Assembly: GCA_965223845.1 (NCBI GenBank)
Contig: CBDCXR010000004.1
Coordinates: forward strand, 5,324,295 to 5,388,294
DNA from: Planctomycetota bacterium
GTDB lineage: Bacteria > Planctomycetota > UBA8108 > SXIK01
Direction: 5' to 3'
Length of the DNA stretch: 64,000 bases
Position numbers and translations under genes: made by a program. Positions within the stretch are counted from its first letter, which is position 1. Every line of letters begins with the position of its first letter. Positions 1 through 64,000 of this stretch are shown here, in pieces. The notes beneath the pieces were generated by a model that saw only the letters and a program-made list of their open reading frames with translations, made no database searches and was not told the origin of the DNA.

Positions 1-1482
1 GTCGGCGAGCCGCAGACGGTCTCATCGACGAACCTCGAGGAATTCGTCTTCGAGGGTGCGATCAACAACTTTCCGAGCCCCGACGTCGAGAAGGACAACG
101 TCAACTATCTCGCCGGAGTTCGCGAGATCGGTGTCCGAAGCGAGTACACGGACGGTCGCGACATGCCCCGGCTCCTCGTTCGATCGGTCGAGTTCGAGGG
201 CCCGCTCTACGAATCGTGGCCGCCCGACTCGCATCGCCGGATCTTCATCGAGTCGGAGAGAAGAGACGACGCGCCGGCGTACGCGCTGGATATCTTGCGA
301 TCGTTCGCCACGCGCGCCTATCGACGGCCGGTGCGCGACGCCGAGCTGGCCTCCCTCCTCGCCGTTTGGGGAGAAGCTTTCGCTGAATCGGGAGACTTTA
401 GGCAGAGCATCAAGAGTGCGCTCATCGTCGCACTCTCGTCACCTCAGTTTCTCTTTCTCATCGAGGACAGCGCTACCCCCGAGCCGGAACCGCTCGACTC
501 CTACGAGCTCGCCGCGAAGCTGTCGTACTTTCTTTGGGACTCTCCGCCCGACCGTCGTCTTCTCGAGCTCGCTGCGGAGAATTCACTCCGGCGCAACCTC
601 GACGTCGAGATCACGCGCCTCATTCGAGATCCACGCTTCGAGATCTTCGCCGACACGTTCAGTTCGCAGTGGCTCGGTCTCGAGAAGCTCGACGTCGTCG
701 AATTCGACCGCGAGCGCTATCCGCGCCTGACTCGCGATACGAAGTTCGAGCTCGGCAAGGAGCCGGCGCGGTTCGTTCAGCATCTCGTCCGGGAGAACCT
801 ATCCCTCAGCAATCTCGTTCGATCGAGCTTCATCCTCGCCAACGAGGTCGTCGCGAGCTACTACGACCTGGGCGAGCGAACGGAGAGCGGATTCGAGTTC
901 GCGCCGGTCGAGCACGGGAGCGACCATCTCGGCGGAGTTCTCGCCCAGGCCGGAATCCTCGCGGCCCTCTCGGATGGACGAGAGTCGCATCCGATCAAAC
1001 GCGGCGCGTGGCTCGCCCGGAAGCTCATCGCGGAGCCACCCGACGATCCGCCGCCGAACGTACCGGAGTTGCCGGAGGACGAAGGCGAATTGAGCCTCCG
1101 CGAGAAGCTCGAGCGCCATCGGAACGCGCGCGGCTGCAAGAAGTGCCACGAAGGTATCGATCCTTGGGGGCTCCCGCTCGAGGAGTTCGATGCGGGTGGA
1201 CGCTACCGGCCGGACCGACGCGGATCGGGTCGATCGACCTTACCGGACGACACTGAAATCTCCGGTGCCAACGAACTCAAGGCGTACCTCGTCGAAGGTC
1301 ACATCGACCAAGTTGCGTTCTCCTTTCTCAAGCACGTTGCGACCTATGCGACGGGTCGAACTCTGACCTACAACGAGCTCGAGTTTCTCCGGCGCGAAGG
1401 CCCGCGCTTGAAGTCGCGCGGATACCCGATGCAAGATATGGTTCGGTTCGTCGTCGAGAGCGAGCTCTTCCTCCAGAAGTAG
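1..1482 (+). CDS. DUF1592/DUF1585-family protein (Planctomycete heme-motif protein), 5' partial. The frame is open from window base 1.
   Basis: Frame 1 is open from position 1 to the stop at 1482. The motif [14 protein letters not shown] is typical of the DUF1585 C-terminal region. Such proteins are normally encoded next to a DUF1552 partner, which is present downstream here. Confidence 0.7.
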
Positions 1483-1520
1483 ACCGCTTCCCCCGATACT
1501 GCGAGAGCGAGACGCCAACC

Positions 1521-2861
1521 ATGGACTCCAGCGCAAAGATCGATCGTCGTGCCGTGCTCAAGGGGATCGCGGGAGCGGCACTCGCACTCCCCGTACTCGA
1601 GGCGATGGGAGAAGAAGTCGCCGGCCGCCCCCCGCGGCGGTTCTGCGCGCTCTATACGGCGAACGGCATGTCGCTCCCGAAGACTCAGCACGGGATCGAC
1701 GACTGGAGCTGGTTCCCGACTGCGGCGAGCGACGGGCGGTTCGTGTTCGGAAAATCGACCGAACCCCTCACCCCCTTCCGAAAGAAGCTGAGCTTTCTCG
1801 GCGGCCTCTACCACCGGAACGGAACGAAGGCCGACCCGCACGTGTGCTCGGATATGTGGCTGACGGGCGCGCCGCTCCACGACGCGAAGCCCGGAACGTA
1901 TAACACGGTCGGACTCGACCAAGTCATCGCGCTCCACACGAAGCAGTACTGTCGCCAGCCCTCGCTCGTCCTTTCGATCGACGCGGGGACGGGCTTCCTC
2001 TCGCGCACGGGCACGATCTCCTACAGCCTCGACGGCAGGCCGATCCCGGCGGAGAACCAGCCGCGCCGCGTCTTCGATCGCCTCTTCCGCGCCGATCGAG
2101 CTTCCCTCGAAGCTCAGCGCGACCGCCTGAAACGGCGACTGAAGCTCGTCGACGCCGTCGCGGACAGCACGCGCGCGCTCAATAAGAGGCTGGGGCGTTC
2201 GGACCGCGACAAGATGGACGAGTACCTGACGTCGCTCAATGAGATCGAGTCGAGGTTGATCGCGTCGGAGAAGTGGATCGACGTCCCGCTCAAGAAGCAG
2301 GATCACTCGCATCTCGAACTCGACGTCACCTCAGAAGACGATCCCCACCGGTACTACCGGACGATGTTCGACCTAATCGCTCTCGCGTTCGACGCCGACA
2401 TCACGCGAAGCGTCGCGTTCATGCTGAATCGCGAAGACGGGATGGGAATCAGCGACACATTCCCGCTCAAGCTCGGTCTCAGCCGGACGCACCACAGCCT
2501 CTCACACGCCGGTGACAAGGAAGGGCAGCTCGAATTCGCGAAGTACGATCTTTTTCTCAGCCAGCAGCTCGCGCATTTTTTTGCGCGGCTCGAAGAGTAC
2601 AAAGATCGAAACGGCACCGTGCTCGACAACAGCATCGTTCTCTTCGGGAGCGGGGCGAGCACGACCCACTATCCGAAGAATCTTCCGACGCTCGTCGCCG
2701 GCGGGGCCAACATGGGCCTCCGCCACGGTCACTACTGGCGCGACGGCGAGACGCCGATGGCGAACGTGTTCCTCAGTATTCTCCGCTCGATGGGAATCGA
2801 AGAACCGTCGTTCGCCGACAGCTCCGGCGCCGCGGGTCGAGCGGTGTTCTCGCGGGTCTGA
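1521..2861 (+). CDS. DUF1552 domain-containing protein with a Tat-like signal
   Basis: The N-terminus [20 protein letters not shown] is a twin-arginine signal. It lies 39 bp after the DUF1592-like gene, the usual PVC/Planctomycete pairing. Confidence 0.7.
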
Positions 2862-2964
2862 CCAGGATCCGGGGCCGCCGACGGCAGTCGGGCCCCACCG
2901 GGGCGGCGAGAATCAGGCCTTCCCCCCCTTTCCCCCAAGAAACTGCTTTCGGGCCATTGACTTG

Positions 2965-2978
2965 ACCGAACGTTCGGT
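2965..2978. promoter_or_regulatory. 14-bp perfect palindrome ACCGAACGTTCGGT, a putative TetR operator. It sits in the spacer between TTGACT (2957-2962) and TAGACT (2980-2985).
   Basis: Read directly. The palindrome lies inside a sigma70-like -35/-10 arrangement, 25 bp upstream of the TetR start codon. An identical copy occurs upstream of the next operon. Confidence 0.6.
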
Positions 2979-3003
2979 ATAGACTCCTCCGCAGGAGCTC
3001 AGA

Positions 3004-3576
3004 ATGCCGAACACGAAAGCCGAACCCGACACCATTCTCGACCGCCTCACCGACGTTTTTCGGACCGTCGGATACGAAGGTGCCACGCTGAGCAAGCTCT
3101 CCGAAGCCACGGGCCTCCAGCGGGCGAGCCTCTACCACCGCTTCCCCGGGGGGAAGCAGGATATGGCCGAAGCCGTGCTCGAACGCGCGGGCGAGTGGTT
3201 CGCGTGCCACATTCTCGAGCCGCTCTCGGGGACGGGCGCACCGCGCGCGCGGCTCGAAGGGATGGCGAAGAAGCTGAGCGCGTTTTACGAGCGAGGCGAA
3301 GCGTCCTGTCTCCTCGACACCCTGTCTTTCGGGGACGGGCGCGACATTTTCGAGACTCACATCGAAGGGGCATTCTCCGCCTGGATCGAGTCGATCGCGG
3401 CGCTCGTCGGAGACGCGACCCACTGCTCGAAGTCGATCGCGCGCCGCCGCGCGGAGGACGCCGTCATTCGCGTTCAGGGCGCGCTCGTCCTCGCCCGCGG
3501 CACCGGCGACACGAAACCGTTTCAGCGAGTCCTTCGGACTCTACCCGATGCTCTCTTGGGGAAAGGAGACGAGTGA
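3004..3576 (+). CDS. TetR/AcrR family transcriptional regulator
   Basis: The N-terminal HTH LSKLSEATGLQRASLYHRFPGGKQDM is characteristic of TetR. The protein is 190 aa. Its own palindromic operator lies upstream. Confidence 0.85.
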   Translation: MPNTKAEPDTILDRLTDVFRTVGYEGATLSKLSEATGLQRASLYHRFPGGKQDMAEAVLERAGEWFACHILEPLSGTGAPRARLEGMAKKLSAFYERGEASCLLDTLSFGDGRDIFETHIEGAFSAWIESIAALVGDATHCSKSIARRRAEDAVIRVQGALVLARGTGDTKPFQRVLRTLPDALLGKGDE

Positions 3577-3625
3577 CGCACGAGCCTTAGATGCGAGCCG
3601 TCCTTTTTTATTTGGCCGCACTCTT

Positions 3626-3641
3626 TACCGAACGTTCGGTA
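3626..3641. promoter_or_regulatory. 16-bp perfect palindrome TACCGAACGTTCGGTA, the second copy of the TetR operator
   Basis: The core is identical to the site at 2965-2978. It lies 30 bp upstream of the DsrE-like gene start at 3671. Confidence 0.6.
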
Positions 3642-3670
3642 CAACCACTGACCACAAAAGGACCCAAGCC

Positions 3671-4045
3671 ATGAAAGCAGCCATCGCCATTCTCTCCGAT
3701 CCCAAGAACGGCTCCGAAGAAGCCCTCGGACGACTCTTCAACGGTCTCGCCGCGGCCTACGACTTCAACCAGCGCGGCGACGAAGTGACCATTCTGTTCC
3801 AAGGCGCAGGAACGCGCTGGATCGGCGAGCTCGCGAAAGAAGACCACCCCGCGCACTCGCTCTTCGAGGAAGTGAGGGACGACGTGGCGGGAGTCTCCTG
3901 CGGATGCGCCGACGTCTTTGGCGGCAGCGAGGACGCGGAACGCTCCGGATTCGACCTCATCAAGGACAACCCCGTTCCGGGCACCACGGGTCTTCCGAGC
4001 CTCCACAACCTCGTCGCGGAAGGCTACTCGGTACTGACGTTTTGA
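3671..4045 (+). CDS. DsrE/DsrF-like family protein
   Basis: Start chosen at the internal ATG MKAAIAILSDP, which follows the operator. The protein is small (124 aa). It has a CGC motif and composition typical of the DsrE/peroxiredoxin-like fold. Confidence 0.55.
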   Translation: MKAAIAILSDPKNGSEEALGRLFNGLAAAYDFNQRGDEVTILFQGAGTRWIGELAKEDHPAHSLFEEVRDDVAGVSCGCADVFGGSEDAERSGFDLIKDNPVPGTTGLPSLHNLVAEGYSVLTF

Positions 4046-4123
4046 AGCAGTTCGGAGACGCATTCCGGTGCCGGCGCGGCAAGCGCGACGCGTCGGCACC
4101 GGAACAGAGCAAAGGATGAGACG

Positions 4124-5071
4124 ATGCGCATCGAGAATCCTTATCACGAAGGCGAGCAACTCGTGCAGGAGAGACTCGGCGAAGTCGAAGAAGGCCGCCG
4201 AAATGGCCGCGCCATCGCCGACTCGATCCTCAAGGGCGCGCTCAAATACATCGAGCAACAATCTCTCGTCGTCCTCGGAAGCATGGACGAGAAGGAGAGA
4301 GTTTGGGCGTCCGTCGTCATCGGAGACCCGGGGTTCATGAGAGCTCCCGACGAGAGGACGGTCGAGTTCAACCTCGATCTCGCGGCTCCCGTCCGGGCGG
4401 ATCCCCTTTGGACGAACATCGAACGCGACTCCCGAGTCGGTACACTCGTCATCGATCTAGCGACACGCCGGCGGCTCCGCATCAACGGCCGAATCGAACG
4501 CCTCGAGCCGAATCGTTGGCGCCTCGACGTCGACGAATCCTATCCGAACTGCCCGAAGTACATTCAGCGCCGCCGCGTCGTCCCTCATCTCTCCGGCGAG
4601 GTGCAGGTCGATTCGTCGCCCCGACGGGGACGCGAGCTCGGCGCTGGCGAGTCGCAGCTCATCCGATCCGCGGACACGTTCTTCGTCGCGAGCGCGCATC
4701 CCGATCGCGGCGTCGACGCGTCGCACCGGGGCGGTCAGCCGGGATTCGTCAACGTGCTCGACGATCGACGCCTGCGCATCCCCGACTATCCGGGAAACCG
4801 GATGTACAACACGCTCGGTAACTTCGCCGTCCACGCGCGCGCGGGCCTCGTGTTCATCGACTTCGAGCGAAGTCGCATCCTTCAGCTCGTCGGTCGACCC
4901 GAGATCGTTTGGCAGCGAGACGATCCCGCCAACGAAACCGGCGGTACGGATCGGTACTGGGAATTCGAAATCGACGAGTGGCTCGAGCTCGATCTCCCGC
5001 GGCGGCTCGAATGGGAGTTCCTCGACTACGCTAGCGAGAATCCTGGGCCGTCCCGGAATCGCGCGGACTAG
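4124..5071 (+). CDS. Pyridoxamine 5'-phosphate oxidase-like FMN-binding family protein
   Basis: The FFVASAHPDRGVDASHRGGQPGFV segment is typical of the PNPOx-like split-barrel family. It lies downstream of the TetR-controlled gene. Confidence 0.6.
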   Translation: MRIENPYHEGEQLVQERLGEVEEGRRNGRAIADSILKGALKYIEQQSLVVLGSMDEKERVWASVVIGDPGFMRAPDERTVEFNLDLAAPVRADPLWTNIERDSRVGTLVIDLATRRRLRINGRIERLEPNRWRLDVDESYPNCPKYIQRRRVVPHLSGEVQVDSSPRRGRELGAGESQLIRSADTFFVASAHPDRGVDASHRGGQPGFVNVLDDRRLRIPDYPGNRMYNTLGNFAVHARAGLVFIDFERSRILQLVGRPEIVWQRDDPANETGGTDRYWEFEIDEWLELDLPRRLEWEFLDYASENPGPSRNRAD

Positions 5072-5313
5072 GCGAGTGTCGAACACCGAGCCGTTGCGCC
5101 CGAATCCGGCGTCTTCGGCGGACTCCTGATCCGACGCGCCCCGGTGAACGTGAACCGACCGCGGTAGCGGTTAGTGGGGATCGCGCGACTCCCTACGTTC
5201 GCCGACGCGTAGTCGATCGCCGTCCGGATCGATGCGATGGTCGTACCGAAGGCGTCATGAGGTGCCGAGTCAAGCTTCGAACTAAGCCTTGGGCACCGGA
5301 CAAGCGGACGGAG

Positions 5314-5898
5314 TCACGAGCATCGGTCGCCCTGGGAACAAATCGCCGCGAGCGCCTTTCCGGCCGCCTCACCAAGTCGCTTGTCAGTTTGTAGCTTTCG
5401 AAGAATGGGGACGGCCGACGTGGCCCGCACTCCGTACCTTCCGATCTGAGCGACTGCCCACACGCGAATCGTCGACTCGGTGTCCTCGATTTCTCGGAGG
5501 AGGTAGGGCACGAGCGCGGCATCCAGCTCTTCGGTGATTCGCACGAGTGCGTTCATTACGGTCGCCCTCCGGACGGCCTCACCTCCGACGGTTCAGGTGT
5601 CGTCGACGAACCCTTCAGCGTGACCATAGAGGCCAGACTCGCGGGCGGCTCTCATGAGCCGGGGAAACGCTCTGACGGAGCGGAGTTCTCCGAGCCGCGC
5701 CGTGGCGACTTGGCGCGTGTCGGCGTCCTTCGATTCAAGACGAAACAGATACCAACTCTCGAGAAGCCTGTCTCGGAAACAAAAGACGGTGCCGGCGACC
5801 ACAAGGAGGGAAGTGAACCCTACCAGTAGAGTCCATCGAGTTTGTCGATTCAGTTCCTTTGGCATGGAAGCCTGTTCTCCCGATATCGATATCCGCAC
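5314..5898 (-). pseudogene. HEAT-repeat membrane-anchored protein split by one in-frame TGA. The two ORFs 5593-5898 and 5314-5556 are in the same frame.
   Basis: Both ORFs are in-frame and separated by a single TGA at 5593-5595. The first has a TM helix, TRWTLLVGFTSLLVVAGTVFCF. Both have PBS-lyase/HEAT-like repeats. Confidence 0.35.
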
Positions 5899-5994
5899 TC
5901 CTCAGGATCGGTGCGAAACCGCCGTTTCCCCCCGGAAGCGAGCGAACGGGTGCGGCTCAGGACATTTCTATTCTCGTGCGTGAACGGGGACGAT

Positions 5995-6771
5995 TCAACG
6001 ATTGGGGCGTCCATCGCCTGCGGACTTGCCGTACACGCTCAAGTGCCCGTTGAGATCGCACAGCTCCGGTCGCAAGGCCAAGAATCGAAGGATGTCGTCC
6101 ATTCCGAACTCGGGATTCTGCGGGTACAAATCGGAGAAGATCTCGTCCACGAACGCGAGGTCTTCGGGCGCGTCCACCGTCCAGCGCAGCGAGGCCAGAT
6201 CTCGCCCCGAGACCACGCTCCCGCGACGGAATCGCTGCGCTTGTCGGTGAAAGAACGGCGTCACGTGCTCGCGCTCGTACCGGTCATCCGCCTCACGCCA
6301 CGCGATCTCGAGGGCTTCTCGGCGGACGACCTCGGTGTCGAGGCCGTCGGGATAGCTCCTCTCGATGGTGTTCGAGGTGTAGTCGTTTCGATCGCGAACG
6401 TGCTGCTCGACGATCGTATCGACGACCGCGGGATCGATGAGGGGACAGTCGGCGGTGATGCGCACGATCTCATCGACTTCGTAGGCCGCCGCGGCGCTCC
6501 GGTAGCGATCGAGCACGTCGGTGAGATCTCCGCGATAGAAGAGTGTTCCGCACTGGGCAGCGACTTGAGCTACGGCATCATCTCCGGCATCCGTGCTCGT
6601 CGCGACGATGATCTCGTCGATCGAGCGGGCGCGGCGCACTCGTTCGATCAAGCGCTCGAGCATCGGCCGGCCGGCGATCGGTCGCAAAACCTTCCCCGGG
6701 AGCCGCGACGACCCGACGCGAGCCTGGATGATCGCCGCGATTCTCCCGCGCGCGGCGTCTGCGTTCATCGC
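5995..6771 (-). CDS. Cytidylyltransferase (NeuA/PseF/SpsF-like, CMP-sugar synthetase family)
   Basis: The motif RIAAIIQARVGSSRLPGKVLRPIAGRPMLE is the cytidylyltransferase P-loop-like motif. Start chosen at MNADAARG. An alternative upstream ATG at 6855 would overlap the next gene. Confidence 0.6.
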   Translation of the reverse strand, partial: AMNADAARGRIAAIIQARVGSSRLPGKVLRPIAGRPMLERLIERVRRARSIDEIIVATSTDAGDDAVAQVAAQCGTLFYRGDLTDVLDRYRSAAAAYEVDEIVRITADCPLIDPAVVDTIVEQHVRDRNDYTSNTIERSYPDGLDTEVVRREALEIAWREADDRYEREHVTPFFHRQAQRFRRGSVVSGRDLASLRWTVDAPEDLAFVDEIFSDLYPQNPEFGMDDILRFLALRPELCDLNGHLSVYGKSAGDGRPNR

Positions 6772-6799
6772 GGGTTCCTTCGGATTCGCCGGGAGTGCA

Positions 6800-7516
6800 T
6801 CACCGATTCCCCTCTGGAGCGAAGAACTTCGACCAGGATTTTTCGAGGAGGACATCCTGCCACCTCGACTCGAGAGCCGAAGCTCCGCGCTCCTTCACCC
6901 ACGCATCGTCGGCGTCGATCCAGACGCGACGCCACACGACCTCGTAGCTCCCGGCGCCGAGAAACATGCTCGCGTGCGTTCGAGCGGGCTTGTAGCAGTA
7001 GACGCGGTCGCCGGCGACGTGGCGATTGACGTTGCGGACGCTCTGCGGGGGAAGAAACTCGCGGATGAAGAGATGCCCCCCGTCGGCGAGCGCGCGGTCG
7101 ATATTCGCGACGGACGCGAAAATCGTCTCGCGCGAAACCCAGCAAAACACGTCGTCGACGACCACGAGGTCGAAGAAGCCGCCAAACATCGCGTCGTCCC
7201 TCACGGGATTCTCCGCAATCGTCCCGCGGTGAAGCTCGATCGAATCTCCGTAGGCGTCACGGCCGAACTCGACGGCCTTCGCCGAAGGCTCGACGCCGAC
7301 GCAGCGCTCCGCCCCCCGCGTCGCGTAGTAGTCGAGCAGGTCGCCGTAATTGCACCCGTACTCGAGCACGCGCCGCGGCTCGATTCCGCACGAGGCGACG
7401 GCTTCGACGATCTCACGCTTCTTCCTCCGCAGACGATCGGTGGCCGCGTCGGCGTGGTTTCGCTCGAAGAACGCGTCCGCTTCGTGCTCGAGATACTCTT
7501 CGTCTTGAGTGGACAT
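6800..7516 (-). CDS. Class I SAM-dependent methyltransferase
   Basis: The segment VLEYGCNYGDLLDYY is a SAM-binding motif I. Start chosen at MSTQDEEY. Confidence 0.6.
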   Translation of the reverse strand: MSTQDEEYLEHEADAFFERNHADAATDRLRRKKREIVEAVASCGIEPRRVLEYGCNYGDLLDYYATRGAERCVGVEPSAKAVEFGRDAYGDSIELHRGTIAENPVRDDAMFGGFFDLVVVDDVFCWVSRETIFASVANIDRALADGGHLFIREFLPPQSVRNVNRHVAGDRVYCYKPARTHASMFLGAGSYEVVWRRVWIDADDAWVKERGASALESRWQDVLLEKSWSKFFAPEGNR

Positions 7517-7538
7517 GCTTCTGCGTCTCGCGAAACGT

Positions 7539-9041
7539 TTACTCGACCTTTTTTCTCCGCGTCGACGAGAGAGTCGAGCTCGGCTCGCCGACGAACTCAC
7601 CGGCCGCCGAGAGCGCGGAGTCGGCGAAGTGCGCGCGCTCTTCCCATGTGCCCCAAGCCGCCACCTCGTCCGCGACGAAAGACAAATACTGCGGAATGCG
7701 GGTGTTGATGTTCACGTTCGCGACCGACGGCAATACCGGAACGATGTTCGCCGACGGATGGAAATCGTCGAACCGGATGCGATCGAACGGTTTCCCCTCC
7801 ACCCCGAAGTGGTTGAAGATGATCTGAAATGTTCTGAAGTCGAACGCGCGCAGCTCGTTTCCGTCCGCGACGATCCCGAGGCGGCGCAGGCTGTCGAGCC
7901 AGCCATCGCGCCAGCTTCCTTCCGGCTCGATGGAAAACTCCGCGTCGGCTTTTGGATAGCAGAACTCGACTTGGACGAGGTTGTTCTCGCCGAACGAGAT
8001 TCGGCCGGGAAACGACAGTCGATTGATGCGATGGGCCGGATCGCCGACGAGAATTTCCGTCGCGTCCGCGCGCACCTCGTCAGCAAACTCAAAGCTACCG
8101 AGAAGAAACTGATCGGGCTTCAGCTCCGGCGTCGGAAGATCGAGGATTCCCCGAAGAATCCCGATCGGCGCGCACCAGTAGTACCGCTCCGCGGTCACGA
8201 GGCGGCCGCGCGCGCGAACAACGCTCGCCGAGTGACTTCCCGGCGCGATCTCGAGAGCGAGGTCGTCCACTCCCGCAAGGACTTCGGTGCCGAGCTCGAT
8301 CAGACGCGAGTGGAACGCGTTCGCAAACGCGCCGAATCCCCCGTCTTCCGGATAGAGGTACGCTTCGCCTCCGCTAGCGCGCATGGCATCGTGAAACGTG
8401 CGCGAGATCTTCGACGACTCCGCGGCGTCCGCGGCCGTCGACGTCCTGCCTGATCGTTCGGCGCGCGGAAAGAACCACGGATAGAGTGCGCCGACGAGCC
8501 TCGACTCGTCGATGTCGAAGCGCGCGTGCCGCGCGTCGGACGGATAGGACGCGAGGACGTCGTCGAAGATGAGATCGACAAACGGACGACCGAAGCTCTC
8601 CGCGAGGTTGTCGCGAGTGAGCGGTCGATCCGCGACCTTGTCGACGAGTGGACTCGACGGAAGCAGCTCGCGCAGCGAGTCCGGCCACGCGTCGACGGGG
8701 GCGTCGTAGTCGACGATCTCCCCGCGAAGCACGATCTGCCGCTTTTTCTTTCCCCGGCGAACGCGGCCGCCGACGAGATCGGTGAAGAGCTTCGTCGTCA
8801 AAGGCGAGCGATCTGCGTCGAGAAGATGAAGGCCCGCGTCGAACTGTCTGCCGTTTTCGTTCTTGAACGATTGATCGCCGCCGCCGAGGAACGGCGAGCG
8901 TTCGAGAAGAAGAACTCGGAATCCCATACACGCGAACGTGTAGGCGACGAAGAGACCCGCTAGATTGCCTCCGATGATGACTGCATCGTAATCCTCGCGC
9001 TCTGGCTCGGAGAGTAACGACGGCCTCGCGATGCGATTCAT
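7539..9041 (-). CDS. FAD/NAD(P)-binding oxidoreductase
   Basis: The N-terminus DAVIIGGNLAGLFVAY is a GxGxxG dinucleotide-binding motif. The protein is 500 aa. It overlaps the next gene by 4 bp, suggesting an operon. Confidence 0.6.
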   Translation of the reverse strand: MNRIARPSLLSEPEREDYDAVIIGGNLAGLFVAYTFACMGFRVLLLERSPFLGGGDQSFKNENGRQFDAGLHLLDADRSPLTTKLFTDLVGGRVRRGKKKRQIVLRGEIVDYDAPVDAWPDSLRELLPSSPLVDKVADRPLTRDNLAESFGRPFVDLIFDDVLASYPSDARHARFDIDESRLVGALYPWFFPRAERSGRTSTAADAAESSKISRTFHDAMRASGGEAYLYPEDGGFGAFANAFHSRLIELGTEVLAGVDDLALEIAPGSHSASVVRARGRLVTAERYYWCAPIGILRGILDLPTPELKPDQFLLGSFEFADEVRADATEILVGDPAHRINRLSFPGRISFGENNLVQVEFCYPKADAEFSIEPEGSWRDGWLDSLRRLGIVADGNELRAFDFRTFQIIFNHFGVEGKPFDRIRFDDFHPSANIVPVLPSVANVNINTRIPQYLSFVADEVAAWGTWEERAHFADSALSAAGEFVGEPSSTLSSTRRKKVE

Positions 9042-9679
9042 TCCGCGCCCCGCACCTCCGTCCGCTTGCGAAGGATGCAGACGGTCGCTCGATCGGGACC
9101 GCCTTCATAAGGGAAGACGTTTTCGTAAACGACGGAGTACGCTGGATGCCATGCGAACATCGCGGCGTAATTCATCTTGTAGCTCATCAGCCCCTCACGG
9201 TGGTGGTACGGGTTCGTGTGCGGTTTCTCCGCGTAGAAATCGTAGATGATGATCGCCCCGTCGACCTCGACCACTCGATCCGCCTCTCGCGCGATCGTGA
9301 AGAGGTCTTCACGATCACACAAGTAGAGACAGAACCCGAAGACGACGAGATCGAACTCGCAGGCACCGAACGGCAGCCGCTCTGCAGTCCCCGCGTGAAG
9401 CTCGAGCCGCGGATACGCCTTGCGCCCGGACCTCACCGCGAGCGACGACGGGTCGAGACCGACGCATCGATCAGGCGCGAGCCGCTGTCGAATCTCTTCG
9501 AGGCGCCAGCCGTTCGCGGCGCCGATCTCGAGGATTCGTCGCGGAGTCTGCCCCAACCGCTCGAGCGCCGACAACACCGGGTCGTCTTCTGCCCTTCGCT
9601 CGAGCTTGCTACAATCCGCCAGGTTTCTCAGAAAGTACTGGTCGCCTTCGGTCTCGGTGAAGGCTCGCTTCTGCTCCAT
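9038..9679 (-). CDS. Class I SAM-dependent methyltransferase
   Basis: The segment ILEIGAANGWRLEE is motif I, and FDLVVFGFCLY is motif II-like. The gene is translationally coupled to the oxidoreductase. Confidence 0.65.
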   Translation of the reverse strand: MEQKRAFTETEGDQYFLRNLADCSKLERRAEDDPVLSALERLGQTPRRILEIGAANGWRLEEIRQRLAPDRCVGLDPSSLAVRSGRKAYPRLELHAGTAERLPFGACEFDLVVFGFCLYLCDREDLFTIAREADRVVEVDGAIIIYDFYAEKPHTNPYHHREGLMSYKMNYAAMFAWHPAYSVVYENVFPYEGGPDRATVCILRKRTEVRGAE

Positions 9680-9729
9680 CCAATTACCCCGTAAATACTG
9701 GATGAAACCCTACTCGAGGACGACCGAAT

Positions 9730-10950
9730 TTGCACGACGACACCGCCGGCGAAACGCCCGATCCCGATCGCGCCGCGACGTGCGCGGAGTCCTCGAGCGA
9801 GCCTTCGCCTTCGGCGTTCGTCGCAGCTTCGCCTCGGCATATTTTGATTTCGGCCGCACTCGCTTCGACCGCGGATTGCGGAGAGAACCACCTCTACTAT
9901 CTTCAATCGCTCTCGACGGAGTCCACGGAGCTCATCGCGGAAGCGGTGCGATCTTGGGAGGCCTCTCCGTTCGAGACGGTCACGGTTCTCCGGCACACAC
10001 CTTCGGATAGTCGTCTCCCGAGAACATTCCGGCGCCGCGAGAAGCGTGAATTCCGCGCCGAAAACCGCGCGCGACTCAAGAGCGATATCGCTCGACTTCG
10101 GCCCGCGCGCGTCTACGTCGGCACGGACAAACGCTTCGAGACGATGTTCGCGCTCTGGCGGGGGAAGCGCGAGAACGACGGCTGTGTCGGAATCTTCTTC
10201 GAAGATGGCACCGGTGCCTACGCTCACACGGTGAGGACGACGGGATTCGTTCGCCGCTTCCTCTTCAATTGGCGGCGAAAGTGGAACTACGGCTGGTGGT
10301 GGGACAACCACGTCGTCATGGGGAGCTCACGCTACGTCGACGAGGTCGTCGCAGCGCTGCCGGATCTCGTCGTGCCCGCGCTCAAGCGAAAACGGGTGCG
10401 TTCGCTCGACGTCGAGTACTTCCGGAGCGATGGTCCGCGACGTCTCGCCGCCCTTCTCGCCGGCGCTCTCGGACTCGCGGCGACCGATCTCAGCGCAGTC
10501 GAAATCGTGGTCGTCCTCACGACGTCACGCGTCGCGAGAACTCTTCCGCGTCACGCGGAGCTCGTCGAAGGCGTGCTTCGCGAGGCGAATGCGCGCGGCC
10601 TTTCCGTCGCGATCAAGGCGCACCCGCGGGAGCCGCGTCCCGAGTTCATGCCGAGTGCGTGGCTCGACTCCGCATTCGAGATTCCCGCCGCGATGCCGTT
10701 CGAGCTCCTCGCTCTTCTCCTCGGAACGGCCATCGTCGTCGGAGATGTTTCGACGAGTCTCTTTGCGGCGAAGTGGTTGCGACCATCACTCGACGTCGTC
10801 TCCCTTGCAGCAAGCGGGGATCACCGCGAACCGGGCGGTGCTCGAAACGCAAAGGATCCTCTGCACGGGCTCCTCCGCGCCGTCGGCGTCAGGATCGAGT
10901 CGGATCCGTCACGGGTCTTCGCTCGAAGCGAGGGTCGAGGAGTCCCCTGA
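9730..10950 (+). CDS. Hypothetical protein, possibly a glycan-modifying enzyme. The start is uncertain.
   Basis: Long ORF with a low-complexity N-terminus. Its 3' end overlaps the convergent TrmH-like gene by 42 bp. I recognise no clear motif. Confidence 0.3.
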   Translation: MHDDTAGETPDPDRAATCAESSSEPSPSAFVAASPRHILISAALASTADCGENHLYYLQSLSTESTELIAEAVRSWEASPFETVTVLRHTPSDSRLPRTFRRREKREFRAENRARLKSDIARLRPARVYVGTDKRFETMFALWRGKRENDGCVGIFFEDGTGAYAHTVRTTGFVRRFLFNWRRKWNYGWWWDNHVVMGSSRYVDEVVAALPDLVVPALKRKRVRSLDVEYFRSDGPRRLAALLAGALGLAATDLSAVEIVVVLTTSRVARTLPRHAELVEGVLREANARGLSVAIKAHPREPRPEFMPSAWLDSAFEIPAAMPFELLALLLGTAIVVGDVSTSLFAAKWLRPSLDVVSLAASGDHREPGGARNAKDPLHGLLRAVGVRIESDPSRVFARSEGRGVP

Positions 10951-11754
10951 CGCGCCCGCCGACGATTCGCGGGCTCGAAACACCTCACGCATCGCGATCG
11001 ACCCCGCAACCCCGGCGTTGAGAGACTCCACCTCGGGCGCGTGAGCGAGACGCCAGCGGATGTCGGCAGCGGCGGCGATCTCGTCGGCGAGTCCGGCGTG
11101 CTCGGACCCGACCGCGAGCGCGATGCGCTCCTCGGCGACCGCGAGGGACTCGAGGGCCGATTCATCGCCGCTCGGCGAGGTCGCCACGATCGTCAACGAC
11201 TCTCGACGGAAACGATCGACTGCCTCCCGCGCGCTAGTCCTGGCGATGCGGAGTCCGAAGAGCGCCCCGGCCGTCGAGCGAACGACTTTCGGTGCGTAGG
11301 GATCGGCCGCGTCTCCGGTCAGGACGACGAGCGAAAAAGAGAACGCGAGCGCAGACCGAAGAAGAGTGCCGAGATTCCCAGGATCGGCGACTCCGTCGCA
11401 GATCAGAACGCGGCGATCGTCCGGACGGAGCTGAGCGTTCAGATCGGCGCGCGGGAGCTCGAACGTCGCGAGGATGCCCTGCGTCGTCTCGGCGTCGGCG
11501 GCGCTCGCGAGTTGCCAGTCTTCGAGCACGATCGGAGCAGCGCCACCTTCGGCGAGCCTCCGAACGAGCTCCGCTCCGCGTTCCGTTCTCGACGCAGCCG
11601 CAGAATAGACGGCGCGAGGCACGACTCCGAACCGAACCGCTTCCTCGACCACGCGGACGCCTTCAGCGAGGAAGAGGCCCTGCTCTCGCCGACCCCTCTT
11701 CGTGCGAAGGTCTTTCAAATCCTTCAGTTGGCGGCGCGTGAGCGTCAACGGCAA
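10909..11754 (-). CDS. TrmH/SpoU family RNA 2'-O-methyltransferase (RlmB-like)
   Basis: The segments VLICDGVADPGNLGTLLRSA and ESLNAGVAGSIAM are SPOUT motifs. Confidence 0.75.
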   Translation of the reverse strand: MPLTLTRRQLKDLKDLRTKRGRREQGLFLAEGVRVVEEAVRFGVVPRAVYSAAASRTERGAELVRRLAEGGAAPIVLEDWQLASAADAETTQGILATFELPRADLNAQLRPDDRRVLICDGVADPGNLGTLLRSALAFSFSLVVLTGDAADPYAPKVVRSTAGALFGLRIARTSAREAVDRFRRESLTIVATSPSGDESALESLAVAEERIALAVGSEHAGLADEIAAAADIRWRLAHAPEVESLNAGVAGSIAMREVFRARESSAGASGDSSTLASSEDP

Positions 11755-11830
11755 TCCCGATTCTCGAGCCGAGGAAGAAACAAAGCGGACGCGTCAGAAA
11801 ACTCGAGTTTGCACCCCCGATCAAGATGTG

Positions 11831-12676
11831 TCAGTTCGCGGCGGCGCGCACCTCCACCCTCACCGGCCAGTGATCCGACTCGCCAGCGCGAATCACTTCA
11901 GCCTTCGTGGGGGCGAGGTGGCGGGAACAGAAGACGTAATCGATCCGCGCTTGAAACCCGCTCGCGTCGCTTCCGTTCGCCCGCCAGGTGATCTCGGGCT
12001 TCGCACCGGCGCGGTGGAGTGAGCGAAAGCAATCGGCAAATCCGAGCGCACCCGTGAGGTAGACGATCCCCGGCTCCGTTTCGAGGCTGTTGAAGTCGCC
12101 CGCGACGATTGCCGGGGCTTCGGTGTCGAGCGACTTCGCGAAGTGACGCAGCTCCGCTGCGCGGAGAGCCGCCGTCTCGAGATAGGAGCGCGCGCGCTCG
12201 AGCGGAGTCCCTGAGAGCACACGCGGCGCGGGAAGATGCACGTTTAGGAACTGAATGGGACCGATCGGAGACCGAGCGAGAACCGATACGGCGTCGAGGG
12301 CTCGTTCGCTGGCCGAGGAGTGCGGGATCGAGCGCGCTTCGGCGAACTCGAACCGCGAGAGAATCGCGTAGCCGCCGCCTCGATCGGCGACGGCGCGGAT
12401 CACGGCGAACGGGTAGTCGTTCTCGAGCCCCGCCCGAATCGCCGCTTCGTGCGCCGGCGCGACCTCCTGGAGACAAACGACGTCGGCGTCGGCCTCACGA
12501 ATCACGCGGACGACGCCGGCCGAGTCGGCGTTTCGGTAGAGCACGTTCCAGGTGAGGATCGAGAGGGAATCGCGGGGAGGGGATTCGCAACCGCTCACGG
12601 CGAGACTGAAGATGGCGAACGACGCGATCAGACTTCGGCGACCCACCGGCACGGATTCCGCTCTCGTCCGCCTCAC
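11831..12676 (-). CDS. Endonuclease/exonuclease/phosphatase (EEP) family protein with a lipoprotein-like signal
   Basis: The segments LSILTWNVLYRN and SDHWPVRVEV are EEP catalytic motifs. The N-terminal signal carries a Cys. Confidence 0.75.
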   Translation of the reverse strand: MRRTRAESVPVGRRSLIASFAIFSLAVSGCESPPRDSLSILTWNVLYRNADSAGVVRVIREADADVVCLQEVAPAHEAAIRAGLENDYPFAVIRAVADRGGGYAILSRFEFAEARSIPHSSASERALDAVSVLARSPIGPIQFLNVHLPAPRVLSGTPLERARSYLETAALRAAELRHFAKSLDTEAPAIVAGDFNSLETEPGIVYLTGALGFADCFRSLHRAGAKPEITWRANGSDASGFQARIDYVFCSRHLAPTKAEVIRAGESDHWPVRVEVRAAAN

Positions 12677-12886
12677 CTCCCCGCATCCTCCGCAGCGTCC
12701 AGCCGTTTTCCCCGCGCGATGCGATCATGGTAGCGCGAATGCGCGGCGCGCGACATCGAGATCGGTTCACCGCCGCCACGGATCTCGCGGGCTCGCGGCC
12801 TTTCGCATTCGAGCACATCTCCGGATACACTGCCCAAAACTGCGAGAGGCAGAACTCTCGCCGAAATCGAATCAGAGAGGAGTGAC

Positions 12887-13495
12887 ATGGACACCTTCGA
12901 AGCGATCTACGGCCGACGCGCGGTCAAACACTTCGATCCCGACCACAAGATGAGCGACGCGGAAATCGAGAAGCTTCTCGAAGCCGCGATTCAGTCGCCG
13001 ACCTCGTTCAACATTCAGCATTGGCGCTTCGTCGTAGTGCGCGATCCCGATCTTCGGCAGCAGATTCGAGAGAACGGGAACGACCAAGCACAGATGACGG
13101 ACGCATCGCTCCTCATTCTCATGACGGGCGACGTGTTGGCATGGAAGAAGGACCCGCAGCGCTACTGGAGAAACGCTCCGCCGGAGGTCGCGGAATTGCT
13201 CGTCAACTGGATGGGCCCGTTTCACGAAGGAAAGGACCAGCTTCAGCGCGACGAGGCCCAGCGCTCGATCGGCATGGCGATGCAAACCATCATGGTCGCG
13301 GCGAAGGCGATGGGGTACGAGTCCTGTCCGATGATCGGATTCGATCACGACGCCGTCGCGAAGCTCGTCCGGCTCCCCGATGACCACTGTATCGGGCCGA
13401 TGATCGCTGTCGGAAAGGGCACGAAGGACGCGTGGCCGAAGCCCGGGCAGCTCGCGCTCAGCGAAGTCGTCGTGAACGACCGCTTTCCCGCCTGA
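12887..13495 (+). CDS. Nitroreductase family protein
   Basis: The segments RRAVKHF and SPTSFNIQHWRFVVV show the nitroreductase fold. Confidence 0.8.
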   Translation: MDTFEAIYGRRAVKHFDPDHKMSDAEIEKLLEAAIQSPTSFNIQHWRFVVVRDPDLRQQIRENGNDQAQMTDASLLILMTGDVLAWKKDPQRYWRNAPPEVAELLVNWMGPFHEGKDQLQRDEAQRSIGMAMQTIMVAAKAMGYESCPMIGFDHDAVAKLVRLPDDHCIGPMIAVGKGTKDAWPKPGQLALSEVVVNDRFPA

Positions 13496-13526
13496 CCGCG
13501 ATCGAGCATCCGCGGAAGCTAACGGC

Positions 13527-14075
13527 ATGAGCGACCTGGCGGCGTACCTCTACGAAATCGGCCAACTGAAGCGAGTCCCTCGCTCGGGTTGGACGCTCGT
13601 GGGTGTCGCCAGGCCGGAATGCGTTGCGGAGCACACGTTTCGAACGGCGGTGATCGCGTTCGTCCTCGCCGAACGCTCGGGAGCCGACCCGCACCGCGCG
13701 GCGTCGCTCGCGCTCTTTCACGACACAGCGGAAGCCCGCGTAGGCGACGCGCATCGCATCGCGAAGCGCTACGTCGACTGGTCGAAAATCCAAGAGCGGG
13801 CGGTCGGCGATCAGACCGCTTCACTCCCCGATGAGCTCGGTCGCACGATTCGCTCTCTCTGGGCCGAAGCGGATGCGGTGGAGAGCGCCGAGGCGCGGAT
13901 CGTCCGCGACGCGGATCACCTCGAATGCCTTCTTCAGGCGAAGGAATACGCCGCGCGAGGATTCGAAACTGCCGAGTGGATCGAGAGCGCGGTGAATGCG
14001 CTCCTCACCGACGAAGCGCGGGTGCTCGCCAAGGAGATCGTCGATACCCCTCCCGACGCGTGGCAGAGCGCGTGA
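13527..14075 (+). CDS. HD domain protein (YfbR-like 5'-deoxynucleotidase family)
   Basis: HD motif residues are present: AEHTFRTAVIAFVLAE and LFHDTAEARVGD. Confidence 0.75.
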   Translation: MSDLAAYLYEIGQLKRVPRSGWTLVGVARPECVAEHTFRTAVIAFVLAERSGADPHRAASLALFHDTAEARVGDAHRIAKRYVDWSKIQERAVGDQTASLPDELGRTIRSLWAEADAVESAEARIVRDADHLECLLQAKEYAARGFETAEWIESAVNALLTDEARVLAKEIVDTPPDAWQSA

Positions 14076-14324
14076 TTGCACGGGGAGGCGCGGCGACGCC
14101 GGTTGTTAGGTAAGGCGACTTGGGCCTTCGGTGGATGATGTCCGCGGGCGAAGCGGTGTGCATCCCCGCCGTGACCGGTCACGCTTGAAAACTCGATTCG
14201 TGTGACCTACGGTTGCGATGCCCCTAGCATCCTCAGTCTCCGCGATCCGAGCCGAGTAAGCCCCTGCTTCAAGCGGCAGCTCGGCCGAGGTGCTCGATCT
14301 TTCTCAAGAAACGCGCAGTTCTAA

Positions 14325-17300
14325 ATGGCACTCGAAACTAGACCACTTTCGTCGAGGTCGAACCGAAGCTCATCGTTTACACGGCGAAGGCTTGCATCGG
14401 TGACTCGGTTGGTGCTCTGTACCGCGCTTTCATGCGTCGCCGCGAACGCAGATCCAATCGAGTCGCGTCCGATCACGTTCGAACCCGTCGGCTCCGAGCC
14501 GAGCGATCGATACTTGATGCGCGGTTCGGCGTACTCAGCGATCATCGAAGCGCGCCAGATCGTAGTGTCGGGGCGAGGGGGAGCACGTCCGATCCGAATT
14601 CGATGGGTCGGCGCGCGAAGCGGAACGACGATCGGCGCCCAGGGGAGGCTCGCCGGCGTCAGCAACTACGTCCTCGGTGATCAACCCGACGAGTGGCGAC
14701 TCGGCGTGCCCCACTACCGAAAGGTGGTCGCGCGAGGCGTCTATCCCGGTGTCGACGTGGTCTATTACGACCAGGGCGGCAGGCTCGAGTTCGATTTCGT
14801 TGTCGCACCGGGTGCGGACGCGTCTCTCGTGCGCTTCGAGATCGTGAATGGAAACGACGTCGAAGTCGATGCCGCGGGCGACCTCGTCATGCACGAACCG
14901 GGTGGCGCCTTTCGACTCCTCCGCCCGAAGGTCTATCAAGACGTCGATGGCGAGCGGCGTACGATCGCCGCTCGCTACGTACCGGCCCGATCGTCGTCGG
15001 CAGCGGCGACGACCTATGCATTCGAACTCGCGTCGTACGATACTGATCGCCCCCTCGTCATCGATCCGATTCTCGCGTACGCGCGACGATTCGGCGGCGA
15101 CGCACTCGACGACGTGACCGGTGTCGCGGTCGACGCGGACGGGAACGTCTATCTCACGGGCTACACCCAATCCCTCGACTTCTCCTCACCCGAGGGAGAA
15201 GACACGGTCGATTTCGGCGACCGAGGCGGCTCGGATGCCTACGCGTTGAAGCTGTCGGCCGACGGAAGCACGGTCCTCTACTCGACGATTCTCGGCGGAG
15301 ATCGGCCCGATCGAAGCCTCGGCATCGTCGTCGATGAAGAGAACAACGCGTACCTCGCGGGCACCACTTCGTTCGTTGACTCTGGCTTTCCTACGACCGA
15401 AGGTGCGTACCGCGCCGCACCCGCGGACTTTTTCATCGCGAAGCTCGGTCCGGACGGGAACCTCGAGTATTCGACGTTTGTCGGCGGACTCAATATCGCG
15501 AGCTTCGGCGGGCTCGCGCTGCACGGTTCGGGAGAGTCGGCGCGCGTTGCGATCGTGGGGTCGACCGTCGCCGGATTCCCGACGACGGCGAACGCCTTCC
15601 GGCGAGGAATCAGCGGTCCCTCGGACACGTTTCTCTTCGTCCTCGAGCCGGCCGGAGGCGCCCCGGCCGAGCAGCTCATCTACTCGACCTACTTCGGCTC
15701 CGATTCGTTCGATAGCGGTATCGCCGTCGCGTCCGGACCGGACGGAAAGTTCTGTGTCACAGGAACGGCTCAAGGGGATCTGCCGCTTCGACACGCATTC
15801 GACACCTCGAGAGAAGGAAACCGCGAGGCGTTCCTCGCGGTTTTCGACTTGGGGCGATCGGGTGACGACTCGCTGGTCTACAGCAGCTACGTCGGCGGGA
15901 GTCGAGACGAAAACGGCGCCGCGGGAGACGGGGGCGTCGCCGTCGACGCGTCCGGCGTCGTCCTCGTAGCGGGAACGACGACGTCGACCGATTTTCCTGT
16001 CACTCCGGAGGGATACCGCGTTTCACGCGAGAGCGCGGACGCGTTTCTCGTCGCGATCGATCCGACACTTCCCGGAGGTGACTCGCTCGTCTACGGCACG
16101 TACTTCGGCGGGCTCGGAGCCGACGCGGGTACCGCCGTCGCCGCCGGCCCTCCCGGCATCGCGTACCTCGCCGGCTTCACGTCGTCCGCAGAGCTCCCCG
16201 GGCGTGGAGGCGATCCGGCCGAGAAGTTCGGCGCCGGAGCGCGCGGCACCGGGCAAGACGCGTTCGTGGCGAAGATCGACTGGAGACGCCTCGCGAGCGA
16301 TTCCTTGATCGACGCCGCCTACGTCGGCGGCGGAGGAGCCGACTTCGCGCGATGGGTCGTGGCTCACGACATCGATACCGTCTTCCTCGCGGGCGACACC
16401 TCGTCCGGCGATGCGTTCGAGCCGACCCCCGGATTCGGACAGAAGGATGGCTTCGTCGCTCGCGTTCACACCCGAGTGCAGCTGCCCGACGGTGTAGTCG
16501 GAGTCAGCTCGAGCGACGATCTCGAGCTCGACTTCGGCGAGGCGCCGTACGAGTGGACGGTGATGTCAGGCGACGTTCCGGAAGGATTGGTCGTCTCCGG
16601 CGACGGCGTTCTCTCGGGCGAGCCCGAAACTCTCGGCGATTTCACCTTCACGGTCGAAGGACGAGACGCGGCGGGGACGACGCGTGCGGTGACGTACGGA
16701 AAGCGCGTCGGCGACGGCGCGACGCCCGGAGACGTCCTCATCCGCAAGGCCGCGGCGATCCCGGTGCCGGGGCGTACTTTCCCGTACTACATCCTCCTCC
16801 GCAATCGAACGGATCGGACGCTCTACAACGTCGGCGTCGTCGAAATCCTCGAGTTCTTCTTTCAATTCGTCTCGGCCACACCGGCGCCGACGCTCATCGA
16901 GCCCCCGCCGACCGGAAACGTGTACTGGACGATTCCCGAGATGCGGCCCGGCGAGCTCAAGGCGATTACGTACCGAGTTCGACTGCCGGACGACTTTCCC
17001 GTCGGGATCGAGCTCAGTGGTGAGGCTTGCCTCACGGAGGAGGACTGCGGGAAAGAAAAGGCCGAATGCTTCAAGATGGGGAAAGAGCGCTGCGAGAACG
17101 CGGGCTGTGTGGGACCGGGAAGCGTCGGATCGTGCAATCTGTGCAACAAGCAGGAAGGCGAGTTCTGTCAGTCCGAATGGCTCCGCTGCATCGCCCTCGT
17201 CGGGAAAGGCTCGTCGCAGGCGCTCGAGGAAGGTAGCTTCGGCGGCGGCTGCTGGACGAAACGACGCCGCACGCAGCGACCGGTGGATCCGAATCAGAAG

Positions 17301-18326
17301 GGAGTCGCTTCGGAACCGTTTGTTCGCTCCGGCGAGATCCTCGCCTACACGATCGAGTTCGAGAACATCGGAGACATCGAAGCTCAGGATGTCTTCCTCA
17401 CGGACGCGCTCGACGAGGACCTCGACCTCGCTACCTTGCGCGTGCTCCGGCCCTACGGAGGTCTCGTTCCTCTCCTCCCGGACGTCCCGGTTTCCATCTT
17501 CGAGGACGACGACGAAAGGTGGATCGTCACTTTGGATGGCGAGACTCGAGTGGTCACGTGGGATCTCCTCGGAATCGATCTTCCGGCGGGGGAAAGTGAC
17601 AGCGTGCTGCTCGTTGTTCAGGCGCCCGAGGGCCTCCCGAGCGGCACGGAGCTCGTAAACGAAGCCACGATTCAGTTCGAGGTCTTCGAGACGCTGACGA
17701 CGAACGCGACGGTGAACACGATCGATGACATTCCGCCGGTGGCGACGATCGAGCCGCTCCCCGAGATCACCACGTCGCCGTCATTCGAGATCTCGTGGTC
17801 TGGAACGGATCAGGTCGGGGAGATCGAAATCTACGCGATCTTCGCCTCGACGAACGGCGGGCCGTACGTGCAGATCGAACGCGCTTTCGAACCGGGAACC
17901 GCTCTCTTCGAAGGCGAATTCGGGAGCACTTACAGCTTTCTAGCCATCGCGCGCGACACCGCCGGCAACGTCGAAGAGCTCGACGATGTCGCGGAGGCGA
18001 CGACCATCCTCCGGCGCCCGGGCGCGGCCGTCTTTCACCGAGGAGATCCGAACGCCTCGGATTCCGTCGACATTTCGGACGGCATCTTCATCTTCGAGTT
18101 TCTCTTCAGCGCGAACGCTCCTACGCTGAATTGCCGCGAAGCGGCGGACTCGAACAACGACGGCTCGATCGACATCTCCGACGGCCTCTACCTTCTCAAT
18201 TGGCTGTTCGCCGACGGCGCGGAGCTTCCCGCTCCAGGACCGGCGAGCGCGCCGTGTGGTCCCGATCCGGATCCGCCAGGCTCGCCCGGCGATCTCGGTT
18301 GTGACGACTACGGACCCTGCCAGTAA
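14325..18326 (+). CDS. Large secreted protein with beta-propeller (SBBP-like) repeats, a Cys-rich module, a DUF11 repeat and a C-terminal dockerin-like domain
   Basis: It has a signal peptide. Repeated YxTYxGGxxxD/DxxGxVYLxGxT modules are present. The DUF11-like segment is ILAYTIEFENIGD. The C-terminus reads RGDPNASDSVDISDGIFIFEFLF...DSNNDGSIDISDGLYLLNWLF. Confidence 0.7.
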   Translation: MALETRPLSSRSNRSSSFTRRRLASVTRLVLCTALSCVAANADPIESRPITFEPVGSEPSDRYLMRGSAYSAIIEARQIVVSGRGGARPIRIRWVGARSGTTIGAQGRLAGVSNYVLGDQPDEWRLGVPHYRKVVARGVYPGVDVVYYDQGGRLEFDFVVAPGADASLVRFEIVNGNDVEVDAAGDLVMHEPGGAFRLLRPKVYQDVDGERRTIAARYVPARSSSAAATTYAFELASYDTDRPLVIDPILAYARRFGGDALDDVTGVAVDADGNVYLTGYTQSLDFSSPEGEDTVDFGDRGGSDAYALKLSADGSTVLYSTILGGDRPDRSLGIVVDEENNAYLAGTTSFVDSGFPTTEGAYRAAPADFFIAKLGPDGNLEYSTFVGGLNIASFGGLALHGSGESARVAIVGSTVAGFPTTANAFRRGISGPSDTFLFVLEPAGGAPAEQLIYSTYFGSDSFDSGIAVASGPDGKFCVTGTAQGDLPLRHAFDTSREGNREAFLAVFDLGRSGDDSLVYSSYVGGSRDENGAAGDGGVAVDASGVVLVAGTTTSTDFPVTPEGYRVSRESADAFLVAIDPTLPGGDSLVYGTYFGGLGADAGTAVAAGPPGIAYLAGFTSSAELPGRGGDPAEKFGAGARGTGQDAFVAKIDWRRLASDSLIDAAYVGGGGADFARWVVAHDIDTVFLAGDTSSGDAFEPTPGFGQKDGFVARVHTRVQLPDGVVGVSSSDDLELDFGEAPYEWTVMSGDVPEGLVVSGDGVLSGEPETLGDFTFTVEGRDAAGTTRAVTYGKRVGDGATPGDVLIRKAAAIPVPGRTFPYYILLRNRTDRTLYNVGVVEILEFFFQFVSATPAPTLIEPPPTGNVYWTIPEMRPGELKAITYRVRLPDDFPVGIELSGEACLTEEDCGKEKAECFKMGKERCENAGCVGPGSVGSCNLCNKQEGEFCQSEWLRCIALVGKGSSQALEEGSFGGGCWTKRRRTQRPVDPNQKGVASEPFVRSGEILAYTIEFENIGDIEAQDVFLTDALDEDLDLATLRVLRPYGGLVPLLPDVPVSIFEDDDERWIVTLDGETRVVTWDLLGIDLPAGESDSVLLVVQAPEGLPSGTELVNEATIQFEVFETLTTNATVNTIDDIPPVATIEPLPEITTSPSFEISWSGTDQVGEIEIYAIFASTNGGPYVQIERAFEPGTALFEGEFGSTYSFLAIARDTAGNVEELDDVAEATTILRRPGAAVFHRGDPNASDSVDISDGIFIFEFLFSANAPTLNCREAADSNNDGSIDISDGLYLLNWLFADGAELPAPGPASAPCGPDPDPPGSPGDLGCDDYGPCQ

Positions 18327-18429
18327 GGGACGAGCGTCTCGCGCGAAGCGGAAACGGCAAGCGCAGGATCGACGCACCCCGCCGCATCTTGAGGGCGAGC
18401 CCCGTCTCGGCCGCCGAGCCGGGGTTCAG

Positions 18430-19311
18430 TTAACGTTGAGGGGCCGGCTCCGGAGGAGTCATCGCGAAACAGCGGATGCCGTTCCCGTGCCAGAGCGCCG
18501 CTGCGTGGGACGCGGTGAACGATACGAGGCCTTCGATCGGATCGAACACCTGCACGACGTCACCGTCGACGCGAAGGAGTGCGATCGCGTGGCTCTCGGG
18601 TCCCGTCGCCGGATGGTCGAAGAAGAGAATCGCCGGTGGAGGGACGCCGTCGATGCTCGCGTAGCGCTCGTTGAGCGTCTCCGTCGCGATTCCGAGCTGG
18701 TCGAGCGCGTAACGCATCTGCCCGGGACTCGTCCCGAGCTTCGTCGTACCTAGAAGCGCCGCGGCCTCGCGCTCGGTGATCGAGATTCCAAAACCTTGCG
18801 CGATATTCGCGACCGTCGCCGCCGCGCAGCTCGAGGGATTCGTTTGGAACCAGAACCCTCGCTGTGTACGCCGCTCTTCGGTCAGCGCCGCCGCGAGCGG
18901 GGCATTCCAATGCACGCTCGCCACGAGAAGGGCCGTGTGCAGAGAAACGACCGCGAGCGTGAGACGGCGGCGGCGCGGATCGCTCGATCGGCGGAGCGCG
19001 TACAAAGAAAACCCAGAGAGGACTGCGAAGAGAAACCCGATCGTCCCCCACGTCGCGAGCGCGGCGTCGCGCTGCAGGCGAAGCGGGAGGATCTGCGCCA
19101 CGCGATCGGACAGCTGCGCCGTCAGAGGCAGCACGACGACGAGCAAGCAGGCGATCGAGATCACGAGCAGCAAGGGCGCGTCGCGAAGGGCGGAGTCGAT
19201 ATCCATCGCGGGGTGCGACCGGCGTGCGCGCCGGGCCAGCATCACTCCGAGCGCGCTGCCTACGAGCAGCACGGTCAGCGAAAACACGGCGACCCCGACC
19301 ACTCTCTTCAC
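18430..19311 (-). CDS. Membrane-anchored peptidase C39-like domain protein
   Basis: It has N-terminal TM helices. The C39-like segment is CAAATVANIAQGFGISITEREAAALLGT...HAIALLRVDGD. Confidence 0.55.
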   Translation of the reverse strand: MKRVVGVAVFSLTVLLVGSALGVMLARRARRSHPAMDIDSALRDAPLLLVISIACLLVVVLPLTAQLSDRVAQILPLRLQRDAALATWGTIGFLFAVLSGFSLYALRRSSDPRRRRLTLAVVSLHTALLVASVHWNAPLAAALTEERRTQRGFWFQTNPSSCAAATVANIAQGFGISITEREAAALLGTTKLGTSPGQMRYALDQLGIATETLNERYASIDGVPPPAILFFDHPATGPESHAIALLRVDGDVVQVFDPIEGLVSFTASHAAALWHGNGIRCFAMTPPEPAPQR

Positions 19312-19464
19312 CTCGGATGAAACTCTTCTCCGTGCGCGCAGCTCGCTGCCGCAACGCCGCCTCGGCCGACTCGCAACCTCGGCCGAACGCTCGGTTCCGG
19401 TATAATGCTGCGGTCACCGAAATGCACGTCTCGACTTTCATCCACGTTCAATTGCGGAGCCGGC

Positions 19465-20310
19465 ATGAATCGCATCTTATGTTCCGTGGTCGCCACACTA
19501 CCGATCGCCGCCCTCGCATCGTTCGCGGATGAAACGCGCTCGAACGCCGACGTCGTCGACGCCGAGCCGCTCGCCGAGGCCCACGCGCATAACGACTATT
19601 ACCATCCGCGGCCTTGCCTCGACGCGCTCGCCCACGGATTCACGAGCGTCGAAGCCGATATCTTCCTCGTCGACGGAGCGCTCCTCGTCGGGCACAGCCG
19701 CGACGAGCTCCGCCGCGACCGAACGCTCGAGCGTCTCTACCTCGATCCGCTGCGCGCTCGCGTCGCGCGCAACGGAGGGCGCGTCTTCAAGGACACGCCT
19801 TCGTTCACGCTGCTCATCGATCTCAAGTCGGAGGGAGAGACGACCTACCGTGCCCTCTCCCGCGTCCTCGCCGGCTACGCCGACATGCTGACGACGATTC
19901 GGGACGGCAAGGTCGAACGGAAGGCGGTGACCGTCGTAATCAGTGGCAACCGTCCCCACGCGGTCGTCGCGGCCGAGCGAGTGCGTTACTCGGGGATCGA
20001 CGGTCGGCTCCCCGATCTCGACGCGCCGAAGCCCGTCCATCTGATGCCACTCATCAGCGACCGCTGGACGAGCCACTTCAAGTGGCGCGGCGAGGGTGCG
20101 ATCTCGGCGGAAGAGAGGGCCAAGCTGCGGACACTCGTCCGGCGTGCACATGAGCGCGGCCAACGAATTCGTTTCTGGGCTACGGCCGATGTTCCCGCGA
20201 TGTGGGAAGAGCTCCTTGCGGCGGGTGTCGATCACATCAACACGGACGATCTCTGTGGACTGCAGCGCTTCCTCTTGAGCAAGAAGCGCAAGGGAGCCGC
20301 GACCAGATGA
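19465..20310 (+). CDS. PLC-like phosphodiesterase (PI-PLC X-domain family) with a signal peptide
   Basis: The HAHNDYYH motif is present. Start chosen at MNRILCSVVATLPIAALA. Confidence 0.55.
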   Translation: MNRILCSVVATLPIAALASFADETRSNADVVDAEPLAEAHAHNDYYHPRPCLDALAHGFTSVEADIFLVDGALLVGHSRDELRRDRTLERLYLDPLRARVARNGGRVFKDTPSFTLLIDLKSEGETTYRALSRVLAGYADMLTTIRDGKVERKAVTVVISGNRPHAVVAAERVRYSGIDGRLPDLDAPKPVHLMPLISDRWTSHFKWRGEGAISAEERAKLRTLVRRAHERGQRIRFWATADVPAMWEELLAAGVDHINTDDLCGLQRFLLSKKRKGAATR

Positions 20311-20568
20311 ACGAGCCGTCTTCCTCTAGAAACACCGCGCACCGGGTCGCTGATCGTAGGGTCGCTCGCTAGACATCGCCTCGTTCTTCGAGCGAGCCCG
20401 CCGGCTCCCTTCGCACTGCTGAACGGTGCCGATCGAGACGCACGCCGAACCTGATCCGCGATGAAGGTGTTCCCCTACTTCATTCGCTGAGACGCCAAAG
20501 TTGATGACGCTCCGTTCACGACCAAATCGATCCACCACGTACGGCGTCGAATTGGTATCTGGTGAGAC

Positions 20569-21084
20569 ATGCAGACTGAATCTTCCGACCTCGCTTCCTT
20601 CGATCCGTATTCGTTCGTCTCGTACGAGCACGAACGCGATCAGAGCAGTGTCATCGCCTTGATCGGCGCTTGCTACGGCGGATACGGACAAAAGCTCGAA
20701 CTCGAGACTCTCGACGACGACCTGCTTCGGATCCCGTCCGTTTATCCTCCCGGGCCGAACACGTTTCGCGTCCTCCGCGCGGGCGAACGGGTCGTCGGCA
20801 CCGTAGCGGTGAAGGCGCGAAGTGAGACAGAGGCGGAGCTCAAGCGAGTGTTTCTCGATCCCGATCTCCGCGGTCGCGGAACGGGAAAGCAGCTCGTCCT
20901 CTGGGCCGTGGACTGGGCGCGAACGCGCGGCTATAACGTCCTTCACATTTGGTCGGACGCGCTCTACGACACCGCGCACCGCCTCTACCGCCGCATCGGT
21001 GCGGTGGAAACGGGCGAGCAGCGCCATCTCGGCGGCATCAACAACGTCGACGAGCTCTACTTTCGCCTCGATCTTTCGCGGTAG
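20569..21084 (+). CDS. GNAT family N-acetyltransferase
   Basis: The segment RVFLDPDLRGRGTGKQLV is the acetyl-CoA binding motif A. Confidence 0.75.
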   Translation: MQTESSDLASFDPYSFVSYEHERDQSSVIALIGACYGGYGQKLELETLDDDLLRIPSVYPPGPNTFRVLRAGERVVGTVAVKARSETEAELKRVFLDPDLRGRGTGKQLVLWAVDWARTRGYNVLHIWSDALYDTAHRLYRRIGAVETGEQRHLGGINNVDELYFRLDLSR

Positions 21085-21137
21085 AGCTCCCGGGCGCGAT
21101 CACGAAGCCGCCGGCGCGAAGACGAGAGGTCGAGATC

Positions 21138-22175
21138 ATGGAACTCCACCGGACGTCCATTGGATCACTCCCGAGCGGTGACGAGGTGGAAGAATTCGCG
21201 ATCGCGTCGCCCTCCGGCGTCCGCATCCGCGTGATGAGCTTCGGCGCGATCTTGACCTCGGTCGAAACTCCGGACCGGGCCGGAAATCCGGGCGAGATCA
21301 CGCTCGGCTTCGACGGCCTCTCCGGCTACCTCGGAGAACACCCCTACTTCGGTGCAACCGTCGGCCGCTACGGGAACCGCATCGCGAGCGGAAAGTTTAC
21401 GCTCGAAGGTCGAGAGTACACGCTCGCGAGAAACAACGGTCCGAATCATTTGCACGGCGGGATCCGTGGCTTCGACAAGGTTCTCTGGTCCGCGAATCCA
21501 TCCGCGAACGACGGCAACGCTGCCGTCACGTTCTCTTACACGAGCCACGACGGTGAAGAGGGATACCCCGGCGCGCTCGCCACGGAAGTGACGTACCGCC
21601 TCACGCGGTCGGGCGAGCTCTCGTTCGAATACCGTGCGACGACCGATCGACCCACCCACGTCAATCTCACGAACCACGCGTACTGGAACCTCGCCGGAGC
21701 GGGATCGGGCGACGTGCTCTCACACGAGCTCACACTGAACGCTTCACGCTATTTACCGGTCGACGGCTCTCTCATCCCGACGGGCGAGCTCGCGGACGTT
21801 CGGGGAACGCCGATGGACTTCACCTCGCCGCACTCTATCGGCAGCCGCATCGCCGAAGTCGACGGCGGCTACGACCATTGCTACGTCGTCGACGGGACGA
21901 ACGGCGAGCTCCGACTTGCGGCGCACGCGAGTGACCCGTCCTCCGGCCGCACGATGGAAGTGTGGACTACGGAGCCCGGAATTCAGCTTTACACCGGCAA
22001 TTTCCTCGACGGGATTCGCGGCCGTTCCGGGGCCACGTACGAAAAGCAGCACGCGTTCTGTCTCGAGACTCAGCACTTTCCCGACTCGCCGAACCAGCAA
22101 CGGTTTCCCTCGACGCGGCTGGATCCCGCCTCGACGTTCGAGTCGAGGACCGTGCATCGCTTTGCGGCCGAGTAG
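21138..22175 (+). CDS. galM: Aldose 1-epimerase (galactose mutarotase)
   Basis: The segments GNRIASGKFTLEGREYTLARNNGPNHLHGG and HAYWNL are mutarotase motifs. Start at the internal ATG MELHRTSIG. Confidence 0.8.
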   Translation: MELHRTSIGSLPSGDEVEEFAIASPSGVRIRVMSFGAILTSVETPDRAGNPGEITLGFDGLSGYLGEHPYFGATVGRYGNRIASGKFTLEGREYTLARNNGPNHLHGGIRGFDKVLWSANPSANDGNAAVTFSYTSHDGEEGYPGALATEVTYRLTRSGELSFEYRATTDRPTHVNLTNHAYWNLAGAGSGDVLSHELTLNASRYLPVDGSLIPTGELADVRGTPMDFTSPHSIGSRIAEVDGGYDHCYVVDGTNGELRLAAHASDPSSGRTMEVWTTEPGIQLYTGNFLDGIRGRSGATYEKQHAFCLETQHFPDSPNQQRFPSTRLDPASTFESRTVHRFAAE

Positions 22176-22210
22176 ACCTTCGCGCGACGAACGAGGAGCG
22201 ATCGACAGCA

Positions 22211-23500
22211 ATGAAGCACTCTTTTCGGACGCGCCTGATTCCCCGCCGCAGCTTTCTCGCTCGCGCACTCGCGAGCGCCGGGCTCGCGAGCGGCGTTTCG
22301 GGCTGCGCCGGGCTCGGTCGGACAGAGTCGTCCGAACGCGCCGCGACGAAACCGAGCGGCGTCGACACCGATCCCGCCGAACCGATCCGAGGAAGCATTC
22401 GCGTCACGCGCCTCGAGACGATGCTCGTCGAGCCGCGCTGGCTCTTCCTCCGCATCCACACGGACGAGGGCATCACCGGCCTCGGCGAGCCGATCCTCGA
22501 GGGCCGCGCTCTCACGTGCGCAAAGGCCGTCGAGGAGATCGCGCCCTATCTCATCGGGAAGGATGCGCGGCGGATCGTCCACCACTGGCAAGCGATCTAT
22601 CGCCACGCGTTCTATCGCGGAGGGCCGATCCTCACGAGCGCGCTGAGCGGAGTCGAGCAGGCCCTCTGGGACATCAAAGGGAAGGCGCTCGGAATTCCCG
22701 TCCATGAATTCTTCGGTGGACCGACTCGCGATCGCGTTCGCCTCTACGCGGCGGTGAGCACGCCCGAAGACCTCCGCAAGAAACGAGCCGAGGGCTTCAC
22801 CGCGTTTAAGACGGGCGTCGACGGCGGTCGCGCAGTTCCGATCGTCGCGTCGCCGAAGTTCATCGCGAAAGCGACGGACTCCTTCGCCGCCCTCCGCGAT
22901 GCCGGCGGGCTCGAAGTCGACATCGGCATCGACTTTCACGGCGAGGTGAGCCCGCAGACGGCCAAGCTCCTCATCAAGGCGCTCGAACCCTATCAACCGA
23001 TGTTCATCGAAGAGCCGGTTCAGTGCCAGAACGTCGACGTGATGGCCGACATCGCTCGGTCGACACACCTTCCGATCGCGACGGGCGAACGCATCTTCAC
23101 GAAGTGGGGATTTCGCGAAATCCTCGAAAAGGGCGCGGCGAGCATCCTCCAGCCCGATCTGTGCCACGCCGGTGGCATCATGGAGGTTCGCCTCATCGCG
23201 GGAATGGCAGAGGCTTACTACGCCGCGGTCGCGCCGCACAATCCACTCGGTCCGATTTCGCTCGCCGCGGGGCTTCAACTCGCCGCGTCGATTCCAAACT
23301 TTCTCTGCCAAGAGCATCGATCCCTCGGTGAGGGCTATCTCAAGGAACCGTTCGTGCTTCGCGACGGATTCGTCGAGACGCCGAGGAAGCCGGGCCTCGG
23401 CGTCGAGCTCGACGACGACGCTCTCGCCGACAAGATCCCGCACGAGTGGCGAAACCTCGAAACCTACGATCCCGACGACGGCTCGGTGATCGATTGGTGA
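22211..23500 (+). CDS. Enolase-superfamily dehydratase (D-galactonate dehydratase / mandelate racemase-muconate lactonizing enzyme family) with a Tat/lipoprotein-like signal
   Basis: The N-terminal signal reads RRSFLARALASAGLASGVSGCAG. The enolase-superfamily segment is KGKALGIPVHEFFGGPTRDRVRLY. Confidence 0.7.
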   Translation: MKHSFRTRLIPRRSFLARALASAGLASGVSGCAGLGRTESSERAATKPSGVDTDPAEPIRGSIRVTRLETMLVEPRWLFLRIHTDEGITGLGEPILEGRALTCAKAVEEIAPYLIGKDARRIVHHWQAIYRHAFYRGGPILTSALSGVEQALWDIKGKALGIPVHEFFGGPTRDRVRLYAAVSTPEDLRKKRAEGFTAFKTGVDGGRAVPIVASPKFIAKATDSFAALRDAGGLEVDIGIDFHGEVSPQTAKLLIKALEPYQPMFIEEPVQCQNVDVMADIARSTHLPIATGERIFTKWGFREILEKGAASILQPDLCHAGGIMEVRLIAGMAEAYYAAVAPHNPLGPISLAAGLQLAASIPNFLCQEHRSLGEGYLKEPFVLRDGFVETPRKPGLGVELDDDALADKIPHEWRNLETYDPDDGSVIDW

Positions 23501-23589
23501 CGGCCTGGCGTCGCCGCGCGGTTTCTCGGTAGTATCGGCTTCCTATCAGAAGAGATGGTTCACCACGAAGGGCACGAAGGGCACGAAGG

Positions 23590-23652
<63 letters not shown>

Positions 23653-23654
23653 TT

Positions 23655-25568
23655 TTGTGGATGAGTGAGATTCAGAATGTGGCGGGATTTGGCCGGTATG
23701 GTTTGTTTGCCGGTACGTTCGACTTGAGGGTCGCTCGATCGTGTACACGGTTTCGCCCCGCCGTTGTTTGTTGCCTTCTTTTCACTGCCGCGCTCGCCCC
23801 GTCGTGTTCTGCTCCGCCGCCTCTCTCCGGTCCGCTGAAGACTCGCTGGGCTGAGAGCGCGCGCCGGTCGATCCCCCATCCCGAGTATCCGCGGCCGCAC
23901 TTCGTGCGCGAGGATTGGGAGAATCTGAACGGACGATGGCAGTTCGAGGTCGCGCGGCCCGGCGAGGCGCCGCCGTTCGGCCGCGATCTCGAGCGCGAAG
24001 TGCTCGTCCCCTTTCCGATCGAGTCCGCTCTCTCCGGCGTCAAAGAACACGCCGAGCGAGTGTGGTATCGGCGGGAGATCGACGTTCCGCGCTCCATGCG
24101 CCGCGGCGGACGCGTGATTCTTCACTTCGGTGCAGTCGACTGGGAGACGACGGTCTACGTCAATCGCCGTCTCGTCGGAACGCACCGCGGCGGCTACGAC
24201 AGCTTCTCGTTCGACATCGCGCCGTTCCTGAAGGGCGGGCGGAGGCAGGAGCTCGTTGTCGGCGTCTACGATCCCACCGACTCCGGTGAGCAACCGCGCG
24301 GCAAGCAGGCGCGGGAACCGAAGGGCATCTGGTACACGCCGACGACAGGAATCTGGCAGACGGTCTGGCTCGAGCCGCTCCCGAAGGCGAGTATCGCGAC
24401 GATCGAGATCGATCCCGATGTCGATGCCGGTACGGCTCGGATCCGCGTCCGCGGCGACGGAACCGATGCGTCGTACAGCGTCTTTGTCGTCGCTTCGGCC
24501 GGCGGCGAAGACCTTGTGAGCGCGACCGGACCGATCGGCGCGGAGCTCAACCTCCCACTCGAGAACCCGCGTCTCTGGTCGCCGGACGATCCGTTTCTTT
24601 ACGATTTGCGCGTTTCGCTCTTCGACGAGCAGCGCCGACCCGCCGATCGCGTCGACACCTACTTCGGCATGCGAAAGATCTCCATCGCGAAGGATGCGAA
24701 TGGAGTCTCGCGCGTGCATCTCAACGGTCGGTTCACGTTTCAGATCGGTCCACTCGACCAAGGATTCTGGCCCGCTGGTCTCTACACCGCCCCGGGTGAC
24801 GAGGCGATCCGCACGGACATCGAGACGATGAAGCGGCTCGGGTTCAATATGGTGAGAAAGCACGTCAAGATCGAACCCTCGCGCTGGTACTACTGGTGCG
24901 ATCGACTCGGCCTCCTCGTTTGGCAGGACATGCCGAACGGCGGCCCGCATATCGGCAAGGGAGAAGGCGAGGGCGAGCGGAGCGAGGAATCCGCGCGTCA
25001 GTTCGAGGCCGAGCTCGCCGCGCTCGTTCGCGGTCGTTCCGCTCACCCGTCGATCATCGCGTGGGTGATCTTCAACGAGGGCTGGGGACAGCACGCGACC
25101 GAACGACTCACCGCGCGCGTGCGCGCGCTCGACCCGTCGCGCCTGGTGACGAGTGCGAGCGGGTGGAACGATCTCGGAACGGGGGACGTCCACGACGTCC
25201 ACGCGTATCCCGGGCCCACCGCGCCCGAACCTAGTTCAAACGGCGGCGCCCGCGCCCTCGTCCTCGGCGAGTACGGCGGCTTCGGCCTGCCGATCGAAGG
25301 GCACACCTGGCAGCAGAAGGACAACTGGGGCTATCGAAACCTGTCCTCGCGCGAGGAGCTGCTCGCGGAGTACCTGCGACTCCTCGATGAGCTGCGGCCG
25401 CTCATCCAGAGCCCCGGGCTCAGCGCAGCGGTCTACACTCAGCTCACGGACGTCGAGATCGAAGTGAACGGCCTTCTCACCTACGATCGAGAACGGCTGA
25501 AAGTCGATGCCGATCGACTCGCGGCCGCACACGCCGAGCTGATTCGCGCAGCATCCGCGGCGCCGTAG
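23655..25568 (+). CDS. Glycoside hydrolase family 2 protein (beta-galactosidase/beta-glucuronidase-like), secreted
   Basis: The segments VYVNRRLVGTHRGGYDSFSFDI and WVIFNEGWGQ belong to the GH2 sugar-binding and TIM-barrel regions. A signal peptide is present. Confidence 0.7.
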   Translation: MWMSEIQNVAGFGRYGLFAGTFDLRVARSCTRFRPAVVCCLLFTAALAPSCSAPPPLSGPLKTRWAESARRSIPHPEYPRPHFVREDWENLNGRWQFEVARPGEAPPFGRDLEREVLVPFPIESALSGVKEHAERVWYRREIDVPRSMRRGGRVILHFGAVDWETTVYVNRRLVGTHRGGYDSFSFDIAPFLKGGRRQELVVGVYDPTDSGEQPRGKQAREPKGIWYTPTTGIWQTVWLEPLPKASIATIEIDPDVDAGTARIRVRGDGTDASYSVFVVASAGGEDLVSATGPIGAELNLPLENPRLWSPDDPFLYDLRVSLFDEQRRPADRVDTYFGMRKISIAKDANGVSRVHLNGRFTFQIGPLDQGFWPAGLYTAPGDEAIRTDIETMKRLGFNMVRKHVKIEPSRWYYWCDRLGLLVWQDMPNGGPHIGKGEGEGERSEESARQFEAELAALVRGRSAHPSIIAWVIFNEGWGQHATERLTARVRALDPSRLVTSASGWNDLGTGDVHDVHAYPGPTAPEPSSNGGARALVLGEYGGFGLPIEGHTWQQKDNWGYRNLSSREELLAEYLRLLDELRPLIQSPGLSAAVYTQLTDVEIEVNGLLTYDRERLKVDADRLAAAHAELIRAASAAP

Positions 25569-25734
25569 AGCAGAAACCCTACCGCCCCTAGCCGAAGCTC
25601 CGCCGGGTGTAGGCCTCGAGAGACGCCTGCGATAAAATGTCCAGATTCGTCGCGGCGGCGGTCGACCGCGCAGGCGGCGTCCGTCTTCTTCCGCAAACTC
25701 TTTCTCTCGATCGCGGCACCGGTCCGATCTTCCT

Positions 25735-27426
25735 ATGAGCGACACCACCACCCGACGTCTCAACAAGTTCAGCGCGACGATCACGCAAGCGAAATCGCAG
25801 GGCGCCTCGCAGGCCATGCTCTATGCGACCGGCCTCACCGAAGAGGACATGTCGAAGCCTCAAGTCGGGATCGCGAGCGTCTGGTACGAGGGGAACTCGT
25901 GCAATATGCACCTCCTCGACCTCGCGGCGGCCGTGAAAGAAGGAGTGAAAGCAGCCGGCCTCGTCGGGCTCCGGTTCAACACGATCGGAGTGAGCGACGG
26001 GATCTCGATGGGCACATCGGGGATGAGCTACTCGCTTCAGTCACGAGACCTGATCGCCGACTCGATCGAGACCGTGATGGAAGCGCAGTGGTACGATGCC
26101 TGCATCACTCTTCCCGGCTGCGACAAAAACATGCCCGGCTGCCTCATCGCGATGGGTCGAGTGAATCGTCCGTCGCTCATGGTCTACGGCGGCACGATCA
26201 AGCCTGGGCGCCGGGGCGATGACAAGCTCGACATCGTTTCCGCGTTCCAGTGCTACGGCGAGTTCATCGCCGGACACATCGACGAAAGTGAGCGGCGCGC
26301 GATTGTCCGTCAGAGTTGTCCCGGTGCGGGCGCCTGTGGCGGAATGTACACGGCGAACACGATGGCGTCGGCGATCGAGGCCATGGGGATGTCGCTTCCT
26401 TACAGCTCGTCGATTCCCGCGGAGGACGAAGGAAAGCTCGAGGAATGCGTTCGCGCCGGCGAGGCGATCCGCCGCCTACTCGAGCTCGATCTGAAACCGC
26501 GCGACATCATGACGCGCGAGGCCTTCGAGAACGCCCTCGCCGTCGTCATGGTGCTCGGCGGATCGACGAACGCGGTGCTCCATCTCATCGCGATGGCGCG
26601 CGCGGTGGGAGTCGAGCTCACGATCGACGACTTTCAGTCGGCGAGCGATCGCATCCCGTTTCTCGCGGATCTGAAGCCGAGCGGACGCTACGTTCAGGAA
26701 GATCTTCACCACGTCGGTGGACTCCCCGCCGTGCTCAAGATGCTCCTCGCGGAAGGCTTGGTTCACGGGGACTGCATGACGGTCACGGGAAAGACCCTCG
26801 CCGAGAACATCGCGGATCTCCCGGGATTCGATGAGGGGCAGGACGTCGTTCGTCCGCTCTCGAATCCCATCAAGCCGACGGGACACATCCAGATCCTCAA
26901 GGGCTCCCTCGCACCGGAAGGTGCCGTCGCGAAGATCACCGGTAAGGAGGGTGAGACATTCAGCGGTCCGGCCCGCGTGTACGACTCCGAAGAGGAGATG
27001 CTCGCTGCTCTCGAGCGGCACGAAATCGAGAAGGGCGACGTCGTCGTGATCCGCTACGAAGGTCCCCAGGGAGGACCCGGCATGCCGGAGATGCTGACCC
27101 CCACCTCCGCGATCATGGGCGCGGGTCTCGGCGCGCATGTCGCGCTCATTACCGACGGACGATTCTCCGGCGGCTCGCACGGATTCATCGTCGGTCACGT
27201 GACTCCCGAAGCCCAGGTAGGCGGCCCGATCGCACTCCTTCGCGACGGAGACGCGATTACGATCGACGCCAAAGAGAATCGTCTCGAAGTCGAACTCGAT
27301 GCGGCGGAGCTCGCGCGGCGACGGTCCGAGTGGACTGCCCCGCCTCTCAAGGCGACGCGCGGCACTCTCTACAAGTACATCCGCCGCGTGAAATCCGCCT
27401 CGGAAGGCTGCGTGACGGACGAATGA
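25735..27426 (+). CDS. ilvD: Dihydroxy-acid dehydratase
   Basis: The Fe-S site CDKNMPG and the segment [11 protein letters not shown] are present. The protein is 563 aa. Confidence 0.9.
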
Positions 27427-27493
27427 AGCGGTGCTTCCCGTTTGTCCGTAAGACGATAGGCGTCGGGAAGAGCCTCGAGTCGGAACGACGAAC

Positions 27494-28453
27494 ATGAAGC
27501 GAGCGCGAGTCCTGATCCCGCGACCGATCGCGCCGATCGGAATCGAGCTGCTATCGCGGGAGTGCGATTGCATCGCGCCGTGGATGACGGGCGAGGTGTG
27601 GACGGATGAACGAATTCGCGACGAGCTCCGCGACGTCGATGCGATCGTCGTCCGCATCTTCGAGCTCCGTGCGGAAGACATCGACTCCGCGCCGCGGCTC
27701 AAGGTGATCGCGAAGCACGGCGTCGGTGTGGACAACATCGATTGCTCGGCCGCCGCGCGGCGCGGGATTCCCGTGGTCATCACTCCGGGTGCCAATTCGA
27801 ACGCGGTGGCCGAGCACACGCTCGCGCTCATCTTCGCGCTCGCGCGCCAAACGCTCGCGGCCGACGCGATCACGCGCGAAGGTCGATTCGACGAACGAGA
27901 TTCGTTCGCGGGCGTCGAGCTCGCCGGAAAGACCGTCGGCGTCGTCGGGTTCGGTCGCATCGGATCGCGTGTCGCCGCGAAAGTGGAGCGCGGACTCGGC
28001 ATGCGGGCGGTCGCCTATGATCCGCCTCTCGTCCAGTCGGGTCGGGCGCCGGACCGCGAGTTCGCCCCGACGCTCGACGATGTCGCCGCGAGCGCTGACT
28101 TTCTCTCACTCCACGTTCCCCTCACGCCGGACACCCAGCATCTGGTCGATCGCGAAGTGCTCGAACGTCTCGGCCCGGACGCGTTTCTCATCAACACGTC
28201 GCGCGGAAGCGTCGTCGACGAGCGAGCACTCGTCGGCGCGCTCGAAAGCGGACAGATTCGCGGCGCGGCGCTCGACGTCTTTGAAACCGAGCCGTTGCCA
28301 GCCGACCACCCACTTTGCGGCGCGCCGCGAACACTTCTTTCGCCGCATGTCGCCGCGGCAACGTCGGAATCACGCGTGGCGATGGCGCGGATGGTAGCGG
28401 AGGGGGTTCTCGCTGCCCTTCGAGGCGAAGCTCCGCCGCACGTAGCGGAGTAA
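27494..28453 (+). CDS. D-isomer specific 2-hydroxyacid dehydrogenase (phosphoglycerate dehydrogenase-like)
   Basis: The NAD-binding segment is GKTVGVVGFGRIGSRVA. Catalytic R/E/H positions are conserved. Confidence 0.8.
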   Translation: MKRARVLIPRPIAPIGIELLSRECDCIAPWMTGEVWTDERIRDELRDVDAIVVRIFELRAEDIDSAPRLKVIAKHGVGVDNIDCSAAARRGIPVVITPGANSNAVAEHTLALIFALARQTLAADAITREGRFDERDSFAGVELAGKTVGVVGFGRIGSRVAAKVERGLGMRAVAYDPPLVQSGRAPDREFAPTLDDVAASADFLSLHVPLTPDTQHLVDREVLERLGPDAFLINTSRGSVVDERALVGALESGQIRGAALDVFETEPLPADHPLCGAPRTLLSPHVAAATSESRVAMARMVAEGVLAALRGEAPPHVAE

Positions 28454-28456
28454 GCG

Positions 28457-29215
28457 ATGACTACGCTCACTTTCCTCGGAACGGGAAACGCGTTCAACGA
28501 GGACGGATACTTCTCCACCGCAGTGTGGATCGAGACCGAACGCCGGGAGAACGTTCTGGTCGATGCGGGACCGACGACGCTCGCGGCGATGCGCCGCGCC
28601 GAAGTCGACCCCGACGCGGTCGACGCCGTCTTCATCACACATCTCCACGGCGATCACATCGCGGGCTGGCCGTTTCTCGTCTTGGATCTCGCGCTGCGCG
28701 CTCGGCGGGAACGACCGCTCGACGTCTATGGGCCGATCGGAACCCAAGCCGCTCTCGATGCGCTCGCCCACGTCTCGTACGGCGATGCGATCGCACCCCC
28801 GCGCGCCGCGTTCGAGACTCGCTTTCACGAGCTCGACGTCGAGTCCCGCGATGATGATCGCGTGTTCGACTCGCTCGCATTCGCTGTCGTTCCGGTCGAG
28901 CATCACCCGAGCTCGCTCGGATACTTGCTTTCGACGGGAGGACATCGGATCGGAATCACCGGCGACACGGGCTGGTGCTCAGGGCTCGAGGAGCTCGCGC
29001 AGAGGAGCTCACTCCTCGTCGCCGAGTGCACCACGGTGGACGAAACGGCGGCCGCTCATCTCTCTCTCGCGGAGTTTCGCGCGCGGCGCGGAGCGCTCTC
29101 CGTCGAGCGGATCGTCCTCGTTCACACGAACGGCGCCGTCCGGTCCTCTCTCCGCGGAGAGGCGATCCCTGGGGTGGTGACGGTTACGGACGGCGAGGTG
29201 ATGGTTCTCGCGTAG
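28457..29215 (+). CDS. MBL-fold metallo-hydrolase
   Basis: The HxHxDH motif ITHLHGDHIAG is present. Confidence 0.75.
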   Translation: MTTLTFLGTGNAFNEDGYFSTAVWIETERRENVLVDAGPTTLAAMRRAEVDPDAVDAVFITHLHGDHIAGWPFLVLDLALRARRERPLDVYGPIGTQAALDALAHVSYGDAIAPPRAAFETRFHELDVESRDDDRVFDSLAFAVVPVEHHPSSLGYLLSTGGHRIGITGDTGWCSGLEELAQRSSLLVAECTTVDETAAAHLSLAEFRARRGALSVERIVLVHTNGAVRSSLRGEAIPGVVTVTDGEVMVLA

Positions 29216-29760
29216 TGCGCGGACTCGATGGCGGGTGAGAGAGGGAGACGGGAAGAAGAAAGAAGAGAAGAGGAGTTTGTCGGGAACGGGAACGGGAAAA
29301 AAGAAGAGCCGACAGGCACGAGACCTGTCGGCTCTTGGCAATCCGATCCCTTCGGGGGGAGGAGGAGGGACCAGAAGGCGGAGGAGTGAGGGCCGAGGAG
29401 CGGGGAGAGGGAGGGGAGAGAGGGGGAGGTGAAGGGAACCAGCGGCGAGCCGCTGGTTCGGGTCGGCCCTCGAGAGTTGGGAGAGAGGGGAGGGGTGGAA
29501 TGTGCTGAGGAGGGGCGGGCCTCGCTGCCGCGGAGGACAGGCGCCCGGCGGAGGGAAGGGACCCGGGAGCCGACGGGTGAGGAAGGGCCGTCGGCTCCCG
29601 TGAGGGGGGTCCCCTCGAGTGAGGGAGGGAGAGAGAGCAGCGGTGCTGCGGGGCGGTCGAACGACCGAGGAGGGAGGTGATCGTCCGGCCGCAGAGGGTT
29701 TCGGGAGGTTTCGGGTCAGATTTCCTTCGCCGGGGGTCAGCCGGCTCGGGGGGAAAAGCA
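29216..29760 (+). repeat. Purine-rich (GA/GGA-rich on the + strand) non-coding tract of about 540 bp. It contains at least four perfect hairpins: 29306-29334, 29446-29469, 29565-29599 and 29602-29616.
   Basis: Read directly. The strand is very strongly purine-biased on +. The hairpins GAGCCGACAGG/CCTGTCGGCTC and GGGAGCCGACGG/CCGTCGGCTCCC share a core. There is no credible ORF. The only ORF is an antisense Pro-rich artefact. Confidence 0.6.
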
Positions 29761-29798
29761 CCGTGCGTGCCGAAGCGCCCGACCCGCCCCCGAAGACA

Positions 29799-29829
29799 CC
29801 TTAAGTTATTTACATGAAATATCTTAAGG
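29799..29829. promoter_or_regulatory. AT-rich island with the inverted repeat CCTTAAG-N17(AT-rich)-CTTAAGG. It is a candidate promoter or operator for the flotillin module.
   Basis: ccttaagttatttacatgaaatatcttaagg is about 80% AT, embedded in sequence of about 68% GC. It lies about 415 bp upstream of the yqiJ-like start. Confidence 0.4.
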
Positions 29830-30244
29830 GCCTCCCGATCGTGTTCCCTATCCGCTCGAATCCGAGCTTGCGGCCCCCGTTCCCGGACCGGGCTGTATCA
29901 AAAGGAGACACGTAAGCGATCGGTTCGGGTGAGGCGAGACGGAGGAACGTCCGGCCGCGAGCACTCTGAGGATACGGCCGGCGATCTCGCGTGCTCGGCT
30001 GTCTCCGGCACGTAGAGTGACGGCGCACGCAAGACACACCGTCGGCGGTTTTTCCGGTGGACCGCCCCCGCGAGCGATGCCGATGTACCGGGGAGACGGC
30101 GAGTTAACTCGTCTCCTGCGGCGGTCACTCGCGGGGATTCGGAAACGGGTCCAGAGCTCACTCGTCCATCTCGACGCTACCGCAGGGTTCGAACGCCGGC
30201 CCCGCAGGCAGCGAAACGCACGACCCCGGAGCGCAGGCGGAGCG

Positions 30245-30892
30245 ATGACCGAGTTTCTTCAACTCTGCGGACAGCCGTTCAACCTCCCGTGGACGCTGCT
30301 GCTCGGTCTCGTCGTTCTCTATTGGGTGGGCGTCATCGTCGGGGCGCTCGACCTCGACGCGTTCGACTTCGATCTCGACGCGGACGTCGATGTCGATGCC
30401 GACGCCGATGTTGAAGTCGACACCGACGCGAGCGTTCACGGCGGAAGCGCACTGCTCGGCGTTCTCCGCTTCTTCGAGTTCGGCACCGTTCCGACGATGG
30501 TCATCGTCAGCTTCTTCGCGCTCGGTGGCTGGACGGCAGCGCTCCTCTTCAACTTTCACTTCGGTGGATCGACCCTCGTCGGCTTCCTCCTCTTGATCCC
30601 GATCTTCCTCGTCGCCCTCGCCGTGACGAAGGTGACGGCCGTACCGCTCGCCGCGCTGTTTCGCCAACTCGAGAACGAGGACACCGGGACGGTGACGGTC
30701 GAAGGTCAGATCTGCACGGTGAAATCTTCGAAAGTCGACGGCGAGAGCGGTCAAGCCGAGGTGAAATCGAAGGGTGCACCAGTGCTTCTCAACGTTCGCA
30801 CACGAAACGGTGAAGTTCTCCATCGCGGAGACGAGGCGGTGGTGGTTGAGCCAGACCCCGAGACGGGGACGTACTTCGTCGCTCGCCTCTAA
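30245..30892 (+). CDS. YqiJ/NfeD-like inner-membrane protein, the partner of flotillin
   Basis: An acidic DxD repeat run reads DLDADVDVDADADVEVD. Two TM segments are present. The C-terminal OB-fold-like segment is VEGQICTVKSSKVDGESGQAEVKSKGAPVLLNVR. Start at the internal ATG MTEFLQL. Confidence 0.6.
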   Translation: MTEFLQLCGQPFNLPWTLLLGLVVLYWVGVIVGALDLDAFDFDLDADVDVDADADVEVDTDASVHGGSALLGVLRFFEFGTVPTMVIVSFFALGGWTAALLFNFHFGGSTLVGFLLLIPIFLVALAVTKVTAVPLAALFRQLENEDTGTVTVEGQICTVKSSKVDGESGQAEVKSKGAPVLLNVRTRNGEVLHRGDEAVVVEPDPETGTYFVARL

Positions 30893-30985
30893 CTCAGTTC
30901 AAGAAACGCTCGGTCTCACCGCCAGCGGTCTATCCACGAATCTCGAAACCAACGACAAAACGGCGCAGTAGCTCGGAGTAGAGAC

Positions 30986-33016
30986 ATGCTTTTCCTCCTT
31001 CAGACTGACCCCACGAGTTGGATCCCCCTCATCGTCGGAGCGATCTTCTGCCTCATCCTCGCCGGGATCGCCGTCCTCATCGTCAAGTGCTACCGCAAGG
31101 TGCCGCAGGGGACCGCTCTCGTGCGCACGGGGATGGGCGGGCCGAAAGTCACGACGGGCACTGGAGTCGTCGTCATCCCGGTTCTCCACCGCGCCGAGCT
31201 GATGGACATCTCCGTCAAGCGAATCGAAATCGCGCGCGAAGGCGAAGACGGCCTCATTTGCGCCGACAATCTCCGCGCCGATATCAAGGTGGCCTTCTTC
31301 GTCCGCGTGAACAACACCGAGGAAGACATTCTTCAGGTCGCCCAATCGCTCGGTTGCGAGCGCGCCTCGCAGCAGCGGGCGCTCATCGAGCTCTTCGACG
31401 CGAAGTTTTCCGAAGCGCTCAAGACGGTCGGCAAGCAGTTCGATTTCGTCTCGCTCTACAACGAACGGGATCGTTTCAAGGAACAGATCGTCGCGCTGAT
31501 CGGAACGGATCTGAACGGCTACGTCCTTGACGACACCGCGATCGACTTCCTCGAGCAGACCTCGCTCGAGCAGCTCAACCCGAACAACATCCTCGACGCC
31601 GAGGGAATCAAGAAGATCACCGATCTGACCGCGCAGCAGCAGATCCTCGCGAACGACATCGTGCGCGAGAAGGAGAAGGTGATCAAAAAGCAGGACGTCG
31701 AAGCGCGCGAGGCCATCCTCGAGCTCGATCGCCAACAAGCCGAAGCCGAGGCGCGTCAGCTGCGAGAAATCCAAAGCGTCCAGGCACGCGAGACATCCGA
31801 GACGACGCGAGTCAAGGAAGAGGAGCGGCTCAAGGCCGAACGGGCCCGTCTGACCACCGACGAAGAGGTGAAGGTCGCCGAAGAGAACGTCGAGCGACAA
31901 ATCATTGTCGCGAAAAAGAACAAGGAGCGTACCGAGGCGGTCGAGAACGAGCGGATCGAAAAGGATCGGATGCTCGAGCAGACCGAGCGCGAACGCATCG
32001 TCACGCTAGCGCAAATTGAAAAGGACAAGGCGGTCGAAGCGGAGAAGAAAGAGATCCAGGACGTCATCCGCGAGCGCGTCGTCGTCGAGCGGGCTGTCGT
32101 CGAAGAGGAGGAGCGGATCAAGGACACGCGAGACTTCGCCGGCGCGGAGCGACAGAAGCAAGTCGCGGTGACGAAGGCTCAGCAGACCGCAGAGGAAGCG
32201 AAGATCCGTGAGGTTCAAGCCGCGGAAGCCAGCAAGGAAGCGTCGATGCGTCTCGCCGATCAGATGTTGATCGAAGCCGAGGCGAGTCGCGGCGCGGCGG
32301 AGAAGGAGACGGAAGCCAAGAAGCTCCTCGCCGAGGCGAAGGCCGCAGAGGAAGCCGCGCTCGGACTCGCCGAAGCCGAGGTCATGGTCGCCAAGGCAGA
32401 CGCGACGCAGAAGCAGGGTGCCGTCGAGGCCGAAGTGCTCGAGCTCAAGTACTCGGCGGAAGCGGAAGGAATCGACAAGAAGGCCGCGGCGATGAAGAAA
32501 TTCGACGAAGTCGGCCGCGATCACGAGGAGTTCAAGCTCCGGCTCGAGAAGGACCGCGACATCGATCTCGAATCGATTCGGGTGCATCGCGAGGTCGCGG
32601 AGTACCGCGCGCAAATGGTCGGCGAGGCACTCAAGACAGCCAAGATCGACATCGTCGGCGGCGAATCCGAGTTCTTCGACAAGATCGTCGGTGCGATCGG
32701 AAACGGCAAGGCCGTCGATCGAACCGTCCTCGGAAGCGATGTTCTCACGGACGTGAAACAGACGTTCTTCAATGGCGACGCGGAGTACTTCAAGGCTCAG
32801 CTCGAACGCTTCATCGGTCAATTCGGCGTCGACTCCGAGGACATCAAGAACCTCTCGATCGCCGCGCTGATCGGCAAGCTCATGAGCAAGGCGGACAGCG
32901 AGACGGCGCGCGGACGACTCCAGTCGATGCTCGGCGCGGCGCGCGAGGCCGGCCTCGCGGACACTCTCGTCTCGCACCTCGGGCTCGATCTCTCCAAGGA
33001 CTCCGCGCGCTCTTGA
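30986..33016 (+). CDS. Flotillin/SPFH (band 7) family protein (YqiK-like)
   Basis: An N-terminal TM is followed by an SPFH domain, VRTGMGGPKVTTGTGVVVIPVLHRAELMDISVKRIEI. A long EA-rich coiled coil follows. Confidence 0.85.
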   Translation: MLFLLQTDPTSWIPLIVGAIFCLILAGIAVLIVKCYRKVPQGTALVRTGMGGPKVTTGTGVVVIPVLHRAELMDISVKRIEIAREGEDGLICADNLRADIKVAFFVRVNNTEEDILQVAQSLGCERASQQRALIELFDAKFSEALKTVGKQFDFVSLYNERDRFKEQIVALIGTDLNGYVLDDTAIDFLEQTSLEQLNPNNILDAEGIKKITDLTAQQQILANDIVREKEKVIKKQDVEAREAILELDRQQAEAEARQLREIQSVQARETSETTRVKEEERLKAERARLTTDEEVKVAEENVERQIIVAKKNKERTEAVENERIEKDRMLEQTERERIVTLAQIEKDKAVEAEKKEIQDVIRERVVVERAVVEEEERIKDTRDFAGAERQKQVAVTKAQQTAEEAKIREVQAAEASKEASMRLADQMLIEAEASRGAAEKETEAKKLLAEAKAAEEAALGLAEAEVMVAKADATQKQGAVEAEVLELKYSAEAEGIDKKAAAMKKFDEVGRDHEEFKLRLEKDRDIDLESIRVHREVAEYRAQMVGEALKTAKIDIVGGESEFFDKIVGAIGNGKAVDRTVLGSDVLTDVKQTFFNGDAEYFKAQLERFIGQFGVDSEDIKNLSIAALIGKLMSKADSETARGRLQSMLGAAREAGLADTLVSHLGLDLSKDSARS

Positions 33017-33066
33017 GAACTCGAGCTCGCTGAATCGATCTCCCGGCCCGCCCGGACATCGACGCC

Positions 33067-36000
33067 ATGAGTGATCCCGAATCCAACCGCAGCGACGTAG
33101 AATCGACCTCGCCCGAGGAAGCGATCGACTCGAGCACGTACGAAGTTCTGAAGCGCCGCCTCCACTCGAGCGCCGACGAGCTGCAGCGCCGTCTCGATTC
33201 GCTTCACGAGGCGCGAAAGAGTGCGTTCGGCTCGATCGACTTCGAGCTCCTTACGACCGAACGCGTCACGACGCGGCACAACTGCGTCCCGCGTGACATG
33301 GTCGTGATCGGAAATCGACTTCTGGTCGGCTTCAACGTTCAGTTCGGCCTCAAGACGGAGACCGTCCCGGAAGATGTGTTCGCAGTCTTCGGTTTCGCCG
33401 ATCGGAAGTTCACCGAGCAGGATCTCTCGCTCGTCGAGCACCCTCAGTTCGCCGCCGACTTTCGCGACCTCTATCGCTATTACAAGAAGACGTCGTTTCT
33501 ACGCTTTGCGGTGATCGGTCCGTTTCTCTTCATGGTCTTTCGCGTTGGGAAGAGCCCGGAAGATGTGAAGACGTTCAAGTGGGGGATCGAGGGAGATCGA
33601 CTCCGGTACGTAGACAATCGCAGCGACCACGAGTACCGCTCGCCGCCCCAGCACGAGTTCGAGTGGACGCGGACCCACCGCGACCTGCACGTCGATGGCC
33701 TCCACCCGCACATCTCCATCGAAGACCGCGTCTTCGTCGAGACCGTTGGAGGCGACCTCACGATCAAGATCGAGAACAACACGGAATCGGGGGAGGGGAT
33801 CTACGCAGAACCGGTCGACGATCCCGACCAGACTCTGGATGACGCCGAGGTCTACTACGCTCGCGTCGATCAGTTGATCCTGCTCAAGATCAGGCCCTAT
33901 CGCGAATCCGAGTTCCGCTACATCGTCTACAACGAGAAGCTCCAGACGGCGGATCGCATCGATTCGATCGAGGGTTCGTGCGTCATTCTCCCCGAAGACC
34001 AGGGAATCGTCTTCTCGAACGGCTACTACCTTCAAGCCGGCGAAAAGAAGGTCTTCGACACCGCTGCGCACGATATGCGCTTCGATCGGCGCATCGCCGC
34101 GCCGAACGGAGAAGACTTCCTCTTCGTGTTCCACAACCACGACGCCGGGACATACACGCTCCTCCCGTACAACATCATCGACCAACGCGTCGAGAATCCC
34201 ATCAACGGACACGGCCACGCGCTGTTCGAGAATGGCGAGCTCATTCTCTTCAAAGGCCAGCCGGAACCACAGAAACATCACGCGCTCCAGATCTGGCGCA
34301 CGCCGTTTCTCGGGGACGACGCCGTCGAGTTCGCCGGAGATACACCGCTCCACAAAATCGGCAACCGCGAGCTCGTTCGTGGGATGGCCGAATGCCACGC
34401 CGTGGTAGTTCTCTCACGCCGCGATGAGATCTACGCCGACCTGTACGTCGATCTCGTGAAGACCTGCGGCGATCTCGTCGACAGCTACTTTTGGCTCGGG
34501 GACCCCGATTGCTTCGATCTCCGCGAGACGATCGAGGAAATCCGAGGGACGGCGAGCGCCGCGGTCGGCGAGTTCGAGAAAGTCGTGGCGGTCCGTCGCA
34601 GTACGGATGCACAGGTCGCCGAGGTCACCGCCGCGACACGTTCGGCCATGCGTGACGCCGGACTGCGCCGCTTCGAAGCGATCGACGACTTCGTCGCATC
34701 GCTGAGCGAGCTTCGAGGCGTGCGCGGACGCATCATTTCACTGCGGGATCTCCGGTACATCGACGGCGCCGTCGTCGATGCGCTCGAAGCCGAGGTCGAA
34801 ACAGCGTCGGCCGAGATCGCGGAGCGCTGCGTCACGTTTCTCCTCGATCCGGCGGCGCTCGACCCGTACGAAGAGCGAGTCGAAAGTCTTCGCGCGGGGA
34901 TCGACCCCCTCTCGACCGTAAGCGAGGCGAAAGCACTCAGCGAGCACATCGACACGCTCGCGGGCGAGCTCGAGCTTCTCATCGAAACGGTCAGCAACCT
35001 CAAGATCGCCGACGCGACCAAGCGGACCGAGATCGTCGATCGAATCTCGTCGGTGTTCGCGACCGTGAACGGCGTGCGGGCGACCCTGCGCGGCAAGACC
35101 CAGACTCTCGCCTCCGCCGAAGGCATCGCGGAGTTCAACTCCCAGATCAAGCTCCTCGGGCAGTCGGTCGTCAACTATCTCGACCTCTGCGACTCTCCGG
35201 AGAAGTGCGACGACTACCTCACGAAGGTGATGGTGCAGCTCGAGGAGATGGAAGGGAAGTTTGCGGAGTTCGACGAGTTTGTCGTCCAGCTCGCCGAGAA
35301 GCGGGACGAAGTCTACACCGCGTTCGAAGGTCGAAAGGTCTCGCTTCTCGAGAAACGAAACAAGCGCGCGGCCTCGCTTGCGTCTGCCGCCGATCGTATC
35401 CTCAGCGGCATCCGCGCGCGCGTCGACAAGCTCGAATCCGTCGATGAGATCAACGGCTTCTTCGCGGCAGACCTTCTCGTCGACAAGGTGCGCGATCTCC
35501 TCGTTGAGCTCGGCGATCTGGACGATTCGGTCAAGGTCGACGAGATCGAGAGTCGGCTCAAGACGATCCGCGAGGATTCCGTCCGCCAACTCAAGGACCG
35601 CCTCGACCTCTACACCGGCGGCGGCAGCCTGATTCAGCTCGGGCGACATCAATTCTCGGTGAACACGCAGCCGCTCGATCTGACGACCGTTTCGAAAGAC
35701 GGCGAGCTCTGCCTTCACCTCACCGGGACCGATTTTCTCGACCCGATCTCCGACGCGGAGCTCACGGCGACCGGCGACGTCGCGGGGCTCGAAGTCGTCT
35801 CCGAATCGCCGGAGGTGTATCGCGGCGAGTACCTCGCGTACCAGCTTCTCACCGCCGGAGCGGCCGCGGGCAACGGCACGGCGCCCACCGAGGACTGGCT
35901 CTCTCTCGACCGCGACACCCGCCTGGAGCGAATCCAGAAATTCATGAGCACGCGCTACAGCGAGGCGTACACCAAAGGAGTCCACGATCAGGACGCGGAG

Positions 36001-38295
36001 CGAATTCTGTCCGCCGCGCTCGAGATCGACGCCGAATGCGGACTCCTCCGCTTCGCTTCGAGCGCGCGAGCGATCGCGCGGCTCTGGTGGAATCACCTCG
36101 CCCCCGACGCACAGAAGCGGCGGCAAAGCGAGCTCGCGAGTCTCGGTCACGCGCTCGCGCTGTTTCCCGGCAGCTCGCCGACGGGATCCTACACCGACGA
36201 TCTCGCCGCCGAGCTCGGGGAATTCGTTCTTGCGAGCGAGGGTCTTCTCGACGAAGCGCTCGTTCCGGAAGCCGCCGAGTACCTCTACTCCGAGCTCCTC
36301 GAGGAAGGCCCGTTCGTCGTCTCGGCCGACGCGGCACGGATCGTCGAGGCGTTCCGTGACGAAATCGCGAAGAGAAAATCGAAGACCGAGTTCAAGAACC
36401 GCCTCGCGGCAGTCGGCGACGATTGGCGGGCGCGCGTCCGCCTTCTCCGCGACTGGACGAACGCGTTTTTGGCGGCGAAAAATGACCGCGCGGCTCGACC
36501 CTACGCCGACGAAGTCGCGGCGATCTTGGAGTCTGACTCGAGTGAACCCGAAGCGATCGTCACGGCACCCGTCGATCGCGAGATCGGAGATCTCCTCGGA
36601 AACCATCCGCGGATCAGCGAGGGCGTGTGTCGTCTCGACTACCCCGAGTTCCGCGCACGGGTTCGGCGTCACCGCGACGTCGTCGCCCCGCGCTTCGAGC
36701 GCTACGCCGCTCGAAAGCGCGAGATCGTCGACCGCGCCCGAAACGACCTAAAGCTCGAAGAGTTCAAGCCGCGAGTTCTCAGCTCGTTCGTGCGGAATCG
36801 TCTCATCGACGAAGTCTATCTCCCCCTCGTCGGCGACAACCTCGCCAAACAGATCGGCGCCGCCGGAGCGGAAAAACGAACCGATCTCATGGGATTGCTC
36901 CTCGTCATCTCTCCTCCCGGCTACGGGAAGACGACGCTCATGGAGTACATCGCGAGTCGGCTCGGAATCATCTTCATGAAGGTGAACGGCCCCGCGATCG
37001 GCCATCACGTCACCTCGCTCGATCCCGCCGAAGCACCGAACGCCTCCGCGCGCGAGGAGCTCGAGAAGCTGAATCTCGCCTTCGAGATGGGCGACAACGT
37101 GCTCATCTACCTCGACGACATTCAGCACTGCAATCCGGAGCTCCTCCAGAAGTTCATCTCCCTCTGCGACGCGCAGCGAAAGATCGAGGGAGTGTTCCGC
37201 GGACGCGCTCGGACCTACGATCTGCGCGGCCGCAAGGTCGCCGTCGTCATGGCGGGAAATCCGTACACGGAGAGCGGCGAGAAGTTTCAGATCCCCGACA
37301 TGCTCGCCAACCGAGCCGACACCTACAACCTCGGCGAGATTCTCGGCGGGAACGAAGAAGCGTTCAACATGAGCTATCTCGAGAACGCGATCACTTCAAA
37401 CCCGGTGCTGAATCCCCTCGCCACACGGAGCCAGAAGGATGTGTACGCGATCATCCACATGGCAGAGACCGGTTCCGATGACGGTGTCGAGCTCGAAGGG
37501 AAGTACTCGCTCGAAGAGCTTCAAGAAATGGTCTCGACCATGAAGAAGCTCCTCCGCGTGCGCGACGTGATTCTCCGAGTGAATCGCGAGTACATCCGTT
37601 CCGCCGCTCAGGCTGACGACTACCGTACGGAGCCCGCGTTCAAGCTCCAGGGCTCCTACCGCAACATGAACCGAATCGCCGAGAAGGTGCTTTCGGTCAT
37701 GAACGACGACGAGCTCGAGGCGGTGATCTTCGAAGCCTACGAGAACGACGCGCAGACGCTGACGACCGGCGCCGAAGCGAATCTGCTCAAGTTCAAGGAG
37801 ATGTTCGACAAGCTGACACCCGAGGAGACGCGGCGCTGGGAAGAGATCAAAAGAACCTTTCAGCGAAATCTTCTTCTCGGGAGCGCCGGCGACGACAAGT
37901 TCGCTCAGGTGGTCGCGCAGCTCTCGAGCTTCAATGAATCGCTCGCGTCGATCGGCGCGGCAATCGGAGACGCGGCGAAGGCTCGTGATCGATCGAGCCC
38001 GATCGCTTCACCGGCGGGCGCCGGAGCGAAACGCCGCGCCCCCCGTCCTTCGCCTCAAGAGATCCGTGTCGTCAACCGCATCCCGAAGGTATTCCTCAAC
38101 GTCCTCGAGCAACAGTTCGAGTTGATGCGCGGCTGGCTCGAGCCTCTCCAAGACGAGAGCCGCCGGCAGTCCACTCAGTTCTCACACCTCCGCGAGCGCG
38201 TGGAAGAATCCCTCTCGCGGCACGCCGAGCTGATCGAGGACCTCCGGCGCTCTGACATCGAGCGCGGGGACGACGGCGACACGACGGGCGATTGA
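33067..38295 (+). CDS. Giant (1742 aa) protein with a beta-rich N-terminal region, an extended coiled-coil middle and a C-terminal MoxR/AAA_5-class ATPase domain
   Basis: The Walker A motif is VISPPGYGKTTLMEY, at about 36905-36950. The Walker B / AAA_5-like motif is VLIYLDDIQHCNPELLQKFISLCD, at about 37098-37170. The sensor-like segment is VAVVMAGNPYTESGEKFQIPDMLANRAD. The gene starts 50 bp after flotillin. Confidence 0.7.
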   Translation: MSDPESNRSDVESTSPEEAIDSSTYEVLKRRLHSSADELQRRLDSLHEARKSAFGSIDFELLTTERVTTRHNCVPRDMVVIGNRLLVGFNVQFGLKTETVPEDVFAVFGFADRKFTEQDLSLVEHPQFAADFRDLYRYYKKTSFLRFAVIGPFLFMVFRVGKSPEDVKTFKWGIEGDRLRYVDNRSDHEYRSPPQHEFEWTRTHRDLHVDGLHPHISIEDRVFVETVGGDLTIKIENNTESGEGIYAEPVDDPDQTLDDAEVYYARVDQLILLKIRPYRESEFRYIVYNEKLQTADRIDSIEGSCVILPEDQGIVFSNGYYLQAGEKKVFDTAAHDMRFDRRIAAPNGEDFLFVFHNHDAGTYTLLPYNIIDQRVENPINGHGHALFENGELILFKGQPEPQKHHALQIWRTPFLGDDAVEFAGDTPLHKIGNRELVRGMAECHAVVVLSRRDEIYADLYVDLVKTCGDLVDSYFWLGDPDCFDLRETIEEIRGTASAAVGEFEKVVAVRRSTDAQVAEVTAATRSAMRDAGLRRFEAIDDFVASLSELRGVRGRIISLRDLRYIDGAVVDALEAEVETASAEIAERCVTFLLDPAALDPYEERVESLRAGIDPLSTVSEAKALSEHIDTLAGELELLIETVSNLKIADATKRTEIVDRISSVFATVNGVRATLRGKTQTLASAEGIAEFNSQIKLLGQSVVNYLDLCDSPEKCDDYLTKVMVQLEEMEGKFAEFDEFVVQLAEKRDEVYTAFEGRKVSLLEKRNKRAASLASAADRILSGIRARVDKLESVDEINGFFAADLLVDKVRDLLVELGDLDDSVKVDEIESRLKTIREDSVRQLKDRLDLYTGGGSLIQLGRHQFSVNTQPLDLTTVSKDGELCLHLTGTDFLDPISDAELTATGDVAGLEVVSESPEVYRGEYLAYQLLTAGAAAGNGTAPTEDWLSLDRDTRLERIQKFMSTRYSEAYTKGVHDQDAERILSAALEIDAECGLLRFASSARAIARLWWNHLAPDAQKRRQSELASLGHALALFPGSSPTGSYTDDLAAELGEFVLASEGLLDEALVPEAAEYLYSELLEEGPFVVSADAARIVEAFRDEIAKRKSKTEFKNRLAAVGDDWRARVRLLRDWTNAFLAAKNDRAARPYADEVAAILESDSSEPEAIVTAPVDREIGDLLGNHPRISEGVCRLDYPEFRARVRRHRDVVAPRFERYAARKREIVDRARNDLKLEEFKPRVLSSFVRNRLIDEVYLPLVGDNLAKQIGAAGAEKRTDLMGLLLVISPPGYGKTTLMEYIASRLGIIFMKVNGPAIGHHVTSLDPAEAPNASAREELEKLNLAFEMGDNVLIYLDDIQHCNPELLQKFISLCDAQRKIEGVFRGRARTYDLRGRKVAVVMAGNPYTESGEKFQIPDMLANRADTYNLGEILGGNEEAFNMSYLENAITSNPVLNPLATRSQKDVYAIIHMAETGSDDGVELEGKYSLEELQEMVSTMKKLLRVRDVILRVNREYIRSAAQADDYRTEPAFKLQGSYRNMNRIAEKVLSVMNDDELEAVIFEAYENDAQTLTTGAEANLLKFKEMFDKLTPEETRRWEEIKRTFQRNLLLGSAGDDKFAQVVAQLSSFNESLASIGAAIGDAAKARDRSSPIASPAGAGAKRRAPRPSPQEIRVVNRIPKVFLNVLEQQFELMRGWLEPLQDESRRQSTQFSHLRERVEESLSRHAELIEDLRRSDIERGDDGDTTGD

Positions 38296-38406
38296 GCCGC
38301 GGCAGTCGGCGTACCGCGGAACCGAGGCGGACGCGTTCTCGGACCTTCCCGGCTCGGCGCCTCGCCGCTCGCGTGATTCCGCAAACGTGGAGCGGGAGCG
38401 AGACCG

Positions 38407-40935
38407 ATGACCGATGTGGGCTCGGCGTGTTCGGGACGAGCCCACGCGCGGAGCTCCCCCGGACCCGTTCTCACTCGCACTCTTTCGATGCACTCTCGGC
38501 TGAAGCTCCTTCCCCTGCTCTCACGTCGCGAATCCTCACCGCAGTGGATCGCCGGTCTAGCGGCGCTCGGACTCGGCGCGACGGTCGCGACGGTTCTCAT
38601 CGGGCGAGCCCTTCCCCCGGAGGCAGCGCTCGCGTCGGCCGACAACGCGCATCTCTACGTACCCGTCCGCGCGATGACCGCATGGTCGCTCGCCGGGGGC
38701 GAGCTGCCGCTCTGGAACCCCTACGTCGGCTGCGGGGTCCCGTTTCTCGCCAACCCGATGACGCAGAGCGTCTATCCGGGAAACTTCGTGTTTCTCCTCT
38801 TCGGTGCGGTCGCGGGAATCAAAGTGTTCTACGTCGCACACACAGCGCTCCTCACTTACGCGTTTTCCTCACTCGCGCGCGCGTTCGGAGCCTCGCGGAG
38901 AGCGTCGATCGCAGGCGGCCTTCTGTTCGCTCTCGCCGGACCGATCGTCAGCCTCCACTGGAATCCACTCTGGACGGCGGGGCTTCCTTGGATGCTTCTC
39001 GCACTCGCGTCGACGCATCTCTTGGTTCTCGGGCGCGTCGAGGTGAAACGCCTCCTCGCCATCGCCGCCTGCCTCGCGCTCACGGTACTCGCGGGCGGAT
39101 TCGAGCTGATCGTCGGCTACACCTTCTTCGCGGCAGCGGACGTCGCCGCCGCGACGTTCCTGAGGCGCGATCGTCTCGCCGGATCATCGCTTAGAGGTCG
39201 CGTCCAGCGAGCGACGATGTACTACGGCGCCCTTACGGTCGCCGGGTCGGCAGCACTCGCTCTCGGCGCGATTCAACTTCTCCCCGCGCTCGAGCTCTTT
39301 CGCGAGAGCTCTCGCTCGTGCGGCGTCTCCATGGCGACAGCCGGGCTGTGGTCCCTTCCTCCTCTTCGTCTCCTCGAATGGCTCGCACCGCAGCTCTACC
39401 TGGAACCCGAGAGCGGGACTCACTGGGGAACGCTTCTCCTCCCGAACGAATCGTACTACTCGACGCCGTTCCTCCCCGGGATCTACCTCGGCGCGCCCGC
39501 GGTGATTCTCGCTGCGATCGGTGTCGGACGGATTCGCCGCGGGGATCGCCGGCTTCTTCTCGGCACGTTCGTCTGCACGCTCGTCCTCGCGTTCGGAATC
39601 ACGACGCCGATCTTCGAGCTCGCACGGAACCTCGTCCCCGGAATCGCACTCTTCCGCTATCCGGTGAAGCTCGTCGTGTTCGCGGTCATCCCGCTCGCAC
39701 TCGCTGCGACGTTCGGCGTCGATGCGCTCCTCACGAAATCCGATGGCGCGCGACGCCCCGCGGCGGTCGCCTGGATCGTCACGCTCCTCGTCGCTCTTCC
39801 GCTTTCGTTCCTCGTGTTCGCTCCGGATCCGTTCGAGGCGTGGCTCAGCGATCGTCTCGCCCGCACTTCGTTCGAGACTCACGCCGCGGCGCTCGTTCGA
39901 GCCGCGCGAAGCGCACTTCTCTACGGGACGATTCTCGCGGCTGCGGTGTCGGCGCTCATCAGCCTCCGCCGTCGCTTTCCGGCTTCGATCGGTGCCGGCC
40001 TGATCCTCGTCGTCGCGATCGCCGATCTCGTCATCGTCGGGCGTGATCTCGTCGAAACGGCGCCCACGCTCGGCGTCGTCGTTCGTCCGCCGAACGTTCC
40101 CGCCCCAGCCGCACTCGCCGATCCGACTGGCGAGCAGCGCATTCACTGCGTTCCCCCCGGCCCCTTTCGCTACTTTTTTCAGCCGTATCACGCGATGCAG
40201 TTCGGCTACCGGAGCACCGTCGACTACGGTGCGATGGATCTTCGCGGGCACTCGCTCCTCAGAGACGCGCTCGGCGAGAACGATCCGCGCCTCCTCGCGC
40301 TCGCTTCCGCTCGCCTGCGTCTCAGCGTCCCCCTGGAATCCCCTCACATCTTCGAGGCGCGGATCGAGTCGGTTCCCACCCTGCCGCGTGCGCGGCTCGT
40401 TCCGTTCGCGGCGATTGCGGAGAGCGACGACGACGCGATCGGCTACATCGCCTCGGCGGCGTTCCGTCCGGAGCGCGAGGTCGTTCTCAGCGACGCACCG
40501 ATCGAGCTCGGACGCGTCAATCGTTCCCGAACGCCGAAGAACGAGCCCGCCGGAAGCGAGGATCGTTGCCGATTGACGATCGACGAACGGCGACACATCC
40601 GCATCGACATCGAGACAGCGTCCGAGGCGTTCCTCGTCCTCAGCGATACTTGGTATCCAGGCTGGGAGACGACCGTCGACGGCGAGCAAGCGAGCTGCTA
40701 TCGCGCCAATCTCGCGTTTCGCGCGGTGCGAGTCCCGCCGGGACGCCATGTGGTCGAGTTCCGCTATCGCCCGCTCTCGATCCTCTGGGGCATCGCGACA
40801 AGTGCGGTCGCAGCAAGTTGCCTCGGCGCCGTTTTCGTTATCGGGGCGATGCGCCGGCGACGAGAACGCGTCGAGCGAGTAGCGACGACACGCTCCGCTG
40901 CGATCGAAACGCCGACGCTCGCGCCCACACCGTAG
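38407..40935 (+). CDS. YfhO-family membrane protein (GT-C-like glycosyltransferase family), copy 1
   Basis: It is a polytopic membrane protein. The segments LWNPYVGCGVPFLANPMTQSVYPGN and the C-terminal SDTWYPGWETTVDGEQ...YRANLAFRAV are the YfhO hallmarks. Confidence 0.65.
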   Translation: MTDVGSACSGRAHARSSPGPVLTRTLSMHSRLKLLPLLSRRESSPQWIAGLAALGLGATVATVLIGRALPPEAALASADNAHLYVPVRAMTAWSLAGGELPLWNPYVGCGVPFLANPMTQSVYPGNFVFLLFGAVAGIKVFYVAHTALLTYAFSSLARAFGASRRASIAGGLLFALAGPIVSLHWNPLWTAGLPWMLLALASTHLLVLGRVEVKRLLAIAACLALTVLAGGFELIVGYTFFAAADVAAATFLRRDRLAGSSLRGRVQRATMYYGALTVAGSAALALGAIQLLPALELFRESSRSCGVSMATAGLWSLPPLRLLEWLAPQLYLEPESGTHWGTLLLPNESYYSTPFLPGIYLGAPAVILAAIGVGRIRRGDRRLLLGTFVCTLVLAFGITTPIFELARNLVPGIALFRYPVKLVVFAVIPLALAATFGVDALLTKSDGARRPAAVAWIVTLLVALPLSFLVFAPDPFEAWLSDRLARTSFETHAAALVRAARSALLYGTILAAAVSALISLRRRFPASIGAGLILVVAIADLVIVGRDLVETAPTLGVVVRPPNVPAPAALADPTGEQRIHCVPPGPFRYFFQPYHAMQFGYRSTVDYGAMDLRGHSLLRDALGENDPRLLALASARLRLSVPLESPHIFEARIESVPTLPRARLVPFAAIAESDDDAIGYIASAAFRPEREVVLSDAPIELGRVNRSRTPKNEPAGSEDRCRLTIDERRHIRIDIETASEAFLVLSDTWYPGWETTVDGEQASCYRANLAFRAVRVPPGRHVVEFRYRPLSILWGIATSAVAASCLGAVFVIGAMRRRRERVERVATTRSAAIETPTLAPTP

Positions 40936-40987
40936 ACCCGTTCCCAGAGCGCACTCGCTGTAACCTAATCCCCCTACTTCACGTCCT

Positions 40988-43438
40988 ATGTTCTCCGTTT
41001 CCTTCCGAAGCGCTCACGACGCCCTCCGTCGCCGCACGCGCCGAATCGTCACCTCGCCGCGCGCGTCCGCGGTGATCGGTGGAGCGACGCTCGCGGGAAC
41101 GGGCGTCCTCACGCTCCTCTGGGCGGCGCTCCCGTCGGATGTCGTCCTCTCGACGCTCGACGCCGCTCACCTCTATCTCCCGATCAAGGTACGCACGGCA
41201 CTCGCGTTCGAATTCGGACATCTACCGCTCTGGACGCCCGAAGTCGGCTGCGGAGTTCCCTTCCTCGCAAACCCGATGACGCAGGCGCTCTATCCCGGAA
41301 ACACTCTCTTCGCTCTCCTCCCGGCGATTCCCGGCATGAAGGCCTTTGTCGCTATCCACCTCGCCGGCGCAGCGGTCGCGTTCTACTGGCTCGCCGGAAC
41401 GTATACGCGTCGCCGCGCGGCTCGGGCCCTCGGCGCAGTGACGTTCGCGGCGAGCGGCGCGATCGTCAGCCTTCACTGGAATCCGCTGTGGATCGCGGGT
41501 CTCCCGTGGCTTCTCGTCGCGCTTCATTCCGTCCGGAGCGCGCTTCGAGGGACCGGTTTCGGAGCGTACGCGACGATCGCGCTCGCGCTCGCGATGCTGA
41601 TCTTCGCCGGCGCCTTCGAAATCGCGGTCGGCTTCGCGTGGCTCGCCGGCGTCGAGGTCGTCGCCGCACTACTCGGTTCGCGTGATCGGAAGGAGCTCAC
41701 TCCGAGTGGCGAGTGCGCGGATACTGGTAGAGGATCGACCGCGAGAACTCTCCTCGCTAGGTGCGGTGGACTCGCGGGCGCGGCAGCCGTCGCGGCGGCG
41801 GTCGGTGCGGTTCAGCTCCTCCCGACTCTCGAGCTTCTCGGCGAGACTTCGCGCGCGTCGGGCCTCGGCGGCCGGGAAGCGGGCGAGTGGTCGCTCGTTT
41901 CCGCACGCCTTCTCGAGACGGTAGCTCCCGGTGCCTTCGGGAACAGCGCCGTCGGCGAAGGCTGGTCGTTCCTTCTCGGAGGAAGCGATCTCAGCCGCAC
42001 GTCGTTTCTCGCGGGGCTGTATCTAGGTGTTCCCGCGCTCGCGCTCGCGATCGCAGCGATCACCAGGGCGCGCCGGGAGACGATCGTCGTCGCCGGTTTG
42101 CTAGTCGTGTGCGTCCTTCTCGCTCTCGGCGACGCGACGCCCGCCTTCGCCGCGGCGCGCGAATTCCTGCCCGGCGTCGCGCTCTTTCGTTATCCCGTAA
42201 AGCTGTTTGCATTCGCGATGGTTCCGCTCGCGCTTCTCGTGACTCTCGGCGCGGCGGCAGTCTTCGACCGCGACGAGCGAGCGACGCGCGCCGCTTCGTG
42301 GTGCGGAGCGATGCTCACCTTTGCGCTGACGCTCGGTGTCGTCCTTCACGCCGCGGAGATCGCGTCGCTCAAGGAGTGGATGAACGTCCGCTCGGTCGAA
42401 AGCGAGCGTCCTCTCGACACCGATGCGCTCGCGTCGATGCTTCGGTGGTCTCTCGTCCACGGCGCGCTCGTCGGCGGCGCTTGGCTCGCCTGGCTCGCGC
42501 GGTGGAAACGGCGCGAGTCGGCGGCGCTCATCGTTCTGCTCGTCGCGGGGATCGGTCTCGATCTCACCCTCGTCAATCGCCGCTGGGTCGCGGTCACGCC
42601 CGCCGAACGCATCGCCGCGCGACCGCGTGAGCTTCCTCCGCCGAGCGCACTTTGGGCTCCTGCCGGCGAGCGGCGCATCGGCTGCGTGCTGCCGGGGCCG
42701 TACCAGTACTTCTACGATCCTTACCTCGCTGCGCTCCACGGCTACCGCGCCACGCTCGACTACGGTTCGGTCTCCCTCCGAACGCACGCCGAGCTCGACG
42801 GCGCGGCTCAAGCGTCCTCGCTGGGCTCGGACCGCCGACTCGAGCTTTCCGCGGCCGCGGTGCGCGTGCGTCTCTCCGAGACTCGCGAGCTCCTCGTCGA
42901 ACCGCTGCCCCGGGCCGTGCCGAGGGCGTACCTCGTCCCGCGGGCGTCGATCGCGACCGACGACGCCGGCGCTCGCTGGTACGCCGGGACGCCCGAGTTC
43001 GATCCGCTCACCGAAGTGATCTTGTCCGACGCGCCGCTCGCGCTCGCAGAGACCGGACGAGATGCGAACGGACGTCCGACCGGCGGCGGGGCATCCGGTC
43101 AAGTCGCAATCGAGGTGGATCGACCGCGCGAGGTTCGAATCGACGTCAAAGCCGAACGCGACAGCTTTCTCGTCCTCACCGACTCGTGGTACCCCGGCTG
43201 GGAGGTCGAGGTCGACGGCGAGCAACGCGAGATTTACCGGGCGAACCTCGCATTCCGCGCCGTGCCGCTCACCTCCGGCCGTCACGAGGTCGTTTTCTCC
43301 TATCGACCGCGCAGCGTTGCCCGCGGTCTCGCGATCAGCAGCACTTCGATCGTCGGCGCGCTCGCGATCGCTCTCGTCGTCCTGGGACGCCGACTACGCG
43401 GCCGGACGGTCGCTCTCAGAGCGAGCTCAAGTACTTGA
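40988..43438 (+). CDS. YfhO-family membrane protein, copy 2 (tandem paralog)
   Basis: The segments LWTPEVGCGVPFLANPMTQALYPGN and TDSWYPGWEVEVDGEQREIYRANLAFRAV match copy 1 closely. Confidence 0.65.
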   Translation: MFSVSFRSAHDALRRRTRRIVTSPRASAVIGGATLAGTGVLTLLWAALPSDVVLSTLDAAHLYLPIKVRTALAFEFGHLPLWTPEVGCGVPFLANPMTQALYPGNTLFALLPAIPGMKAFVAIHLAGAAVAFYWLAGTYTRRRAARALGAVTFAASGAIVSLHWNPLWIAGLPWLLVALHSVRSALRGTGFGAYATIALALAMLIFAGAFEIAVGFAWLAGVEVVAALLGSRDRKELTPSGECADTGRGSTARTLLARCGGLAGAAAVAAAVGAVQLLPTLELLGETSRASGLGGREAGEWSLVSARLLETVAPGAFGNSAVGEGWSFLLGGSDLSRTSFLAGLYLGVPALALAIAAITRARRETIVVAGLLVVCVLLALGDATPAFAAAREFLPGVALFRYPVKLFAFAMVPLALLVTLGAAAVFDRDERATRAASWCGAMLTFALTLGVVLHAAEIASLKEWMNVRSVESERPLDTDALASMLRWSLVHGALVGGAWLAWLARWKRRESAALIVLLVAGIGLDLTLVNRRWVAVTPAERIAARPRELPPPSALWAPAGERRIGCVLPGPYQYFYDPYLAALHGYRATLDYGSVSLRTHAELDGAAQASSLGSDRRLELSAAAVRVRLSETRELLVEPLPRAVPRAYLVPRASIATDDAGARWYAGTPEFDPLTEVILSDAPLALAETGRDANGRPTGGGASGQVAIEVDRPREVRIDVKAERDSFLVLTDSWYPGWEVEVDGEQREIYRANLAFRAVPLTSGRHEVVFSYRPRSVARGLAISSTSIVGALAIALVVLGRRLRGRTVALRASSST

Positions 43439-46400
43439 GAAGCTCGATCAGCTCGCGTTCGCTCAGATCGTCGACGAGTCCTTCCGGCATGAACGACGAC
43501 ATCTCCTTTTCCCGCGCAGCGATCTCTTCTGCCTTGAGCACGACGGTCTCCGTGAGCGTTCGCAGCGTGACGCTCTCCTCCGTTTCCGCGAGGACGAGAC
43601 CCGAGAGAACCGATCCGTCGTCCGTCGTAATCACCGTGAGCTGAAAGTCCTCACCGACGACTGCGTTTGGATCGAGGACACTCTCGAGAAAATACGCCGC
43701 ACCGTTCCTGCCGGAACCGCGGAGATCGGGGCCGAGCGGCGTCGCGGTCGTGTTGCCCGCCACAGCCGCGGCCGCGTTCGGCGAGTGGCACGTAGCGCAC
43801 AACTCGTCGAAGGTTTTCTTTCCCGCGCCGCCGTCGTAGGCCCAAAGCGGAGCCTCGGTGAAGAGCTTCGCGTAGCGCGCAAGGCGAGACGACACATCGC
43901 CCGAGGTGTCGCGCACGGTTCCCCACAGCTTTGCGATCAGTGTGTTCACTTCGCCGTCGCGGAGATTCCGAAGTTGGCGCACGTGAAACGAGTTCAGGTG
44001 CTTCTTGTCGATTCGCCCCGCGACCACCGCCTCGAGGAGCAACCGCGCCGAGGGCGCCCGCACGATGAGCGTTCCGAGGGCGAGAGCGCGCTCGCGGTCG
44101 TCGAGCCGAGCGAACCGCTCGAGGATCGCTCCCGGAATCTCGGCGGCGCCGAAGCGCGCGAGAAGCCGGAGGACTCCCGCTCGAAGCTCCGGAACGTCGA
44201 GAAGCTTGAGGAACGCCGGGACCGATTTCGCGTCGGCGACGCTCGCGAGCACCTCGAATGCGCCGCGGCGCTCGGATTCGACGGAGAGCGCTTTCCTCAA
44301 CTTCGAAAGCACGTTCTCGTCGGAGAGAAGCGCTCCGACGCGCTCGGCTCGGTCGCGAATCGCCGGATCGGAGTGCGCGTAGAGTTTGCCCGCGACCTTC
44401 GCCCAGGCCTCTGGTGCGCGCGAGGGCGAGAGTCCGCGGCGGGCAAAGAGAACCAGCTCGAGCGTACGTCGTTCGGCATCCGCCGACGGGCTTCGGGCGA
44501 GGCCCTCGAGCAGGCGAGCGAGCCCGGTCTCCGTCTTCGCCGCGTGCCAAACGACGAAGTCGCGGAGTTGGGGCCATCGCGTCCTCGCGGCGAGCCCGAG
44601 CGCGCGCTCGAGATCACCGTCGACGTGCGGCGCGATCCCGTACCAGACCATCCGCGGCAGGTAGGCGTCGCCCGCATCCTCTGCGCGCGCAGCGAGCGCC
44701 GCAGCGAGTTTCCAAGCGAGCTCCGTAGGTGCGTCTGCGATGTAGGACGCCACCGCGAGGCGAACTCGCGCCGACGGGTCGCTCTCGGCGAGTCGAAGGA
44801 GCGACGCCGCCTGCCGCTCTGCGCGACCCGGATCTTCCGTCGCGAGACGGACGAACCACGCGCGGACGTCGTCGCTCGGCGAAGCGAGCAGCCGAGCGAA
44901 GTCCTCGGTCCGAAGCGCGCCGATCCCGTGAAGCGTCCACGCCGCGCGGAGGACGTCCGTCGCTCGATCGCCCTTGAGACCATCGCGAAGCGCCGCGATC
45001 GCGTCCCGTTCGATCGCGCGCCGTGTCGATCGCTCGTGGAGAAGCCGCCGCGAGGTTCGTGCGTACCAGGCGTTCCGATGGTCCTGCAGGCGAGCGAGCT
45101 CGAGGTCGGAAAGTTGGCGGAGATCGACCGAGCGCGGCGCGTAGGTCGAGGCGTAACTCATCCGGTAGATGCGACCGGTCGCGCGATCCCAACTCTCCGT
45201 ATTCGGGCTGTGACAGTGCTGCCGGTCGTACCAATCGATGATGTAGACGGCGCCGTCGGGGCCGTAGTCGAGATCGACCGCGACGTACTGCGGGTCGTCG
45301 ACGAAGAGAATATCCGTCCCCGCGTGCGTCGTTTCGTAGCCTGCTCCGCGGCGCTCGTTCACCTGACGGTTGATCTGGTGGCCGTGGAGGTTGTGCGTGA
45401 AGAGTTGCCCGCGGTACTCCTCGGGCCAATTGTCGCCGAGGTAGACCATCGTGCCGACGTGAGAATGCCCGCCGTAGAGAGCGCGACTTCCGGGCTTCCC
45501 GGCGCCGCCTTCCCCGTGACCGTAGCGAGCAGACGCGCGGAGGAAGTTTCGGAGATGCGGCAAGCCCGCGGGATGAGTTCCCGAGACGAACGGTGCATGG
45601 CGAGCGTTCGCTTGATTCCAGTAGTGTCCGCGAAGGACGACGTGCGTCGTGGGACCGCCGCCCCAATAACTCCGACAGTGCGTCATGAAGAGCTCGCCCA
45701 CTTCGTCGAAATCGAGCCCCCACTGATTGCTGCCACCGTGCGCGAAGACCTCGAAGGTCTTTCTCGTCGGGTGGTAGCGCCACACTCCGGCGTAGAGAAG
45801 AACGCGGTTCTCCTCGGGCGTGCCCGGAATCCCGATGCGCGAGGCGTTGAACACGCCTTGATTCCCGTAGAGCCAGCCATCCGGCCCCCACGCGAAATTG
45901 TTCAGCGTTTCGTGCGTATCTTGGTAGCCCCAGCCGTCGAGCACGACCTCCGCGGCGCCGTCGGGAACGTCGTCTTCATCCGCGTCCGGGACAAAGAGGA
46001 GCTGCGGCGCGGCGCCGATCCAAACTCCGCCGTGGCCCAGTTCGAGACCGCTCACTAGATTGAGGCCAGCGAGAAACACCTTCTTCTCGTCGAAGGAACC
46101 GTCGCCGTCGGTGTCGGCGAGGATGGAGATGCGATCTTGCCCCTCACCCTCCGGACGGCGCTGCGGGTAGGTGAACGCCTCGGCGATCCACAAACGGCCG
46201 CGCGCGTCGAAGGTGAACGCAATCGGCTGGAGAACGCGCGGCTCGGCGGCGACGAGATCGAGGCGGAATCCCGCGGGGACGTAGGCGTTCGCGACCGTCC
46301 GCTCGGCAGCACTGGTCGGATCGCTTCCGATCGGGTTTCGCTGGAGATGCGTGAGCAGGGGATTCGCGCGCAGGCGACGAGGTCGTCCGAGCGCTCGAAG

Positions 46401-47687
46401 CTCGCCCTCCAGCTCGTCGTGAAAGCGAAAGTCATCGTAGTTGATGTGTCCCCACGCACCCGAGTGCTCGTCGACGACGCGAACGACGATGTTCTTGCCG
46501 ACGTGCGCGCGTAGATCGGCGACCACGAGCTCGAGGTTTTCGTTTTGCGGGCCCGAAGCGGAGAAGATCGCGTCGCCCGACTCGACGGCGACGAGATCGA
46601 CTCGCGTCTCGCGATGGTTTCCGCCGCCGACGAGAAAGCTCGCGTAGGGATGGGTCACCTCGAACGCAGCTGACTCGAGGACCCCGGTCGGGTCGTCGCC
46701 GGCGAACTCGTATCCGCCGAGCCAAAACTCGCCGTCGTGGTCGCTTGCCTGACCCGGACGCCGGGGAGCGACCGTGTCGCCCTTCACGGGCTGGCGCGTC
46801 CAGGCTTCCCCCGTTGCCGTCCAGCCGTCGAGCGTACCGGTCTCGAACCCGAGGTTGAGCGGCTCCCCCTCGGCGTCCTTCGGGACGGTGCCGGGACGCC
46901 GATTTCGTGGCTCGGATGGCGGCGTTGACGATCGCCCGGCCTGCGGCGGCGCGCTGCGGCCGAGTTGCTTCAGCTCGATCGCGCGAAACTCGATCTTCGC
47001 CGGGCCGGGACCCGAGTGAAGCTGAAGCGCGAGCTTCCCGCTCAAGTCGAGCGCGCCGGTTTCCTCGTCGACGAGAATGGATGCGCGCTCGCCGTTCAGG
47101 AAAACCTCGATGCGAGTTCCGACCGCGCGTACGCGGTAGTCGTTCCACTCGCCGCGTCGAACGAGAGCGCGATAGGCGGACGCGCCGCGAAAGGTCTGGG
47201 TCGTACGCCGGCCGTTCGGCGAGATCGTGACGCTCGTCCCCCGTTCCGTGATCAATCCGCGGCCGTGCTCGTCGTAGATACGACCGAGCCACGTCGCGCC
47301 GTCGTCGATGTCCGCTTGGTACCCTGCGGCGCCATCCTTCCCGACTCGCTGACTGCGAATCTGCACTCCCGAGTTGGCGCTCGCGTGACCGGAAACGCGG
47401 AACTCGAAGCGGAGATCGAAGTCGTAGAGCTCACCCTCCCAAAACAGAAAGAGATTTCGCCGGAGCTGCTCACCGGCCGCGATCTCGCCGACGATGGCCC
47501 CCGCTTCGACTCGCCAGTGCGGGTCGTCGTGGTTCCATCCGGCAAAGGAACGCCCGTCGAAGATTCTCTCGTATCGTGGGCTCGACTTGTCCGTCGGAGC
47601 GTCCGGCGATCCCTGCGCGGGAAAGAACGATACAGCGAGCACGGCGAAACTGACGCAGCAGAGAACTCGGCGGTTGAGTGAAATCAT
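43416..47687 (-). CDS. PVC-type heme-binding multidomain protein: DUF1080-like N-terminus, PQQ-glucose-dehydrogenase-like beta-propeller, HEAT repeats and a C-terminal cytochrome c
   Basis: The signal peptide is MISLNRRVLCCVSFAVLAVSFFPAQG. The HEAT/PBS-lyase repeats include DPSARVRLAVASYIAD. The CXXCH motif is CATCHSP. Start chosen at the MISLNRR ATG. Confidence 0.7.
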   Translation of the reverse strand: MISLNRRVLCCVSFAVLAVSFFPAQGSPDAPTDKSSPRYERIFDGRSFAGWNHDDPHWRVEAGAIVGEIAAGEQLRRNLFLFWEGELYDFDLRFEFRVSGHASANSGVQIRSQRVGKDGAAGYQADIDDGATWLGRIYDEHGRGLITERGTSVTISPNGRRTTQTFRGASAYRALVRRGEWNDYRVRAVGTRIEVFLNGERASILVDEETGALDLSGKLALQLHSGPGPAKIEFRAIELKQLGRSAPPQAGRSSTPPSEPRNRRPGTVPKDAEGEPLNLGFETGTLDGWTATGEAWTRQPVKGDTVAPRRPGQASDHDGEFWLGGYEFAGDDPTGVLESAAFEVTHPYASFLVGGGNHRETRVDLVAVESGDAIFSASGPQNENLELVVADLRAHVGKNIVVRVVDEHSGAWGHINYDDFRFHDELEGELRALGRPRRLRANPLLTHLQRNPIGSDPTSAAERTVANAYVPAGFRLDLVAAEPRVLQPIAFTFDARGRLWIAEAFTYPQRRPEGEGQDRISILADTDGDGSFDEKKVFLAGLNLVSGLELGHGGVWIGAAPQLLFVPDADEDDVPDGAAEVVLDGWGYQDTHETLNNFAWGPDGWLYGNQGVFNASRIGIPGTPEENRVLLYAGVWRYHPTRKTFEVFAHGGSNQWGLDFDEVGELFMTHCRSYWGGGPTTHVVLRGHYWNQANARHAPFVSGTHPAGLPHLRNFLRASARYGHGEGGAGKPGSRALYGGHSHVGTMVYLGDNWPEEYRGQLFTHNLHGHQINRQVNERRGAGYETTHAGTDILFVDDPQYVAVDLDYGPDGAVYIIDWYDRQHCHSPNTESWDRATGRIYRMSYASTYAPRSVDLRQLSDLELARLQDHRNAWYARTSRRLLHERSTRRAIERDAIAALRDGLKGDRATDVLRAAWTLHGIGALRTEDFARLLASPSDDVRAWFVRLATEDPGRAERQAASLLRLAESDPSARVRLAVASYIADAPTELAWKLAAALAARAEDAGDAYLPRMVWYGIAPHVDGDLERALGLAARTRWPQLRDFVVWHAAKTETGLARLLEGLARSPSADAERRTLELVLFARRGLSPSRAPEAWAKVAGKLYAHSDPAIRDRAERVGALLSDENVLSKLRKALSVESERRGAFEVLASVADAKSVPAFLKLLDVPELRAGVLRLLARFGAAEIPGAILERFARLDDRERALALGTLIVRAPSARLLLEAVVAGRIDKKHLNSFHVRQLRNLRDGEVNTLIAKLWGTVRDTSGDVSSRLARYAKLFTEAPLWAYDGGAGKKTFDELCATCHSPNAAAAVAGNTTATPLGPDLRGSGRNGAAYFLESVLDPNAVVGEDFQLTVITTDDGSVLSGLVLAETEESVTLRTLTETVVLKAEEIAAREKEMSSFMPEGLVDDLSERELIELLKYLSSL

Positions 47688-47779
47688 GCGACGGAGCGGG
47701 GTAAGTAGTGCTGAGAACATCGACGAATCGCGTGAGGTTTCGAAGGGAACAGGAGCGTAAGAGCGGAGAGAACAGAGCC

Positions 47780-50700
47780 TCATTCCGTAGCGTCGGCTCT
47801 CTCCACTTCGATCGCAGAGATGCGCGGGTTTTCCGTGAGCGCAATGAGCGTCACATCGAGAAACCCATCGCTCACCTCGACCGTCACAGAGTGCGTGTCC
47901 GCGATCGCGAACCCCTTGCTTGCGAAGGTGTCGTAGCCGGTGAGGACTTCGTTTCCCTCGAGCGCAACGGAGAATACCCTCGCTTTCGCACGAGCGAAAT
48001 AGGATTCAACGAAGTGCAGCCGAACCGTGTAGCGCCCCGGGACGAGCGGGATCTTGTACCCGGCGCGCGCATCGTACCGCGACCAAAAGAACCGCCCTTC
48101 GGAGAAGACTGAATCCTCGTCCGTTCCCTCGATGTCCGTCGGAAGCCAGCGCCCCGCACGCGCTTCGGAAATGTCCCCGCCGAGAAAGAATCGATCGCGC
48201 GCCCAGTCGCGACCGGCGAAGGTCTCGGCGACGCCGCCGCAGTTGATTCGAAGCACCTCGCCGCGCTCGATCGTCTCGAGCGCCCAGCGCAGTTCGTCGA
48301 CGTATCGCGGGGGCGACGCTCCGGACGAAGCGGGCGGAAGAGCCGCGAGGATCTGTGTGGCGTTGCGGTTTCGCTCAGTCGAGAGGCGAAACCACTCGTC
48401 CCAGATAGAGCGCGCGAGTGCGTCCTCGGCGCGCGCGAGCTCGCGCAGCTCGGGGACGGCCACGGCGGGCGAGAACGCTCGAACGATCGACTCGGCGAGA
48501 CGGAGGCGCGGGAGCGGAGCATCCGGCTCCGCCTCGACAAGGTCGCGAAGGAGCGGCACGGCCTCGCGGTCCTTCCCTTTAAGCTGGAGAAACCGGGCGG
48601 CGAAATACTCGGCGAGACGGATCTTGTCCGGCTCTTCCGAAGCGCGCAGATCGGCGCCGATTCCGCGCGCCATCTCCACTCGACGTTCAGAGCCGTAAGC
48701 AACCTCTACGACCGGAATGAGCGTGAGATCTGAGCTCGCACGCCTCGAGTTGAACGCTTGAATCGCGAGGACATGCTCCCCGCGAGACAGCTTCGTTGCG
48801 GGGACCTTCACGACGACGCGCTCGGTGGATGCGAGGGATCGAGACGCGGTCCCGTCGAAGGGCTGGGGTCCGGTCTGCGTCTCCCCGAGGCCGTAACGCC
48901 CGATCTCCTCGCCGTCGAGGTAGGCGATGAAGCCATCGTCGATCGACACCACGAGACGCAGCGCCTCAGCATCCTCCGCCGGATTCCACGCGAACTTCTT
49001 GCGGACGTAGACCGTCGTGTAGCGACCGCGCATTCGCGTGAGTCGCGTCGCATCATCTCTCCCGCCGTACCCGAAGCCACTGGGCCCGAGCGGCCACTCG
49101 CTGTCGTCGAAGTCCGCGCGCGCCCATTCGAGACCGTTCGACGGTTCGCGCTCGCCGCGAAAGTAGCGCCACGAATCCCCTTCGGCGACGAGGAGCTCGG
49201 CATCCTCGAGGTAGGCATCCGCGGACGAATACGAGCGAGGAACTGCGCCGAGACGGCGCCGGAGGCGGGCGAGCTCACTGGCGCCGATCCGCGATGACGC
49301 CGGAAACTTCTCCGCGTACTCGAGGGTAGCGAGAGCTTCGAGATCGCGCCCCTCGGCCTGAGCTTTCTTCGCCGACGCGAGCGCCCAGACATCCCGGACG
49401 AAGGGACTGAGAAGACGGTCCGAAGAGTTCAACAGCGCGGCGTAGAGCTCGACGAACGCATCGAGATACTGCCCGAGGGTCTCGACGTCTTGAAAGCGCA
49501 GCGCCGGAGCGAGACGGACGTGAAAGTACGAGTGGCCCGGGATCAACCACGCGCCGTGAGCGTAGGCATCGATCGCAGCTCCGTACCGCTCGGTCTGCAT
49601 GAGGTAGCTTCCGAGATGATGCCAGGCGTGGATGCTCTTCGGAATCCGAGCGGCGGAACAATAGAGATACCGGAGGAGTTCCTCGTCCGGGACCCCCGGC
49701 GCCCGGGAGAAGAACCCGGCGAGGAACGGATACAGCCACCACTCGTTCGGCCGAATGTTGAGCGCCCGGCGAAGGATTCGCTCGCCGACATCGAACGCGC
49801 GAAGCCCGAAGGAGATGTAAACGAGCGCTTCGAGCTCGGCGCCGGTCGGGGGTGGACCGGCGAACGCCTCATCGACGAGCGCCCGAAACGCTTCGGTATC
49901 TTGAGCGACAAGAGCCTCACGCGCGCGCGACCGGATCGAGTTCGTGTCGACGACGCTGACGAGACGAAAGAGCGATTCCCAGTCCGCCCCGTTGACTCGC
50001 CAGCGCACGCGAAGCCAAGCGTTGAGAGCGCGAGCGACCTCGTCGCGGCAGCCGTTCTCCGTGGCGGCGCGCGCGAGCTCCGCGGGCGCCATCGTCGTGA
50101 CGTCGCGCCCGAAGTAACCTCGAAAGAGCGAGTAGAACGTGTACTCTTGCGTTGCTGCGGTTTGATACGCCGCCGACTGAGTCGCTTCGTGGAGCCGGCC
50201 GACGAACTCCGCGGTTCGCTGCTCGGCCTGGATCCGCTGCTCGATCTCGTCGGCTTGCGCGAGAAGATCCGGCGCGTCCACCGCGAGATCGCGAGCCCGG
50301 CTGACGCAATGCGCCGCCTCTTTCCAGTCGGCTGAGCCGGGTATCGCGCTGAGACGCGCGCGCTCGCAGTGAGTTCTCGCCTGGCCGATGACCGATTGAA
50401 ACCGCGTGCGGATCTGATCGATTTCGTCCTGTCGCTCCTTCTCGATCCAGACGTAACCTCCCGCCCCGAGCGCGATCGCAATGGTCGCCACCGCCGCAAG
50501 CGCGACCGTGAGCGCACGAGCCTTGCGTTCGCTGCGGGCGCGGACGCGCGACTCTGCCGCTTCGATGGCGAGGCGCTGTGCACGCTCATCGAGCGAATCT
50601 AGATACGTTCGCATCTGACGAGCGACGGCACCGGCGGTCGGGGGGCGCTCGCGCGGCTCGATCGCGAGGCAGGCCCGCGCGAGGGCGCGAACTTCCGGGT

Positions 50701-51706
50701 CGGCACCACACTCGTCGATCCGGGCGAGCGCGGCGTTCAATTCACCGCGGAGCGCGCGTCCGTGAACTTCGGCCGCGGTCTCGCCCTCGTAGGGCGGTGA
50801 ACCGGTCAGAATCTCGCAGAGAATCGCTCCGAGCCCGAACACGTCGGAGCGCTCGTCGAGCAAATCGATCTCCCCGCGAGCCTGCTCGGGTGACATGTAC
50901 GCGGGCGTACCGAGCACGCTCCCGGCGAGAGACTCCGAACCGGCGGCGCTCGATCGCGCGGTCGAGATGATGCTCAGATCCTTCGGTTTTCCGGCGCGGC
51001 GATCGTCCGCCTCTCCCCCGCGCGCGAGGACCTTCGCGAGGCCCCAGTCCATCACCTGCACCTCGCCGAACGGCCCGACCATGATGTTCGACGGCTTGAG
51101 ATCCCGATGAATCACGCCGCGCGCGTGCGCGTAGGCAAGCGGCTGACAGATCTGCTCGAAGACGCTGAGAAAGCGCGGACGCTCGCAAGCGGGACTCTCG
51201 CGCTCGTCGAGAAGGCGAGAGAGCGTCTGCCCCTTGACGAGCTTCATTGCGAAAAAAGGTCGATCGCCGCCGACGAGTCCCATCTCGTGCACCGGAACGA
51301 TGCCGGGATGCTGAAGCTGCCCTCCGATCTGAGCTTCCTCGACGAAGCGGCGGACGACCTCCGGGCGCTCGTGGTGGCTTCCGAGGAGGACCTTGATGGC
51401 GATGTCGCGACCGAGGTCGACATCGCGCGCTTTGAAAACGGCGCCGACGCCGCCGCGACCGATTTCGCCATCGATCTGATACCGGCCGATCTCTCGGGGA
51501 AGCTCCGGTTCGTCCGTCGCACCGAGGGGACGGTGCACGGGCGCTCCGTCTTCTTCGATCTCGCGGAGATGAACGCGCGAGGTCGCGATCGTCTGCTCGA
51601 TCACGGTGGGCGCGGGACGACTCGTGCGAGACGACCCACCGCGCTCCGAGGCATCACCCGGTTCTGGCTCGTCGACCGGAAGGGTCTCGTCGGGGGTTCC
51701 ACTCAC
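47780..51706 (-). CDS. Hanks-type serine/threonine protein kinase with a TM segment, TPR-like region and C-terminal malectin-like domain
   Basis: Kinase subdomains are present: [13 protein letters not shown]...[22 protein letters not shown] and [10 protein letters not shown]. The C-terminal segment [22 protein letters not shown] is malectin-like. Confidence 0.8.
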
Positions 51707-51922
51707 GGGTGATCATCTCCGCGTTGAGGTAGGATCGAGGCGCGGCGGTCGGCGAACCGCGCGTCCGCCGAGGCGCTCACGCACCATCGCCGCGGCGAGC
51801 CCTCGCATCATACCCAACGAAACTGCTCTGAGCGGTGCCGGATCGAGGCTCGCGCTCGAGGAGATTGACGTGGCGGCGCTCGGTGCGCATCTTGCGCGTG
51901 CGGAACGTCCGGAGGAGATCAT

Positions 51923-52615
51923 TTGGATGTACTGATTCTCGGAGGCATTTGGTACGCCGTGTTCGTCGCGTCGGCGGTGGCGCACGAAGTCGCTCACGGT
52001 TTGGTCGCGCTCAAGCTCGGCGACCCGACGGCGCAGCGGGAAGGTCTCCTCACTCTCAACCCGGCCCCGCACATCCGGCGGGAATCGACCGGGATGGTCG
52101 TGGTTCCGATCGTCTCGTTTTGGCTCACGAGCTACTCGTTCATGCTCGGATGGGCGAGTGTTCCGATCGATCCTGTCTGGGCCCGCGACCATCATCGGCG
52201 GGCCGCGCTGACGGCGCTCGCCGGGCCGCTCGCGAACCTCGCTCTCGTCGTCGTCGCCGCGCTCGCCATTCGCGCGGGCATCGCCGCGGGGATCTTCGGA
52301 GAGTCCGGCGGACGCAGCTTCGATGGCGTCGCGAGAGCGCTCGATCCGGGCTGGACGCGTTGGCTCGCGCTGGGGCTCAGCATTCTCTTCAGCCTCAATC
52401 TCCTTCTCTGCGCGTTCAATTTGCTTCCGGTCCCGCCGCTCGATGGCAGTACGGTGATTCTCTTCCTCCTACCGAAGCCCGTCGCGGGAACGCTCCAGGG
52501 TCTGATGCGGCTCCCCTTGGTCGACATCATCGGGATGATCGCGGCGTTCTTCCTCGTGCGAGATTATTTCGCGAGCTGGGTATTCCATCCGGCGTTTCGC
52601 CTCCTCTACCCCTAG
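51923..52615 (+). CDS. Site-2 protease family (peptidase M50) membrane metalloprotease
   Basis: The HEVAHG (HExxH) motif and FNLLPVPPLDG are present. Confidence 0.75.
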   Translation: MDVLILGGIWYAVFVASAVAHEVAHGLVALKLGDPTAQREGLLTLNPAPHIRRESTGMVVVPIVSFWLTSYSFMLGWASVPIDPVWARDHHRRAALTALAGPLANLALVVVAALAIRAGIAAGIFGESGGRSFDGVARALDPGWTRWLALGLSILFSLNLLLCAFNLLPVPPLDGSTVILFLLPKPVAGTLQGLMRLPLVDIIGMIAAFFLVRDYFASWVFHPAFRLLYP

Positions 52616-52634
52616 TCGATGTCGAGCCCGATTC

Positions 52635-53102
52635 ATGAAGCGCTACTGGCTGATCAAGAGTGAACCCGACGCATTCTCCATCGATGACCTCGAGAAGAAG
52701 GGCAGTACGAGCTGGGATGGCGTACGAAACTACCAGGCGCGGAACTTCATGCGAGACGACATGAAGCTGGGCGATCTTGCGCTCTTCTACCACTCGAGCA
52801 CGAAGCCGCCGGGGATCGTGGGTGTCGCCCGCGTTTCGCGGGAGTCCTACCCCGATCACACGCAGTTCGACAAGAAGAGCAAGTACTACGACCCGAAAGC
52901 GAAGCGAGACGATCCGACGTGGTACATGGTCGACTTCGAATTCGTCGAGAGATTTGAGCGCGTCTTCACACTCGACGACTTGAAGGCGACCGAAGAACTC
53001 GAGGGGATGCTCGTCACGCGGCGCGGGCAGAGACTCTCGATACAACCGGTCGAGCCCGAGCACTTTCGGGCGGCGCGCAAGCTAGCCCGAGCGGCGCGGT
53101 AG
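52635..53102 (+). CDS. EVE domain (PUA-like) protein
   Basis: The segment [16 protein letters not shown]...[14 protein letters not shown] is typical of the EVE family. Confidence 0.75.
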
Positions 53103-53319
53103 AGGCGAGCTCGCAGCCTGCATTTCAGACCGAAATCGCGCCGAGTTGCGGGCGCGGAGGACGCCACCGAGTAGCTTCCCTTCGCGCGGGGAATCGGGTA
53201 CGCTCCCTGGTTCCTTCTATCGGCGAACAGAGAACCAAACGGCGACCTCTCCCAGCGGCGCGGCTCGGTGTCGGGCGCGTGCGCATCCGGTCGTAGAGGC
53301 CCGACAATGGAGATCCTTC

Positions 53320-54357
53320 ATGCCCCTCGTACCCATGCGTCAGTTGCTCGATCACGCGGCCGAAAACGACTACGGCCTCGCGGCGTTCAACGTCAATAAC
53401 ATGGAGCAAATCCAGGCGATCATGGAGGCGGCGGAAGAGACGGACTCCCCGGTGATCGTCCAAGCTTCGCGCGGGGCGCGTTCGTACTCGCAGGACGAGT
53501 ACCTGCGCCATCTGATGCTCGCCGCGGCCGCGCTCTACCCGCGGATTCCGATCGCGATGCACCAGGATCACGGGAACAGCCCCGCGACGTGCAAGAGCGC
53601 GATCGAAATGGGGTTCACGTCCGTGATGATGGACGGTTCGCTGGAGGAAGACGGAAAGACCCCGGCAGATTTCTCCTACAACGCGAACGTCACGCGGGAA
53701 GTCGTCGAAGCGGCGCATCGAGTGGGCGTCACCGTCGAGGGAGAACTCGGCTGTCTCGGTTCGCTCGAGACGGGGATGGGCGACAAGGAAGACGGTCATG
53801 GAGCGGAAGGTCAGCTCTCGGAAGACCAGCTGCTCACGGATCCGGCTGAAGCCGAAGACTTCGTCGCCAAGACCGGCGTCGACGCGCTCGCGGTCGCGAT
53901 CGGAACGAGCCACGGCGCGTACAAGTTTACGCGCGAGCCGGACGGCGAAATCCTCGCGATGGAGCGGATCCGTGAAATTCACCGTCGACTTCCGAACTGC
54001 CACCTCGTGATGCACGGTTCGTCGTCCGTGCCGCAGGAGCTCCAGGACATCATCAACGAGTACGGCGGAGAGATCCGTCAGACCTGGGGTGTCCCGGTGA
54101 AGGAGATTCAGGAAGGGATCCGTCACGGAGTGCGCAAGGTGAACGTCGACACCGACAACCGTCTGGCGATGACGGGCGCCGTGCGCAAGGTGCTCCACGA
54201 AAGCCCGGAGAAGTTCGACCCGCGCGACTGGCTGAAGCCCGCGCGCGCGGCGATGCGGCAGGTGTGTGTCGACCGCATGGTGGCGTTCGGTCAGGCCGGG
54301 AACGCGAGCAAGATCAAGCCGATCAGCCTCGAGGAAATGGCGAAGCGTTACGGCTAG
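53320..54357 (+). CDS. fba: Class II fructose-bisphosphate aldolase
   Basis: The segments [30 protein letters not shown] and AMHQDHG are present. Start at the internal [12 protein letters not shown]. Confidence 0.85.
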
Positions 54358-54573
54358 AAGCTGCGGGAGCCTGCGCAAGAAGTTGGATTCGGCCAGAAAA
54401 CGGTCTGCCCCTACGGCCTCTTCGTCGCGAATCCTCGACGGTTCCTCCGGGATCGCGTGCGCTTCGCTTCGCGATTCCGACCGCGATGGTTCGTGTTCCG
54501 GCCTCGGATCGATTCTTGCGCCGGCTTCTAGCTCGCTACCCGTCGTCCGAAGCGCGACGATCTCGGGCGGCAG

Positions 54574-55182
54574 ATGACTGAGCTCCGATCTTGCGTCAAG
54601 CTTCTCGGAGCGTGGGTCATCGCGGCGTGGGTCGTCGAGGCGATCGACGTGATCGTGCTCGGCCGGGCTCTCGATGCGTTCGGCATCCGTCCCTTAGACC
54701 CTTGGGGCCTCGTCGGGATACCGCTGTCGCCGCTCCTCCATAACGGATTCGGGCACCTGGGTGCCAACACGGTGCCGTTCGCCGTTCTCGGGGGGCTGGT
54801 TCTCTTTGGACCGCACGGCGATTTTCTCCGCGCGAGCCTCACGATCATCTTGATCGGCGGCCTCGGGGTCTGGGTCGTGGGCGATCTCTTCGGCCCCGGC
54901 AACACGGTCCATATCGGAGCGAGTGGGCTCATCTTCGGATACTTCGGATTCCTTCTCGCACGTGGGTTCTACGCGCGAACGTTCAAGGCGGCGCTGATCG
55001 CGGTCGGAGTCGCCGTAATCTACGGCGGACTCGTCTTCGGCGTTCTTCCCGGACAGGATGGCGTCTCGTGGCAGGCCCACCTGTGCGGGTTCCTCGCGGG
55101 GATTCTGGCGGCGCGCCGCCTGAGCGTGCCGGGTCGAAAGACGCGGGAGACCCTCGTGCGCGGACCACGCCCTCGCACCTAG
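54574..55182 (+). CDS. Rhomboid family intramembrane serine protease
   Basis: The GASGLIFG (GxSG) motif is present. A downstream TM His is in QAHLCGFLAG. Confidence 0.7.
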   Translation: MTELRSCVKLLGAWVIAAWVVEAIDVIVLGRALDAFGIRPLDPWGLVGIPLSPLLHNGFGHLGANTVPFAVLGGLVLFGPHGDFLRASLTIILIGGLGVWVVGDLFGPGNTVHIGASGLIFGYFGFLLARGFYARTFKAALIAVGVAVIYGGLVFGVLPGQDGVSWQAHLCGFLAGILAARRLSVPGRKTRETLVRGPRPRT

Positions 55183-55351
55183 GGCACGCGCCGCGTCGAG
55201 CCCGAATCGCGACGCGTTTGCCGAGGCCAACATTCGGCTTAAGCGGACGGTGTGCACGGGGCGCCAAGATTAGAGCCGCGTTAGAGTCGCTCGTCCCGAT
55301 CGAGCCGCTCCGGCGTGCTATACTCGCCCTTGGTCCAAAAAGGGCGCCGTC

Positions 55352-56035
55352 ATGCGAATTCTAGTCGTCGAAGATGATCGTGAACTCGCCTCGATCTTGC
55401 AGCGAGCTCTCACCGAGCAGCTCTATGCGGTCGAGACCGCGTACGACGGCGAGACCGCGCGCCATCTCGCCCTCAGCGAGAACTACGATACGATCCTCCT
55501 CGACCTCATGATTCCGCGCGTCGACGGGGTCGGAGTGTGCTACGCGCTCCGCGAAGCCGGCAAACACACCCCGGTGATCATGCTGACGGCGCGCGACGGC
55601 GTGGAAGATCGCGTGCAGGGACTCGACGCCGGCGCGGACGACTACGTCGTGAAGCCGTTCGCGATGGATGAGCTCCTCGCGCGCGTCCGCGCGCAACTTC
55701 GCCGCACGACGAATCAAACGGAGAACGTCCTCAAGGTCGGTAGGCTGTCGCTCGATCCACGCTCGACGTGTGTCCAGTACGGCGATCGCTCGATTCCTCT
55801 GACCGCGAAGGAGTTCGCGCTGCTGCAGTTCTTTATGCAGAACCCGGACGCCGTCGTCTCGCGCACGGAGATTCTCGAGCACGTCTGGGACGCGAACTAC
55901 GACGGTTTCGGCAACGTCGTCGACGTGTACGTGAACTACCTCCGGAACAAGCTCGAGAGCGAGGGCGAGCCACGCATCATCCTCACGGTGCGCGGACGCG
56001 GGTATCTGCTGAAGCAGAATCATGAAGTCGCTTAG
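55352..56035 (+). CDS. OmpR-family response regulator
   Basis: The receiver segment is ILVVEDD...LDLMIP. A winged-helix C-terminus is present. Confidence 0.85.
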
Positions 56036-57848
56036 CATCACGAAGCGACTGACACTGACCTTCGCCGTCATGACCGCCGCGGTCGTGGTCCCGGCGAGCG
56101 TGGCGCTCTACGTCAGCGTCGCCCGCGCCTACACCGCGGAGAGCATCGAGAAGGTCACCGATCGAGCGAACTCCGTTGCGCGCTCGATTCTCGGGCAATT
56201 GGACGAGGAGATCTTCATCGAGTTCGAGGGTCAACCCGTTCAGTTCCCTCAGCTCCGCGCCGACGCTGAAGACTGGGCGATCGTTCGGGGCGATGGAACG
56301 ATCGTCGAACACTTGAGCGGCGTATTCTCCGACACGATACGGGCGGAGGAACGATCTCCGCTCGAGCCGATCGCCGTGAACGGACGTACCTTTCGGGTGA
56401 CGGCGATCCCACTCGTTCACACCGATCACATTCCGGTCGAAGACCTTCCGCCACTCATCCGATCCGCGGCGGCGGAGTACTATCCCGACGCGAAGTACTT
56501 GACGGCAGTGCGGGCGATCAGCAAGGGGCAGAACATCGTCGAGGTGCTGAAGCTCATCGGAAATCGTGTAGCGGAGATCAAGCTCTTTGAATCCGGGGAT
56601 CTCCGGAACATCGGGAGCGATCGCCTGCCGGACGAGTTCGATCGAGCCTTTCTCCGCTTCGTGCCGCTCCACCGGCGCCCCGTCGCCGATCTCGAGCTGA
56701 CGTGGACGTCGCACGCCGGGCAATTGATCGCGATCGTGAGCGGAACGACCTCGGAGGGAAGGCCGGAGACGTTCGCGATGAATCGACTCGGCGAGTTGTT
56801 CGAGCTGAATGCAAACGGCGAGGTCGAAGGAATCGAGAGCGACTCGCAACTCTTCGTTCTCGCGGCCGTCGACATCGAAGGCGAGCTCGCGCGGAAGCGC
56901 ACTCTCCTCATCGGACTCGCTCTCGGCGGACCACTCGTCTGGCTCGGGCTCGTGATGATCGGCTGGTTCGTCGCTCGGAGAGCGATGTCTCCTGTCGGTG
57001 GAATCGTCGAAGCGACGCGACGGATTCATCTCTCGGACCTCGCCGATCGCGTTCCGGTGGGGAACGCGGACGACGAGCTGTCACGGATCGCCACGACGAT
57101 CAATGAGATGCTGGATCGACTCGAAACCGGATACCGGCGCGAGCGACAGTTCACCGGCGACGCGTCGCACGAGCTGCGGGGCCCGCTCACGAAGATCCAG
57201 GCGGACGCCGAGCTCGCCCTGTCGCGTCCGCGCGGCTCCGAAGAGTACCGTTCGGCGCTCCGGCGAATCGACGGCTATTCGCTGCACATGAAGAGACTGG
57301 TCGAGTCGCTTCTTCTCCTCGCGCGACTCGACGGAAACCAGGAGCGACTGAAAAAGGATCGATTCGACCTCACGGAGTTGATCGTCGAAACCGTGGCAAC
57401 GTTCGCCGACGACGACGCGGCGCGCATCCATCTTTCCTTCGACGGCGAGGATCCGCCGATCGTAGCCGAGGGACAGCGAAGCCTCATCGGTACCGCGCTT
57501 CACAATCTCGTCGACAACGCTCTACGGTACAGCCCGCCGGCGGAGCCCGTAGAGGTCCGAATCCGGCGCGCTGGCTCGCGCGTCGTCATCGAGGTGGAAG
57601 ACCGCGGGCCGGGACTTTCACGCGAGGACGCCGCTCGAGTGTTCGATCGTTTCTTCCGCGTGGACGCCGCGCGGACTCCTCAAGCCGGCGCTCCGAAGGC
57701 GGGCGGCTGCGGCTTGGGTCTGTCGATCGTCAGAGCGATCGCCGGCGCGCACGGAACGCACGTCGACCTCCGCGCAGCAACTCCGAGCGGAACGATCGCA
57801 CGGTTTGAGCTCGCGGCTAAACCCGGAGGAGTTCGAGTGCCGGGATAG
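56022..57848 (+). CDS. Sensor histidine kinase (TM, HAMP, HisKA, HATPase)
   Basis: The H-box is ASHELRGPL. The N/G boxes are [10 protein letters not shown] and [10 protein letters not shown]. It overlaps the response regulator by 14 bp. Confidence 0.8.
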
Positions 57849-57871
57849 TCCCCCAGGACTCGAACTAGTGT

Positions 57872-59476
57872 CTAGCCCTCCGTCACGATCACCGTCCCGC
57901 TTCGACGCGGATCTCCCGCCCCCTCGAGCCGCCCGTCCGCCGTTCGCCGCACGGCGTGGACGCCTCCGAAAAAGAGGTTGGGGGAAGTGAACTCCTGCAC
58001 GCGGGCGGCGACTCCGCGGGCCTCAGCGAGCTGCGACGCGGGGTCGTCCAGTGCGTAGGTCTCGGCGCTCAGCACTCCGTTTTCCACGTGGATCCGCGCG
58101 CGCTCTACGCTGTCCGTCAGCGATTCGCCGTCGGCGAGCAAGCGAAGGAGAACTTGGGGAATCACCGTGCGAATACGACTCGATCCCCCGGCACCGAGCG
58201 CGGCGACGCCGCCGCTCGGATCGACCACGATCGTCGGCGCCATCATCGTTCGCAGTCTCTCCCCCGCTCGCTCGCTTCCGAATCCGGCGGGAAACAAGTC
58301 CTCTTCCCCGAGCAGATTGTTCATGAGGATGCCGGTGCCCGGGATCTCGTAACCGTTTCCCTCGCCGTACGTCATCGTCACGGCGGCCGCGTTTCCCGCG
58401 GCATCGACCGCACTCACGTGCGTCGTGTTTCCGGGCGTACGTCGCTCGCGACGGTCGACGGCGCTTTCGCCCGATCGAATTCGGGCGACTCGATCGTTCA
58501 AGCGATCGCGCGCGTCCGCGCGATCGACGAGATCCGGCGTCTCAGCTCGCTCCTCGGAGATCGCTCGAAAAATCTCCGCGATGCGCCGGAGTCGGTTCGC
58601 ACTCTCCGGAATACAGCCCACCACCCCGATTTTTTCGAAGCTCGAAAGTGTCGTCTCCACGAACCATCCGCCGAAGGCTGGAAGCGGTACGGTTGCGATC
58701 CGGGTCCCACAGAAAGAAAACTCGCGAGCGCGCGAGAACCGCGGCGCGTACTCGTCGAGATCGCGAGACGTGATCCTCCCGCCTCCCGCGATTCCGAACG
58801 CGTCGAGGATCGCCGGTGTGATGACGTCCGTTTCGACTGGAGACAAACCGTCGCGGGAGATCCGTTCGAGGAGCCCGGCGAGCGCTCGATTCTGCCAGAG
58901 ATCGCCGACTGCTCGAGGCAGCCCCGGCTGAGCGTCGATGAGATCGCGTCCGAGAGCCGATCGTCGCAAGAACTCGGCGAGAATGGCACTGCACTCGACC
59001 TGAAACGAGCTGAGTCGCACGCCTTCCCGGAGGAACCGAATCGACGGGGCGAGGACGGTCGAGAGCGGAAGCTTCCCCCAGCGCCGCTGCGCCGCCTCGA
59101 GTCCACGCAGGACACCCGGGACCGCTGCTGCACCCCGTCCGATGAAGAACCTCTGCGTGGCTCCTCCGTCACCGAAATGAACATCGAACGGAATCAACTC
59201 GACGCCGCGCCGGCGCGCGGCCTCCTCGCGATCCGCCCCGAGCCCAGGAGCGGTCGAAAAGAAATCGCAAACTCCGACCTCGCCGCTCGTGCCGCATCGG
59301 TGGATGAGCAGGCCTCCACCCGCTAGGCTGACGATCGCCGGATCCCCGGCCGCTGCCGCAAACGCGCCGGCCACGGCGGCGTCCGCCGCGTTCCCGCCGC
59401 GGAGAAACACCTCTCTCCCTGCAGCCGCCGATTGCTCCGAGCCGGCCGCGATCACTCCGATCGCTTCGACGCTCAT
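57872..59476 (-). CDS. ggt: Gamma-glutamyltransferase
   Basis: The nucleophile region is GNTTHVSAVDAAGNAAAVTMT. The protein is 534 aa. Confidence 0.8.
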   Translation of the reverse strand: MSVEAIGVIAAGSEQSAAAGREVFLRGGNAADAAVAGAFAAAAGDPAIVSLAGGGLLIHRCGTSGEVGVCDFFSTAPGLGADREEAARRRGVELIPFDVHFGDGGATQRFFIGRGAAAVPGVLRGLEAAQRRWGKLPLSTVLAPSIRFLREGVRLSSFQVECSAILAEFLRRSALGRDLIDAQPGLPRAVGDLWQNRALAGLLERISRDGLSPVETDVITPAILDAFGIAGGGRITSRDLDEYAPRFSRAREFSFCGTRIATVPLPAFGGWFVETTLSSFEKIGVVGCIPESANRLRRIAEIFRAISEERAETPDLVDRADARDRLNDRVARIRSGESAVDRRERRTPGNTTHVSAVDAAGNAAAVTMTYGEGNGYEIPGTGILMNNLLGEEDLFPAGFGSERAGERLRTMMAPTIVVDPSGGVAALGAGGSSRIRTVIPQVLLRLLADGESLTDSVERARIHVENGVLSAETYALDDPASQLAEARGVAARVQEFTSPNLFFGGVHAVRRTADGRLEGAGDPRRSGTVIVTEG

Positions 59477-59886
59477 CCCGCTTGCCTCTTCTCGACATCG
59501 CGTCCCATCACCGGCTCGCGAGCGTACGCTGATCTGATCCGATCTCTCCGACTGCCAAACGATTCACGCCCATAGCTCGAACCGTGCTCAAACGTTTGCT
59601 GCCGAACCTTGAGCGGATTCCGGTGTCGACGGGGCGGACTCGCACCGAGCGAGAAGCCGAATCGAGGCGCCGCCACACTACCAAAGACCGCGCGCCGCGA
59701 CACGACGATCGCGACGCGCGCTTCGCGGCGGGCCACAGCCGGGGTGTCGCGCCTTCTGCCCTCGGCACCTCGGCCGTGCCCGCCCGCCCACCCCGGGGAA
59801 TCCGCGCGAACGACATCGAATCGGAATACAATGAGTTTCGTTCGTTCTGTCGCGCTCTCGATGCATTGGGAAGCAGGGATACACGT

Positions 59887-62121
59887 ATGCTTCGATCCCC
59901 GAATCTGCGGCGAGTCTTCCGGGCGCTCGCCGCTGTGCTCGTCGCGACAGCTCCCGCGCTGGCGGCCCCCTCGAACGATCGATTCCTCGATCGCAGCCCC
60001 CTGAGCGGGCCAACCGGACGCGTTCAAGCCACGAGCGTCGACGCTACCCGAGAGCCGACCGAGCCGCTTCACTTCAACACCGGCGGGGCGTCGGTTTGGT
60101 GGACCTGGACGCCTGCGACCGACGGCGACGCGACGATCTATACCCACGGAAGCGATTACGACACCGTCCTCGCCGTCTACACCGGCTCCTCGCTCACGAA
60201 CTTGAGTCTCGTCGCCGACTCCGACGACGCCTCTCTCGCCCATACGCGGAGCGCGGTCACTTTCGCGGCGAAGAGCGGCGTCGCCTATCAAATCGCCGTG
60301 GACGGCTACGATGGGCAATCCGGCGCGATCTCGCTCACCTGGTATCAACAAACGACTCCGAACGGCCGTCCTCTCAACGACGCGTTCGGCGCTCGGATCC
60401 AACTCGACGGAGAGGAGGGCAGCGTCTTCGGCTCGACGCTTCGCGGGTCCCGCGAGCCGCGCGAACCGCTCCACGGGAACGCTCCGGGCACGGCCTCCTC
60501 GTGGTGGGAGTGGACGGCACCCGGACCCGGCGTCGCGATCTTCCACACCGGCGGCAGCAGCTTCAGCGCGAGCATCGGGGTGTACACGGGCGACGACTTC
60601 GACTCGTTCGTCGCGATCGCGGGCAACGCCATTCCCGAGCTCAACGGCTACACGTTCTTTTCCACGACGAGCGACGTGACCTACGCCGTTGCAGTCGACG
60701 GGGCGTCCGGCGAAACGGGCGTCGTCGAGCTCTCCTGGGAGTGGATTCCGAATTGTCGACCGCCGAGCGCGCCCGAGCACCCGTTTCCGCCCGATGAAAC
60801 TCTCGGCGCAGGCGCGGACGTCACGCTCGAATGGAATCGATCGGTCCCCCTCGAGCTCGACGTCATCTACGGCGCCGACGATCGCAAGGAGTACTTTCAG
60901 GTCGACGAACCCGATCTTCTCGCCGCGGCGGACGCGACGGCCGTCGTCGTCTGGAACGAATCGGTTCGCGAGAACGGCGATGGAACGGCCACCCTACTCG
61001 GCGGAACCTTCGCCGACGAGTTCGACCTCTGCCAAGACGAGCCCTTTCGCGATCAACCGGTCCCGGGATTCTGCTCGGCGTTTCTGGTCGCTCCCGATCT
61101 CGTTGCGACCGCCGGCCACTGCGTGCTCGACATCAATGAGTGCGCCGAGGTCTCGTTCGTCTTTGGCTTTCGCCTGGAGGATGCGGCGACCGTCATTCGG
61201 ACCGTGCCCGAGTCCCAGGTATACCGGTGCGCAGAGATCGTCTCGCGTGATCTCGACGACGAAAGTTCCGATTGGGCGGTGATCCGACTCGATCGACCCG
61301 TCGTCGGCATCGAGCCCTTATCCATTCGCCGAGGAGGCAAGGTGCCGAGCTCAGAACCACTCGTCCTCATCGGCCACCCGATCGGACTTCCGGTCAAGAT
61401 CGCCGCGGGTGCGAGCGTACGCGAAAACGATGATCCTCTCGTGTTCACCGCGAATCTCGACGCCTACGGAGGAAACTCGGGCTCGCCGGTTCTCAGCGCG
61501 GACTCTCTGCTCGTCGAAGGAATCCTGATCGAAGGCGAGGACGACTTCGACGACGTCGGCTGTTTCCGCTCGAAGCGCTGCGCCGACGATGAATGCTCCG
61601 GGGAAACGTCGATCCGCACAACTGCGTTCGCTCCGGTGGTTCCGAGACTGGCATCGTCCGCCGTGCACGGAGTTTTCTTCGGACGCTGCGACGAGGAGCT
61701 GACTCTCGTCGGCACGACGGCTGAAACGAAGTGGAACGCGACTGATCTCGAGCCGGACACCGCCTACTGTTGGCGGGTTTCGACGTCCAACGCCTGCGGA
61801 TCGGTCGACGGCCCCACGTGGACGTTCACCACCCGCTCCGCCGAGCCGCGGTTTCGCCGCGGCGACGCCAACGCCGACGGCGGATTCAACATCGCCGATG
61901 CGATCGGAATTCTGAACTTCCTGTTCGGCGACGGCGTCGATCTTCCCTGTCCGGACGCGGCTGATGCGACCGACGCAAACGGAGTCAATATCGCCGACGG
62001 AATCTTTATCCTGAACCACCTCTTCGGTACCGGCGGGCCGCCGTTGGCGCCGTTTGAGGAGTGCGGTGTGGATCCGACTCCCGACGAATCCTCTTGCCCG
62101 TCGTTCCCGCCCTGCGGTTAG
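59887..62121 (+). CDS. Secreted trypsin-like (S1) serine peptidase with two tandem PPC-like N-terminal repeats and a C-terminal dockerin-like domain
   Basis: The signal peptide is MLRSPNLRRVFRALAAVLVATAPALA. The His region is FLVAPDLVATAGHC and the Ser region is GGNSGSPVL. The C-terminus reads RRGDANADGGFNIADAIGILNFLF...DANGVNIADGIFILNHLF. Confidence 0.65.
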   Translation: MLRSPNLRRVFRALAAVLVATAPALAAPSNDRFLDRSPLSGPTGRVQATSVDATREPTEPLHFNTGGASVWWTWTPATDGDATIYTHGSDYDTVLAVYTGSSLTNLSLVADSDDASLAHTRSAVTFAAKSGVAYQIAVDGYDGQSGAISLTWYQQTTPNGRPLNDAFGARIQLDGEEGSVFGSTLRGSREPREPLHGNAPGTASSWWEWTAPGPGVAIFHTGGSSFSASIGVYTGDDFDSFVAIAGNAIPELNGYTFFSTTSDVTYAVAVDGASGETGVVELSWEWIPNCRPPSAPEHPFPPDETLGAGADVTLEWNRSVPLELDVIYGADDRKEYFQVDEPDLLAAADATAVVVWNESVRENGDGTATLLGGTFADEFDLCQDEPFRDQPVPGFCSAFLVAPDLVATAGHCVLDINECAEVSFVFGFRLEDAATVIRTVPESQVYRCAEIVSRDLDDESSDWAVIRLDRPVVGIEPLSIRRGGKVPSSEPLVLIGHPIGLPVKIAAGASVRENDDPLVFTANLDAYGGNSGSPVLSADSLLVEGILIEGEDDFDDVGCFRSKRCADDECSGETSIRTTAFAPVVPRLASSAVHGVFFGRCDEELTLVGTTAETKWNATDLEPDTAYCWRVSTSNACGSVDGPTWTFTTRSAEPRFRRGDANADGGFNIADAIGILNFLFGDGVDLPCPDAADATDANGVNIADGIFILNHLFGTGGPPLAPFEECGVDPTPDESSCPSFPPCG

Positions 62122-62356
62122 GAACCGGGGTAACGGAGCGAGACGGTCGCGTCTCTGAAGAAACGCGCGTTCATTCGGCGCCCGCGAGGGCACGATCGGG
62201 CCGGTGAGCGACCACGTGTTATCGGGACTGATCGGCCCCACAGCGTCACTTCGGTCGACCCGCGTGCCGATGAACGAAGCGTCGTCGAAGATCGTCCGTC
62301 CCGAAACTGAACGAGGATCTACCGTGCCTCCGACCGCCCCACCCACTCGCCCCGGC

Positions 62357-64000
62357 ATGGGCGCGATTCCCGGTCCCGACAGCACGACGTTTCGCGTCTG
62401 GGCGCCGCACGGCCGCGGAGTCGCGGTCGCGGGAGACTTCAACGAGTGGTCACACACGACGCACTCCCTCCGTCCCGAGGGGAACGGCTACTGGGCGGGC
62501 GACGTCGCCGGGATGCTCGTCGGCAACCGCTACAAGTACGTGGTCGGAACGCACGATGGCCACCACCTCCGGACGGACCCCTACGCGCGCTCCGTGCGCC
62601 ACTCGAACGGCGCGAGCGTCGTCGACGACGGAAAGTACAACTGGGGCGATCACGCTTTCTACATGCCGCCGTGGAACGAGCTCGTCCTCTATGAGATCCA
62701 CATCGGGACGTTCAACGACGAACCGGGAGGCTCGCCCGGCGATCTCCACCGCGCGATCGAGCGACTCGGGCACGTAGCCGATCTCGGCGCGAACGCCGTG
62801 CAACTGATGCCCCCCACCGAGTTCGCCGGTGGATTCTCCTGGGGCTACAATCCCGCCCACCTCTTCGCGATCGAGACCGACTACGGCGGCCCCCGGGCGT
62901 TCAAGGACTTCGTCCGTGAAGCGCACCGCCTCGGTCTCGCGGTGATTTTCGACGGCGTCTACAACCACTTCGGCCCTTCCGATCTCGATCTCTGGCGGTT
63001 CGACGGCTGGCACGAGGGCGAGGGCGGAGGAATCTATTTCTACAACGATTGGCGCGCTCGTACGCCTTGGGGCAACTCTCGTCCGGACTACGGCCGACCG
63101 GAGGTCCGCCAGTTCATCCGTGACAACGTGCTCATGTGGCTCGAGGAGTATCGACTCGACGGCATTCGCTGGGACGCGACCGCCTACATCCGTGACGCGC
63201 ACGGTCACAACGGCGACTCCGGGAGCGGCCTGGCCGACGGGTGGAATCTCCTGCGGTGGGTGAACGACGAGATCAACGCGCGCCAGCCGTGGAAGATCAG
63301 CATCGCGGAAGATCTTCGCGACAACGCGTGGGTCACGCGTGAGTCGCCTCGAGGCGGCGCCGGATTCGACGCACAGTGGTGCGCGAGCTTCGTTCATCCG
63401 GTGCGCGACGCAGTGATCACTCCGGACGACGCTCATCGCAACATGGCTTCCGTTCGCGAAGCCATCGAGCACCGTTACAACGCCGACGCCTTCGAGCGTG
63501 TCATCTACACCGAATCGCACGACGAAGTCGCCAACGGGAAGGCGCGCGTTCCCGAGGAAGTCTGGCCGGGGCACGCGAGCGGATGGCACGCGAAGAAGCG
63601 CTCCTCGCTCGGCGCTGCGATCGTCATGACCTCACCGGGAATCCCGATGATCTTTCAGGGTCAAGAGTTTCTCGAGGACGAGTGGTTCCGCGACCACGAC
63701 CCCATCGACTGGTCGAAGCGGGAGCGCTTCGCGGGAATCGTCCGCCTCTACCGCGACCTCATTCGACTCCGGCGCAACTGGTTCGACACGACGCGCGGGC
63801 TAAAGGGTCAACACGTTCGAGTTCACCACGTGAACGATCGAGACAAGGTGATCGCGTTTGAGCGCTGGGATCGGGGTGGACCGCGCGACAGCGTCGTCGT
63901 CCTCGCGAACTTCTCCCATCGGCCGTTCTCTGCCTACCGCGTCGGCTTCCCGCGCGCCGGCGAATGGAAGGTGCGACTCAACAGCGATTGGCGCGGCTAC
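62357..64000 (+). CDS. GH13 alpha-amylase-family glycoside hydrolase (TreZ/branching-enzyme-like), 3' partial. It runs off the window end.
   Basis: The frame is open from ATG 62357 to the window end. The GH13 conserved regions are DGVYNH, GIRWDATAYI and YTESHDE. It is missing from the ORF track because it has no stop in the window. Confidence 0.75.
   Translation, partial: MGAIPGPDSTTFRVWAPHGRGVAVAGDFNEWSHTTHSLRPEGNGYWAGDVAGMLVGNRYKYVVGTHDGHHLRTDPYARSVRHSNGASVVDDGKYNWGDHAFYMPPWNELVLYEIHIGTFNDEPGGSPGDLHRAIERLGHVADLGANAVQLMPPTEFAGGFSWGYNPAHLFAIETDYGGPRAFKDFVREAHRLGLAVIFDGVYNHFGPSDLDLWRFDGWHEGEGGGIYFYNDWRARTPWGNSRPDYGRPEVRQFIRDNVLMWLEEYRLDGIRWDATAYIRDAHGHNGDSGSGLADGWNLLRWVNDEINARQPWKISIAEDLRDNAWVTRESPRGGAGFDAQWCASFVHPVRDAVITPDDAHRNMASVREAIEHRYNADAFERVIYTESHDEVANGKARVPEEVWPGHASGWHAKKRSSLGAAIVMTSPGIPMIFQGQEFLEDEWFRDHDPIDWSKRERFAGIVRLYRDLIRLRRNWFDTTRGLKGQHVRVHHVNDRDKVIAFERWDRGGPRDSVVVLANFSHRPFSAYRVGFPRAGEWKVRLNSDWRGY

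Follow-up and report, generated by a model that had tools for sequence, protein, structure and literature searches.

A conserved three-gene operon for a YqiJ-family protein, a flotillin and a giant MoxR-like ATPase, in a form lacking PspA

The 64-kb stretch of DNA analyzed here (the window) carries a conserved three-gene operon for a membrane-associated system, in which a YqiJ-type gene (A) and a flotillin gene (B) are followed by a gene for a giant ATPase (C; Table 1). The trio is the abbreviated, PspA-less form of the PSP-associated operon to which Ravi et al. devote one paragraph (mSystems 2024; preprint 2020; PMC11237479). The initial annotation had put the module forward as a candidate undescribed machine, a claim that had to be given up, as the operon was already presented in that comparative genomics study.

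Composition of the operon and domain architecture of its products

All three genes lie on the plus strand, and the coordinates of the ORFs as well as the gaps of 93 bp between A and B and 50 bp between B and C, as initially annotated, were confirmed exactly. The products of A, B and C are also present in a public protein collection with lengths identical to those of the window ORFs. The window genes surrounding the trio are metabolic.

Table 1. Genes, protein domains and upstream elements, numbered by position in the window.
Feature	Position	Strand	Remarks
Intergenic region upstream of A	29216-30244		1029 bp; purine-rich on the + strand
Three perfect hairpins	29304-29336, 29436-29459, 29564-29600		upstream of A; arms of 11-13 nt
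AT-rich 31-bp palindrome CCTTAAGTTATTTACATGAAATATCTTAAGG	29799-29829		~415 bp upstream of gene A
Gene A	30245-30892	+	215-aa ORF; YqiJ-family (DUF1449-like, NfeD-related) inner-membrane protein
Gene B	30986-33016	+	676-aa ORF; YqiK/FloT-type flotillin
SPFH/Band_7 domain of B	31097-31645	+	aa 38-220
C-terminal domain of B	32339-33013	+	aa 452-676, ~225 aa
Gene C	33067-38295	+	1742-aa ORF; soluble giant ATPase
DUF3686 region of C	33178-34491	+	aa 38-475; PF12458, E=9.1e-185
Helical arm of C	34492-36852	+	aa ~476-1262; includes DUF7902 (aa 597-679, nt 34855-35103)
AAA+ module of C	36853-37866	+	aa ~1263-1600
Walker A of C, SPPGYGKTT	36910-36936	+	within the AAA+ module
Walker B of C, LIYLDD	37102-37119	+	D-D at the usual D-E site
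C-terminal tail of C	37867-38292	+	aa 1601-1742; disordered Ala/Pro/Arg-rich linker, then a long conserved helix

Judged from its sequence, the product of gene A is a three-TM protein of the YqiJ family. It has three hydrophobic segments (an N-terminal TM helix and two further ones); residues ~35-64 make up an acidic loop rich in D, and the C-terminal residues ~150-215 a beta domain. Plain BLASTP relates A to E. coli YqiJ with E=0.041 only, and the Pfam scan returned neither an NfeD nor a DUF1449 match. When a profile of 43 orthologues was aligned by hhalign, YqiJ was matched over 187 columns with a probability of 96.9% (E=1.5e-10), which supports the YqiJ/NfeD-like assignment made initially. 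The match reaches aa 215 and spans the C-terminal domain. YqiJ itself has been handled as an NfeD homologue (PMC2636767).

The assignment of B as a flotillin was upheld by two lines of evidence. The SPFH/Band_7 domain is matched by PF01145 with E=5.7e-13 (49.7 bits versus a cut-off of 23.6) when residues 1-240 are scanned alone, the whole-protein scan reporting no such match, and B is 30% identical to E. coli YqiK over 446 aa (E=5e-47), the alignment continuing into the E/K/A-rich region behind the SPFH domain. A single TM segment is located at the N-terminus (aa 7-40). In contrast to YqiK, B is extended by a conserved C-terminal domain for which no counterpart could be detected in the E. coli protein: tblastn matched this domain in 69 loci (median identity 50% over 209 aa), whereas no match was obtained in the E. 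coli yqiJK locus. The domain is conserved in C-linked flotillins and is a candidate, putative docking region.

Protein C, for which no TM segment is predicted, is matched by the Pfam families DUF3686, DUF7902, AAA and AAA_5; its homologues at E<=1e-10 number more than 5,232. The resources searched yielded neither experimental work on this family nor a solved structure. We describe the architecture from AF2 models. A long helix (aa 16-54) precedes a region of ~28 beta strands (aa 60-411; mean pLDDT of the AF2 model 86.7); this number of strands fits a seven-bladed propeller, and the N-terminal region is a beta-propeller of roughly seven blades. Foldseek retrieved generic propellers only (best E=4e-7, TM ~0.2, identity <=12%) and no informative structural relative. 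From aa 427 to ~1250 the protein is mostly helical. The modeled part of this stretch (aa 427-699) folds into separate spectrin-repeat-like bundles and not into a single long coiled coil, and the helical sequence outside this model contains conserved motifs unlike a coiled coil. The layout initially proposed for C comes close to this: the beta-rich N-terminal part and the C-terminal ATPase hold, while the coiled coil of ~800 aa gives way to helical bundles where it was modeled.

The ATPase was initially placed in the AAA_5/MoxR class, in agreement with the Pfam AAA_5 match, the MoxR-like core of the module and the nearest structural neighbours of its AF2 model, the MoxR proteins CbbQ and NorQ. 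The model contains a beta-hairpin between helix 3 and strand 4 (model residues 223-236), ahead of the sensor-1 strand, and no clear beta-hairpin in the segment between strand 2 and helix 2. In AAA+ proteins, Walker B usually ends in D-E. The D-D of C is found in 21/21 aligned homologues, so that its hydrolysis properties may be unusual. In the tail, AF2 predicts a helix at aa ~1674-1733 behind a linker with pLDDT below 50. This tail was found in 15 loci only, 12 of them in Planctomycetota, two in Desulfobacterota and one in Sumerlaeota.

Conservation of gene order and relation to known operons

Conservation of the neighbourhood was assessed in 62 related loci with enough upstream DNA. In 59 of these C is immediately preceded by a flotillin gene of the same strand, and in 51 gene A is detectable as well; the remaining three carry C without a flotillin neighbour. 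A truncated copy of C lacking the AAA module likewise has no flotillin beside it. C, whose family members measure 1,600-1,900 residues, is thus found next to a flotillin in ~95% of loci. The trio is present in at least ten bacterial phyla, and a flotillin likewise neighbours distant members of the C family in Actinomycetota, Deinococcota and Gammaproteobacteria; distant trios were detected on a metagenome contig (33% identity), in Agaribacterium, Streptomyces and Deinococcus and on plasmid pQBR103. Median gaps across loci are 16 bp (A-B) and 123 bp (B-C), and the ORFs occurring within the latter gap vary. The flanking genes vary as well: when neighbours of 80 loci were clustered, only A and B were conserved set-wide, while PspA, CesT/Tir and an HTH regulator recurred in some Bacteroidota. 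Conservation of gene order across phyla together with more than 5,200 homologues indicates an association beyond chance. C is accordingly not a common housekeeping family occurring mostly without flotillin, the outcome that would have spoken against the initial proposal.

Operons in which an NfeD-like three-TM protein is followed by a flotillin are also known from E. coli (YqiJ-YqiK) and B. subtilis (YuaF(NfeD2)-FloT(YuaG)), and the operon structure of such pairs has been described (PMC2636767). The E. coli yqiJK operon has no third gene, yqiK being followed by sibD/ibsD, whereas the window operon adds C. The closer precedent is the operon of Ravi et al., which occurs with or without a CesT/Tir-PspA pair and whose abbreviated, PspA-less versions are widespread (PMC11237479). 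Their example from Dokdonia donghaensis (ANH61663.1) reads CesT/Tir, YqiJ-YuaF, a Band-7 plus coiled-coil plus flotillin protein and a protein with beta-propeller, coiled coil and AAA-ATPase; identity with this Dokdonia family was deduced from other Flavobacteriaceae, whose gene order and architecture match. The window shares the three families, their order and their strand with the published operon, i.e. three adjacent genes encode a three-TM protein of the YqiJ/YuaF type, a flotillin with TM and Band_7 domain and an AAA+ protein with propeller and helical region. It differs in lacking CesT/Tir, PspA and the regulator, and in the lineage-restricted tail of C. Indeed, tblastn detected no PspA or CesT/Tir gene anywhere in the 64-kb window, nor was the regulator gene of the full form present there. 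The CesT/Tir-PspA pair is a feature of the full form only, and abbreviated forms are allowed for by Ravi et al. (PMC11237479); lacking both genes, the window therefore carries the abbreviated form.

The full form was observed in 14 Bacteroidota loci, in which a divergent HTH regulator gene is followed by CesT_Tir_1 and PspA_IM30 genes and these directly by A-B-C. In two more loci PspA is present and no CesT/Tir gene was detected. In Agaribacterium the trio is adjoined by DUF2170 and PspA genes, and the trio of pQBR103 is fused to a complete yjfI/pspA-type operon. In one distant locus a TelA gene lies downstream of the trio. Since the window and most loci are devoid of PspA and CesT/Tir, the link to PspA may be limited to certain lineages. 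The window adds a clean PspA-less, Planctomycetota-like example to an operon type already noted in silico, which is of modest value in itself.

Possible function of the trio

Pairs of the A-B type are well known as NfeD-like/SPFH scaffolds at the cytoplasmic face of the inner membrane, and the mechanism of flotillins in bacteria is still debated. Since C is so regularly found beside a flotillin, and in several lineages beside PspA, it is a concrete candidate for an energy-consuming component of membrane-maintenance systems. We lean, by a little, towards a membrane-stress module in which the remodelling activity of C would be directed at scaffolds of flotillin or PspA or at the clients of these. 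The loci in which the trio has PspA, CesT/Tir, DUF2170 or TelA genes beside it speak for the link to membrane stress. In such a module, the flotillin/YqiJ assembly would mark or sense a stressed membrane patch and hold client proteins there. C would be recruited, perhaps through its propeller and the operon-specific C-terminal domain of B, and would oligomerise via its AAA+ module. With ATP, C could then remodel or disassemble the scaffold, the held clients, or polymers of the PspA/ESCRT-III kind whose genes lie at other places in the genome. The identities of the genes, the domain layout of their products and the linkage of the three follow from the analyses above, whereas physical interaction within the trio, oligomeric state, substrate and physiological role are what we infer in this scheme; ATP-driven remodelling at flotillin microdomains, as suggested initially, appears a reasonable reading. 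Published observations fit into this picture: Ravi et al. propose a chaperone-like role in assembling membrane-linked complexes (PMC11237479), FloA-NfeD functions as a holdase for unfolded proteins independently of ATP (PMC11222466), an SPFH protein is reported to be needed for the attachment of PspA to the B. subtilis membrane (PMC8581546), and according to a 2025 review bacteria apparently lack a Vps4-like ATPase for PspA/ESCRT-III polymers (PMC7619361). Points against the module are the absence of PspA and CesT/Tir from the window and most loci, the lack of a conserved VWA-domain partner, the unusual D-D of Walker B, the propeller without an informative structural relative and the few copies of C, one of them truncated, that have no flotillin beside them.

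Two known arrangements invite comparison. In HflK/C-FtsH, too, an AAA+ machine works together with a membrane scaffold of the SPFH family. FtsH, however, is anchored in the membrane, falls into the classical AAA clade and contains a protease domain, whereas C is soluble, MoxR-like and free of a protease domain; the comparison is one of analogy, not of motor homology. In ESCRT-III/Vps4 and PspA/PspF a membrane-remodelling polymer is paired with an AAA+ regulator, and in several lineages the trio has PspA genes beside it. A bolder and tentative version of the membrane-stress module casts C as the missing ATP-driven partner of flotillin and PspA scaffolds, i.e. as a ring-forming MoxR-like motor that would dock with its propeller on the C-terminal domain of B and actively disassemble scaffolds, or extract and refold clients for which flotillin-NfeD is otherwise an ATP-free holder. 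If true, this SPFH-cage/AAA+ machine, an analogue of HflK/C-FtsH or ESCRT-III/Vps4, would represent a new class of membrane quality control distributed over at least ten bacterial phyla.

MoxR proteins typically comprise ~250-500 aa, are usually paired with a VWA-domain partner and include maturation factors such as CbbQ/CbbO for Rubisco and NorQ/NorD for nitric-oxide reductase, which serve in cofactor insertion or assembly. As CbbQ and NorQ are the nearest structural neighbours of its AAA+ module, C could be a maturation factor of this kind for one membrane complex, with flotillin/YqiJ serving only as a platform that holds the client, a role for which the stabilisation of unfolded clients by flotillin-NfeD (PMC11222466) provides a basis. 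We regard this as unlikely: neither a VWA partner gene (neighbour clustering, 80 loci) nor a candidate client gene is conserved beside the trio, the flanks differ in every lineage, and what recurs in addition beside the trio is PspA and CesT/Tir rather than an enzyme complex. Sequence identity of C to MoxR-family ATPases (CbbQ, NorQ, RavA) amounts to 15-16% only, and C differs from this family in its 1742 aa, the fused propeller and helical arm and the D-D Walker B.

A role in anti-phage defence or abortive infection, raised initially, in which the scaffold would sense infection and the ATPase execute the response, is less plausible still and found no backing here. A large multi-domain NTPase with membrane partners would suit such a system, some loci contain small nuclease-like ORFs between B and C or lie beside AbiJ_NTD4, deaminase or PDDEXK_3 genes, and one copy of the trio resides on the megaplasmid pQBR103. 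However, these defence-like neighbours are not conserved, those in the window are metabolic, and no consistent defence-island context emerged. PADLOC-DB 2.0 yielded no matches for A and B and for C only P-loop matches short of significance (IetA, E=0.004; mad8, E=0.013), relatives among viral contigs were absent, and C has no nuclease, protease or TIR domain that could act as effector.

Databases list C as 'DNA repair ATPase', 'ATPase involved in DNA repair' or 'MoxR-like ATPase', and both the source annotations and the Pfam description of DUF3686 speak of DNA repair. That C is a DNA-repair ATPase whose adjacency to flotillin is incidental we consider highly improbable. The P-loop similarity to RuvB is weak and confined to ~50 residues around Walker A, where RuvB models reach 20-23 bits while their cut-offs are 282-299, and sequence searches of the PDB likewise gave P-loop matches only. 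No DNA-binding, SMC/Rad50-type or nuclease domain was detected in C, the accessory partners PspA and CesT/Tir as well as the membrane scaffold paired with C in 95% of loci point elsewhere, and support for the name was not found in the literature searched. The label 'DNA repair ATPase' is probably misleading.

The region upstream of the operon

The initial annotation described ~1 kb of structured non-coding DNA ahead of the trio, which is a fair description because this region contains hairpins and a palindrome and no ORF with a family match. An Rfam search of it gave no match at the gathering score of any family. The promoter and regulatory region of the operon probably lie within this interval. 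The palindrome CCTTAAGTTATTTACATGAAATATCTTAAGG, not conserved upstream of the operon in the 18 related loci examined, occurs once in the window as compared to 0.01 occurrences expected by chance and is a candidate for a putative operator. For the minus strand, the hairpin most distant from gene A is scored as an intrinsic terminator.

Composition of the operon and its products

The genes of the trio lie close together on the + strand, separated by 93 bp (A-B) and 50 bp (B-C), which confirms the ORFs and spacing reported in the initial annotation. A public protein collection holds all three products at identical lengths from the same contig, without a name. Protein A combines three hydrophobic segments with an acidic, D-rich loop, and its C-terminal part is a beta domain; a Pfam scan returned no match. 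Its similarity to E. coli YqiJ was marginal in BLASTP (E=0.041), but a profile built from 43 A orthologues aligned with YqiJ nearly over the full length (hhalign probability 96.9%, E=1.5e-10), and this profile comparison settled the relationship.

Protein B possesses a single TM segment at the N-terminus and is 30% identical to E. coli YqiK across 446 residues (E=5e-47). Pfam and NCBIfam scans of the whole-length protein did not report an SPFH domain, and Band_7 was detected (E=5.7e-13) only in a scan restricted to residues 1-240. We attribute the missed call to the composition filter of HMMER, triggered by the E/K/A-rich rest of the protein. Precomputed annotations of the B orthologues in two related loci (L001 and L002) are likewise blank, and therefore flotillins of this type are likely to be systematically under-annotated. 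The last ~225 residues of B are kept in 69 related loci at ~50% identity, while no counterpart of this region was detectable in E. coli YqiK.

No TM segment was found in protein C, whose domain matches are listed in the table. The AF2 model of residues 1-700 (mean pLDDT 86.7) starts with a long N-terminal helix, continues with ~28 strands at aa 60-411, an arrangement consistent with a seven-bladed propeller, and ends in discrete helical bundles. In the model of residues 1150-1742 (mean pLDDT 76, core higher), a standard AAA+ fold carries a beta-hairpin ahead of the sensor-1 strand; the model further shows a helical lid region and a disordered linker that leads to a long helix at the end of the protein. 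The Walker A (SPPGYGKTT) and Walker B (LIYLDD) motifs are invariant in 21 diverse homologues; Walker B reads D-D, whereas AAA+ proteins usually have D-E. No solved structure for the family was found in the PDB, and a profile search yielded P-loop matches only.

Features of the window and of related loci carrying C homologues (positions of loci with a handle refer to that locus)
Feature	Location	Strand	Description
Gene A	30245-30892	+	215 aa ORF
Gene B	30986-33016	+	676 aa ORF
Gene C	33067-38295	+	1742 aa ORF
DUF3686 in C	aa 38-475	+	Pfam, E=9e-185
DUF7902 in C	aa 597-679	+	Pfam
AAA/AAA_5 in C	aa 1278-1403	+	weak Pfam signal
Intergenic region	29216-30244	.	1,029 bp between MBL-fold gene and gene A; + strand purine-rich
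Hairpin	29304-29336		T-run next on minus strand
Palindrome CCTTAAGTTATTTACATGAAATATCTTAAGG	29799-29829	.	31 bp, in AT-rich island; single occurrence in window, 0.01 expected by chance
Tandem paralogous ORFs	38407-40935 and 40988-43438	+	~820-840 aa, YfhO C-terminal matches
1455-aa protein	43416-47783	-	3-keto-disaccharide hydrolase, DUF7133 and cytochrome c domains; downstream of trio
1308-aa Ser/Thr kinase	47780-51706	-	C-terminal malectin domain; downstream of trio
B-C gap insertion, L016	8609-9695		
B-C gap insertion, L064	7874-9774		
B-C gap insertions, L024, L038, L062, L027, L028			
Ten-gene cluster, pQBR103 (L087)	1043-14247		same strand, trio at its end
C-family copy, L086	7001-10123		1040 aa
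TelA gene, L084	11989-13227		directly downstream of distant C

Synteny and linkage to PspA

The C family comprises more than 5,232 clusters (90% identity) at E<=1e-10, and residues 1-680 of C are matched by 931 clusters (50% identity). Species-representative genomes contain at least 584 stretches matching C, from which 80 loci were taken for neighbourhood comparison (assigned by record title: Bacteroidota 32, Verrucomicrobiota 21, Planctomycetota 17, Clostridia 5, Desulfobacterota 3, Fibrobacterota 1, unassigned 1). Where more than 3.5 kb of upstream sequence was available, a B homologue directly precedes C on the same strand in 59 of 62 loci, and A was also detectable by tblastn in 51 of these 62. 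Median gaps across related loci are 16 bp (A-B) and 123 bp (B-C). The trio is likewise present in Agaribacterium (Gammaproteobacteria), on the P. fluorescens SBW25 megaplasmid pQBR103 and on a Sumerlaeota contig; for a Streptomyces and a Deinococcus plasmid its presence is deduced from the order and sizes of the genes and from the annotation of the records. A metagenome contig encoding a C protein 33% identical to that of the window has a flotillin gene upstream and an A-sized ORF, the latter giving no tblastn match to A. The proportion of loci with flotillin and its presence beside distant members therefore contradict the scenario that the initial annotation had named as speaking against its proposal, namely that C occurs mostly without a flotillin neighbour, and the domain and synteny reasoning of that annotation held up well.

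Clustering of all neighbouring ORFs identified no further gene family kept across the locus set, and flanks vary from locus to locus. The three loci lacking flotillin pointed to no other partner for C; their neighbours (STAND/TPR, 7TMR-DISM and Uma2/TonB) are unrelated. Small genes that vary between loci, among them DMP19-like, DUF3997, DUF3592 and small nuclease-like ORFs, separate B from C in some members of Bacteroidota and Verrucomicrobiota, and insertions seem to be tolerated at this junction or attracted to it. No fourth gene conserved among the loci was found in this gap, where the ORFs are variable.

Two loci deviate in other ways. The family copy in locus L086 contains DUF3686 and DUF7902 without the AAA+ module and is 48% identical to C of the window; no flotillin gene adjoins it, and nearby lie an integrase and an Rhs/Tc-toxin gene. 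The copy may represent either a pseudogene shortened by truncation or a distinct ATPase-less paralogue. In locus L084, C is directly followed by a TelA (toxic-anion resistance) gene, with an FtsH gene located ~6 kb upstream. This arrangement, which was not seen in the other loci, may represent a further link to envelope stress.

The trio had initially been presented as a candidate undescribed system, which is not correct: the operon type is briefly recorded by Ravi et al. (mSystems 2024, PMC11237479; preprint 2020) as an operon of four elements including a CesT/Tir-PspA pair and a 3TM YqiJ/YuaF protein. The paper gives the gene order for Dokdonia donghaensis in a supplementary table and states that abbreviated operons lacking PspA have a wider distribution. 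Beyond it, nothing on the DUF3686/PF12458 ATPase family was found in the resources searched, and an earlier survey of SPFH operons (PMC2636767) mentions no ATPase. Among our loci, 14 from Bacteroidota carry a divergent HTH regulator, CesT_Tir_1 (E=5e-56) and PspA_IM30 (E=9e-38) directly upstream of A-B-C; two more contain PspA with no CesT/Tir gene detected. DUF2170 and PspA adjoin the trio in Agaribacterium, and the gene order in the pQBR103 cluster is YjfI, PspA, rhomboid, DUF2491, DUF350, DUF1190, a glutathionylspermidine-synthase-family gene, A, B and C. A search of the window for PspA or CesT/Tir gave no match, and its trio is therefore of the abbreviated form. The window copy is a further PspA-less example of an operon type known from comparative genomics, not a discovery. 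The module as such is large and widely distributed and offers a way into the function of flotillins and PspA; P. fluorescens SBW25 carrying the pQBR103 trio is a host in which its function is experimentally tractable.

A possible remodelling function and its alternatives

Taken together, the data show that the trio is a tightly linked operon whose products are a membrane protein of the NfeD-like type, a flotillin and a soluble protein composed of a predicted propeller, a helical arm and a MoxR-like AAA+ module, and that stress genes of the PspA type repeatedly accompany it in several lineages. Taken alone, these statements on identity and linkage are made with high confidence. As to mechanism, the flotillin/YqiJ scaffold might recruit C, possibly via the operon-specific C-terminal domain of B and the putative propeller of C. 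Protein C would then oligomerise and use ATP to remodel the scaffold itself, the clients bound to it or polymers of the PspA type. As a family of explanations, we rate this sequence of events slightly better than even. Supporting context comes from HflK/C-FtsH, a general precedent in which an SPFH cage and an AAA+ machine are paired, and from three publications. FloA-NfeD acts on unfolded proteins as a holdase that does not depend on ATP (PMC11222466), an SPFH protein is reportedly needed for linking PspA to the membrane in B. subtilis (PMC8581546), and according to a review (PMC7619361) a Vps4-like ATPase for PspA is apparently absent from bacteria.

The structural neighbours of C would also agree with a MoxR-style maturation factor serving one specific membrane complex. 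However, neither a client gene nor a VWA partner is kept near the trio, which leaves this role unlikely. We consider it improbable that the trio is an anti-phage system, given that PADLOC returned no significant match, a scan of viral contigs detected no relatives and a defence-island context was not consistent; literature linking flotillin and anti-phage activity for the C family was not found in the resources searched. That C is a DNA-repair ATPase is hardly credible, the sole basis being an automated name and a ~50-residue P-loop match to RuvB.

Upstream region and flanking genes

The intergenic region preceding A contains no ORF with a family match and carries three perfect hairpins with arms of 11-13 nt. 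An Rfam search of this region gave chance-level matches only and no family, and no sigma-70-like promoter was found in it. One hairpin (see table) scores as a predicted intrinsic terminator on the minus strand, a possible sign that a transcript or small RNA missing from the annotation is encoded on that strand between A and the MBL-fold gene. The palindrome may be an operator; conservation ahead of the operon was not seen in 18 related loci.

The G+C content of the window is 61-67%, and its other genes (among them ilvD, 2-hydroxyacid dehydrogenase, MBL-fold hydrolase, two YfhO-like membrane proteins, the DUF7133/cytochrome-c protein and the Ser/Thr kinase with malectin domain) fit a Planctomycetota-like chromosome. 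The first ORF of the YfhO-like pair begins 111 bp past C on the same strand, where the AT skew changes sharply. The pair is not kept beside the trio elsewhere and is therefore probably not part of the system. Further downstream, the coding regions of the 1455-aa protein and the kinase share 4 bp.
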